Positions 1-64,000 of a DNA stretch of 64,000 nt are shown here, one piece after another (within the stretch, counting starts at the first letter, position 1; each line of letters starts with the position of its first letter). Source of the DNA: Centroscyllium fabricii (taxonomy: Eukaryota). The translations under genes were made by a program, and so were the position numbers. The DNA lies in assembly GCA_051313645.2 (NCBI GenBank), contig JBNRSN020000009.1, positions 182,838,001 through 182,902,000 on the forward strand, read 5' to 3'. The notes beneath the pieces are model-generated. The model was not told the origin of the DNA. It saw only the letters and a list, made by a program, of their open reading frames with translations, and did no database searches.

Positions 1-969
1 AACACGGGGAAAACAATTGCAAAAGGTAAAGAACAGTATCAGGAGTAGAAAGAAAAATATTCAGTAACAAATAGAATAAAATAATTCCTACACCACAAGC
101 TGCTGTTGGAATCAATTTGTGTGTGCAATATGTTTCCTACACACACAAATCAATTTGACAGTAGTGAAGCAGTACAGAAAATGCAGTTTAATGTGTGCAG
201 TGTGATTGTTCCTTACAGCAAGAATATTTGGTTTTGTGAAGTTTGTGATCTTCACGGTAAGGGATATGAACCCCTGAAATGGAATATCTTTCCACTTTGG
301 ACAGTTAATTATTCTGTTAAAATAGAAGACAGAGTAATTCCCTTGGGGCACATGTTCGCATAGCGTAATATCAAAGCTTCGGGCAGTCACAATTCAGCTG
401 TAACATGGCCGCAGACTGTCTCATAATCACTCTGCACTGTCGCAACAACTTTCCATTAATAATAACGGTGAGACTGTCAGCGCTCACCGTTATTATTGAG
501 TAAATCAAACAGCAACTTCTGGAGTACGCACATGCACAGTTAAACGCAGAAATCCGGAAGTTGCGGTCTGAGTGACCCTGCTCCTCCGCAGGCTGCGTTA
601 TAACAGTACCTCGCAGATGGATTCGGCATTGAACTCCATACAACAGCGTGAAGTTGCTGTACTTAACCAATACCCACTAAACACACCAGGAAAAGCTGAG
701 GCTGGTGCATTCAGGAGTAAGTGAATTTTGAACTGCGTGATAAGTGATAATTACTGCCAAACAACCTCTCTGGCCCTGAAAATGTAATTTTACAAGTGAG
801 GAGTCTCATTCTTACAGAAGTTAATTAACCTTGGAAATAAAAAAATAATAATTAATGAAAAACATTTTTCTTTACCTTTTCTGTCTGTCTCTTTTATCTC
901 TCTCTTTTAATCCCATCTATCTTTCCCAATCTTTATTTTGTTTCCTGGACATGAATTAAATATAATTTA

Positions 970-1940
970 GGTGGCATGGTGGCATACTGGTTAGCACTGT
1001 TGCCTTACAGCACTAGAGAGCTGGGTTCAAATCCAGCCTCGGGTACTATCTGTGTGGAGTTTGCGCATTCTCCCCGTGTCTGCGTGGGTTTCCTCTGGGT
1101 GCTCCGGTTTCCTCCCACAGTCCAAAGATGTGCGGGTTAGGTTGATTGGCCATGATAAATTGACCCTTAGTGTTAGGGGGATTGAATATAGAATCATAGA
1201 ATCATAGAAGATAGGAGCAGGAGTAGGCCATTCAGCCCTTCGAGCCTGCTCCGCCATTCAATGAGATCATGGCTGATCTTTAGTAAGCTAGTACCCCGTC
1301 CCCACCTTTTCTCCGTAACCTTTAATCCCTTTAGCTTGAAGAAATATATCCAATTCCCTCTTGAATATGTTTAATGAACTGGCCTCCACCGCCCTCTGTG
1401 GCAAGGAATTCCACAGGCCCACCACTCTCTGAGTGAAGAAATTCTTCCTCATGTCTGTCCTAAATGGCTTACCCCTTATTCTTAGACTGTGGCCCCTGGT
1501 TCTGGACTCCCCCGCCATTGGAAACATTCTCTCTGAATCTAACCTGTCCAGACCTTTCAGAATTTTATACGTCTCAATGAGATCGCCTCTCAATCTTCTA
1601 AACTCCAACGAGTACAAGCCCAGACTACATAATCTCTCCTCGTAGGTCATTCCTGCCATTCCAGGAATCAGCCTGGTGAAACGCCGCTGCACTCCTTCAA
1701 TGGCAAGAACATCTTTCCTCAGGCGAGGCGACCAGAACTGTACACAATATGTGGGGTTATGGGGATATGGTGGGAGATGTGTCGGTGCAGGTTCGATAGG
1801 GATCGAGGGATATGGGGACAAGGCAGGGACAGGGTGCTGGGTTTGGATGATCAGCCATGATCTCATTGAATGGTGGAGCAGGCTCGAAGGGCCGAATGGC
1901 CTACTCCTGCTCCTATCTTCTATGTTTCTATATTTCTATG
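970..1940 (+). mobile_element. tRNA-derived V-SINE (shark HE1-like) with CR1-derived 3' tail, split by a LINE insertion
   Basis: Pol III A/B-box-like head (TGGCATACTGG...GGTTCAAATCC), V-domain TGTGTGGAGTTTGC...TTCCTCCCACAGTCCAAAGA, CR1-type tail ending TTCTATG repeats, flanking TAATTTA direct repeat (963-969 / 1941-1947). Confidence 0.88.
1190..1745 (-). mobile_element. 5'-truncated CR1-clade LINE (ORF2 C-terminus and 3' tail)
   Basis: Translation YCVQFWSP...VQRRFTRLIPGM...NFFTQRVVGLWNSLP is typical of CR1 ORF2; tail (TTCTATGA)n; AATAT TSD at 1185-1189 and 1746-1750. Confidence 0.9.
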
Positions 1941-2579
1941 TAATTTAAACTTCCTGCTTTATACTTCCTGGTTTAGACTCTACATGGCTCAGTGAGCATT
2001 CTTCAATCTGATTGGTTGAAGAACCTCGCTGTTTCTGGCCCTGGTCACAGATGCCCGGTAGAGGGCGCTGCACTGGATCACATGCCGGATTAGAGCAAGT
2101 CTCTGCTCAAAAGTGAGATCTTTGTTGGCAGAAGTCAGCGACGTGAATGGTGAGCGCCATCCCTTCGCCGCTGACCGCAAAATCCAGGCCAATGTGCCTT
2201 AACTCCGACCTCAGAGGAACATCCAGTAATGTGATCGCCCCCCCCTCCGCCACCCCCACCACACACATACTCTTGCGACTCCCATTTCCCACAATAGCCA
2301 TTCTTCCGGCCTTTCTGTGTGAAATTGGCAGTTTCTGGGCTGGTTTGTGGCCCACATCCACTTGGAACTGAGCTTATATTCTCCAGATGCATATTATAGT
2401 CACCAACTGTAGTTGAACTAGATGTTCTAGCCTTTTGTTTGATTACCTTTGTGAGTCAGAGAGAAATTATGTTGGTTCTTCCCATTGGAAATTAAATCAT
2501 TATGGTAGGATCCATAACAGGATAAATTACAGATGATCTGCAGAACAGTTTGCTCGATGGGCTGAATAGAAACATGACT

Positions 2580-3374
2580 TTGCCAAAAGTGCGGGAACCT
2601 GGCGGGGATTGGTCTGGGCGGCTTCCTGTCCCACCCGCCTAAACACGTGGGAAGCCCACGAAATTTAAATTTAATTGAGTTGTTAAATCCATGCCGGCGG
2701 CAGCGGGTGGTAATTAATTCAATCGAGTCGGGCTGTAGCGGGGCTGCAAGGAGTTTGATTGACAGTTCCAGCACTGGTTGTTGACAGTTCCCATGGAAAC
2801 ACTCCACTGTGACATCACAGTCGAGTGGAACCAATGAGAAAGGTCAAGTGCTGGTGACTGACAGGTGGGCGGGCAGGCTCCGAATCCTTGACAGCTCGCA
2901 CCGGCTGTGAGCAAATGTGCAAAGCTGAGATTTCTCAGTTTTTGCTCACAGCTGGTGCAGCAACTGCGGAGTAACTTACTCCACTAAGGTGCTGGATGCA
3001 TGCCAAGCATTTGGCAGCTTGTCCTTCACAACTTGAAGGAGAAAGTAATAACCAGTGCTGTGCTCCCGTTGGGTTTCACCCAGCGGGGTTTAAGGTGACG
3101 GGGTTAGGGTGGGAAACAGCTCAAAATGGCTGAGGGCCCTTAAAATGGCATTAAAGATGCCAATTAAGGGCCTTAACGAGGTGACAAGCCATCCCCGCCG
3201 GCCGGCGGCGGGAAGGTTTCGGGGAGGGGAATCAGGGCGGGGGAAAATGAGAAAGCGGCAGTGATACGGCGGGGGGGGGGGGGGGGGGGCGGGGGGGTCG
3301 CGACCCACTGGTTGCGCTATTTTGCCGGCTGAGCCGCCGAAAACCCCGCCTCATGGGGACATGAAATTCCCCCT
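2580..3374. mobile_element. GC-rich MITE (Harbinger-like); related copies at 38980-40848 and 63642-64000
   Basis: Long near-identity of 2600-2920 to 63660-64000 and of 3000-3370 to 40480-40848; right end GAAATTCCCCC. Confidence 0.6.
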
Positions 3375-3376
3375 TG

Positions 3377-3555
3377 AATCAAAGAAGATAGGAGCAGGAG
3401 TGGGTCCTTCGGCCCCTCGAGCCTGCTCCGCCATTCAATGAGATCATGGCTGATCATTCAAATTCAGTACCCTGTTCCTGCCTTCTCCCCATATCGCTCA
3501 ATCCCTTTAGCCTTAACAAATATATCTAACTCCTTCTTGAATATATTTAATGGCC
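3377..3555 (-). mobile_element. CR1 LINE 3' tail fragment
   Basis: Matches the 1190-1390 tail sequence. Confidence 0.75.
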
Positions 3556-4259
3556 TTTTCTTGTTCCTACTTTTCTATAGGATCCTCACAGAGCCAATAC
3601 AGACAACTTTCATCCAATCAGTCTGACTGCCACAGGTCAAAGGGAAAGTACGGATCCACTACACCACTCAGTTCCCCATGAACTGACCCTTCCCACCGCT
3701 CACTCATTCAGCCATGCGTTCAATAAAACTGGTGGCCCTCTCAACATGCCTATAGTCCATGTGACGATCACCCATTCAGTGCTGCTCTTACGAGGTGTAC
3801 TGCCACAGTCCTGCCCTTGTAAATAAATGATACATTTCAGCACGTTCTTTACCCTGTGAAGATATCTGTAAGTTTAATTACTGACATGGGTGATCCCTGT
3901 TCTCATCTGCACAAGGCAAAATCCTAACATGTTTCATTTTTTTTTAATCAGGTGTCATAGTTAAAGACAGGCAGCCTACTGGGTTTCAAACTTTTTCAAT
4001 CTAATTGTACAACTGAATATTTAGGGAGCAGGAAACACAATCCTCCAAATCAGATGTGACAGAGTAAAAAGCAGCATGAAACTATGGCTGGGTTGCAATT
4101 AATAATTGAACGATACAAGTCTGGCAGAAAGGGCGAGAAAAATGAAAGGGAAGAGAAAGTGTGAAGAGAAGCAAAGCGAGAAAGCGGGAATGAAGTGAAA
4201 GTCAAACTGAAGAAGCACCTAACTCTGCAGAACAACAGAGAAATGAGGAAATACATTAT

Positions 4260-5127
4260 GGGCCAGAATTTCGGGTGCCTCGCACCAGATGCCCACGCAC
4301 GAACAGGTCCAAAATGCCCCGTGTGATGAACGCACGGGAGATGCCCACGGATCCGAGATTTCCGATGCTGAGGGAGAAGGGCCCTCAGCATCAAACGCAG
4401 GAGTGAGTTGCACCCAAGAATTCGGGTGGAAAAGGGTCAATTTGCTGCGTGATTCTGTGGGCAACGGAGCCTTGAGATGCACGTCAGAAAAGCTGTAGTA
4501 ACTCGTGCGTGAGGGAGAGAAAAACGTTCTTAAACAAGGTAAGTTACTTTTTTACCTTTAATTTTAAGTTTTAACAATTTTTGGGAGTAATGTGGCCAGA
4601 TCGGTATCATTAAATTTGGATGTTAACGTTTTGAAAAAATTTTTACAAATCTGATTTTCAATTGCTGTACCTATTCCAAATCGCTAATTTTTAAATTTAA
4701 AGTTCTGAAATGTTTAACTAATTTAGTTAAGTTAAAAAACTAAGAGAAAAAAATCGCTGACTTACCTTCGGTGAAAAGCTGGTCTGGCCGCGCTGCTCAC
4801 TGCCGAGTCTGTGAGTGCAGCGCCTCATGTCCCTGCTCTCTAAAAGGTCCGACTCGGGATCTGTGGGCGTTTTTTAATTTAAATTGGTGATCTGTGGGCG
4901 TTTTTTAATTTAAATTTGTGATCTGTGGGCGGGGCATCACTGTTGCGCACGTACGACGGCAGCGCATCAACTGAGCTCCTAGCGTGGCTGGACTGCCACG
5001 TTGCGCAGGAAGGGGGCGGAGCCGAGCCGAAATGCTGGGAGTAAAAAATGTGCGATGTTGGTGCGGTTTGAAAGGTGTCCGCAGGGTCCTACTTCCGTAC
5101 TAACCGGCAAACCCGAAATTCTGGCTC
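4260..5127. mobile_element. MITE with 17-bp TIRs (PIF/Harbinger-like); near-identical copy at 59949-60772
   Basis: TIRs GGGCCAGAATTTCGGGT / ACCCGAAATTCTGGCTC; no coding capacity; second copy in the window. Confidence 0.8.
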
Positions 5128-5299
5128 ATTGTTGTTGTTTTTCACTTCAATCATTTTGGAAGAAGCTATTGTTCATTGGCATTTTCAATTAATTCTGACC
5201 TAGTCCAGGTGATATTACTGTATAACATGAACATTTGTACCTGCACTATATGACGAAGACTAGTGTTACTTTGTACTTTTGTAATTATAATAAGATAAA

Positions 5300-5417
5300 A
5301 GGGAGGTGAGATTGGGATGGGGAGGGAGGGGAGGGAGAGTTGGCGGAGAGTGGGATGAGGGAGAGGGGGGAAAAGTGGGTTGGAGAGTGGGGCGAGAGTG
5401 GGGGAGTGTGCGATGGG
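5300..5417 (+). repeat. Purine-rich (GGAGAGTGGG-like) low-complexity tract, left half
   Basis: G/A-rich degenerate repeats that continue at 13061-13380 on the other side of the LTR element. Confidence 0.75.
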
Positions 5418-5623
5418 TGTTGTGTATGTATAGGCAGCCACTGTGAACCAATAACAAGGCTGCACTATTTCTTTGGGGTATATGAATACTGTAATACACC
5501 TTCTGACCACTGAGTATAAATAATGCTGTATCACGATCTAGTTTCAGTTTCCACCTGGTCTTCAACTAGTAAACACCCTTTATTCTGTTGCCCTGTGTAC
5601 TTCTTAAACTGCATACTTAACAG

Positions 5624-5633
5624 TGGCGACGAG
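5624..5633 (+). promoter_or_regulatory. Primer-binding site complementary to the 3' end of tRNA-Ser(GCU)
   Basis: TGGCGACGAG 1 nt after the 5' LTR; complementary to ...CUCGUCGCCA-3' of vertebrate tRNA-Ser(GCU). Confidence 0.75.
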
Positions 5634-6168
5634 CAAACGGAATGAACTCAGCAGCTACAGTGCAGAAACAGGCCATGAAGAAACTCTCCAGCAGACAGCC
5701 TATAAAGTCGGGCATCGATCGGGAGACAACACCCAGTACAGCAGCCGCAGCAGTCGGACACAGCACCAAGAGGCTGTCGAGGATCGTTTTCATTCTCCAG
5801 CCACGGGGCAACGAGAAAATTAAGGTACTGCACAATCCCTTCCAGCTATCGGAGTTAATTGCCGGATGACACCAAGCTGGGCCCAGGCCGACGGGGGAAG
5901 GTACCGGGTGATTGGAAACTCAACAGGAGTGGCGATCCGCGACCAGGTGACAGTGAACGTTGCCGTGGGTGGAAAAGGGCACCACTATCACAACGAGGAC
6001 CACGTAAATTGATAGCGGGAAAGAAAGAAAAGGAAAAAGGCGGGCAAATGCCATTTTGAGGAGGGAAAAGTGCCGGAAGAGAAAGGAAAAAGGCAGGAAA
6101 ACGCCATTTTCAAACGGAAAAACGCCATCTTGAAATATTTTATTTTTTTGTGTGTATCTAAAAACAAA

Positions 6169-7840
6169 ATGTTTAAAGGAGGCTACCTCACCCCATTCCA
6201 GGAAGGTACAGAAGATTGGGATGCCTATGTTGAAAGACTGGAAGTCTATTGCCAGATGAATGACATACCCGATGACAAAAAGGCCGCGGCCCTTCTAAAC
6301 TACATGGGTGCACAAACGTTTGGATTTTAAAGGACCTGATCACTCCAGACAAACCGACTGACAAAACGTTTGGCCAAATTGTCAAAACGATGAAAGATCA
6401 CTTGAGTTCAGCTCTGCCTCTCATCGTAGAAAGATACCGCTTTTACAAGCTTACGCAACAAAGGGGCCAGTCGCTGGCAGAGTATTTGGCTGAACTGCAA
6501 AGATAAGCGAGACATTGTCAGTTTCGGGAGGGCTTAACGGACGCCCTGCGGGATAAGTTTGTTTGCGGCATGCTGGATGAAACTACCCAAAAGCAGTTAT
6601 TAACCGAAAAACAGCTTACCTTACAGCAAGCATTCAACACAGCATCTGTTCATGAAGCAGCAGCACGAGGCGCTGCAGAAATACAGCAAAATACACCGAG
6701 CTATGGGGCACATGCAGTTACGGTCCAAGCAACCAGGTGCTACCACTGTGGTGCCACAACTCACGACCAAACTGCTTGTTGGTTTCGTGACAAGATGTGC
6801 AGACGATGTGGCAAGCTAGGCCATATTGCCAGAGTTTGTCGCTCACACAACAACAGCAGCCGCAGGGGAAGCACGGCGACTTGCAAGCGAAAAATTCATA
6901 AAATGGATGACAATAGCTTGGATGAGGCACCAGGAGACACGCAGATGGAGTATAAGAACCTGGGATGCCTCGAATTGTACAGTGCGGGAAAAACAGAGGA
7001 CCACCATGTAATGTTGCTCGAGGTCAGAATAGCCGGTGTCAAAATAAATATGGAGTTGGACACAGGATCATCCTTATCGGTCATCAATGTCGAAGATTAC
7101 GAGAGGCTATTCAAATACATTCCTCTGAGGGACACCAAAATTGTCCTGAAGATGTATACTGGGCAGGAAATATATCCACAAGGGTATATACAAGTGACTC
7201 TTAGATACAATGGTATGACAATACCTGGATTGTCTTTATATGTCTTACAGAATGGTGGAGCACCGCTTTTGGGCCGGGAGTGGATAAGAAAAATCCATCT
7301 CGACGGGAACTTGATACATGATTTCATCGAGGTTGCAAAAGATGATACCACCACTTCGGACAGGCTGGAGATGCGCCAGCTACATATCTTCCAACTGAAT
7401 CGAGGACTACAGGAAGACGACAGAGTGGAGGAACTAGAAGGAGCCCTACGTGAGAGTCTACACAAGATTGAGCACGACAGAGTTAACATGCAAAGTCAAA
7501 TTGATGGACTGCAGTCGGATATCGAAACTCTGAAGGCCAATATGGGAACACACCAAGGACTCTTGATAGAACAAGAGAAGAATGAGGTACTGGAGCAGAA
7601 TCTGCAAGTCGTAGCAGAATCATCATCATTACCAGCCAACATGGAACAGGAGGATGAGGCTCCCCAGGAGCTTCAGTTGCAGAGCTTGACACCTGAACAG
7701 GCCCACGATGCCAAAGAGAGTACTCACCTGAACCCAGAATTGCGCGAGCAAATCAGACAACCTGAGAAGGAGGTGGCATACTTCAAAGAGGAGTCTAGTA
7801 AATCTCAGGCTGAAGTTGATAGACTTTCAGAGATGCTGGA
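6169..7840 (+). pseudogene. Element A gag-protease (frameshifted near 6325) fused to an ERC/ELKS-like coiled coil
   Basis: N-terminal EDWDAYVERLE; CYHCGATTHDQTAC and CRRCGKLGHIARVC zinc knuckles; LDTGSS and LLGREW protease motifs; then a heptad-rich segment cut by element B. Confidence 0.85.
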
Positions 7841-10800
7841 TGATGCACAATCAATTACTCCAGTCGATGGTTAGATGTAACCGAGGCTTTTATTAACATA
7901 GAAGTGGACACAGGTCCGATGATCTTCCAAGCCAAAGTGAAAGCACTCAGGTGTGCTGACACTTTTATACCCAGTGGGCGGAGCCTGGGGAGGAAGCCGA
8001 GGAGCGGAGTCCTCTCAGGTGAGCCCTCCCTGGTGAGGAGGCGTTACTGTACAGTTACAGGGAGGGGACACAAGGGGGAGACATATATATATATATATAT
8101 ACATATACAGTGGTTTACCACATTCACACCCTGTTTAAAAAAATTAAGGCGGGTTGAATGATCTTTCAAACAATATTTACAAAAATCAAAGATTGAGTCT
8201 CTCTGGTGGTCTGGTGGGCCAAGTCGACCGTCGCAGTGCAGGTCTTGGGGTTGTTCCTGGGGTCGACGGCCGTGATGCCTCCAGCGGTTGTCTGACTTCC
8301 GGCTGTGTCACGTCTTCTGAAGTCGGTGGTGGAGCAGCTGTGGGGGGTTGGGTGTCGTACATCATTCCGCCCCGAGATTCCCGTGTGCCGTATACTGGAG
8401 CTGTAAAAGAACCAGACGACAGCGTCTCGTGAAGGGGGACGGTGGTGGGGGTGGGGGTGGGGGGGGGGGGGCGGTGGTCTCTGGGGCACCCGAGGGCACA
8501 AGGTCTCTAATGGAGACCGTGTCCTCCCGCCCATCTGGGAATGCCACGTAGGCGTACTGGGGGTTGGCGTGGAGGAGCTGTACCCTTTCGACCAGGGGGT
8601 CTGTCTTGTGGGCCCTCACGTGTCTCCGGAGTAAGACAGACCCGGGGGATGTCAGCCACGTTGGCAGCGAGGTCCCGGATGCAGACTCCCTGGGGAAGCA
8701 GAACATCCGCTCGTGAGGGGTGGCATTGGTGGCGGTGCAGAGCAGTGACCTAATGGAGTGGAGGGCATCTGGGAGAACCTCCTGCCAGCGGGAGATGGGG
8801 AGGCCCTTGGACCGCAGGGCAAGGCTGATGGCCTTCCAGACGGTGCCGTTCTCCTGCTCAACCTACCCGTTGCCCCGGGGGTTGTAGCTAGTGGTCCTGC
8901 TCGTCGCAATCCCTTTGGACAGCAGGTACTGGCGCAGCTCGTCACTCATGAATGACGACCCCCTGTCTGTGTGAATATAGTTGGGGTAGCCGAACATGGT
9001 GAAGATGCTGTGCAGACACCTGATGGTTGTGGCTGTGGTCATGTCTGGGCAAGGGATTGCGAAGGGGAAGCGTGAGTACTCATCGATGACTGTCAGGAAG
9101 TACCCGTTCCTGTTGGTGGAGGGGCGGGGGCCCTTGAAATCGACGCTCAGTCGTTCGAAGGGGCTGGTGGCCTTGACCAAGCTTGCTCTGCTAGGTCGGA
9201 AAAAATTGGGTTTGCACTCTGCACAGGTGGGGCAGTGCCTGGTGATGTCCTGGACGTCTTAAAACGGAATAGGGCAGGTTGCGGGATTTCACGAAGTGAT
9301 AGAGCTGGGTGATCCCGGGGTGGCAGAGGTCATTGTGGATGGACTGCAGTCTATCCACTTGTGCTCTGGCACAGGTTCCACGGGATAGTGCGTCCGGGGG
9401 CTCATTGAGTTTACCAGGCCGGTACAAGATGTCATAATTATAGGTGGACAGTTCAATTCTCCACAGTAGGATTTTGTCATTTTTTATTTTACCCCGCTGG
9501 TTGTTACTAAACATGAAAGCCACCGACCACTGGTCAGTGAGCAGGGTAAATCTTCTACCAGCCAGGTAGTGTCTCCAGTGCCGCACCACATCCACGATGG
9601 CCTGGGCCTCCTTCTCCGCTGATGAATGCCTGATTTCGGGGCCATGAAGGGTGCAGGAGAAGAAGGCAACCGGCCGACCAGACTGGTTGAGAGTGGTGGC
9701 CAGGGCAAAGTCAGAGGCATCACTTTCCACCTGGAACGGGGCGGATTCGTCCACAGCGTGCATGGTCGCCTTGGCGATGGCCGCTTTGATGCTGTCGAAG
9801 GCTGCACGAGCGTCGTTCGACAGGGGGAAAGAGGTGGATTTCAGGAGGGGGCGGGCTCTGTCGGCATACTGGGGGACCCATTGGGCGTAGTACAAAAAGA
9901 AGCCCAGGCACCTTTTCAGGGCCTTCGGGCTCTGGGGGAGGGGGAGCTCCATGAGGGGGCGCATGCGTTCGGGGTCCAGGCCGATGACCCCGTTTTCCAC
10001 GACGCACACCAGGATGGCGAGGCGGGTGGTGCGGAAAATGCATTTTTCCTCATTGTAGGTGAGGTTGAGGCACTTGGCGGTGTGGAGGAATCTGGCCAGG
10101 TTGGCATCGTGGTCCCTCATGTCGTGGCCACAGATGGTGACATTGTCGAGGTAGGGGAAGGTAGCCAGCAGCCCGTTTCGGTCCACCATCCGGTCCATCT
10201 CCCGTTGGAAGACCGACACGCCATTGGTGACCCCGAAAGGGACCGTCAGGAAGTGGTAGAGGCGGCCATTCGCCTCAAAGGCGATGAAGTGGTGGTCTCC
10301 AGGGTGGATGGAGAGCTGATGGTATGCCAACTTAAGGTCAATTGTAGAGAACACCCTGCACTGTGCAATCTCGTTGACCATGTCTGAGATGCGAGGCAGG
10401 GGGTATGCGTCCAATTGGGTGAAACGGTTTATTGTCTGGCTGTAATCGATGACCAGGCGGGGTTTGTTGCCGGTCTTGACGACTACAACCTGGGCCCTAC
10501 AGGGGCTGTTGCTGGCCTCGATGATCCCCTCCCTCAGTAGCCGCTGGACCTCAGACCCAATGAACAGTCTGTCCCCCGTGCTGTAGCGCCTGCTTTTGGT
10601 AGCTATGGGCTTACAGTCGGGGGTGAGGTTAGCGAATAGTGAGGGAGGGGCGACTTCAAGGGTCGAAAGGCTGCAAACGGTGTGGGGTTCGCGCTGTGCG
10701 AACTGCTGGCTACAGACAGTCAAGGAGGGGAGGGGGCCACCGTATTTCATGATGACGCTGTCGAGGTGGCTCTGAAAATCAATGCCCAGTAGGACGGCAG

Positions 10801-12386
10801 CGCAGAGGTGGGGGAGGACCAGTAGTTTAAAACGGTTATACACAGTACCCCGCACCCTGAGTGTGACCACGCAAAGACCACCGACTTCCGCCGTCGCGGC
10901 GTTGGAAGCCATTAGGATCCGCTGGCGCGCGGGGAGTACCGTGAGGGAAAGCTTCCGCACCGTGTCCGGATATATAAAACTTTCGGTACTCCCTGAGTCA
11001 AAAAGGCAATTAACCGCACGGCCGTTTACCTCAATCCCCATTGTTGATCGCGCCAGTTGGTGGGGCCGGGTCTGGTCCAGTGTTATCGATGCGAGCTGCG
11101 GGAGCTCTGTCGTTAGGCGTAGTGATGTCCATTGGTCGCACACGGCTGAGTAGTCCTCAAGATGGCCACCCTGTGGGAGTAGGCGTGGCGCTGGTGCAAG
11201 ATGGCTGCCACCGTGTTCACCGCGTGGAGGGGGGGAGGGTGCAAGATGGCCGTCCGATCCAAAATGGCCGCCCCCATGTTCGCCACGTGGGGGTGAGTGC
11301 TGGTTGCCCCAAAATGGCCGCTCTGTGGGAGCACACGCGGCGCTGCTGGGGGGGGGATGGTCTGCTCTTGCACACTGCTGCATAATGTCCCTTCTTCTTG
11401 CAGCTAGAGCACAGCGCTTCTTTAGCAGGGCAGCGCTGCCTGGGGTGTTTCGTCTGCCCGCAGAAATAGCACCTCTGGGGTCGGGCCGCTGCTGCGGACG
11501 TGAGTGGGGGCACAGCGGTGGTCGTCTCGCCCGCGCCCCTTGCTGGTCGTAGGCCTCTCCCTGCAACTGTGCTGCCTCCAGCGATTCTGCTAGTGCTTCG
11601 GCCGCTGCCAGGCCTATGTTACTCCGCTCCAGCAGTCGCTGGCGAGGATAGGATGACCTGAGCCCGGCCACCAGCGCACCCCGGAGGATTATGTCTTGGT
11701 GCTCGTTGGCCGTTAGCGGCCTACAATTGCAGGCGCGCACGAGCGTTCGCAACGCTGCCATATAGTTCGTTAGGGACTCACCAGGCTGTTGTTTCCTGTT
11801 TAGCAGTAGGTGCCTGGTGTAGATTTCGTTAGCTGGCGTAGTGAAGTGGGCTTTTAAGGCATCCAGGGCGCTCCTGTAGGTCGTTTCGCCCTCGATTAAG
11901 CTGAAAAGCACAGGGCTGACCTGGGCCCGCAGGACGCTGAGTTTCCGCTGGTCTGTGTCCACGGTCAGGCAGGATTCCTCGAGGAAGGCTTCGAAGCAGG
12001 AGACCCAGTGTGTGAAGGCCCGCTCAGCGCCTGCTGATCGCAGGACGAGGTTGAGTCTTTCGGGCCTCAGGAACTTTTCCATCCTCTTCGCGAAAAAAAC
12101 TATGTTAATAAAATTGATGCACAATCAATTACTCCAGTCGATGGTTAGATGTAACCGAGGCTTTTATTAACATAGAAGTGGACACAGGTCCGATGATCTT
12201 CCAAGCCAAAGTGAAAGCACTCAGGTGTGCTGACACTTTTATACCCAGTGGGCGGAGCCTGGGGAGGAAGCCGAGGAGCGGAGTCCTCCCAGGTGAGTCC
12301 TCCCTGGCGAGGAGGCGTTACCGTACAGTTACAGGGAGGGGACACAAGGGGGAGACATATATATACATATACAGTGGTTTACCACA
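7841..12386 (-). mobile_element. Near-full-length Ty3/Gypsy LTR retrotransposon 'B'
   Basis: LTRs at 12115-12386 (5') and 7841-8122 (3'), TG...CA; 5-bp TSD CTGGA (7836-7840 / 12387-12391); PPT-like AAACAGGGTGTGAA before the 3' LTR; order gag-PR-RT-RH-IN. Confidence 0.95.
8166..12082 (-). pseudogene. Element B gag-pol polyprotein with several frameshifts
   Basis: gag start MEKFLRPERL at 12082; CCHC knuckles in a shifted frame (11217-11513); LFDSGS protease; RT VPFGVTNG...YLDN; RNase H DASD...EKEAQA...TDQ...DALSR; integrase HHCC and DFKGP...DRGSSF in downstream frames. Confidence 0.92.
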
Positions 12387-12391
12387 CTGGA

Positions 12392-12500
12392 ATAATTCGA
12401 GACTACGAAAAAGGACAGAGATACAAAAATAACAGAGCTTGAGGGACAAATAAAAGATCAGAATCACACAATTACCAACCTGGAACAGAAAGTCCAACAA
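12392..12500 (+). pseudogene. Continuation of the element A ERC/ELKS-like coiled coil after the element B insertion
   Basis: After removing B and one TSD the frame reads EMLE*FETTKKDRDTKITELEGQIKDQNHTITNLEQKVQ. Confidence 0.75.
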
Positions 12501-13060
12501 TGGAGAGCTTGGGAAGCAGAGATTGCAGAGTTTGAAGCTGAAGAACTGCAGTCTGACCAACACATAGCAGAACCTGAAAGGCTGACGGACACCGAATGGC
12601 GAGGAATGAGTATCTGCCAGTGTGGAGAAGGAAGCAACTCAGTCGGGGAGCTGGCTGGGGAAGGATAGAAACAACTCCATTGCAGAAAGAAACAACGCCG
12701 TCGCAGGAAAAACTAAATTTTGAAGAGACTGTTAAAATGTTGGTGGAGACTGAACGCGTAACGAACAATATTGTTATTCTATGTTAAATGTTATTGTAAA
12801 TATGTTTACTTTTCTCTGTACAAATTATTTACTTGTTATCTTAAGAGGGGAGGGATGTTGTGTATGTATAGGCAGCCCCTGTGAACCAATAACAAGGCTG
12901 CACTATTTCTTTGGGGTGTATGAATACTGTAATACACCTTCTGACCACTGAGTATAAATAATGCTGTATCACGATCTAGTTTCAGTTGCCATCTGGACTT
13001 CAGCTTGGAAACACCCTTTATTGTGTTGCCCTGTGTCCTTCTTAAACTGCATACTTAACA

Positions 13061-13380
13061 ACAGGGAGAGTGGGGGGAGAATAAGATGGGAAAAGTGAGG
13101 GGGGGAAGAGTTGGGGGAGAAGTTGGGCAAGAGTGAGGGGAGAGTGGGGGAGAGTGGAAAGTGGGGGAGAGGGGAAAGTGGGGGAGAGGGGAGAGTGGGG
13201 GGAAGAGTTGGTTGAGAGTAAGATGGGGAAAGTGAGGGGAGAAGAGTTGGGGAGAGTGAGACGGGGGGAGAGTGGGGGGGTAGAGTTGGGGAAGAGTAAG
13301 ATGGGGAGAGTGGGACGGGGAGAGTGGGACAGGAGAGGGGCGGGAGATTGGGGGTGGCGGGTGGATGTGGAAGGAAATGG
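13061..13380 (+). repeat. Purine-rich low-complexity tract, right half
   Basis: GGGAGAGTGGG / GGGGAAGAGTTG degenerate tandem repeats. Confidence 0.8.
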
Positions 13381-14145
13381 AAAAAAAAGGTGGCTGGGGA
13401 GACTTACTAACCTCAGATCGGACAAAACAGAAGTGAAGCACATTGGAGATACAGTTCAGCTTGGGAGTCCCACAAAGAAGCTTCACCATACTCAATGAGG
13501 ATCTGCATTGGATTATAGGGTGAGAGGCCTGACAATGTCAATTTTACTCCAATATCTTTTTAGTTGTTTTTGTAAATGGTTCATGTTACAAATAATGAAA
13601 TACTTGTTTTCATGAGATTCCGAGGCTATCAAACTATCCAGATTCAATTACAATGTTTAAAAGCACAGTGTGGTGATTGGCTGATCACGCCTTGTTTGAA
13701 CTCAATTGAGAACAGTCAGGGTTGACTGAAGATACTCTCATGATACACTTAACGTATGACCGGTGACAGATTTCTTCTCCAATTTGAGCTAGGCAATGAT
13801 TTTTGAACCAGAAAAATAAGCTTGTTGCTCAAACAGTATCAGAAATTGGGGTTGAATAGCACTAATATACTTCATCTATATTCTACTGGGGAATAGAGGA
13901 TAGGAGTCTGAATTAAGGACAATTTATTCCCACTCCTACTTCAGATTGAATAGTTCAGTAAATGCAAACTTTGTGAGGAGAGAAGCTCTTTGGTTCGTCT
14001 TCAGTCTCCTTCGATTGCCAACTTCTCACCAGAGGACAGGCTGTTAGTTTATTAAAATTGCATGAAACTAGTTTTTCTACACAGGTGCTGGTATTGCAAT
14101 AATGAAGTTCACATTTTTCGAAACAACTAATAGCTTCAAGATTAC

Positions 14146-14320
14146 ATAGAAACATAGAAACTAGGAGCAGGAGTAGGCCATTCGGCCCTTCGAGCCTGCT
14201 CCGCCATTCAATGAGATAATGGCTGATCATCCAAACCCAGTACCCTGTCCCTGCCTTGTCCCCATATCCCTCGATCCCTATTGAGCCTGCACCGACACAT
14301 ATCCCACCCTATCCCCGTAT
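14146..14320 (-). mobile_element. V-SINE 3' portion
   Basis: Reverse complement of the 1760-1940 SINE tail. Confidence 0.8.
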
Positions 14321-14866
14321 CGTATGTACTCGTGTATCGTAACTTTTGGCAAATTATTGTTGTAGCTTTGATCTTAGTCAACAAGTGACCGCAAACTAGA
14401 CATGTTTCTGTTAACTATATTAAAACCAAAGGCAGCTTCTGCCATCAGAGTAACCAAAATTTGCGATTACACGAATGTACCCTCGCGGAAAGGAATTTGA
14501 GAGCCAATTTCTACTAAGTGGGGAGAAACCACAGCCGCGCCTTTGGCGGAAAAATTGGCGATTCAACTTCTTTCACTGCAACATACATCGGTAAAGCAAA
14601 AGATGAGGTTTTGGGACAGGACGGTACCTTGCCTTAAGCCCATGAAGATGGTGAAGTATCTTGTGTCTGACTTAAACAATAACAAAGAAACAGATGGTGC
14701 CACTATAATTGCCAATGCTAATCCAAATATTGGCTGGTCTCTGCCAAACTTTTAATTTCGTAGGCGTATCAGTGACGGGAGAATATTGTCCCGGAATTTG
14801 CGGTGGGTGTTCGCCGTCATTAACCCTCCGAAACTGGCCGCAACTTCAGGATGCAGCGCATGTGCA

Positions 14867-15253
14867 CCACGGCAGCTGGTGGAATTTAAATTCAATTCAA
14901 TTTAATTCTGGAATTAAAAATGTTAGTTTTAGTAATGGCGACCATGATACCATTGTCGATTGTTGCAAAAACCCATTTGGTTCACTAATGTCCTTTAGGG
15001 AAGGAAATCTGCCATCCTTACCTGGTCTGGGGTACATGTGACTCCAGACCCACAGCAATGTGGTTCACTCTCAATGCCCTCGGAAATGGCCCAGCAAGCC
15101 ACTCAGTTGTAAACAACCGCTACGAGAAACAATAAGACTGCAGCGGTTCAAGAAGGCGGCTCACCACCATCTTTTCAAGGGCAATTAGGGATGGGCACTA
15201 AATGCAGGCCTAGCCAGCCAGCGACACCCACATCCCATCAATGGATAAAAAAA
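14867..15253 (+). mobile_element. 5'-truncated SINE sharing its 3' tail with the LINE at 15450-17202
   Basis: Its last ~115 nt (GACTGCAGCGGTTCAAGAAGGCGGCTCACCACC...CACATCCC...A-tail) match the LINE 3' end; the central part is non-coding. Confidence 0.7.
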
Positions 15254-15254
15254 T

Positions 15255-17579
15255 TATTGCAAGGGGGATGGAGTATAAAAGCAGGGAAGTCTTGCTGCAG
15301 TTACACAGGGTACTGTTGAGGCCACACCTGGAATATTGCGTACAGTTTTGGTTTCCATATTTAAGAAAAGATATACTTGCACTCTAGGCAGTTCAGAGAT
15401 GGTTCACTTGGTTGATTCCAGAGATGAGGGGGTTGACTTATGAGGAAAGTTTTTTTTTAATCCACTGATGGGATGTGGGCGTCGCTGGCTGGCTAGGCCT
15501 GCATTTAGTGCCCATCCCTAATTACCCTTGAGAAGATGGTGGTGAGCCGCCTTCTTGAACCGCTGCAGTCCATATGGTGTAGGTACACCCACAATGTTGT
15601 TAGGAAGGGAGTTCCAGGATTTTGGCCCAGCGACAGTGAAGGAGCAGCAATACAGGTCCAAGTCAGGATGGTGTGTGGCTTGGAGGGGAACTTGTAGGTG
15701 GTGATGTTCCCATGCGTCTGCTGCCCTTGTCCTTCTAAGTGGTAGAGGTCGCGGGTTTGAAGGTGCTGTTGAAGGAGCTTTGGCGAGTTGCTGCAGTACA
15801 TCTTGTAGATGGTACACACTGCAGCCACAGTGCGCCGGTGGTGGAGGGAGTGAATGTTGAAGGTGGTGGATGGAGTGCCAATCAAGTGGTCTGCTTTATC
15901 CTGAATGATGTTGAGCTTCTTGAGTGTTGTTGGAGCTGCACTCATCCAGGCAAGTGGAGAGTATTCCATCACACTCCTGACTTGTGCCTTGTAGATGGTG
16001 GAAAGGCTTTGGGGAGTCAGGAGGTGAGACACTCGCCGCAGAATTCCCAGCCTCTGGCCTGCTCTTGTAGCCACAGTATTTATATGGCTGGTCCAGTTCA
16101 GTTTCCGATCAATGGTAACCCCCAGGATGTTGATAATGGGGGATTCAGCGATGATAATGCCATTGAATGTCAAGTGGAGATGGTAGACTCTCGCTTGTTG
16201 TAGATGGTCATTGCCTGCCACTTGTGTGGTGCGAATGTTACTTGCCACTTGTCAGCTCAAGTCTGAATGTTGTCCAGGTCTTGCTGCTTATGGACACAGA
16301 CTGCGCCAGTATCTGACGAGTCTCAAATTTTGCTGAACCGTGTGCAATCATCAGCGAACATCCCCACTTCTGACCTTATGATGGAGGGAAGATCATTGAT
16401 GAAACAGCTGAAGATGGTTGGGTCTAGGACACTACCCTGAGGAACTCCTGCAGTGATGTCCTGTGGTTGAGATGAATGACCTCCAACAACCACAGCCAGC
16501 TTCCTTTGTGCTAGGTATGATTCCAACCAATGGCGAGTTTTCCCCTTGATTCCCATTGACTTCAGCTTTGCCAGGGCCCCTTGATGCCACACTCGATCAA
16601 ATGCTGCCTTGATGTCAAGGGCAGTCACTCTCACCTCACCTCTTGAGTTCAGCTCTTTTGTCCATGTTTAGACCAAGGCTGTAATGAGGTCAGGAGCTGA
16701 ATGGCCCTGGTGGAACCTAAACTGGGCGTCAGTTAGCAGGTTATTGCTGAGTAAGTGCCGCTTGATAGAACTGTCGACGACACCTTCCATCACTTTGCTG
16801 ATGATTGAGAGTAGACTGATGGGACTGTAATTGGCCGGGTCGGATTTGTCCTGCTTTTTGTAGACAGAACATACTTGGGCAATTTTCCACATTGCTGGGT
16901 AGATGCCAGTGTTGTAGCTGTACTGGAACAGCTTGGCTAGGGGCGCAGCTAGTTCTGGAGCACAAGTCTTCAGTACTATTGCCGGAATGTTGTCAGGGCC
17001 CATAGCCTTTGCAGTATCCAGTGTCTTCAGCCGTTTCTTGACATCACATGGAGTGAATTGAATGGGCTGAAGACTGGCATTTGTGATGCTGTGGACCTCA
17101 GGAGGAGGCCGAGATGGATCATCCAATCGGCATTTCTGGCTGAAGATAGTTGCAAATGCTTCAGCCTTGTCTTTTGCACTCACGTGCTGGGCTCCACCAT
17201 CATTGAGTAGGTTGGGCCTCTACTCATTGGAATTCAGAAGAATGAGAGGCGATTTTATCGAATCATATGAGATTGTGACGGGGCTTGATCGGGTGGATGC
17301 GGTGAGGATGTTTCCACTGATGGGTGAGACTAGAACTAGTGGGTATAATCTTAGAATAAAGGGCTGGCCTTTCAAAACTGTGGAAGCTGCGACATTAAAT
17401 AAATTTAAAACGGAGATAGACAGTTTCCTAGCTGATAAGGGAATAAGGGGTTACGGTGAGTGGGCAGGGAAGTGGACGTGAGTCTAAGTTCGGATCAGCA
17501 TTGATCCTATTGAATGACGGAGCAGGGCCGAGGGGCCGTATGGCCGACTCCTGCTCCTACTTCTTATGTTCCTATGTTC
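15255..17579 (+). mobile_element. CR1 LINE 3' fragment split by an antisense LINE
   Basis: ...ACTTATGAGGAAAG (15449) rejoins TTGAGTAGGTTGGGCCTCTAC (17203), giving TYEERLSRLGLYSLEFRR; CR1 tail ends TTCCTATGTTCT. Confidence 0.85.
15450..17202 (-). mobile_element. 5'-truncated LINE (CR1/L2 group) with disrupted RT domain
   Basis: ALDIKAAFDRVWH, GVPQGSVL, MFADD RT motifs over several frames; A-rich tail at 15450-15458. Confidence 0.9.
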
Positions 17580-18739
17580 TTAAACGCGGAAATCCTGAAG
17601 TTGCGGTCAGTCATTCACTACCCGACACTGGCTGTGCTGTGGACCTCCCATAGCCAGCAATCAGTGAAATCAGTAAAATCAATGAAACTGACGAAAACTT
17701 GGCCATTTCCACTTGGCCATTTCCACACTAAAATCACTCTTAAATACTCCATTAAATGTTAAACCTTGTTTGAATAGGTGTAACTGGTATTTTAACCATG
17801 TATTGACTGCTAAACAGACATTATGGCCATGAAAAACTATTTTTTATATTTGTGGAGTGTCAAATTTCTCCATTGTGATAAAAATTACCATTTTTAAAAA
17901 ACTTTGAAAAAATGTTTGTTTAGGTTTGTTCATGATATTTCAGCTTCCACCTTATCCCCATGTGAGTGTCCCAATCTTTACTTCACTCTCTGTAACATCT
18001 TTAAAAAGTCCGGATAAAAGCAGCTTCTCATTTCCTGGTTTCCTGTCTGTGAGAATACTGCAATGTGATTGGCTGCTTAGACAGCTTGCCGATGTCACAG
18101 CAACATCGCCCCAGGAATTCCCATTACAGAGCACTGAAATCACTTGAACATCGAAAAAGCCAAACTTCTCGCCACAGAGATTGCGGGATCTCTGCGGGCA
18201 GCTTTGCTTTGTCACTGACTGCAAATTACGGGCCATTATGTTAGCTGGCTCCAGTTAATCACTGTCCTATCACAGAGCGAACAAGTCATATGCAGCCATT
18301 GTAGAAGTGTGCCTAAGCAGAGCATGACTAATTTCTGCTGTTGTTATTAACAGTGCCAATCTGCCTGTAGGGTACTGGTGACTTCATCACCCAGTTTAGG
18401 TAAAAGGAAAACAACGTTTCACAGAGGGTTCTCAACACTGATCTGAAACCTATCACACTGCACCTGAAAACATAACCGTACATGCTTGGGAAGTATCAAT
18501 CATTTAGAATTTGGACTTAAAGGCAACATCCTACCCCAAGAGCATGACAACAGAGAGGGAAGAAATTAATTTTCAAAAATCCAAAGCATTCAAAAGATAT
18601 GGGGCCAACATTTGCGATCGGAGGCTTCCAGCAGGCAGACGCCTCTGACCTGCAAAATGTCTATGAAAGTACCCGGTGGCCTGGGAAGAATGGCAGCTTG
18701 CAATCCTGGGCCTCTCCGGGTCCGCGCGGGCAGAGCCCC

Positions 18740-19460
18740 CCAAGAAAACTAAGGAGATCATAGTGGACTTCCGGAGGACTGGAAGCAGAAGACACACCCC
18801 CATCTTCATCCAAGGGGCTGAGGTGGAAAGGGTGTCCAGCTTCAAGTTCCTCGGGGTCCACATCTCGGAAGATCTCTCCTGGTCACTAAACACCTCCTCT
18901 CTGGTTAAGAAGGCCCAACAGCGCCTGTACTTCCTAAGGAAGCTGAAGAAAGCCAGGCTGTCATCCGGCATTCTCTCCAACTTCTACCGCTGCACAATAG
19001 AAAGCATACTGACAAGCTGCATCACAGTCTGGTATGGAAATTGCACTATCTCGGACCGGAAAACCCTGCAGCGGGTAGTCAAAACTGCCCAACGAATCAC
19101 CGGTACCCAGCTACCGTCAATGGAAAGCATCTACCTCAAATGCTGCTTACGGAGGTCTCTGAACATTATTAAAGACCCCACACACCCCAGCCACAGTCTG
19201 TTCACCCACCTGCCCTCCGGGAGATGCTACAGATCAATTCGCACCCGCACGTCTAGATTTCAGAACAGCTTCTTCCCCAGGGCTGTCAGCCTCCTGAACT
19301 CTAAAAAATAAACTCCGGTACCTGCACGCCTGATAATGTACTTTACTGTATTCAATTTGCATGTAATTTATTTGCACTACTCTCGGGACCGTCGAGTCTT
19401 CGTCTCGTTGTATTGTACTAGTACTCTGCAATGACAATAAAACTTGAATTGAATTGAATC
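18740..19460 (+). mobile_element. Rex1/Babar-clade LINE 3' fragment
   Basis: Open ORF KTKEIIVDFRR...FKFLGVHIS...KKAQQRLYFLRKL...FYRCTIESILT...NSFFPRAV; AATAAA followed by a (TTGAA)n tail. Confidence 0.88.
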
Positions 19461-19937
19461 TCAGGGGCGCTGGCTCTACGTGGGATCACGTGGGCCGGCC
19501 CAACCAATAAAAGAAGGGAACCCCCATTCATACGTTTGACAGGTCCATACGTACAGAATTGTCAAAGGTATGAATGGGGATTACTTAAAAAATACACCAA
19601 CACATGAATATCTGTATATATATTTTAATTACATATCTTAAAATACTATTTAATTAAATATTTTAAACAAAAATTTAATTTTTTGGAAAAAGAGTATTTT
19701 TAATTTATAAAAAGTGATAACATTTTATTTTTCTATTTTTTAAAACTCTTATGCTGGTGAAAGCAGGCATTTCACTGCTTTTACCGGGCGTAAGAATTTG
19801 ACAGGCATTCAGCAGGCGGAAGTTGGGCAAATAGCGCAACTCTCCGCCCGCGGAGTCCCTTGTCCTGGGGATGCGGAGGATCTATCAACAAGATTTTTGA
19901 CAGGTCACAAGTGCTGGGTTTCAGCGCATGCGCTTCG

Positions 19938-20332
19938 CATAGAAACATAGAAGATAGGAGCAGGAGTCGGCCATTCGGCCCTTCGAGCCTGCTCCGCCAT
20001 TCAATGAGATCATGGCTGATCATCCAAACCCAGCACCCCGCCCCTGCCCTCTCCCCATATCCCTCGATCCCTATCGAGCGTGCACCGACACATATCCCAC
20101 CCTATTCCCGTAACCCCACACATTCAATCCCCCTAACACTAAGGGTCAATTTATCCTGTCCAATCAACCTAACCCGCACATCTTTGGACTGTGGGAGGAA
20201 ACCGGAGCACCCGGAGGAAACCCACGCAGACACGGGGAGAATGTGCAAACTCCACACAGATAGTACCCGAGGCTGGATTTGAACCCGGGTCTCCAGAGCT
20301 CTGAAACAACAGTGCTAACCGCTATGCCACCG
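19938..20332 (-). mobile_element. Full-length V-SINE
   Basis: Same head, V-domain and tail as 970-1940, in reverse orientation. Confidence 0.9.
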
Positions 20333-21012
20333 GGCATGCCTAAACCCGGAACTTGCGCAGCCCCTCCGGGCGCGTACACACGTGGGGTTCGCAAAATACA
20401 GGCCATCATTAGTGAATGGATAGATTTATGCACATTTTAAAAAATATATACGCTATAACCGAAATAAGTTTCATTATGATTTATGGGGTGCATTATATGG
20501 AAATGCAAAGAAAATTGGGCCAAATTTTCCACAGATGGATGTGGCAGATCCTCCATCCCTCCTGCTTTGTGCCAATGATTTTGTTATGAAGAGTTGCAAT
20601 CTGTCGAGGTTTCAGGCCCGCAGAGCGTCTGTACCTACCAGCAAAGCAATTTTTCACATTTAGAATATTTAATGGGGTAGTCTTTATCCCTTGTGTCCAA
20701 TTGTTTTCCTGATATATGGGCACTTGACTGTATGTATGAAGTTCAAGCCTTGGGGAAGTCAGACCTAAACTAAATGGAATGGAAGCGAAATTTTGTTCTT
20801 GATAAAAATGAATTGTAGCAATCAGTCTCTCATCAATGGCAGGGGAAAAAAAGCTCACTCACTGACCTTGTTGGGACATTAAGCTGAAATTCAATTTTTT
20901 TTTGCACTTAGGAAATCAAGGAGTATTTTTAACTTTTTCTAGACCTACTCCATCTTGAGTCCATCTAGACAATGGCTGGAATTGCAGCCAAAGTGTGAAT
21001 AGAATATTAATA

Positions 21013-21779
21013 GGCCCAGAAATTCCGGTCGCCCCGGGTGAGTACGCGCTGGGTACTCACCCGTAGGCCCATATGAAGTGCCGGTTTCGTGCATGCACAG
21101 CACATGCATGCAAAACCGGCACTTCCGATCACCTGACAGAAGGGGTCAGGGGTCAGAGTGTGTGCGCGTGTGCGGCAGCGCGTGCGCAATGGACTTCCGA
21201 TTTTTTTTACAGGTCTGTATGGGGGTAAATATGGAGAAAGATACGGTTCCTATTTTCATGCGCAAAGACCCCTTTTCAGAAGGTAAGTGGTGAATTAATT
21301 CGATTAAAAGAAAAAAAAAATTCCACGGGTTTTTTATTTTTAAATATTTTAAAGAAAGATAAGTTGATTTTTAGCCCTGTTAAAAACTTTAATTATTTTT
21401 TCAAAATATTTAATTTTTGTTTAAAAAGCTAATTTATGTAATTGATAGTTATTTTAAAAAATGTGATGTTTTTTAAAAATTAATTTTAAGATTTACTAAG
21501 TTTTTGGGGTTGTAGTATCCATAAGTTTGACAGGTCTTCCTGTCAAACTTATGAATGGAGCATTCTGTGCTCCGATTTGTTCTCCGTGGCCCACGTGATC
21601 CCGCGCGATATCTCGCACTAACTGCGCTGCTCGAATCCGGGAGCGCGGCGCGCCAGCATTTCAGGAAGGCCCCGCATCGGTATTCCATGCGGGGGCCACA
21701 GCTGAATGGCCGGCGTGCTAGGTAAGTGTGGGTTGGAGGCTTATACTCGCGGGAAGCCTCCGACCCGAAATTCTGGCCC
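21013..21779. mobile_element. Harbinger-like MITE
   Basis: Imperfect 19-bp TIRs GGCCCAGAAATTCCGGTCG / CGACCCGAAATTCTGGCCC; AT-rich centre. Confidence 0.75.
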
Positions 21780-23871
21780 AATAAGTTTGAGAATGAGCAT
21801 TGTGTGCAGACTGTGAACTGACACACAGCTCGAATGACCATACATCCCCATTTTCCAGGGACAGCCCCCGGATGAGGTACTGTGTCCTCGGGCAAACACT
21901 GTCCCTAGAAGAGTCCCTGATTCATGAAACTCGTCCCCGAATAGACTAGAGTCATAGTCATTAGAATATATGCATATCATTATATTTGACATAATCACAG
22001 TTTCAGGTCAATAGACTGAACAGTGTTATGTATTATTTATAAACGGTGTCTGAACGTGCTTCAACATCACATACTTATACACACATTTGTTTTGCATTTA
22101 TAGTGTATATGTGCAACTGTTAAAAATACAGGCTGCCAAAAAAACCTTGCCTCTCTACGTTGCGTAACCTACATTTTCCGTCCTGGCTACTTTGCTGCGT
22201 TCCCACACCTGAGTACTGAAACTTCCGTGGTGGAATAGAAATGGCTTGTTTTGATGTTTTGCCCAAAATAAACGTTGATCGTTATCCAATTAAGCCTCCT
22301 TTGTTTCAGCTGGCCTACTGGCTGGCCCTTCATACATATTCAATACTCTCATCTGGAGCATGTACTTTTGAAGTAACAGACTGCGTCTGGCCCCTGTTGC
22401 TGGGGAGAAAATGACCAGCTTCCAGCTGCGGTCATGTGACCCCAGACTCCATTTTGTCCACTTCAAAAATGTGTCCATTTTCTGTAACTTTGCTTCACAA
22501 GGGCTGGGAAAGCAGGACATTTTGCGAATCTTACACCTTAGCCTTGGCACATGTTTATGTCTTGAATCTATGAAAATAAATGCTTTAAAATGTAAACTCA
22601 AGAGTAGGGATTTCACTCTATCTGATTATGACAGGAAGAGGGAAGCCAGTTTGTGAACATTAGCAATGTTGAAATGAATTTGAGGATGTCTTCCATGAAT
22701 ATGTATTTGACTTAAATCAGTTTCATTCAGTTCAAACGCTTGGCTCTAGGTCTCCGGGAGATACTGCAATTAAGTTTCACATTTCTACAAGAGTGTATAA
22801 AAAATGTCTTTCATAAAATCTCTTGCTCTGTTCCGTATTCCAAAAGGATATCAGATGCACATACTAATTGACATCCTTCTGTAATATTGAGTGAATCAAT
22901 TTCAACGAGTGGTCAAGTTGTTCATCAAGAACCGCTTTAATAATTAGTCTCAATCCTAAAGCAACCTGTTCAGGACCACTAAATCAGCACAAGAGCTTTA
23001 CTCCAGAGTTCATGCATCTGTCTCTTCCCTTCCACCAGGACTATACTGCTTTCCCCTCCCCGACCGTGTTTCCTTTTCTCATTTCACTGGTTTTACATTA
23101 CTTTGGCTGTCAAGTGAGGTACTGGCTGAAGAAAACAATGAATTAAAGCGTAATCACGCAAATTGCTCAGAAGTGCTCCTGTTTCTTGATTTATTTTGAG
23201 TTTAGCTCTCTTCAGCTAATCCTTGCACTGCGACCAAAGCCAGTGGAAACTAAACTGCAGCCTCGGAAAGTGACTCAGCATGAGAACAGCGGTTGCGATG
23301 GTAGCAGTCATGTTTTCCTCCATCTATCAGTCCTGATGGCCACTTGCAGAATGAAGGTAGCAATTTTCAGAGTTGACAGGAAGTACAGCAGATTCAAAAG
23401 TGCAAGTAGATGCCTGTCTAAATAGCTTGGCACAGTTGCCTTTGAGTCAGAAGGAGGTGATTCCAAATCCCACCTAGGACTTAGGCCCATTAAACTACAT
23501 GATACTTCAATAAACTATTTAGGGAGTGTGGTAACCCTATTATGTAATTGTTACCACTGTATTATTGTGCCAATAATGGGCTGTGCAGATGTAAGGCACA
23601 GCCCTGTAACCTGTGTAATACTGTTGGGCATAGCCCTGTAACCTGTGTAATACTGTTGGGAGCCAGGTCAGCCACACCTCTAACTCCTCCCCCAGGTGAG
23701 GCCCTTTATAGGTGGAAACTGACCGAGGCTCCTCATTCCTGTACAGAAGTTCGTTCCGGAGGGTAGCTCCAAACTTAGCGATTAAAAGCCTTTAGTTACG
23801 GTAACTACTCGTCGACTCATTTAATCGGAGATATTGACGATACGTCAATTTTAATCGCTAAGTATTTTAAA

Positions 23872-26800
23872 ATGGAGAGCAGCGCAGTTAAACCAGAGAA
23901 GCTGGACATCAGTCCCCAGGACCTTGCCGCTGCTACCACGTTCGAACACTGGTTCGGCCTCCTGGAGGCCTACATGGACGCAGCCAAGGCTACAACGGAC
24001 AGGAACAAATTGCAGGTCCTCCGGTCGAGGATCTCCAGCAGGGTATTCTCCCTCATCAGAAACGCCTCAACCTACCCAGCTGCTGTGGAGAAGCTAAGGA
24101 AGTGCTACGAGCGCCCGGTACATTCGGTATACGCCAGACATGTGCTTGCGACCAGATCTCAGCTACCGGGTGAGACCAATGAGCAGTTCAAGCAAGCGCT
24201 CCAGGCCCTGGTACGGGTCTGTGGCTGCCAATCCAGAATGGCTGAAGAGGAGGCGAACCTCCTCGTTCGGGACGCTTATGTTACTGGACTGAGGTGTGTG
24301 GAAGCCTGCCAGCGGCTGCTGGAGAAAGACACTCTGTCCCTTGAGGATGCGATTACGATATCCAACTCAGTAGAGGGGGCCCGAAACAAATTACAGGCAT
24401 GCAGCGGCACTAACCCGCACGCCTACGACATATGGGCCGCGCCACAATGGGCCCAGGCCTGGGCAGCACCACAACGGGTCGAGACCCCCACGATGGCGGC
24501 GACAGCCACTAAAGATAAGCGCTGCTACTTCTGCAGCCAGGGACTGCACCCAAGAGCGAGATGTCCGGCCAGGACAGCGACCCGCGAGAGATGCGCTAAG
24601 AAAGGACACTACGCTAAAGCCTGCAGATCAGCTCCAGCAGCGCCTAACCCAAGGTACAACAGTGCAGCCTGTGAGAGCACCGACAGACACCAGGTAAGCT
24701 GCAATAGCAGCGCGATACAGCGACGGTCCGGTGGTAGAAAACAAGCGCCCCCATCCCCCACCCAGATGTGGCAAAGGCCGGCCAAGCGCGACCCCCCAGT
24801 GCGGCCGGCTGCGTGCGAATCACGGGCAATGCCAAACTGACCACCGCGGCTCGCTGCGTGCGAATCACGGGCACCGCCAACCCCGTCACCATGGTCCGCT
24901 GCGTGCGAATCACGGGCGCCGCCAGCACGCTCACAGCGGCCCACCATGTGCGACCCCTCGGCGCCGCCATTTTGTATCCAGGGCCCCACCATGTGCGAGC
25001 CAGGGGCGCCGCCATTTTGCATCCAGGGCCCCACCATGTGCGAGCCAGGGGCGCCGCCATTTTGTATCCAGGGCCCCACCATGTGCGAGCCAGGGGCGCC
25101 GCCATCTTGTGTACAGCCCCGACCAGCAGGGGGCCCACACACACGAAAACGCACGGCTGCGGCGGCCAGACTCAGAGTGAACCAGGACAGGCCACATACC
25201 CTGTCTAACTCTATTATGCCCATTAAGATTAACAGCTATACTGTTAACTGCCTGTTTGACACTGGAAGCACGGACAGCTTCGTACACCCCGATACAGTGC
25301 AGCGCTGCGGACTGCAGGTCCTGCCCACTAGCTACCAAGTCTCCCTAGCTTCTCAGTCCCACACCGCGGACGTCACCAGCTACTGCTCCGTCACGCTCAC
25401 AGTCAAGGGGCGCGTGTACCATAATTTTAAATTGTATACCCTCCAGCAGTTGTGTGCCCCAGCCTTATTAGGTTTGGATTTCCAGTGCCACCTCAAGAGC
25501 GTGACAATGGAGTTCGGCGGGACCTTGCCCCCCCTCACCGTCAGTAGCCGGGACAATCCCTTCCCAAAGCGGAGCCCGGCCTGCGGCCTCTCTACCCTGA
25601 AAATCGACCCCCCCTCGCTGTTCGCCAACCTCGATCCGAAGTGCAAACCCATTGCTACTAAGAGTCGGCGGTACAGTGTGGGGGATCTCAGGTCGGAGGT
25701 CGGGCGTATGCTGAAGGAGGGAATAATTGAAGCCAGCACCAGCCCCTGGCGTGCCCAAGTTGTAGTGGTGAAGTCTGGCGAGAAACAACGGCTGGTGATC
25801 GATTACAGCCAGACTATCAACTGCTACACCGGGCTCGACGCCGACCCCCTTCCCCGCATCTCAGACATGGTCAATCAGATCGCCCAGTACAAGGTGTTCT
25901 CCACGATCGACCTTAAATCAGCGTATCATCAGCTCCCGATTCGGAAATCCGAGCGCCCCTACACCGCCTTCGAGGCGAACGGTCGGCTCTACCACTTCCT
26001 CCGGGTCCCCTTTGGCGTGACCAACGGAGTGTCAGTGTTCCAGCGGGAGATGGACCGTATGGTTGACCAAAATGAGTTGCAGGCCACTTTCCCTTACCTG
26101 GACAACATGACCATCTGCGGCCACGACCAGCAGGACCACGATGCCAATCTGGCCAGATTTCTCGACACGGCGGATAAGCTGGACCTCACGTATAACAAAG
26201 ACAAATGTGTCTTTAATACAGACCGGCTCGCCATCCTCGGATACGTGGTGGAGAACGGGGTCCTCGGCCCCGACCCACAGCGTATGCGACCCCTGCAAGA
26301 ACTGCCCCTACCTCACAATCCCAAAGCCTTGAGGAGATGACTAGGATTTTTTTCTTATTATGCACAATGGGTCCCACAGTTCGCAGATAAGGCTAGACCA
26401 CTCCTCAAGGCTGCCGTCTTCCCCCTTTCTGTAGAAGCCCAAATGGCATTCGCAAGGATAAAGGAAGACATCATCAAGGCGACCATGCTCGCTGTTGATG
26501 AATCCAACCCTTTCCAGGTGGAGAGCGACGCTTCGGACTTCGCCCTTGCTGCCACCCTGAATCAGGCAGGCAGGCCCATAGCGTTTTTCTCCTGCACCCT
26601 ACAGGAACCCGAAACTCGCCACTCTGCAGTGGAAAAGGAGGCCCAGGCCATCGTGGAGGCTGTGCGCTACTGGCGTCATTACCTGGCCGGTAAGCGTTTT
26701 ACCCTGCTCACCGACCAACGGTCGGTAGCGTTTATGTTTAAAAATAAACAACGGGGTAAAATCAAGAATGATAAGATCCTGCGGTGGCTGATCGAACTCT

Positions 26801-28086
26801 CGACTTACGAGTACGACATTCTTTACCGACCAGGCAAACTCAATGAACCCCCGGATGCACTGTCCAGGGGAACGTGCGCCAGTGCCCAGCTAGACCGGCT
26901 GAAGGACCTCCACGACCGCCTTTGCCACCCGGGTGTCACCAGACTCGCCCACTTTGTCAGATCCCGTAGCCTCCCCTACTCCATCACGGAGATCAAGGCT
27001 ATGACCCGAGAGTGCCCTGTCTGTGCCGAGTGCAAACCCCACTTTTTCCGGCCAGACACGGCGCACCTCATTAAGGCCACCCGCCCCTTTGAACGTCTCA
27101 GCGTGGACTTCAAAGGCCCCCTCCCTTCCACCGACCGCAACTCATACTTCCTCACGGTAGTGGATGAGTTCTCCCGCTTCCCCTTCGCCTTCCCCTGCGC
27201 AGATATGACGAGCGCAACGGTGATAAAACACTTCACCACGCTGTTCGCCATTTTCGGTCTCCCCAGCTACATCCATAGCGACCGGGGGTCATCGTTCATG
27301 AGCGATGAACTGCGCCAGTTTCTGCTCCAGAAAGGGGTTGCCACGAGCAGAACGACCAGTTATAACCCCCGGGGGAACGACCAGGTAGAAAGGGAGAATG
27401 GGATCATTTGGAAGGCGGTCACCCTGGCTCTTAAGTCCAGAGGCCTTCCAGTGGCCCATTGGCAGGCAGTCCTCCCAGACGCGCTGCACTCTATACGCTC
27501 GCTTCTGTGTACAGCTACTAACACCACCCCGCATGATCTGATTTTCTCCTTCCCCAGGAAATCGACTTCGGGGACAGCTCTCCCTCCATGGCTGACGACA
27601 CCGGGGCCGGTCTTCCTTAGGAGACATGTCCGGAGCCACAAGACAGACCCCCTGGTGGACAAGGTGCAGCTCCTACACGCAAACCCACATTACGCATTCG
27701 TGCAGTTCCCGGACGGGCGCGAGGACACCGTGTCCATCAGGGACCTGGCTCCCGCAGGAAGCACCACCGCAGAGCCCCTGGTCAGCCAGCAGGCCGCTCA
27801 GCCACTGTATCCAGAGAACCCACCAGGCACACGATGGCCCCTGAGCTTCCCAGAGCCCCAGCAGTGGCCAGTACAAAACTACCACCCGGACGGCGTGGAC
27901 CAGCTGGATCCATCGCCACCAGAAGCCACGGCACCTGATCAGCGGTCACCACCGGCAGACGCGAGTGGTACGAACCAGGAGGCACCACCACCACCACCGG
28001 AACGCCGGCGGTCCTCCAGGCAGACACGACCGCCGGACAGACTGATCGTTAATTGTTCGGCCCATTCACCCACCCCCCGGACTTAA
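23872..28086 (+). pseudogene. Element C single-frame gag-pol interrupted by two premature TGA stops (24838, 26338)
   Basis: ORFs starting at 23872, 24946 and 26443 share one frame; the stops align with CGA and TGC in sister copies; CCHC, LFDTGS, YLDN, RNase H and HHCC/DDE integrase motifs are present. Confidence 0.92.
24805..25110 (+). repeat. Two arrays of ~45-bp tandem repeats in the gag-protease spacer
   Basis: GCTGCGTGCGAATCACGGGC x3, then CCCACCATGTGCGA...GGCGCCGCCATTTTG x4. Confidence 0.9.
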
Positions 28087-28513
28087 AATTTTCAAGAAGG
28101 GGTGAATGTGGTAACCCTATTATGTAATAGTTACCACTATTATTGTGCCAATAATGGGCTGTGCAGATGTAAGGCACAGCCCTATTACCTGTGTAATACT
28201 GTTGGGCATAGCCCTGTAACCTGTGTAATACTGTTGGGAGCCAGGTCAGCCACACCTCTAACTCCTCCCCCAGGTGAGGCCCTTTATAGGTGGAAACTGA
28301 CCGAGGCTCCTCATTCCTGTACAGAAGTTCGTTCCGGAGGGTAGCTCCAAACTTAGCGATTAAAAGCCTTTAGTTACGGTAACTACTCGTCGACTCATTT
28401 AATCGGAGATATTGACGATACGTCAGGGAGATCTACATTGCCAGAAGCACTGCCTTTTGGTTGAGATTACATTAAACCAATGCCTTATCTGCTTAGTCAG
28501 TGTTTGAGGCAGA

Positions 28514-28913
28514 TAGAAACATAGAAACATAGAAACTAGGAGCAGGAGTAGGCCATTCGGCCCTTCGAGCCTGCTCCGCCATTCAATGAGATCATGGCTG
28601 ATCATCCAAACCCAGTACCCTGCCCCTGCCCTCTCCCCACATCCCTATCGAGCCTACATCGACACATATCCCACCCTATCCCCGTAACCCCACATATTCA
28701 ATCCCCCCCAACACTAAGGGTCAATTTATCATGGCCAATGAACCTAACCCGCACATCTTTGGACTGTGGGAGGAAACCGGAGCACCCGGAGGAAACCCAC
28801 GCAGACACGGGGAGAATGTGCAAACTCCACACAGATAGTACCCGAGGCTGGATTTGAACCCGGGTCTCCAGTGCTGTGAGGCAACAGTGCTAACCGCTGT
28901 GCCACCGTGCCAC
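28514..28913 (-). mobile_element. V-SINE
   Basis: Same family as 19938-20332. Confidence 0.9.
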
Positions 28914-29964
28914 CCCTACAAGATCCTATGGTATTGTGCAAAGAACTGTTTACCTGGGGGCCTGGCCAACATTCTTCTCTCGACCAACACCCCAAAAAAT
29001 GTATTAACTGTGTATTTATTTCATTGCAGTTTGTGGGTTGTTGTTGTGGGTAAAATAGCTTCCACTCTTGCCTACATAACGATCGTGGCTGCGCTTCAAA
29101 GCAACTGATTGTACGTGGAGTGATTTGAGATGTCCTGAGTGATGCGATAAGCTGCTGCATGAAGGCAAATTCTTCCTTCCTTGATCCAATGCACCATTGA
29201 TCAGGGCATCTAGTTTGCTGGCTCATGCATCTAATTCATAATTAAATGCATTTCACGATGAATAAACTGATAGGAAATTAGTGGCTTTGTTGGTGGCCAG
29301 TGCAGGCCACATTTCAATAACAAAATTGTGCAAGTTAGATTTCAAAGGCAGAATTTCACTTGTGCCCAGTGAGCTCTGCCCCCTTTCCTCACTTTGTCTG
29401 TATAAATTTTCTCAAACCCTCGGCCTGGCCTGCACAAGTAGGATTCTTCAAATCTTGTATTCTGTTCGAAAAGTTGCTGTGGCAGGTCCACATCCCACTG
29501 TAGAAATCTGTATATAATACTCATGTATAGAATTCTCTCCAACATACTCCTAAAACCCTCCGGACATTCAACCAGGATGTTAGGCACAAATGTAACTGTT
29601 AATGTATCCTTTACTGGTACAGGGCTTTTGGTGGGCTTTTGTGTTCAGTGTTGAGATTGACTTCAGAAGTAAAAGACCTGTTTTTTGATCGTTCCTCCGT
29701 GTGGGGCTCCCTTGTTTTGTCAGGAAATTGTTCTTTCCGACACTATAAAACTTATAGGCCGAGAAATTCCATGCCGTTTTCGACATAATTTTAGTACATA
29801 ATCGGGGCAAGTAACATTTCTTAACAGCAAAATGGGCCATTAATGCCAGTTTTGTGGCCCAAAATTAATTCCCCCCCTCTCTTGAATTCACTTGCACTTT
29901 TTAGCTTGTCCCACAATCTGCCTGCCGAGTCACAAGTGATCTCATTTCAATAAATGATTTGAAG

Positions 29965-30790
29965 AGTACTGCGTGCAGTTCTGGTCACCACATTACAGGA
30001 AAGATGTGATTGCACTAGAGAGGGTACAGAGGAGATTTACAAGGATGTTGTAGAGAATCTTAGCTGTGAGGAAAGACTGGAGAGGCTGGTGTTGTTTTCC
30101 TTGGAACAGAGGAGGCTGAGTGGAGACCTTACTGAGGTGTATAGAATTATGAGGGGCCTAGATAAAGTGGATAGAAAGGACCTATTTCCCTTAGCAGAGG
30201 GGTCAAAAACCAGGGACACAGATTTAAAGTAATTGGTGGAAGGTTTAGAGGGGATTTGAGGGGGAATCTCTTCACCCAGGGGGTTGTGAAGGTCTGGAAC
30301 TCACTGCCTGAAAGAATGGTAGAGGCAGGAACCCTAACCACATTTATAAAGTACTTGGATGTGCACTTGGAATGCTGTTGTAGGAGTCAACGGGCTACCT
30401 ACTCGCTTTTGGAAGTAAAAAGACGCGAGGTGCAGAGCACTGGTAAAACACGTCTTTATTACATTGCTAGGAAGTTCAAACTGAAACAGGAAATCCGCAA
30501 AGCACTCTGGGGCGCCTGGGTCGGTCTGAGTGGCGGTTGCTTAAGCCACTGAGGGACCGAGGCTGGCGAACCGGTTGTCCAATGGGACTGCGGGGGTGGG
30601 ACCGGCCGTTGCATGGGGATTATGCCTGAGCGGGGGAGCCCCAGTGGCTTCCCTGGGTAGTGCCGCTACACTGTAACCTGCAGGGCTACGGACCGAGAGC
30701 TGGGAGGTGGGATTAGGCTGGATAGCTCTTTGTTGGCCGGCGCGGACACGATGGGCTAAAATGGCCTCCTCCCGCGCCATAACTTTCTAT
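29965..30790 (+). mobile_element. CR1 LINE 3' fragment interrupted by a solo LTR
   Basis: EYCVQFWSPH, FTQGVVKVWNSLP motifs; tail TTTCTATGATTCTA. Confidence 0.8.
30379..30670 (-). mobile_element. Solo LTR of an unrelated family
   Basis: TGTAG...CTACA termini, 4-bp TSD CTGT (30375-30378 / 30671-30674), AATAAA on the minus strand. Confidence 0.75.
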
Positions 30791-33359
30791 GATTCTACGG
30801 TAATGAAGGCCAGTGATGCTGCAGCTCCGAGTTTCCCCACCAAGCGCTCGGGGTAAGTCAGACTGAGAATGATCAGGCGCTAGGATCAGCTGAGACGAGT
30901 GCAACTGAGGTGCTTGTGAGCTGGAAGAGGCTGGGGAGCTTCACTCGCCATTTCTGCGGCCGGGAGAAACCTATTTGCAGAGATGTGGGCTTGCTCAGAT
31001 ACGGATTTGCGTCTCAATGGATCCCACAGCGTGAGACCACTTTGCGAATTAGGAGAAGACAGAATTAAATTGGTGCATATGAGCTGGTGTATGCCTCCCA
31101 TATGTTTCCTTTACTGTCACGCCATGCACGGTGGAAATGCAAACCTGATCACATTTTTAAAACATCTCTACTTTCATTAGGAACCTTTGCTCATCTGTAT
31201 GTGTGTAAGTACAGGATACTGCCTTCTGATGCCAACATTGGGAAAGTCTCGAGTTGTCACACTCAAATGTGGGCTTTCAGTTCGTAGTAAAGTAAGCAGC
31301 ATTTGCTGTTGCAGTTTTGTGTGACCTTGGGGACTATCATTAAGTCATGATACTTCCTTGCAGGTCTTTTCGATTTCTGAACCAGTGCTATTGTGTTCAG
31401 CAATGCATGAATCTGTCATCGAACTTGATTTGTGGGCTGTGCTCTGATCACCCGCCCCCCCTCCCCCCCCCGTCACGCCCCGCAAAAATCATCTTGCTTT
31501 TCATGGAGCCTGTCAAGGATTAGTGAGTTCATAATCAGAAGACGTGACCCTGTGAATAGTGTGAGCAGCTATCACTTCAGCCCTCCGATTCCCTCATTGC
31601 ACAGCTGTATATACAATGATTAAGTGGCATGTTAGTTGCTTGAAACGTGTGAGCATTTCAATCGGTACAGGTACAAGTTGGTGAAATTATTAAAGCTGTG
31701 AGGCACAAATCAAGATGCAACCACCAGTTTGATGGACAGTTGCTACTCATGACCAGAACTTTGATACTCATTTCTGATAGAGCGAAATACAAGAGCTATT
31801 CCACAATCTCTGCTTGCAGGAAGTACAGGCCCAAAAATCAGGGGTACTATTGTAGTTCAAAATTCCTGGGAGGCCCAATCCATCAGCACAAGTGGACCAC
31901 CCTAGCTACAAGCTGGAGACCCCAAGGTCCTGGGGACGGGCTAATTTAAATTACCAGTTTGATATCATCAAGCCTGCAAAACTGGCACCTGACCCTTGTA
32001 GGAGGTGGCCTGTGAGGGTCATCGTTGCCTCTGACTACCTTGAGCGGTTCGAAACGCTCCCATGCCCCTGAGGTTCTAGACACTGGACGTAGGTGCAGGT
32101 TTGCGATACACAAATAGAGTGGACAACAGGTCCGGTGCAAGAAAACTGCTTTTATTAAAAATCACCACAAACTTTATAACAGAGAGAAAAATTATGACAA
32201 GTTAACATACAGGACTGAACTTATGAACAAAATTACAATAACTGGGAATGGGGAATATACGGCACAACAAGGGAAAAATCACAGTTATATTTACTCCCCT
32301 TTAACCTGGTCCCACCCCTACTACCTAACTAGATTTGACTATGAGAACTCAGGGATTCATGCTCACCAAGCCATGTTCTGTCACTGCAGTTGTGAGTTTG
32401 GCGTTTGCTTCTTCTTGTCCCTAGTGGTCTGCCGCTGTCACGTGGTCTCTCTCCCTCAGGAACTACGCGATATCTGTTGCTGATTGATTACTCTTTCCTG
32501 CTTTGCTTGGTGAAAATAGTGTCTTTTACCCAGCCCTTTAAATTACATACAGAGACTATGGGTTTCGTTTTCTGGCCTTGTTGGTACTGCTTGTCCTCCT
32601 GCCCAGATGCTTCGCTGACTTCTTGTTGTGTTCTGTCTTCTCGTGTTCCGAATCTCCTGTCTCTGCCTGCATTTGGCTCAGATAATTATACAAATTGTGT
32701 ACCCCTTATCTACCCGCCAAATCAAACGAAAACTATTGTCCAAATTGTGGCGGGCTTGCAGAAGCAATTATGGCCATTAACCTTAATGAGTTTCAGGATG
32801 GTGGTCCCCTCCCTTAATGGCCCTGTCATTTTGGGCGCATTGTTCTGGGAGGTGTCAACTGTCCAGTATCGATGTTTGAATTGTTCTGAAGTTTGAAAAG
32901 TTTTAGTTATGTAAAAGTTTGAGTTACTGGTATCTGCCTTAATGGCCAAGTTAACGAGGGGTGCTCATTTATGCACCAGCTTTAATCGTTACTAAGTTTG
33001 CGAGATCAAGCCATCTCCAGAGCCTGTCGGTTTTGAAGTGTATTGAACTCCCTGCTGTCCGTCTGGTATGCAAGACTGGCTTTCTGGTTTCAGGTATGTC
33101 ACAGTCCATGCCCCTTGACCTTGGCCACGGGCCTGTTTTCTGTTTTAAAACTCGCAGCCTTTTGCTGGAAGTCCTTTCCTTCGTACAGTTTTTATTATTA
33201 ATAACTGCGAGGGGCGTGGGAATTTTGAGAATCCTACACCCTATGCTCTCGGATTGACTAGCTTTCTCTTGGGAACTTCTGGAGCCTTTACTGAATCCGG
33301 AATGATAATCACAACTGATGGGAGCTGATGTGATTTCCACTGAGGCCTATGGAGGTTGT

Positions 33360-35280
33360 AACAACAGCAACCTGCATTTATGTAGCGCCTTTAATGGCCC
33401 AAGGTGCTTCACAGAGGCATCATCAGACAAAAATTGAATGCTGAGCCAATGAAGGAGACATTCGGACATGGGTCAAAGAGTTGGGTATTAAGGAGGAGAG
33501 GTGGAAAGGTTTAGGGAGTAAATTCCAGAACATGGGGCCTCAATGGATGAGCAAAGGGAGCGGAATGCACAAGTGGCCAAAGTCAAAAGAACAGAAAGTT
33601 TAGGGGGTTATACAGCTGGAGGAGGTTACATAGATCGGGAGGGAAAGGCCAAGAACCAATTTAAACACAAGGATGAAAATTTTAAACTTGAGGTATTGGT
33701 GGACCGGGAGCCAATGTCGGTCAACGAGAACAAGAATGATGGATGAGCAGGCAGCAGATCTTTTTGATGAGTTGAGGGAGGGTGGAGGATGGGAGGTTGA
33801 CCAGGACATCCTTGAACTAGTTGAGTCTGGAGATGACACATGCATGGGTAGAGTTTCAGCATCAGATGGGGTTAGGCAGGGATGGAGAGGTCAATGTTAC
33901 AGAGATGAAATTAGACATGTCTGGTGTGCAGGTGAGTGATGCGTGCAAGTGTGGAGAGGTAAGTGTGTGAGGTGAGTGTAAAGTGTTTTAATAAGTTTTA
34001 CTTCCCTTTACTTCTTCCTGCAGGCTTCATCCCTTCATATCTTGGGAGCCCCTCATCTCACCGGCACAGAAAGCAGAACGGCCGCTGAACTGTCAAAAGT
34101 TGCAGCCTTCTGCTTTCTGCTCAGAAGAGACCTCTAACTGAGTCTGAGTGGAAGGGGTTAAATAGGATGCCAAGGTCATGAAGTATCTGGTTCAACTTGA
34201 GACAATGATCAGGGAGGGGAATGGAATTGTTGACAGCTTTACCAGTGCTATTGTGTTCAGCAATGCATGAATCTGTCATTTCATCTGTCAAAAGCTCTTG
34301 ACAGATGAAACGTCACTTGCTGACGTTCTCTGTAACCGCCTTTCCCTTAATTGGCCTGCTCAACCCGCTGGGTGGGCTTAACAAGTTCAATCATGGGAAA
34401 ATAGCGTGGGTTGGCCAGAAGTTGCTGGAGGCGGGACTGAAACCCGACAAGTGGGAGTCCCGCCTCCAAAAGCTCCCCATTGGCAAAATCCAGCCCGATA
34501 GCTTTGGTCTTCTTGATGTTTAACTGGAGGAAATAACGGCTCACCCAAGACTGGATGTAGTGTGACGCGAGGCAGTGGAGCGGTCAAGAGGTGGTGAAGA
34601 GATAGAGCTGGGTATTGTCAGTACACATGTTTCAGTGACGCCATATATGCAGCTGATATAATAAAGGGGCCGCATGCAGATAAGGAAGAGAAGGGGGCCA
34701 TGGATAGACCCTTGGGGGACCCCTGAGGTAAAGGTGCAAACGTGGGGAAGAAAAGCCATTTAAAATTCTGTCTATGATTGGATGGGTTAGGCTAAACCAA
34801 GTGAGGGCATTCCCACTGAGCTGAACAATGGAGGAGAGGCATTGGAGGAAATGTCGTTGACTGTGTCAAAGGCTGCAAAGGTACTGAAGCAGACAAAGTA
34901 GGATAATGCACCACAGTCACAGTCACAGAGAATGTTATTTGTGACTTTGTCTTAGGCCATTTCTGTGCTGTGGCTGGGTGGAAAATTGATTCGAGAGATA
35001 TGGAGTTGTGGGAAAGGTAGATATGGACTTGGGAGGTGACAACATGTTTAAAAACTGTGGAAAGAAAAGGGAGGTCGGTAATAGGGCAGTAGTTTGAGGA
35101 CAAAGGAGCCAGGGTGGGTTTTTTGAAAAGGGAGGTAATAATGACGATTTTGAAATGGCGAGGAGGGGGAACTGTTTACAATATCAGCTAGTATGGGGGC
35201 CAGGAAGGGAAGTTGGGTGGTCAGCAATTTACTGGGAATTGGGTCAAGAAAATAGGAGGTGGATAAAAAGCTGATCATGA
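33360..35280 (-). mobile_element. Old L2-clade LINE fragment, interrupted by a MITE-like insert at about 33930-34497
   Basis: Decayed NYCPITDLPFLS, SGVPQGSIHGPLLF, LQLNIKKTKAI motifs; L2-type tail near 33360-33390. Confidence 0.7.
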
Positions 35281-35977
35281 GCTCCTGCCGTTAAATTCGG
35301 CAGGACCCCCCGTCCCTGGCCTCTTTGGCCGCTTTTGGCCTCCATCACTGCATCTCCGTAAATATTGGGGCCCATGATCTCCTCACATTTGTTGTTGGAG
35401 GTGGGTTTGGAAGTGGCAGGAGAGAGCGGTTTAAGGGGATGTAAGTGCGGTGGATTGGAACCCCCGTCTGCTCACGCCCAACGCAAAAAACCCTGTCCAA
35501 ATTCCAGCAGGGTTGCATAGCTGGCACCTGCTCTGGTGCAACATTGGTGGCCCAGCCCACGCTGGTGTGCCCTTTTAAAGCACAGCAAAGTTCTCCAGAG
35601 GCCCAAACGGACCGAAGAATGTTTTTTGAAAAATCTCTGTTGCTCCCGCTGGAGCCACTCCAACTAGAAGAGGAATTTGACCGATTACTTTACTCTAGTG
35701 AAGGTTTGGAGCATTTGGATTGTCTGAAAGGGACTCGGGTCAGCTTGCGACTGGTATGAGTTCCATTCAAGCCTTTCAATGACAAAAACGAAGGAATTTC
35801 CTGGCAAAGCATGGGAATTCTACTGACACGCTCCCTTGACATGGATGAGGAAGGCGGAAGATCTTCCCACAACCTTCCACCTAGAATTCAAAAGTCTGGT
35901 TCAACTGGATGTAACTTATGTCCTCTCCACTACAGAAATTTCAAGGCCAATGATTTGCATTGTGTATCTGAGATTAA

Positions 35978-36710
35978 AGGGGAAAAATTAAGTTGCATCC
36001 CCTTTGGGGTGCTAACTTCATGCTACTTTTAGCACCCTGAAAAGGTTAGCGCCCCCCACGCCATAAATTGGGTGGTAGCACGCCAAGCTGGAGGTGGCGT
36101 GCTACTGGAAGTGCTCCCCTTCCACTTAGAGCGCTACCATTCAATATCGTGACACTACGTGCAGCAGCACCACGCGCACTGGCATCTAGCGCCGTGGTAT
36201 TACAGGCCTCCCTCCCCTGATTAAAGGGGAGGATCCCAGCACAGCGTGCACTGGGTCCCTGCTGGATCACCAGGGAACAGGGTGCCGGGAAAAGAGCCAG
36301 GCACCCCGCTGATCACCGGGCTGACCGATCGCGGCCGGCATCCCACATGAGCGGGTGAAAGAAGGCAGGTGCTTGCAGGCGGCCCAAAAAGCAATGGGTG
36401 TCTGGCAACTGTCCTTTAAGTTGTGCCACCGCGGCCGCAAACACAGCTTCCTGACCCTGTTGGACATATCGTCTGGCGGTGGGTTAAGGGGCATGAGCAA
36501 AGTTTGCGGCCAGGGCGCGAGCGGGGAGCTGCGCATGGCGATAATGTCATCGCCAGAGGTGCAGCGCCACGGGGCGCTACCGAATACTGCCGCCGCTAAT
36601 CTCCCACTTAAATTTGCGTGTGGTGTTCACGGTGCTGCGCCCGGGTTCTAGGTGCTTTGCGCACCAAGGGGGTGCTAACGGGAGGCACAAAGCAACCCAA
36701 TTTTTCCCCC
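35978..36710. mobile_element. GC-rich MITE (family also at 43385-44103 and 57962-58987)
   Basis: Ends GGGGAAAAATT..GTTGC / GCAACCCAATTTTTCCCCC; repeated TAGCGCC motifs. Confidence 0.7.
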
Positions 36711-36975
36711 GAAGACTTTTAAACCCAACAATGTAGTAAACATAGGGGTAAATTTTGTCTTCACTGCCTGAGGAGTAATCTGTACTTATCTCAAACGCAT
36801 AACACAGTGTAATTATTCATGGAAAGCTTTTGTCAAAATCACAGTTGAATCGCTGTACCATTCAGAGTTTTTCGGTCCACCACAATTTCTGTTCACATGT
36901 AAACCTCCAGAGCCTTTGTTAGTTCATACCATAGAGATAGTACAATAAGGATAGAAGCTGAATGCATGTATTAAT

Positions 36976-37680
36976 TGCCCTGGAATTTGCGGTCAGCGGC
37001 GAAGTGGCGGCACTCGCCGATGTCCTCGAAGAAAGCTGCTCACAGATAGCACGCGATCTCTGCGGCATTAATTTCAGCTCTCCCAACCATAGCTTGAATC
37101 TGGTGCCAAATCGAGTGAATCACCAGCGCCTCTAGCGGCAGTAATGTCATTAAGCTGGCTAAGTAGCCAATCACATTGAAGAATTATTGCAGACATCAAA
37201 CCAGGAAGTAAAATGCACCAATTATACTTTATTTTTAATATATTTTACAGAGCGCGAAATAAAGATTGGGGCACACACATAGGATTAAGTTAGAAGCTGT
37301 AATATCATAAACAAACTTTAAAAAATTACGTTCAAAACTTATAATTCTTAATCATATTAATGGAAAATGTTAACAATCCACAAATATTAAATTAGTTTTT
37401 CAGGACCACAATGAATGTTCAGTAGTCAGTGTGCCATTTAAAAACTCAGTTACACCTCTTTCAACAGGCTTAACGTTTTAGTTTTTTTTTAACAATGATA
37501 TTCCATTGCAAAAGGGGACATTTTCGTCAGTTCAAGTGATTTGAATTGATTGATGGCTCTGGGTAGTTTCACAACGCAACCTGTGGTGGAGCAGGGAATT
37601 ACTGATCGCAACTTCAGTTTCAGTTGGGTAATAATGGTGAATGATTGTTTCGTCGTCATTACCACCGCAAAATCTGGGCC
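36976..37680. mobile_element. Harbinger-like MITE
   Basis: Ends GCCCTGGAATTTGCGGT / ACCGCAAAATCTGGGCC; related to 14788-18234. Confidence 0.7.
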
Positions 37681-38249
37681 AAATGACTTGTGGAAAAACC
37701 CCACAGGACCATCATCTTACCTTCTCAAGGGCAATTAGGGATGGGCAAAAAATGCTGGCCTTGCTAGCGACGCCCACATCCCACGAATGAATTAAAAAAA
37801 ACAGGGGAGTAAATCTAATCATGTTATAGCTGGTCACTGTCCCAAAGTTGTACAGGTTTAAAGACATTCAGTGAAATTAGGGATCAGAGAGCATTTCTGA
37901 TTTTTATGTAGATAAAATATTGAGCTAAAAATAATATATTTCTTAACTGCCTCACAGTTCAGACAGCATCTCATAAATATCTTGTCAGGTATGGTCTCTG
38001 ATCTGTAATTTAGTTTACTTTCGGGATTTTGGAAAAATAATCTTTACAATTCAGATGAGTCACCTTTTGGTGCCTTTGGGTATTGTGTGGCTGGCCCGAG
38101 TAAGATGGCAGTGCCATGAGCAGACTGCCTTGATTTTTTATCACAATCATCTTCACTTTGTTCCATAAAAAAGGAAGGATATGACATCCAGCTCATGGAT
38201 CACAATCCAAATTGATATAAAAACAAACCCCACCAGCAGTATTATACAG

Positions 38250-38690
38250 TGTTAGCTGTGGCGCAGTGGGTAACACTCTTGCCTCTGAGTCAGAAGGTTG
38301 TGGGTTCAAGTCCCACTCCAGGGGACTTGAGCACAAACATTTAGGCTGACACTCCAGTGCAGTGCTGAGGGAGTGCTGCACAGTCGGAGGCGCCGTCTTT
38401 CAGATGAGTCGTTAAACTGAGGCCCCGACTACACTTTCAGTTGGACATAAAATATCCCATGGTATTATTTCGAAGAAGAGCAGGGGGATTCTCCCTGGTG
38501 TCCTGGCCAATATTGATTCCTCAAACAGCATTACTAAAGTAGATTATCTGGTCATTATCACATTGCTGTTTGCTGTGCACAAATTGGCTGCCACGTTTCC
38601 TACATTACAACAGTGACTACACTCCAAAAGTACTTCATTGGCTGCAAAGCACTTTGGGACGTCCGGTGGTTGTGAAAGGTGCGATACACA
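38250..38690 (+). mobile_element. tRNA-derived Deu-domain SINE (SacSINE1/AmnSINE-like)
   Basis: Head GTGGCGCAGTGG...GGTTCAAGTCC; central GCCGTCTTTCAGATGAG..GTTAAAC.GAGGCCCC...GAAGAGCAGGGG...GTCCTGGCCAATATT. Confidence 0.75.
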
Positions 38691-38930
38691 ATACATCCGG
38701 GAAGCATCTGGAAAGGTGGAAAATACATTGAGTCTCTTCGCCAGGAGCAAGCAGAAGCCCAGCGGAAGGAGCGCACGTCAACCCAAGCACCCCACCCACC
38801 CGCCCATTCAACTACCGTCTGCCTCACCTGTGACAGAGACTGTAGGTCCCGCATTGGACTCATCAGTCACCTGAGAACTCATTTTTAACGTGGAAGCAAA
38901 TCATCCTCGGTTCAGAGGGACTGCCTAAGG
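38690..38930 (+). mobile_element. RTE-clade LINE 3' end
   Basis: C-terminal zinc finger CLTCDRDCRSRIGLISHLRTH followed by a short 3' UTR. Confidence 0.7.
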
Positions 38931-38979
38931 AGAAAATATAAATACATGGGGATGGGAGGGGAGGGGGTGGGGAGGGTCG

Positions 38980-40848
38980 GCGAGATTTTCCTGGAGGTGC
39001 AGGAACCTGGCAGGCATTGGTCGGGGCGGGTCCCTGTCCCGCCCGCCCAAGGCCCTGGGAAGCCGATGCAATTTTCGTTTAATTGATCAATTAAATCCCT
39101 GCGTGCAGGGTGCCCCTGCTAATTGCAGCAGTCGAGTCACCAAGTCCGGGGCTCAAACGGCATTGCAGGAGGTTTTCAGACCGCTGCAGGAACTGTGTGT
39201 TTACAGAACCAATGGGAAAGGCCAACTGCTGTTGAGTGACGGGGGAGGGGGGGGGGGCGGGCCGGCTCCAAATGTTTGACAGCTAGGTGCCGGCTGTCAG
39301 TGGAGCTGCGAAGGCACGATTTCTACGTTTTTTTAAATTCATTGATGGGATGTGGGTGTTGCTGGCTGGCTAGGCCTGCATTTAGTGCCCATCCCTAATT
39401 GCCCTTGAGAAGATGGTGGTGAGCCGCCTTTTTGAACCGCTGCAGTCCATATGGTGTAGGTACACCCACAATGTTGTTAGGAAGGGAGTTCCAGGATTTT
39501 GGCCCAGTGACAGTGAAGGAGCGGCGATACAGTTCCAAGTCAGGATGGTGTGTGGCTTGGAGGGGAACTTGTAGGTGGTGCTGTTCCCATGCGTCTGCTG
39601 CCCTTGTCCTTCTAAGTGGTAGAGGTCGCGGGTTTGGAAGGTGCTGTTGAAGGAGCTTTGGCGAGTTGCTGCAGTGCATCTTGTAGATGGTGCACACTGC
39701 AGCCACAGTGCGCCGGTGGTGGAGGGAGTAAATGTTGTAGGTGGTGGATGGAGTGCCAATCAAGCGGCCTGCTTTATCCTGAATGGTGTCGAGCTTCTTG
39801 AGTGTTGTTGGAGCTGCACTCATCCAGGCAAGTGGAGAGTATTCCATCACACTCCTGACTTGTGCCTTGTAGATGGTGGAAAGGCTTTGGGGAGTCAGGA
39901 GGTGAGACACTCGCCGCAGAATTCCCAGCCTCTGGCCTGCTCTTGTAGCCACAGTATTTATATGGCTGGTCCAGTTCAGTTTCTGATCAATGGTAACCCC
40001 CAGGATGTTGATAGTGGGGGATTCAGCGATGATAATGCCATTGAATGTCAAGCGGAGATGGTTAGAGTCTCGCTTGTTGGAGATGGTCATTGCCTGGCAC
40101 TTGTGTGGTGCGAATGTTACTTGCCACTTGTCAGCCCAAGTCTGAATGTTTTCCAGGTCTTGCTGCATATGGACACAGACTGCGTCAGTATCCGACGAGT
40201 CTCGAATGGTGCTGAACAGTGTGCAATCATCAGCAAACATCCCCACTTCTGACCTTATGATGGAGGGAAGGTCATTGATGAAACAGCTGAAGATGGTTGG
40301 GCCTAGGACACTGCCCTGAGGACCTCCTGCAGTGATGTCCTGTGGTTGAGATGAATGACCTCCAACAACCACAGCCAACTTCCTTTGTGCTAGGTATGGT
40401 TCCAACCAATGGAGAGTTTTTGCCCACAGCTGGTCTTAACCCAAGGGAGTGACTTACACCTCCAGGGTGTTGAAGGCCTGGGAAGCATTTTGCTGTAGGT
40501 CCTTCAACACCTTGAAGGAGAAAGTTAGGAAGACCACTGTGCTCCCGCTGGGTTTTCACCAGCGGGGTTTTAGGATGGCGGGGTTAGGGTGGGAAGGGGG
40601 TGAAAATGGATAAGGGCCCTTAAAATGGCATTACAGATGCCAATTAAGGGCCCTTAATGAGCTGAACAACCATCCCCGCCGGCCACCGGCGGGAAAGATT
40701 CGGGGCAGGGAGACAGGGCGTCAGAAAATGCAAAAGCAGCGGGGATCCGACGGGGGGGAGGGGGGCGGGGGCGCGACCCACCGGTTCCGCTACTTTGCCG
40801 TCCGACCTGCCGAAAACCCCGCCTCACGGGGGCTTGAAAATTTTGGCC
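38980..40848. mobile_element. MITE (2580-3374 family) split by a LINE
   Basis: Flanks match the 2600-3374 sequence; right end GAAAATTTTGGCCC. Confidence 0.6.
39328..40420 (-). mobile_element. 5'-truncated LINE (same family as 15450-17202) with open RT C-terminal frame 39395-40405
   Basis: PQGSVLGP...MFADD in a 336-aa ORF; same 3' tail. Confidence 0.9.
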
Positions 40849-41199
40849 CAAGCCTTTCTTTTTCCAGTGATTTCAATCAATTTTACAGGATTTCTCAAGC
40901 AATTAGTTTAATTCTCGAGGACTACATTTACTTCTTGATATTAATTTTAATGTAAAAGTACCTGTGATGATAGAAAAGCGAGGCTAATGGAAAATTATAA
41001 CGGACTTTTATTTTTGCTGAACTGGAGGAGAAACAGCTGAATAATGCAGAGAGCAAAGGAGGCACCCAGCTCATGGTGCAAACTACCTCAGGGATTGGAT
41101 CTACTGCAATAGGTGGAACTATAAGGACCTCACAAAGGAGCAGTGCATAACATGGCGCAGGCTCAGCATGGGGACTGATGAACACGGTGATGACCTGCA

Positions 41200-41700
41200 G
41201 GGACATTCAACGACCTGCACTGCACTATCAGCAGAAGGGAAGGTCACCACTGCCCTCAGTATTTAATCCACAGGGCCCTTTCAGAAATCCACAGGGGATA
41301 TTACAGGGCTTAGTCACTATGCCATTCACTGGTGCATTGAGAAGGCAACCAAAGGCCTATGATGCCATGCACTCACTATATACACTTCAGCAGTAAGCAG
41401 GAACAGGTGGAGACAGATACAGGTTTACCAATGCATTTACTTCACCAAGGTAAAGAGCGTCATTGCCTGTACACATGTAATTATTAACTTGCCTACCACC
41501 AATCTTTTGGCCTACTTAAAAGAAGGGACATTATTCTATCAACATGGGAATGGTATGCGATCATTGCCAAAGAAAAATGTGCGTCAGTGGTTCTGTGGAG
41601 TGACAAGGTACAACCATGATTGATGACACTTCTGCATAACCTCATACCCAGCAGAGATCAGGTTGACCACATCTTTTTTGAGGCACCCTATGGGGTCCTA
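41200..41700 (+). pseudogene. Decayed PIF/Harbinger (HARBI1-like) DDE transposase fragment
   Basis: Manual translation TALSAEGKVTTALSI*STGPFQKSTGDITGLSHYAIHWCI, then VIACTHV and KGHYSINMGMVCDH. These match the Harbinger motifs ALxFxxxGSFQ...GD..GIS, IDCTHV and NRKGxHSINVQxVCD. Confidence 0.75.
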
Positions 41701-41707
41701 AAACAAT

Positions 41708-42527
41708 GGGCCATGTTTTCCTGTGGCCCGTTTGCCGCTGGTGCGCGCACGTAATTTTTGTTTTTTTTCTGACGGCAATTTCCTGTGGAAAATGCCGGGT
41801 TTTTTTCCAGCGCAGTGGTCTGTTTTTTTTTGGTGCGTGGTGCAAGCCACGCCCACTGAGGTCGGCTTTCCCCCCGCACAAAGCACAGAATCGGCCTGAG
41901 GATAAAGAATATCGGTAGGAAGCACCTTTTTTTTGTTTTTTTTAAGTTTCTAGGAAGCTGTTTTTTTTAAGTTTCTGCCTTTTCTGCTGTTAGGGTTTTT
42001 TTTTGCTCCAAGTTAAAAAAACACATTTAAAGTTAAGTTTTTTTTTGATTCCTTTGCAGATATTTGTCTGTGGTCTTTCAGCTTGTAAATGGGTAGGGTT
42101 TTTTATTTTTTGGTGAAAGTGAAAAAAAAACGGGTTTTGAACGCGATGTTTCACTTTCACCAAAAAATAAAAAACCCTACCCATTTACAAGCTGAAAGAC
42201 CACAGACAAATATCTGCAAAGGAATCAAAAAAAACTTAACTTTAAATGTGTTTTTTTCACTTCTCAAAGCTGCCTGCAGCACCTCTAAGACTGCTTTTTA
42301 AATGTGCAGCTGAAGAGAGACTTGCCCACGTGATGCACACGCATTTTGAGCAGCTGCCACAGGAAATCTGCAGCTCAAAGTCTTCCTGGGTAGGAAGCTG
42401 AAGCCCCTTGCCCATCAGCACAGGAAATTCACGTTTCTGGTAATCACCCGAGCTGCACCCCCACGAGGCATTTCTGACCCCCCTTCGTGGGGGTGCAGCT
42501 CTTCTGGAGCACAGGAAAACAGGGCCC
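41708..42527. mobile_element. Harbinger-like MITE with an internal long palindrome
   Basis: TIRs GGGCCATGTTTTCCTGTG / CACAGGAAAACAGGGCCC. Confidence 0.75.
42015..42257. repeat. About 110-bp-arm near-perfect inverted repeat with a 24-nt spacer
   Basis: 42015-42124 is the reverse complement of 42149-42257, apart from homopolymer length. Confidence 0.95.
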
Positions 42528-43384
42528 ATTATTTCAGTTGTTCAAACTGGTTGCGAGGCAGGGATTCCAAAATACCCCACTGAAGGTAGGCAAAACTGTA
42601 ACATACTGCACAATGTTTTGATGGGAAGCGTTTTCACGATGAGCTTGAACGAGAAGCAACAAACTATGGAAGGATCAGTAGGAGGATGACGGGCAGCCAC
42701 TAACAATGGCAGGCACGCCACTGCAGTCACACAGAGAGAGCCAGTGCCCCTAGTCAGTGTCGAGTGAATTCTGCATCTTTATATATTGGTTATACTTACA
42801 ATCACAGAATTCTTACTTGTTTCATTTTTGCCTAGAAATGTATATTCTCAGTGACATGAATCTTGTTGTTCATGTGGAAATGACTTATGAAATAATACTG
42901 GGCAGCCTGCTGGTGGCGCTGTCCAGGGAGAGTATAAAGAATCTGGCATGGGCCCAGCTTGCTCAGGACATTCTTTAACAGGAACTAGTGAAGGACACAG
43001 CTAGATCTTCATGTTGTAAAACAGTTGATTAAAGCTTTGTTTAACGCTTAGACCAAGTGTCGAGTAGTTTTCTTACGTCAGTCAGTTTATTGTAAAATAC
43101 TGTTTCCTTTCCTTCGCATGCAGATTGCAAGAGGGATTAAAAGTACATTTGCAATGCATTTTTCTGTTGTGTTTCCCACTTATGGCTAGCTATGGGAGTA
43201 ACTGTGGTGTGTGGCTGCTAACCTTACATTCTTTTCAGCTCATCACAACAGTTGAATCGGAGTTGAGCCCTGCTCTAAGACTCTGATGTCGGTTAGTGTA
43301 CCACCCACAGCCTAAGGAGCTGATAATGCTTTTCAAAAATCCTATCCCCAAAGTCTGGTCAACAAAATGGAATTTTCTCACTAT

Positions 43385-44103
43385 GGGGGAAAAATTGGGT
43401 TGTGGCCGTTTGGGGCGTTAACCTCGGCGGGGCTTTTAGCACCCCGAAAAAGTTAGCACTATTCCACCTGAAATCGGGTTTTAGCGCCCTAGCGCCCCAC
43501 CTTGTTCCTTGGGCGCAACAGCACAATTTCAGCCGCTGCGCCACGCTCTGCAGCACGCCGCGCCGTGGTACTGCAGGTCGCCTTCCCCTTCTTAAAGGGG
43601 AGTGGCCTAGCACAGCGCGACCCAGGGCCCCGCTGGACCGTCGGGGATCGGAGTGCCGGCAAAGGAGCCCGGCACTCGAGGGAAGTGCCGGGCTCACGGA
43701 GCACAGCCAGCACTCCGCGGGGGAGCATCGGGAAAGGCCGGGGACGGCAGAGGGGTAAGGTGCTGGCGGGCGGCCAGCAAGAAAAATGGCCGCCTGGCAC
43801 CTCCCCTTTTAAGTAGCGCTGGCACGGCTGCAACCGCCTCCCCCTGGCCCTGTCGGAGACAGCGTCCGGCGCTAAATCAGGGGGCACGACTGAAGTTCGC
43901 AGCCGGGGCGCGTGCGAGGCGCTGCGCATGGCAATGATGTCATTGCCGGCGGCGCACGCCACGGGGCACTACTGGCTGCCACCGCCGCCAGCGCCCCGCT
44001 GAATATCACGGGAGGTGCCAGCCCAGGCGCTAGGTGCTTTGCGCCCCATTATCGCCCCACTCAGGGCGCTAACGGCTGGCGTAAACAACCGAATTTCTCC
44101 CCC
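43385..44103. mobile_element. GC-rich MITE
   Basis: Ends GGGGGAAAAATTGGGTTG / CAACCGAATTTCTCCCCC. Confidence 0.75.
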
Positions 44104-44809
44104 AGTGTGTTTTACTATTTAATTGCAGTTACTCACAGTCCACAGCTGGTTTAATGATATGTCCATCATTTATACTGTTTAACTAGCTTGTCAGCTGCTT
44201 AAGAAGTGTTAAATTATTATTATTAAAAGCAGATTGTGATGGTCCAGTTTTATGTTGTTCCTCTTAATGAGCTAGCATAGATGAAATTGCCTGCAGCAGA
44301 ATCACATGCACCCATCATTTTTGATTGGGCGGTCATTAAAATTGAAATCTGTTTAAAAAAAAACCCTGTAAATGTGGCTCACTGCTCCTGGAGTCTCCTG
44401 TTGAAGTCTCTTTTTAAATTCAGAAAACTACGTGAATGGCCATGGCCCCGAATACAAGATTCCTCAAAGCCTGAAAGCAGCAAAAGAGATGAAGTAAACG
44501 AGGAGGTAGTGATTAGATGGAGCTAAATTGGGTTTTAATGATATGAAATTATAGGAGGCTGGGAAGACAGAACGAGGTAAGGAGTTTTACAACACTGAAG
44601 TCTCAGGAAAGAATGAGTTAGAGTAAGAAATAGTGCAATGTGTTTTGATTTCAACACAATGTGGAAAAGTTTGTTCTAATTTGTAAGATTATTCAATTTC
44701 TAAATAACAGAAGCTGGTTTAATTGGAGTGATTATACTGTGAATTGAAATATTTTAAATGAACATTTAATGAAAGTAAAAGTTATCAATAAACATCACAC
44801 TTGACTTTT

Positions 44810-46050
44810 AAAATTAGTTTGTAGGATGTGGGCGTCGCTGGCAAGGCCAGCATTTATTGCCCATCCCTAATTGCCCTTGAGAAGATGGTGGTGAGCCACC
44901 TTCTTGAACCGCTGCAGTCCATGTGGTGATGGTACTCCCACAGTGCTGTTATGCCCCAGTTTCACTGGAGGCTACGAATTGCCGAATCGTGCCGATTGTG
45001 AAATTTGTCCGATTCGTGGGTCATTCTTGCAATTCGTAGTGGATTCGTAGTGGATTCGTAGCGGATTCGTAGAGTTCGCGGAAGTTCGCGGGATTTCTTT
45101 GAGTTTTCAGGAAAGTTTTTGTTTGTCAAAAAATTTCGTGGGAGGGTTCACGAATGTCCAATTCGTGATAGATTCCTAAACAATTCGTGACCCATTCTTA
45201 CCGTTCGTGACCCTTTCTTACCGTTCGTAACTGATTTGTGGTGGATTCGTAGTGCATTCTTGCCTATTCTTGGGCATTCTTGATTTTCTCAAATTCGTGG
45301 AAAAACGCCGATTTCATCACGAATGTCCACGAATGTCCACGAATGCACTACGAATGCACTACGAATGCAATTCGTAGATAATTCATAGCTAATTCGTAGA
45401 ATTCGTAACTTAATCGTGGAGGTCGTAGTGGATTTGTAAATTAATTCTTCATATTCGTGAGTGATTCGTACCTCATTCCTACAATAATTCGTGATAGATT
45501 CTTAACCTTGTCCAGAATCGCCAAGAATTCACCAAGAATAGCCAAGAATCAACCACGAATTTTCGCTTTTCTTGCAGAATCGCCAAGAATTTCGATTCTT
45601 GACGATTCTTGATATTCTTGACATTCTTAGCCTCCAGTGAAACTGGGGCATTATAGGGAGGAAGTTCCAGGATTTTGACCCAGCAACGATGCAGGATCGG
45701 CGATACACTTCTAAGTCAGGATGGAGTGTGACTTGAAGGGGAACTTGGAGGTGGTGGTGTTCCCCTGCGCCTGCTGCCCTTGTCCTTCTAGGCGGAAGAG
45801 ACTTCGGGTTTGTCAGGTGCTGCCGAAGAAGCCTTGGCGAGTTGCTGCAGTGCATCTTGTAGATGGTAAACACTGTAGCCACAGTACGCCGGTGGTGGAG
45901 GGAGTGAATGTTTAAGGTGGTGGATGGAGTGCCAATCAAGCAGGCTGCTTTGTCCTGGATGGTGTCGAGCTTCTTGAGTGTTGTTGGAGCTACACTCATC
46001 CAGGCAAGTGGAGAGTATTCCATCACACTCCTGACTTGTGCCTTGTAGAT
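44810..46050 (-). mobile_element. LINE 3' fragment (15450-17202 family) split by a MITE and bounded by element D
   Basis: 44820-44951 and 45654-46050 align collinearly to 15470-15995. Confidence 0.85.
44952..45650. mobile_element. MITE with 23-bp perfect TIRs and internal ATTCGT/ATTCTT arrays
   Basis: TGCCCCAGTTTCACTGGAGGCTA / TAGCCTCCAGTGAAACTGGGGCA, with TTA on both sides (Harbinger-type target). Confidence 0.85.
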
Positions 46051-47378
46051 TGTGGTAACCCTTATATGGTTACCATTGCCTTATATGGTTACCATTGTAT
46101 AGTACCATTGTACTGTTGGGAGCCAGGTCAGCCACACCCCCAACTCCTCCCCCAGGTGGGGGCACCGATATAAGGTGTGGCCAGACCCAGCTCCTTCATT
46201 CTTGTATGTGAACTTGTGAGGAGACTAGCTCCATTCTTTATCAATTAAAAGCCTTGTATTTCGGTACTTACGAGTCGCCTTTTAATTGAGTTAGCGGCTA
46301 CGCTACAGTTTTAATTGATAATCTTAAAATGGAGAGCAGCACGGTAAAACCTAGGGAGCTGGACATTAGCCCTCAGGATGCCGCGGCACCAGCTACCTTC
46401 AAGCACTGGTTCGGATTACTAAAGGCCTATATGGCAGCAGCCAAGGCTACCAAAGACGAGGACAAACTCCAAGTCCTGCTATCCAGGGTCTCCAGCAGGG
46501 TTTTCACCCTTGTCGAGGACCTTACAACCTACGAGGAAATGGTGACGACCCTCAAACAGTACTATGAGCGCCCGGTCCACTCTGTCTACGCCTGCCACCT
46601 ACTAGCGACCCGATCTCAACTACCCGGTGAGTCAAACGACGAGTTTGAGCAAGCGCTCCGGGGCATGATACGGGCCTGTGGCTGCAAGGGTGGATTGACC
46701 AAGGCACAGGAAGGCCAAGGCATCCTCCTCCGGGACGCCTATGTCTCAGGACTAAGATGTGCAGTAGCCCGTCAGAGGCTACTGGAAAAGGACAATCTGA
46801 CCCTTGAGGAGGCAACCACGTTAGCCAAATCGGTGGAGGGGGCCCGTAATAAATCGCAGATGTACGGTGGTACCAGCCATCAAGTCTACAACATATGGGC
46901 CGCACCACAACAGGCGTCACGGATTGAGAGCCCCACGATGGCCGCGACGGCCACCACGGACACTAAGCTCAAACACTGCTATTTCTGCGGCCAAGGATTG
47001 CACCCCAGAGCAAAATGCCCAGCCAAGACGGCGACCTGCGAAAAATGCTCCAAGAAGGGACACTTTGCCAAAGCCTGCAGAGCTACTCCAGCCACAGCAT
47101 CTAAAAGGTACAACAGTGCAGCCTGTGAGAGCAACCAGCACCAGGTAAGCTGCATTTGCAGTGCTATTCAGCGACGGCACGCGCCCCCTCCCCCCACCTC
47201 GATGCAGCAGCAACCGGCCAAACGCGATCTTACAACGCGGCTGGCTGCGTGCGAATCACGGGCACCGCCAACCCGACCACCGCGGTTCGCTGCATGCGAA
47301 TCACGGGCGCCGCCAGCGCGTCCACCGCGGTTAGCTGCGTGCGAACCACGGGCGCCGCCAGCGCGTTCACCGCGGTTC
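46051..47378 (+). mobile_element. 3'-truncated Ty3/Gypsy element 'D' (5' LTR and gag)
   Basis: LTR 46051-46307 (TGTGGTAACC...CTACA); gag from 46329 homologous to C and E with two CCHC knuckles; breaks off inside the AACESRA repeats. Confidence 0.9.
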
Positions 47379-47379
47379 C

Positions 47380-47620
47380 CTTTTATGTGTATGTGTATGT
47401 ATAGTTATTCATTCAATAAGTCTGGTTATGCATTTGTATGTCCAACTGTATTAGATCTATATGCGGGTTTTTATGTGTATGTGTAGGCATAGTTACTCAT
47501 TCAATACGTCTAGTTAAGCATTTGTATGTCCAACTGTATATGTTCTTTTTTGTGCTTTGGCAACATAGGATGTATCTTGTCATGCCAATAAAGCAATTTG
47601 AATTGAATTGAATTGAATTG
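47380..47620 (+). mobile_element. LINE-type 3' UTR with an internal ~90-bp duplication and a (GAATT)n tail
   Basis: AATAAA followed by TTGAATTGAATTGAATTGAATTG, as in the Rex1 tail at 19436-19460. Confidence 0.55.
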
Positions 47621-47932
47621 TGGTCTTGTTATATGTCTTACTTTCTTTGGCTCCTGAAATTATCAGCAACTGTTTAACCTGCTTTTACATCATTTAAATT
47701 GCCAATATTTGCACCTCATTTTGCCGGTAGAGTCTGGTATTGATGAGATAAACCTTTTATTGTTATAATATTTTATCTGCGATTTGACTGTGAAAATACA
47801 CGGGGATTAACCTGTGGTCATTAACTTGAAGTTGCTGAGCTGTTCCAACATGATTCTCTTACTTTCATTCATGTGTTTTAATATAGTAATATCACAAGGC
47901 AAAGTGTTAAAAAGTTAAAGGTTAATCTATTA

Positions 47933-48286
47933 CAGATTCAGCACTGGTAATCCGGCACCCTCAGGACCAGGCCGGTGCCGGACCATTGAAAATTCCGAAC
48001 CACTGAAGGTTCGGGGGGGATGGGGGCGCGAGGGTAGAACACTCCCTGGGGCCCGGAGCGCGTGGGTAGAACACTCCCCGGGAGGGAGCCTGGAGATAGA
48101 ACACTTCGAAGACCAAAAAAAGCAGCAACCCAAATGTCTGGCGCCTTCGGCGCTCGTCCTCCCTTCGCGGGAAACGGTGGCGCCACCGAGCGGCTGCTCT
48201 GCAAACTGAAGAGCGCCGGTTTCCATTTGTACCGGGCCACTGTAGGTGCCGGACCATCGGGTGCCAGATTACCGGTGCTCAACCTG
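47933..48286. mobile_element. Tc1/mariner-pogo-like MITE
   Basis: TA|CAGATTCAGCACTGGTAATCCGGCACC ... GGTGCCAGATTACCGGTGCTCAACCTG. Confidence 0.7.
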
Positions 48287-49800
48287 CACTGAGATTCAAT
48301 GAATTGATTGACCAATTACAATAACAGATCTTGCTATCTATAATGAGCACTGGGGAAATCCAGGGATTTGGGGATCAGGCAGGAAAGTGGAGTTGAGGTC
48401 AGAGATCAGCAATGATCTTATAGAATGGCGGAGCAGGCTCGAGGGATCTACTCCTATTTCTTATGCTCTGGTATTACTGTATGCTGGGAATGCAAGTGCA
48501 GAATGTCTAGGTCTTAGAAAGGGAAATAGAAGCAGAATGAAACGCAAGTGAAAAGCTCATGAAATGCATCAAATTGTAAGGCACGCTTGAAACTCACTTG
48601 GTGTGTGTGGAATTACACAACAGGATGAAAATGACCAAAATACAGATCAGTTTTGACAGTAAAGTTTGACAGAACAGAATAGAATATGTTACTGGATGAA
48701 AGTCTGAGGCAATTTAATTTCTCTCTGTGAATAAAAATATTTTAATTTCTCTTCTCTCTTGGGGATGTTCTTTATTGGAAATTTTAATGTGGCACGGTTA
48801 ATTAAAACCAAAGATTTTGGTCATATTTGTTGCCAAGGATGGACATCACAGTGAGTGGACTAGGAGCAAAGGGAAAGCATTATAGAATAGAATATTGGTC
48901 CAACGTTTCAAGATTTTTCCAACAAATTTCGGTGTTCTCACTCCGCTTCGTGCCACGAATGACGGACATTTTCTAATTGGCATTTTTTTTTCCTTCAAGC
49001 GATTTTATTTTTGGGATTAATTTTAACAAACGTATGTTCTCCAAGACCTTGTAACAAACTTGACATCCTTACCAAAAACTCCACTCTCTGTTGCCAGAAA
49101 GACTTTCTGTATTTGCTTCTTCGTTTAACTTTTACTCTTTGTAGGGGGCACAGACCACACTTGCAGACAATATCTAATTCTAAATCTACTAAGCATATCA
49201 TTACGTTTCAGTCAAAAATTAAAGTCGTAGAATAACCGAATAACTTCACAGCAATCTTGTGCTTTCCTAATGAGTCGCTGTTATTCAAGTAAACACACTG
49301 GACAGCTGTGAACCAACAAATGGATCGACCCCGAGCTAAACATATTTTTATTGCCTGTAATGTAGAAGACAGATTGGGACAAAGCATACCCCTTTAATGC
49401 AGAGACTTGCTTACATAAGTTTATGTAAATATGCTTGATATTTGGAGAAACAATATTTTGCCATAAAACACTCTCTGAAGTCAAAGTAAAGCTACAAAAA
49501 ATGTTATGTCATTGTAGTGAAGTCGATAACCCAATTAAAAGGCGACAAGTTAGTACCGAACAAAAGGCTTTTAATTACTAAACAATGGAGCTACTCTCCA
49601 GGCAACAACTGTAACAGAACTGGGTGGAGCCCCGGTCAGACCACACCTATATAGAGCCCCACAAGGGGAGGAGTCGGGGGTGTGGCTGATCTGGCTCCCA
49701 ACAAGATCACAGTAAAACAGGGCTGTGCCTAACATCAGCACAGCCCACAATCAGTCATGACAACACAGCAGTGGAATACAGTGGAATATGATTACCACAT

Positions 49801-52800
49801 TCACCCCTTGTTAAAAACTTTGAGTCCGGGGGGGGGTGGTGAATGGATGGAACAGTTCATTATCAGACGTTCCGGCGGTCGTTTCCTCCTGGAGGACTGT
49901 CGGCGCACCGGTGTTGAAGGTGATGCCTCTCTGGCGGAATAGTCCACCTCTGCCGGCGCTGTGACTTCTGGTGGCGGAGCGCTCGTAGGATCGCAGTCAG
50001 GGGAACTCGGGGGCAATCCTGTGTCTGGTGGGTGAACAACTTGGTGGCCGGCGGGGGGTGCTGTCGTGGTGTTTCCGGCCGGGGCCAGGTCCCTGATGGA
50101 CACGGTGTCCTCACGCCCGTCTGGGAACTGCACAAAGGCATAGTGCGGGTTGGCGTGAAGTAGCTGTACCTTGTCCACCAGGGGGTCCGTTTTGTGACTC
50201 CGGACGTGTCTTTTAAGGAAAACCGGCCCCGGAGTCGTCAGCCATGGGGGAAGGGCTGTTCCAGAAGTGGACCTCCTGTGGAAGGAAAAAACGAGATCAT
50301 GCGGAGTGGCGTTAGTAGCTGTACACAACAGTGACCGGATAGAGTGCAGCGCATCTGGGAGGACTGCCTGCCAATGGGATACTGGAAGGCCTCTGGACTT
50401 GAGAGCCAGGCTGACCGCCTTCCAGATGATCCCATTCTCCCTTTCTACCTGGCCGTTCCCCCGGGGGTTATAACTGGTCGTTCTGCTCGTGGCAACCCCT
50501 CTCTGGAGCAGGAACTGACGCAGTTCATCGCTCATGAACGAGGACCCCCGGTCGCTATGGATGTAGCCGGGGAGACCGAAAATGGCGAACAGCGTGGTGA
50601 AGTGTTTGATCACCGTTGCGCTCGTCATATCTGGGCAGGGGAAAGCGAAGGGGAAGCGGGAGAACTCATCCACTACCGTGAGGAAGTATGAGTTGCGGTC
50701 GGTGGAGGGAAGGGGGCCTTTGAAGTCAACGCTGAGACGTTCAAAGGGGCGGGTGGCCTTGATGAGATGTGTCGTGTCTGGCCGGAAAAAGTGGGGTTTG
50801 CACTCAGCACAGACAGGGCACTCGCGGGTTATATCCTTTATCTCCGTGATAGAGTAGGGGAGACAACGGGATTTAACGAAGTGGGCGAGTCTGGTGACAC
50901 CCGGGTGGCAAAGGCGGTCGTGGAGGTCCTTCAGCCGGTCTAGCTGGGCACTGGCGCACATTCCCCTGGACAGTGCGTCCGGGGGTTCATTGAGTTTACC
51001 TGGGCGGTAAAGAATGTCGTACTCGTAAGTCGAGAGTTCGATCCGCCACCGCAGGATCTTATTATTCTTGATCTTACCCCGTAGTTTATTATTAAACATA
51101 AACGCCACCGGCCGTTGGTCGGTGAGCAGGGTAAAACACTTACCGGCCAGGTAATGACGCCAGTAGCGCACGGCCTCCACGATGGCCTGAGCCTCCTTTT
51201 CCACTGCTGAGTGGTGAGTTTCGGGTCCCTGTAAGGTGCGGGAGAAAAACGCTACGGGCCTGCCTGCCTGATTCAGGGTGGCAGCAAGGGCAAAGTCCGA
51301 AGCGTCGCTCTCCACCTGGAAGGGAATCGATTCATCAACAGCGAGCATGGTCGCCTTGACGATGTCTTCCTTAATCCTTGCAAAGCTGTCTGTGCTTCTG
51401 CAGAAAGGGGGAAGGCGACAGCCTTGAGAAGTGGTCTAGCCTTGTCCGCGAACTGTGGGACCCATTGTGCGTAGTAGGAGAAAAATCCTAGGCATCTTCT
51501 CAAGGCTTTGTGTTTGTGAGGTAGGGGCAGGTCTTGCAGGGGTCGCATACGCTGTGGGTCGGGGCCGAGGACCCCGTTCTCCACCACGTATCCGAGGATG
51601 GTGAGCCGGGCTGTATTAAAGACGCATTTGTCTCTGTTATACGTGAGGTCCAGCTTAGCCGCCGTGTCGAGGAATTTGGGTAGATTGGCATCGTGGTCCT
51701 GCTGGTCGTGGCCGCAGATGGTCACGTCCAGATAAGGGAAGGTGGCCTGCAAGTCATTCTGATCAACCATATGGTCCATCTCCCGCTGGAACACAGACAC
51801 TCCGTTGGTCACGCCAAAGGGGACCCGGAGGAAGTGGTAGAGCCGACCGTTCGCCTCGAAGGCGGTGTAGGGGCGGTCAGCTCTCCGAATCGGGAGCTGA
51901 TGATATGCCGATTTAAGGTCGATCGTGGAGAACACCTTGTACTGGGCGATCTGATTGACCATGTCTGAGATGCGGGGAAGGGGGTAGGCGTCGAGCCCGG
52001 TGTAGCGGTTGATAGTCTGGCTGTAATCGATCACCAGCCGTTGTTTCTCGCCAGACTTCACCACCACAACTTGGGCGCGCCAGGGGCTGGTGCTGGCTTC
52101 AATTATTCCCTCCTTCAGCATCCGCCCGACCTCCGACCTGATAAACGTGCGATCCCCCTCACTGTACCGCCAACTCTTAGTGGCAATGGGCTTGCAGTTC
52201 GGATCGAGGTTGGCGAACAGCGAGGGGGGGTCGATTCTCAGGGTGGAGAGGCCGCAGGCCGGGCTCTGCTTTGGGGTGGAATTGTCCCGGCTACTGACGG
52301 TGAGGGAGGGTAAGGTCCCGCCGAACGCCACTGTCACACTCTGGAAGTGGCACTGGAAATCCAAGCCTAGTAAGGCTGGGGCACACAACTGTCGGAGGGT
52401 ATACAATTTAAAATTATGGTACACGCGCCCCTTGACGATGAGCGTGACGGAGCAGTAGCCGGTGACGTCCGCGGTGTGGGACTGTGAAGCTAGGGAGATT
52501 TGGTAGTTGGTGGGCAGGATCTGCAGTCCGCAGCGCCGCACGGTATCCGGGTGGATGAAACTCTCCGTGCTGCCTGTGTCAAAAAGACAATCAACAGTAT
52601 AGTTATTCATTTTTATGGGAATAATCGAATTAGACAGGGTATGAGGCCTGCCCTGGTCAACTCTAATTTTAGCTGCAGCAGCCCCTGCTGGCCGGGGCTG
52701 TGCACAGGATGATTTTTTCTGAAAACAAAATGGCGCCGTCCCTGCCCCGCACTGGGAGGGGCACTCATTGTCAAATGACGTCGCCCCTGCCCCGCAGCCC

Positions 52801-54205
52801 GTGGGACCCCGTACATCGGATGATTTTTTCTCTGCCCCACAAAATGGCGCCGTCCCTGCCCCCCACTGGGAGGGGCACTCGTTGTCAAATGACGTCGCCC
52901 CTGCCCCGCAGCCCGTGGGACCCCATACATCGGATGATTTTGTCTCCAAACAAAATGGCGCCTTCCCTGCCCCGCACTGAGAGGGGCACTCGTTGCCAAA
53001 TGGCATCGCCCCTGCCCCGCAGCCCGTGGGACCCCGGACATCGGATGATTTTTTCTCAGCCCCGCATGTGGAGGAGCCCTCGGTGCTAGAAGGCATCACC
53101 CCTGTCCCGCAGCCTGTGGGACCCCGTACAAAGGATGGCGACGTCTCTGCCCCGCACGTGGAGGAGCTCTGGCCCTGTGAACGCGCTGGCGGCGCCCGTG
53201 ATTCGCATGCAGCGGACCGCGGTGATCGGGTTGGCGGTGCCCGTGGTTCGCACGCAGCCGGCCGCGTTGGGGGGTCACGCTTGGCCGGCCTTCTCTGCAT
53301 CAGGTAAGAAGGGGTGGGGGCGCTCGTTGTCTACCCCCGTACCGTCGCTGGATCGCGCCGCTAATGCGTCTTACCTGATCGGTGCTCTCACAGGCTGCAC
53401 TGTTATACCTTCGGTTAGGCGCTGGTGGAGACGTTGTTGGACCTGACTTACAGGCTTTAGCGAAGTGCCCCTTCTTTAAACATTTGGCACAGGTCGCTGT
53501 CCTGGCTGGACATTTCGCTCTCGGGTGCAGTCCTTGGCCGCAGAAGTAGCAGTGCTTAACTCTAGTGTCTTTAGTGGCCGTCGCGGCCATCGTGGGGCTC
53601 TCGGCCCGTGGCGCCCAGGCTTGGGCCTGTTGTGGCGCGGCCCATACATTGTAGGCTTGCGGGTTTGTGCCGCCGTACGCCTGTAATTTATTACGGGCCC
53701 CCTCTACCGATTTGGCCAACGTGGTCGCCTCCTCGAGGGTCAAATTATCCCTTTCCAGTAGCCTCTGACGGGCTTCTACGCATCTCAGTCCAGTAACATA
53801 AGCGTCCCGAATGAGGAATTCTTCCTCCTGCGCAATAGTTGTGCCTTTGCAGCCACAGGCCCGCACCAGGGCCAGGAGCGCTTGCTCAAACTCCTCGTTA
53901 GACTCACCCGGTAGCTGGGATCGGGTCGCTAGCACATGTCGGGCGTAGACGGAATGGACCGGGTGCTCGTAGCATTTCTTGAGGATTGCCACGGTTCCCT
54001 CATAAGTTGAAGCATCCATGACGAGGGTGAAAACCCTGCTGGAGATCCTGGATCTCAGGACATGTAGCTTGTCCCCGTCCGTAGTAGCCTTGGCGGCTGC
54101 TGTATAGGCCTGTAGTAGGCCGAACCAGTGTTTGAAGGTAGCTGGTGCCGCGGCATCCTGGGGACTAATGTCCAGCTTGTCAGGCTTTACCGTGCTGCTA
54201 TCCAT
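49801..54205 (-). pseudogene. Element E gag-pol broken by two frameshifts (near 53305 and 51385)
   Basis: gag MDSSTVKPDK from 54205; ORFs 53300-54277, 51273-53300 and 49801-51348 are collinear with the single frame of element C; RT motif reads YLD-V (one codon missing). Confidence 0.92.
52705..53270 (-). repeat. Tandem repeats in the element E gag-protease spacer
   Basis: SSDVRGPTGCGAGATSFDNECPSQCGAGTAPFC-like units x3 plus AACE[SP]RA units. Confidence 0.88.
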
Positions 54206-54629
54206 TTTAAAACTAGTAATTAAAATTGTAGTGAAGTCGATAACCCAATTAAAAGGCGACAAGTTAGTACCGAACAAAAGGCTTTTAATTACTAAACAAT
54301 GGAGCTACTCTCCAGGCAACAACTGTAACAGAACTGGGTGGAGCCCCGGTCAGACCACACCTATATAGAGCCCCACAAGGGGAGGAGTCGGGGGTGTGGC
54401 TGATCTGGCTCCCAACAAGATCACAGTAAAACAGGGCTGTGCCTAACATCAGCACAGCCCACAATCAGTCATGACAACACAGCAGTGGAATACAGTGGAA
54501 TACGATTACCACAGTCATCAAAATAAATTGAAGTCTGTGTGCATTTATTTTATGATGAAGATTGACCGAGTGAAACGTGTCATCGACACCACTGCGGCAT
54601 GCAAAAATAAGTTACAAAGACAAGCAGTG

Positions 54630-54860
54630 TGTGGTAAACCATTATCCCTAATGTAAATACCTGTACATATGCATGCAGGAGCTTGCCCCGGCTGACCCCG
54701 CCCCTGACTCCACCTCTGGACTCGGGTATATAGGTGCTTGCTCACCCACCTCTGGTCAGTACACCACGGAGCTCAGCCGAGACACGCTCCATTCTTTCAT
54801 CAATAAAAGCCGTATAGTTAAGGTTAACTCTTCGTCTTTGGCCTTATTGATGGTACATCA
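54630..54860 (+). mobile_element. Solo LTR (B/C/D/E lineage)
   Basis: TGTGGTAAACC...CATCA; TSD CAGTG; AATAAAAGCC. Confidence 0.9.
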
Positions 54861-55207
54861 CAGTGATTACCCATTCAATAAAAGGTTCACAGTATTAAGG
54901 TTTCAGTGACACACAGTAATACTTGACTTGATGAGCGGTTTTCAACTTTTAAGAGGTTACTTTGAAAGTTTGAATTGCCTTTTATTTGGGGCTAAATTCC
55001 TCAGTCCCCCTTCCAGTCACCTGCACCACAGCTACACCAGCACTGTGCCTTTCTCAAATAATAGTAACCTTGTAATGTTCCAGAGCATAAACGTACAGAA
55101 AACAATTTTAGGCAATATTATCTGATAGAAACCAAATCACTGCAGTGAAATAGAAAAAATGTTGGGTACTTAACATTGATGAACTGTATGAAGCACACAT
55201 CTATCTT

Positions 55208-55522
55208 ACAGATGAGACGTTAAACCGAGGCCCCGTCTGCTCTCTCAGGTATACATAAAAGATCCCATCACCACTATTTTGAAGACGAGCAGGGGAGTTA
55301 TCCCCGGTGTCCTGGGCCAATATTTATCCCTCAATCAACATCACAAAAACAGATTATCTGGCCATTAACACATTGCTATTTGTGGGAGCTTGCTGTGCGC
55401 AAATTGGCTGCCGCGTTTCCCACATCACAACAGTGACTACACTCCAAAAGTACTTCACTGGCTGTAAAGTGCTTTGAGGCGTCCGGTGGGCGTGAAAGGT
55501 GCTACATAAATGCAAGTCTTTC
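55208..55522 (+). mobile_element. Deu-type SINE, 5'-truncated
   Basis: Aligns to 38400-38690. Confidence 0.75.
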
Positions 55523-56371
55523 TTTTTCACATGAATCGGCACTTGTGCACAAACACACACGCACACACACCACCACTTGCACACACACACCACCACTTGC
55601 ACACACACATAGGCAGTTGCATACATGACTTTCTTGCACACCCATGTACAGACACCTTTTCTCTCTCTCTCTTCTCCTCACCCACGTTTCATGTACTTAT
55701 CGGGAGATTACACCAGAGGGGCGTCAGCATAGGTGTTCATTTCAAGTTCAAGTTTATTGTCACATGTACTAAATACAATCTAGACAGTGCAATGCTTACT
55801 GTGATCCGAACGCAACAAGGACATTAAGCTGCCCGGCACGCACGGAGCCCGCAAGACGTCAGCCATTCTCCGGCGCCATCATGGTGGGTCCCATTCCTGC
55901 TCCGGCTGCTCAGTTCGATGTTAATTTGCTCTGCCGCTGTTTCTTCCGTTGTTACTCTTCACTTGACTACTTTCTGCCCGACACCATGCCGGCTCCCCCG
56001 AATCCACGGAGCTCCGAACTCCGGGTGCAGCGTCCTAAGGCCTGGGGCCTAGCTTTTGTCCAAGCGCCATCCCGACTCTCCCAAGTCCAAACTCCAGGCC
56101 AAGGCCTGGGGCCTAGCACTCAGCCCTCCGCCCATCCCGGCTCCCCCCCGAGTCCTCTGAGCTCACCGCTCACTCCCGACTGCTGATCGGTGCCCCGCAT
56201 CTTACCGGGCTCCCTCACGCCGTTGCTGATGGCAGATGGTGGCCGATTGAGTACTTAACTTTGCATCGAGGTGCGGCTGTCATTCATGGCGGCCGCTCCA
56301 GCCGGAACCAGAAATCAGTCGATACGGAAATGTATGGAATTTATTTGCTGATTCATACAACTGGCATGATA

Positions 56372-56575
56372 CAGGTCCGACACCGTTAATCCGGCACCGG
56401 CGGGACCAGGCTGGTGCTGGAATTTGTGCATGCGCAGACCAGTCGGGGAGAGGCCCGGGCATGCACAGCCAAGCGCGGCGGCCATTTTGTGCAAGTGCAG
56501 ACCAGTCGGCCGGATTCATTCCGGACGACTTAAGTTTCCAGATTACCGGTGTCCGGATTAACGGTGCCGGACCTG
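56372..56575. mobile_element. Tc1/mariner-pogo-like MITE
   Basis: TA TSD; TIRs CAGGTCCGACACCGTTAATCCGG / CCGGATTAACGGTGCCGGACCTG. Confidence 0.8.
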
Positions 56576-56623
56576 TAGTTCCTTGCATCCTGGACACTAT
56601 TAAAGTTATATCATCAATAAGAC

Positions 56624-57403
56624 TAATGCCTTATCAATAACTTCAGAGACAAGAAGTTGAGGAGTGAACTAAAGGCTTTTATTCACTAAGACATGAGCAT
56701 GCCCATGCCAGAATGATTGGGGGAGGGAGACAGTCACCTTTATACCTGGGTCCGAGGAGGAGGAGCCGCAGGCGGGGTCAGCACGGGCATGCCCGGACAA
56801 GCTATACATGAAAGGTTATGTACATTACACACAATGCAAACGGTTACAACCATATATATACAGTGGTTTACCACATTCACCCCTTGTTTAAAACAAAGTC
56901 CGGCGGGGTAATGTAGGGCAACCATCAAAGGTTCAGTCTCTCAGGTGGTTTGGTCTGCCTTGTGGATCGGCATATAGTTGGCGGTGGAGTCAGCGGCGGC
57001 GGTGCTTGCTCCGACGCGGGGCCCCTTACGGTTACGGTCACTGGCGCGCTCTCCCATTCGTCGTCCGGCCGGCGGGTGCGTAGCGACAGGTTTGGGGGCC
57101 ATACCGTGCTGCCTGCAGGTGCTAGGTGGGCGTACCGTGGTGCTGGTGCCTCGAGGGGTTACCTTAGCTAAAGGCTTTTATTCGCTAAAGAATGGAGCGT
57201 GTCTCGGCTGAGCTCCGGGCAGTAAAGACCGGGGGATGGTAAGCAGCCACCTATGTACCTAGACCCAGGGGAAGAGTCAGATGCGGGGTCAGCCGAGGCA
57301 GGCTGCTGCAGTCAGGTATTTACAGGTATGCACAACATTAACAGCAAGGTAGTTACAGGTACATTACAGTACTATGACAGTGGTATAACACCGGTTTAAC
57401 ACA
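56624..57403 (-). mobile_element. Gypsy remnant: partial LTR (57160-57403), integrase 3' end with PPT, and a different LTR (56624-56875)
   Basis: Both LTR parts contain AATAAAAGCC; PPT at 56876-56890; integrase tail resembles RSTRQTKPPERLNL. Confidence 0.7.
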
Positions 57404-57961
57404 GTTATTCAGGCAGATCGTAACATTATTCAATAGTTACATTTCATTTGTATTTCCAAATGAATAAACTGCACACGGAAATGATGTGCGGTGCTGAGTC
57501 TGTTGCAGCTTGTCTGCTGTTGCTCCCTTCCCGCTCCTGCACTGACTGCAAGCAATAAACCTCCCTTCTACTTATTCGCTGGCTGACCTCAGCAACCACA
57601 GCTTTTGGGAGTGTCAAATATCGATTCTGCCCAAAACAGCAAGGGAAAACAGAGACTCTCCTAATATAGATATATCGATGTGAAACATTTATGGTTAGTT
57701 TGTTTAAAATTAATTGCATTCATTGCAACTGTGCATTCTGCAGGACATACACACTGTATCATAAATTATTGAAGAGTCTGTGGTACATCCACATAGTGCA
57801 AGCTTTGGTACTTTAACTGATCTAGATAGCAACAAATTATATGGCACACAACTTAAGACCAGTTCTTATGTCAAAGCTAGATGGGGCCTATCCTTACTTT
57901 TAGGATAAACATGGCGTCCTCGAGTGATGTGATATTGTGATCTCGGTTGTCTAAAAGCCCA

Positions 57962-58987
57962 GAGGCTAGAAATTTGCATCCTTTGCGCCTCCCGTTTGCG
58001 CCTCTGGGTGGCGATAATGGAGCGCTAACCACTTACTGCCCGGGAGCGGCGATGGTACCGCCGCCCGTGAAATTCTGGAGATTTGCAGTGGCGGTAACCC
58101 CTAGCGCCACGATCTCCTGCGCCCGGAGAGCGTGACATCAGCCAGCTGCGCAGCGTCCTGGTAGTGCCCCGGACCCGAAATTCGTATCCGCCCACTGCAG
58201 CATCGCCGGGCAATAACACCGACAGCTGTTCAGGAGGCCGGGCGCTTCGGGAGCGGTAATTAAATGTAGGGCCATTGGTCTGCTGAAAAACTTTGTTTCC
58301 ATCCCTTAGGTTGCTGTTCGAAAATGTTTGCCTGCTGCAATTGATCAGCCCTGCACTCTGTTGGAGTGTTTGGGGCTGATCGTCGCAGATTCCGTCTGCC
58401 GTCTGCGCTGAGGGATATCGTTAAAATGCAGATCCTGCAGCAATGACCCTTCCCTTTAAGAGAGGGAAGGAGCATCGGAGCCCAGCAATGCTGCATGGGA
58501 GATCGTGCAGCGTTGTGCCTCTACCGCCCCTCTTGCATGGTTTAATGCTCCAGAAGGGAAGTGGTAGCTGTGGTAACCGTATTATACATAGTTTACCACT
58601 GTAATATTGTCGCCAATATTGGCTGTTCTGTTATCATGTTTGCAACACTGTCGTGGAGCCAGGTCAGCCACACCTCTAACTCCTCCCCCAGGTGAGGCCC
58701 TTTATAGGTGAGGACTGGCCGGGCTCCCTCATTCTGTTCTGGATGTTCGTTCGGAGTATAGCTCCAAAGTTAGTTAATAAAAGCCCGTAGTTAAGGTAAC
58801 TACTCGTCTAAGTCTTTTATTGAGAGAATTGACGATACGTCAGTAGCACTTGATTTAGCGCGCCACTTCCTTCCTGGAGCGCTAACACCCAATTTAGAGA
58901 AAGCTGAGAATCATTAGCGCCTGGCGCTAGTTTTTCCAGCTTTCAAAATTTAGCGTCCCCAAACGGGGCGATACCAAATTTCTCCCC
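57962..58987. mobile_element. GC-rich MITE containing a solo LTR
   Basis: Ends GAGGCTAGAAATTTG / CAAATTTCTCCCC; TAGCGCC motifs. Confidence 0.65.
58569..58842 (+). mobile_element. Solo LTR related to the element C LTR
   Basis: TGTGGTAACC...GATACGTCA; TSD GTAGC. Confidence 0.92.
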
Positions 58988-59000
58988 CTTAATATTTGTA

Positions 59001-59405
59001 AACATAGAAACATAGAAGATAGGAGCAGGAGTAGGCCATTCGGCCCTTCGAGCCTGCTCCGCCATTCAGTGAGATCATGGCTGATCATCCAAACCCAGTA
59101 CCCTGTCCCTGCCTTCTCTCCATATCCCTCGATCCCTATCGAGCCTGCACCGACACATATCCCACCCTATCCCCATAACCCCACATATTCAATCCCCCTA
59201 ACACTAAGGGTCAATTTGTCCTGGCCAATCAACCGAACCCGCACATCTTTGGACTGTGGGAGGAAACCGGAGCACCCGGAGGAAACCCACGCAGACACGG
59301 GGAGAATGTGCAAACTCCACACAAATAGTCACCCGAGGCTGGATTTGAACCCGGGTCTCTAGTGCTGTGAGGCAACACTGCTAACCACTATGCCACCGTG
59401 CCGCC
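59001..59405 (-). mobile_element. Full-length V-SINE
   Basis: Same family as 19938-20332. Confidence 0.9.
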
Positions 59406-59948
59406 CTCATCAAAGACCTCATCAAATATATTGGCTGGTTCTGCGATTGAAAGCCTGACTGGCGTTAGCTTGGCAAAATCTAGAGTTGAAAAGCGAAGGT
59501 CATGGCTTTTGTTTTAACTCTTTTTCTCATCAGCCAGGTTGCAAGCACCTCAAACTGCCCTCCAAGGGCAAAAGTTTCAGAGTGCATTTGGAGCAGCGGA
59601 CAGACGCCTGCTTTTTTATATCATATCCCAAGGATCTTAAGCTGGCTGACGTGGTGATAATGTGAGAAGGAAATGATTAGGGGAATACTGCAGGCTCTCA
59701 AGATCTACAGCTTAGAATTGAGAACCACGTAGAATGTTGTTATGTTGATGCTCAACCAATAAAATAATTAGATCCATGACTTCCCAAATCTTTTTACATT
59801 AACCAAGTAATCTTGGCTGGTAGACTGCACAAAATATTTGATCAAGATATAAAAAAATTAATTGGAGTAAGTGTAAGAGTGACGCATTTTGCCGGAGTAG
59901 TGGGAAATGCCTTTGTGCTAATGACAGTATGCTATTGACCTCAGTATT

Positions 59949-60772
59949 GGGCCAGAATTTCGGGTGCCTCGCACCAGATGCCCACGGACGAAATGCCCCG
60001 TGCGATGAACGCACGGGAGATGCCCACGGATCCGAGATTTCCGATGCTGAGGGAGAAGGGCCCTCAGCATCAAACGCAGGAGTGAGTTGCACCCAAGATT
60101 TCCGGTGGAAAAGGGTCAATTTGCTGCGTGATTCTGTGGGCAACGGAGCCCTGAGATGCACGTCAGAAAAGCTGTAGTAACTCGTGCGTGAGGGAGAGAA
60201 AAACGTTCTTAAACAAGGTAAGTTACTTTTTTACCTTTAATTTTAAGTTTTAACAGTTTTTGGGAGTAATGTGGCCAGATCGGTATCATTAAATTTGGAT
60301 GTTAGTTTTTAAAAAAATTTACAAATCCGATTTTGAATTGCTATACCTATTCCAAATCGCTAATTTTTAAATTTAGAGTTCTGAAATTTTTAACTAATTT
60401 AGTGAAGTTAAAAAACTAAGAGAAAAAATCGCTGACTTACCTTCGGTCAAAAGCTGGACTGGCCGCGCTGCTCACTGCCGAGTCTGTGAATGCAGCGCCT
60501 CATGTCCCTGCTCTCACAAAGGTCCGACTCGGGATCTGTGGGCGTTTTTTAATTTAAATTGGGGATCTGTGGCCGTTTTTAAATTTAAATTTGGGATCTG
60601 TGGGCGGGGCATACACTGCGCTCCTAGCGTGGCTGGACTGCCACGTTGCGCAGGAAGGGGGTGGCGCCGAGCCAAAATGCTGGGAGTAAAAAAAGTCCGA
60701 TGTTGGTGCGGTTCGTTAGGGATCCCCATGGTCCTAGTTGCCCACCAACCGGCAAACCCGAAATTCTGGCCC
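59949..60772. mobile_element. MITE, near-identical to 4260-5127
   Basis: Perfect 17-bp TIRs GGGCCAGAATTTCGGGT; 3-bp TSD ATT. Confidence 0.88.
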
Positions 60773-61204
60773 ATTGTCATTGGGGAAGGCAGGGATTGGC
60801 GAGAGATTGAGGGCATTTTGCTGTGACTGGTTGTACAGTAGCATTGGCAGAGACTTGGGAGCCAGTTGTCTTTGTCATTTTTATGCACCCACTGTCAGAA
60901 TTCAAGCCATAATTTTGAAAGCCAGATAAAAATGGGGTTCTGAGGTGCCCAGACTGAGGGTTTCTTTGTGGGGTCAGCAGTCATGGATGCAGCTTCTTAA
61001 GAGCCATGCACCCAGTGGTTCTTTATCATCAAATAATGTAGCGTAGTCAATGCCACACAATGAAGGCTTAATTGCTGCTTCCTGCACAATGACCACTTAT
61101 ACACATGATCGTGTTTCTGTTGTCAGATACTACCAGGGAAATGATCAAGTGCAAACCCTTTCTGTTCATGAATTCCAGTGGTTGCCATGAAGAGCCCTGA
61201 TGCC

Positions 61205-61470
61205 CAAATGGGCGCCATCACTAAAACAGCCTATTTCCACCTCTGGAACATTCCCCGACTCCGTCCCTACCTCAGCTCATCTGCTGCTGAAACCCTAATC
61301 CACACCTTTGTTACCTTTAGACCTAGCTCTTTGACCAAGCTTTTGGCCACCTGCCCTAATTTCTCCTTATGTAGCTTCGTGACACATTTTGTTTTCCAGT
61401 GCTTCTGTGCAGTGCCTTGGGATGTTTTACTATGTTAAAGGCGCTATATAAATACAAGTTGTTGTTGTAG
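61205..61470 (+). mobile_element. L2 LINE remnant with 3' tail
   Basis: ITKTAYFHLWNIPRLRPYLSSSAAETLIHTFVT; tail GCTATATAAATACAAGTTGTTGTTG. Confidence 0.7.
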
Positions 61471-62609
61471 CTATGGTGCCTTCTACTGAAGGGAAGTATG
61501 CCACCCAGTGCAGGTTTTGCCTCTAGTCCAGCTGATGCCAAGGAAAAGAAGTACAGGTCTTGTCCTTTGCCAACATAGCATTTTTCACTTTTCTGATATA
61601 TGCGCCTGACGTCTCCTGGGAAGGATTAAAAAGATATGGTATCATGAAAGCTTCATGTTATGGTAACCTTCACTTCTGCAGAAGAAGCCTCTCTGATCAG
61701 GATGTGGTCTGCAGGTTGTTGGGCAGCCCAAGCTTTATTACGCCTATTTATGACGGGCTTTGTGACAAATTATGCACTGAAGACACCATTTAAATGCAAG
61801 TTGTTGTTTATGTTGTTTGAAGCATAGAGGATGGAGACAGGTCTCCCCTGTCAGGCCCAAGTATGTTTGGAGGGGTGAGTTAATACAAGTCCTAGTGATA
61901 AACTTTGGCTAATTCTAGATTGCTTTACTATAGTTTGACATGGGTTAAAAGTTTAGAAGCAAAGAGGTAAAGTATAGCGACAGACTGTCTGTACATAGAG
62001 ATCTTTTCTCTCTCTTTTTCATAACAAAGCTGCAGCTGCAAAGATAAGGAGGAGTCAACACAAAGATGTTGACATTTAATTGGGTTTAGTTGGGTTTGCA
62101 CTGTCTCTATATATTTTTTTCATTGGTTGTTTTAGTTTTTCAGAATTATTTGCTGAGCATGTACATTTAATCTTTTTGCAAGGTCTTTTTGCATTTACAT
62201 ATTGTATCAATAATTGCAGTCTCCGAGCGAGCGGGGCACACTTCTGGGTTGCTATGCTTGTGTGCAAATGCAAGGGGTCTCTGAGTGAAGTACCGGTACT
62301 GGGATTACTTTAATAAAATTTAATTATTTTACAGTGTCTGACTTTGTGTATCACTGAGAAAGTGACAGACTGACCGACGTGTTTAGTCTCCTAAAGTAAG
62401 AACCCAGACCCCCAGGCTAGGGTGGGTCCTCCTTACAGAGTGAGTGAGTTAACACTGGGTGGTGATAGGCGTGGCCAAAATGCCTCGGGGGCCATTATAT
62501 CTGCATTTGTCGGCTTCACACAAACTTTTACGCTCATCTTAATTGTGCAATGTATTTATTTGTAACCCTCAAAGGAATGCCATCCTCGCCTCTTTGTACA
62601 TTGTAATAT

Positions 62610-63490
62610 ATAGAAATGCATAGAAGTTGCTACACAGAAACAGGCCAAATACAACACCAAAATAGGCCATTTGGCCCAACCGGTCCATGCTGGTGTTTAT
62701 GCTCCACTCGAGCCTCCTCCCGTTTTTCCTCATTTAACTATCAGCACAACCGCCTATTCCCTTCTCGCTCATAGGCTTGTTCAACTGCCACTTAAATGCG
62801 TCTATTCTATTCGCTTCAACCACTCCGTGTTAGTGAGTTTCACATTCTCACCAATCTCTGGGTGAAGAAGTTTCTACTGAATTCCCTATTGGATTTCTTG
62901 ATGACTATCTGATATTGATGGCCTCCAGTTAGACTCGTCTCCACAAGTGGAAACACTCTCTGTATCTACTCTATCAAAATATTTAATAATTTTAAATATC
63001 TATATTAGGTCACCCCTCAGCCGCCTTTTAGTGATTTGTGTATTTGTACTCCGAAATCGCTTTGCTCCTCTACCCCATTTAGATTCATATTTTTCTTAGC
63101 AAAATGTAATACCTTACATTTATCTGTGTTGAAATTAATTTGCCAATTACATGCCAATTCTGCAAGTTTATTAATATCTTCCTGTAATTTATTGCAGTCC
63201 TCCTCAGTATTGACTATTCCCCAATTTGGTGCCATCCGCAAATTTAGAAATTGTGTTTGTGATTTCAAAGTCTAAATCATTCATATAAATTGTGAACAGC
63301 AGTGGTCCCAGCACTGATCCTTGTGGAACACCACTACCCACCTTCTGCCACTTTGAATAGCTGCCCGTTACTCCCACTCTCTGCTTTCTGTCTTGAAGCC
63401 AGCTAGCTATCCATTCTGCTACTTGTCGCCTGACTCCGCATTCTCTGACCTTATTCATTGGTCTATTATGTGGTACCTTATCGAAGGTAG
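62610..63490 (-). mobile_element. Decayed CR1 LINE fragment
   Basis: FDKVPH, SGVPQGSVLGPLLF, SKFADGTKLG, FNTDKCKVLHF motifs in broken frames. Confidence 0.85.
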
Positions 63491-63641
63491 GCATATAATG
63501 ATACTACATAATTTATAGAATAATGATGCTAAGGATTGGCAATGGAATATTCAAAAGTGTAAAAATGGAGAATTCAGCAAAATCAAGTAAAGTATGGAGC
63601 AAAATGCAACAAGATAACATTTTGATAAAGGGTCGACTCTA

Positions 63642-64000
63642 TGGGGGTGATTTCGCCGGAAGGGCGGGAATCTGGCGGGGATTGGTCAGGGTGGCTTCCG
63701 GTCCCGCCTGCCCAAACAGCTGGGAAGGCCACGCAATTTTAATTTAATTAGGTTGTTAAATCCCCGCCGGCGGCAGTGGGAGGTAATTAGGTCAATTGAG
63801 TCGGGCTGCATCGGGGCTGCGAGGAGTTTGATTGACAGTTCCAGCACTGGTTGTTGTCAGTTCCCATGGAAACACTCCACTGTGACATCACAGTCGAGTG
63901 GAACCAATGGGAAAGGTCAAGTGCTGGTGACTGACAGGTGGGCGGGTGGGCTCAGAATCCTTGACAGCTCGGCATGGCTGTGAGCAAATGTTCAGAGCTG
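63642..64000. mobile_element. MITE left part (2580-3374 family), running off the window
   Basis: Starts GGGGGTGATTTCGCC; near-identical to 2600-2930. Confidence 0.7.

Follow-up and report, generated by a model that had tools for sequence, protein, structure and literature searches.

The window, a stretch of 64,000 nucleotides from the shark Centroscyllium fabricii, contains a Gypsy LTR element (element A, 5418-13060) that is split by a second element (element B), and this copy of element A is broken (Table 1). The LTR pair of element A shows a divergence of 5.0% (K2P), and its flanks, ATGGG and ACAGG, agree in 3/5 letters, with both mismatches appearing compatible with CpG decay. The LTRs of element B are 1.5% apart. 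The original prediction had described element B as a nested insertion with the target duplication CTGGA, after removal of which the cargo of element A becomes continuous, and this was confirmed: CTGGA is present on both sides (7836-7840 and 12388-12392), 38/39 sister copies pass uninterrupted from one cargo half to the other, and neither an insertion nor a stop is found at this site in 33 of the 35 sister copies inspected.

Table 1. Features of element A and of the nested element B in the window.
Feature	Position	Strand	Remarks
5' LTR, element A	5418..5622	+	TG...CA, 205 bp
Primer-binding site	5623..5633	+	motif recurs after the 5' LTR in 19/19 two-LTR copies measured, differing by 0-3 changes
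gag (capsid, CCHC knuckle)	6169..7019	+	window copy broken near 6326-6330 and at 6504-6506
Aspartic protease	7020..7289	+	Asp_protease_2, E = 2.7e-06
Protease-RT linker, then stretch without assigned source	7290..7418	+	shortened by a 411-nt deletion
ERC2 piece, exon D	7419..7464	+	84% DNA identity to host exon L129:3251-3445
CEP83 piece	7465..7589	+	spans one host exon junction in the window copy, three in long copies
ERC2 piece from the 3' portion of late exon Y	7590..7700	+	stops exactly at host splice donor
Junction of back-splice type linking the end of exon Y to the start of exon B	7700..7701	+	in 74/77 family copies tested
ERC2 exon B, portion ahead of the nested insertion	7701..7840	+	
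Nested Gypsy element B	7841..12387	-	976-codon frame for gag-PR-RT-RH; integrase fragmented
Remainder of ERC2 exon B, then the initial part of exon C	12393..12496	+	intron lost; stop at 12393-12395 in the window copy
Tail without assigned source, basic at its end	12497..12710	+	early stop 12666-12668 in the window copy
Polypurine tract	12843..12855	+	
3' LTR, element A	12856..13060	+	

The frame 6507-7838 contains, in this order, a zinc knuckle, an aspartic protease, and a match to the Pfam family Cast (E = 2.1e-10; 39.9 bits at a cut-off of 29.1; profile positions 443-588), and the Cast profile resumes past element B (positions 592-646, E = 0.011), each half having been searched on its own. 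The capsid was recognized by a Ty3_capsid match in an unbroken natural sister copy (E = 9e-07). No RT domain was found after the protease in the window frame, and, together with the significant Cast match, this bears out the earlier view that the frame runs from the protease into coiled-coil cargo and not into RT. The claimed polypurine tract and 3' LTR are also present, but the proposed integrase-tail-like remnant found no support: the tail matches no Pfam family and has zero matches in the non-family DNA compared, including an autonomous Gypsy relative. With the 411-nt deletion, this copy lost the ANKRD26 pieces together with the first ERC2 piece; for the remaining unassigned stretch within 7290..7418, no source was found, and the ESM Atlas had no match at ≥0.9 for the head.

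Element A is a copy of a multi-copy non-autonomous Gypsy family that encodes Gag, protease, and cargo in a single frame, without RT or integrase. Further copies with the same cargo, for which the original prediction had suggested a search, are numerous: the C. fabricii genome contains at least 150 copies of the family. Its members have the paired TG...CA LTRs, the primer-binding site, the polypurine tract, and the 5-bp target duplication of Ty3/Gypsy elements, with duplications in 7/9 short and 7/10 long two-LTR copies (14/19 with at least 4/5 letters matching), and the Ty3-type capsid, knuckle, and protease are 43-46% identical to an autonomous relative that is ordered PR-RT-RH-IN. No RT or integrase belonging to the family was found in frame, and RT matches at the retrieved family loci sit in separate inserted or adjacent elements. 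As for an autonomous partner with the same LTR ends, only a distant relative was found in the DNA compared. The long form expanded in a star-like burst and has few variants in common among its copies, and the subfamily of the window copy has spread despite the loss of all ANKRD26 and most CEP83 sequence; two single copies (L165 and L071) lack gag or much of the cargo. Element-like contigs in two presumed-RNA runs of organism C cross element-specific joins, an observation made without a silent control and not counted as evidence of expression.

In the longer sister copies, the cargo is a mosaic of ANKRD26, CEP83, and ERC2, and all host pieces (8/8) are coiled coil and in their native frame. The ANKRD26 match to the donor is 90% over 20 aa and 71% over 80 aa, the CEP83 pieces are 92-98% identical at the DNA level to four host exons and 82-85% to a fifth one beside an assembly gap, and ERC2 exons C, D, and Y (the letter "D" being a label coined in this analysis) show 79-98% DNA identity to the host. 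Judged by sequence identity, the ERC-like donor is ERC2, with long copies being 97-98% identical to the same genome's own exon Y (G000:C1488:70505025-70505213), to which the window copy is 84% identical. ERC1 was rejected as donor, as all named best matches are ERC2, with a separate paralogue on C700. The cargo had been correctly called ERC/ELKS-like, but the donor set was incomplete, since CEP83 and ANKRD26 are also present; similarly, the shuffled order is real, but about 40 codons that lie between the ERC-like stretches (7465-7589) are CEP83 and not ERC. Wherever a host exon junction could be examined, at three sites in CEP83 and one in ERC2, the intron is gone. The prediction that a non-autonomous Gypsy element captured host RNA without introns is upheld, with the captured sequence fused in frame to Gag-protease and present in many copies. 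Where a non-splice join is flanked by host DNA on either side, the overlap is 8-18 nt (4/4 joins), a count made without a shuffle control. A PDB sequence search gave nothing under E = 0.86, and the ESM Atlas returned generic coiled-coil clusters for the middle of the cargo. In a search of representatives, the top match, a repetitive nematode protein, was set aside (28% identity over 17 stretches), and the remaining named matches were CEP83 or unnamed CEP83-like proteins. CEP83 RNA also occurs in unrelated chimeras and may simply be abundant, and further host-RNA chimeras of the same genome include non-coiled-coil genes, which the family cargo does not.

Gag is under purifying selection (dN/dS 0.32, p = 4e-06), whereas private changes, with values of about 1.0-1.1 in pooled regions, are neutral, including stops. 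These neutral private changes and the broken window copy speak against a domesticated Gag gene that serves the host. As to selection on the cargo among copies, which the original prediction had suggested measuring, the answer is twofold: stops and frameshifts are selected against, but the amino acids are only weakly constrained, with a dN/dS of 0.60 between subfamilies (p = 0.055). In host-derived cargo, 0/41 shared but 35/384 private amino-acid changes are stops (p = 0.024). With a cut-off of three copies for shared changes, one shared stop is found in the long-form cargo and two in the short-form tail, and a stop is never the commonest codon at any column in either subfamily. Large cargo deletions preserve the frame in 9/12 cases and the shared ones in 4/4, whereas 49/61 of the small indels private to one copy cause a frameshift in the cargo. 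Shared-versus-private N/S tests inside subfamilies were mostly not significant. Codon-periodic microhomology within E/K/Q-rich coding sequence can by itself push joins and deletions into frame. Along the cargo, dN/dS is 0.40 in CEP83 and 0.48 in exons B-C, which leaves room for a protein role, 2.2 in the exon Y piece, and 1.7 in the tail; from host to element it is 1.29 over 191 codons of ERC2 and CEP83 exons (23.5 N, 6.5 S). A Rab6/active-zone trafficking role, which had been raised as a speculation, is unsupported because the amino acids of the cargo are so weakly constrained; host-like residues have not been kept, and the window copy is broken. With about 150 permuted codons only and the host-to-element dN/dS of 1.29, a functional ERC/ELKS scaffold is not supported either.

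It is conceivable, though rather unlikely, that after the same capture the cargo was kept as a functional chimeric coiled coil with a putative role in bundling Gag or steering particles to the germ-cell centrosome. The uniformly coiled-coil, native-frame pieces, the dN/dS of the cargo between subfamilies and of its CEP83 and B-C parts, and the absence of the non-coiled-coil genes seen in other chimeras of this genome speak for such a role, and two of the three donors are distal-appendage proteins (PMC7883297; PMC11984956). Foamy virus Gag also reaches the centrosome via a Gag-linked coiled coil, CC3, but this is a functional analogy only (PMC3705263); CC3 is not host-captured, and a centrosomal function of the shark cargo would be hypothetical. 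Against this role, the host-to-element dN/dS and the values for exon Y and the tail exceed 1, the window subfamily spread without ANKRD26 and most CEP83, CEP83 RNA is perhaps merely abundant, and the PIDD1-binding region of ANKRD26 by itself did not localize to appendages (PMC7883297). We regard it as unlikely that a new Gag-linked domain arose from host RNAs, including a circRNA lap, whose CEP83 and ANKRD26 pieces would place particles at the germ-cell centrosome or disturb the ANKRD26-PIDD1-p53 checkpoint; if the cargo did act at the centrosome, a retrotransposon would have put a captured host function to use.

The ERC2 pieces are circularly permuted: the exact 3' end of the late exon Y abuts the exact 5' start of the earlier exon B. 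The splice donor of exon Y coincides with the junction to the base in host DNA, and the acceptor side rests on isoforms and one transcript contig, because G000 yielded no host exon B: two patterns gave no matches, a protein search in which 150 of 1,861 candidates were scored returned nothing but element-like copies, and the exon is neither in 500 kb of C1488 nor in 100 kb of C435. An assembly gap lies 30 kb upstream of host exon C. Four transcript runs, presumed to be RNA, were analyzed as assembled contigs. Host ERC2 contigs depart from the element at the junction base into the next exon in 3/4 runs, and in isoforms from shark and ray the breaks fall at these two exon boundaries as well. In one contig (X18), the match begins at the base after the junction and follows on the end of exon E, and in another (X20) the end of exon Y is joined to the start of exon G; therefore, both junction sites undergo back-splicing in relatives. 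Among the contigs of the four runs, none from host RNA showed the exact Y-to-B junction.

Only exons B, C, D, and Y served as ERC2 sources, with no high-identity ERC2 match outside B-Y. Within the exon C stretch, the last ERC2 piece spans positions 35-87 and the first spans 84-142, and contigs in 3/4 runs link the last to the first with two letters between, so that the ERC2 sequence begins and ends at the same spot within one exon. The probability that ends abut by chance is about 1.6% for 1,083 nt, and nearer 5% if only in-frame positions are counted. The ERC2 sequence thus likely represents one lap of a 1,083-nt circle. Host mRNA had been proposed as the template, and host RNA, being intronless, remains the source, but a circular RNA is the more likely ERC2 template because of the circular permutation with an exact back-splice junction. 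That no circle was involved, and that the order arose from template switches on linear mRNA or from a trans-spliced or exon-repeated transcript, is quite improbable. In its favor, every other join is a microhomology switch, AG is common to exon ends, other origins of non-colinear junctions were considered possible by Dong et al. (2016; PMC4897178), and the Y-to-B junction itself did not appear in host RNA. However, such a switch would have to fall with single-base precision on the end of one exon and on the start of another, the PEQ and LKK contexts would permit only about 2 nt of contiguous identity as opposed to 8-18 nt elsewhere, the coincidence of ERC2 start and stop is left unexplained, and both sites are back-spliced in relatives.

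Our overall reading, which we consider somewhat favored, is that a host-exon mosaic replaced RT, RNase H, and integrase via template switches, that the ERC2 part stems from one lap of a circRNA, and that the cargo is open-frame filler. The mosaic was likely built by RT template switches among co-packaged host RNAs, and its ERC2 part was likely copied in one lap from a back-spliced circular RNA. RT would have entered the circle inside exon C, crossed the back-splice junction, and been forced off at its entry point, the copy ending after one lap because its RNase H had presumably removed the template behind it; multi-lap cDNA from circles has been made using an RNase H-minus RT (PMC6721031). CEP83 may have taken the place of the lap's middle in the same round or later. 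The element would provide Gag in cis and borrow RT and integrase from an autonomous partner. The cargo would most likely act as filler that brings translation to near the 3' LTR, a candidate benefit being escape from the decay of long-3'-end RNAs, with a loose coiled-coil role at most. That the cargo is a pure hitchhiker, with microhomology and a founder endowed with a good LTR and Gag accounting for both frame and copy number, would fit the host-to-element dN/dS, the cargo dN/dS that is not significantly below 1, the single copies L165 and L071, and the 14/17 still very young Drosophila LTR retrocopies reported as in-frame (PMC5131818), but it is very improbable given that no shared change is a stop, that neither subfamily has a column with a stop as its commonest codon, and that the amplified deletions are in frame while most private small indels are not.

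The family is a new form of a known LTR-mediated capture. In the open-access literature, no earlier report was found that describes the family or a circRNA captured in frame with gag, and the single mention of ERC2 in PMC9004415 is unrelated. When LTR elements mediate retroposition in animals (Tan et al., 2016; PMC5131818), host RNA pieces likewise take the place of part of the element ORFs, the switch points show microsimilarity, chimeras of several genes occur, and copies go through additional retroposition rounds; those cases are young, low-copy retrocopies, whereas the shark elements form a large family with subfamilies under selection, and "circular" appears 0 times in the main text of that paper. 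Maize Bs1 is also an LTR element that combines exon fragments from three unlinked host genes into a single chimeric frame and was re-amplified with shared switch points (PMC5131818; PMC13317346). Its copy number is 1-5, and one of its pieces is out of frame, compared with at least 150 copies and 8/8 pieces in native frame here, and the shark family adds a vertebrate host, purifying selection on Gag, and a back-splice junction in one donor. It thus represents a high-copy animal counterpart of three-gene exon shuffling by a mobile element, with the frame under selection. The mouse circRFWD2 pseudogenes also share a non-colinear exon-exon junction, many genomic copies (33 high-confidence), and flanks enriched in LTR sequence without poly(A) (Dong et al., 2016; PMC4897178). 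They were termed pseudogenes of a "mysterious" mechanism, and the route by which circRNAs are written back into genomes was left open (PMC4897178). In contrast to these, the circle-derived sequence of the shark family lies, fused in frame, inside a full LTR-PBS-gag-PR-PPT-LTR unit, and both lap ends are readable. The back-splice junction and both lap ends kept within an LTR frame make the one-lap/RNase H mechanism testable, and, if true, RNase H-limited template switching would be an entry route of circRNAs into genomes, for which the one-lap signature offers a search tool in other genomes.

The original prediction held that element A, a non-autonomous Gypsy copy, had replaced pol with an ERC-like coiled coil, and this anatomy was borne out. 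In a profile search of the element A frame, Pfam Cast matches behind the protease (E=2.1e-10, above the curated cut-off), the sequence beyond the nested Gypsy element B extends the same profile, and no RT was found downstream of knuckle and protease. The assignment to ERC1/ERC2 held only for part of the cargo: ERC2 is on top among the named protein matches, with sharks and rays leading, but pieces of ANKRD26 and CEP83 are also present. From these matches, the host (7.2 Gb) is probably a cartilaginous fish. The window copy is disrupted (gag broken, element B inserted, two stops in the cargo). In one natural sister copy, Ty3 capsid, knuckle, protease and Cast all lie together in one frame of 704 codons. 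In the window and in sister-copy C-termini, a short basic run, which in our impression may resemble a nuclear localisation signal, closes the frame just ahead of the 3' untranslated end.

In the long copies, which carry a fuller cargo, the post-protease stretch covers about 480 codons, and the subfamily of the window copy (short form) is shorter by deletions of 411 and 228 nt. The long cargo consists, in order, of a head without assigned source, ANKRD26, the ERC2 exon C tail with part of exon D, CEP83 as two pieces, the ERC2 exon Y tail with exon B and the exon C head, and a tail without assigned source (exon letters are ours). The ANKRD26 piece matches shark ANKRD26 at 90% over 20 aa and 71% over 80 aa (Pfam CCDC144C, E=7.7e-21); identity to host ERC2 is 97-98% for exon Y, 85-93% for C and 79-83% for D, and identity to host CEP83 is 92-98% for four exons and 82-85% for a fifth next to an assembly gap. 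Introns are lost at three CEP83 junctions and at the ERC2 B-C junction, in line with the postulated intronless capture. At the four non-splice joins where both flanks are host DNA, the pieces overlap by 8-18 nt; CEP83 and exon Y, for instance, have a perfect 8-mer in common. The native reading frame is kept in 8/8 host pieces. Low contig depth over the cargo head in runs from relatives (organisms F and G) suggests a possible fourth donor gene; a search for the source of this head gave no identity.

The ERC pieces had been described as shuffled, and indeed exon Y, which in the host comes after B, C, D, E, G and H, has its end before the start of exon B in the element. The last base of exon Y, directly before the GT donor in the host, is joined to the first base of exon B, and this junction is kept in 74 of 77 family copies tested. 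Host exons C-Y were located on contig C1488, and exon B was looked for in the assembly and not found; its start is supported by a ray isoform in which an additional exon sits precisely there, and in catshark an isoform diverges immediately past the Y end. In three of four runs taken as RNA (organisms F and G), host contigs match a natural copy up to the end of Y and then continue into the exon that follows. One contig (run X18) begins to match with the opening base of exon B and has the end of exon E before it, an apparent E-to-B back-splice; its length of 652 nt would roughly fit the B-E circle of 623 nt once a k-mer overlap is added. Another (X20) links the Y end to the exon G start, an apparent Y-to-G back-splice. 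Since protease and tail are without contig cover in X17 and X19, the two of these runs checked there, the junction contigs are attributed to host transcripts and not to the element, and both the Y end and the B start are thus used in back-splicing in relatives. No contig of the four runs joins Y to B. Moreover, the ERC2 ends meet, since, counted along the exon C stretch, the first piece starts at 84 and the last one stops at 87, and contigs in three of four runs pass from one end piece to the other with two letters between. The chance of abutting ends on the 1,083-nt B-Y circle is about 1.6%, or nearer 5% if only in-frame positions are counted. By its sequence, the ERC2 portion resembles a circular RNA copied for one lap. 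The host ERC2 gene is divided between two contigs, on which exon B and several upstream exons were not located, and its exon G ends in a GC donor.

Further cargo-bearing copies had been anticipated. When 40 of 1,068 candidates from a DNA search were scored, 41 matches resulted, the full-length ones with 90-96% identity; protein searches scored 135 of 7,571 and 150 of 1,861 candidates, all apparently intronless. We retrieved 39 loci of the DNA-search set and examined 30 of the second set; all 30 have cargo and tail DNA in common with element A, and 26 also the LTR. Among copies with both LTRs recovered, 5-bp target duplications are present in 7/9 short and 7/10 long copies, with two short copies mis-trimmed by the script scored as misses, and median LTR divergence is 3.5% and 3.6%, respectively. 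A fraction of 0.29-0.54 of the sampled words of one long copy occurs in runs of organisms A-D and one fish-gut metagenome, so that the family is probably older than a split between species.

The open frame of the cargo matters and its host-like residues matter little, as follows from stops, deletions and dN/dS. Private changes are neutral (dN/dS about 1.0-1.1, pooled regions), as expected following insertion. Counted column by column between short and long subfamilies, dN/dS is 0.32 for Gag (269 codons, p=4e-06), 0.59 for the protease (not significant), 0.60 for the host-derived cargo (173 codons, p=0.055; CEP83 0.40, B-C 0.48, Y 2.17) and 1.68 for the tail, which is without amino-acid constraint; for host exons against the long form the value is 1.29 (191 codons, dS 0.045). 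Stops make up 0/41 changes shared by at least four copies versus 35/384 private ones (p=0.024), and a threshold of three copies admits one shared stop in the long form; the short-form tail has two. Large cargo deletions are in frame in 9/12 cases (p=0.004 versus one third), including 4/4 of those present in several copies; three single events in this count may be one imprecisely measured deletion, and not counted are three that begin before the cargo and three more at the frame end. That the cargo is a working coiled coil appears unlikely to us: CEP83 and ANKRD26 are both described as distal-appendage proteins, and a CCDC144C-like region that overlaps the PIDD1-binding domain contains the ANKRD26 pieces (PMC7883297), but the window subfamily still spread once ANKRD26 was lost, and CEP83 sequence is also present in other chimeras.

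What was observed is the anatomy, the donors, the junctions, the spread and a constraint that acts on Gag and on keeping the frame open; from this we infer a probable origin. Host RNAs would have been co-packaged and then joined by template switching, with the ERC2 circle captured in one lap; an element RT that has RNase H would degrade the template in its wake, forcing a switch after that lap. Multi-lap cDNA from circles is described for an RNase H-minus RT (PMC6721031). The cargo may act as filler keeping the frame open. In the long form, a stop after the protease leaves about 1.6 kb untranslated ahead of the 3' LTR; nonsense-mediated decay is described as more probable with long 3' untranslated ends, and Rous sarcoma virus as needing an escape element (PMC5031192). 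A partner element outside the present data probably mobilised the family, the autonomous-type relative that was found being only 43-46% identical.

As in this family, multi-gene capture by LTR elements is already described for Bs1 and by Tan et al., and LTR-associated circRNA pseudogenes are described by Dong et al. The open-access literature yielded no report of the element A family, nor of any in-frame fusion of gag with a back-splice junction. The weight of the family lies in its clear mechanism signature and its scale.

Coordinates of features in the window, in the host genome (G000) and in loci taken from it
Feature	Sequence	Position	Strand	Remarks
Element A	window	5418-13060		205-bp LTRs, 5.0% apart; PBS; PPT
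Element B	window	7841-12387	minus	LTRs 1.5% apart; interrupts element A; CTGGA on either side
Y-to-B junction	window	7700/7701
Basic run	window	12666-12710
Gypsy elements akin to B	window	23560-28425, 49511-54517, about 46455-47084
Cargo head	L157 (natural copy)	2880-2955
E-to-B (X18) and Y-to-G (X20) contigs	L157	3690-4140
Host ERC2	C435	1586114-1681009
Host ERC2	C1488	70505025-70854545
Gypsy relative of A	ERC2 intron (C1488)	L103:7400 to L104:1600		gag, PR, RT-RH, IN
Second chimera	L191 (C933)	3400-5400
Second chimera	L194	3400-4030
Second chimera	L195	3500-4140
Intronless CEP83 copy	L190 (C845)	3300-7200

The Gypsy relative in the ERC2 intron has a 95-nt 5' leader motif 82% alike to that of element A. 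A second multi-copy host-RNA chimera, at three loci mutually 94-95% alike, contains a C2 piece that is copine-like (Pfam C2, E=0.003), CEP83 pieces in which the earlier part follows the later, and SnAC sequence (E=2.8e-08), with no LTR pair inside about 8 kb. The intronless CEP83 copy continues into what we take to be a KH/STAR-like reading. An LTR element of 2.4 kb splits this copy; its LTRs measure 214 bp, and it carries no gene but gag, whose product is 45-49% like the Gag of element A. The further window elements akin to element B have LTR pairs 99% alike, RT 72-77% identical and 45-bp tandem repeats in gag.
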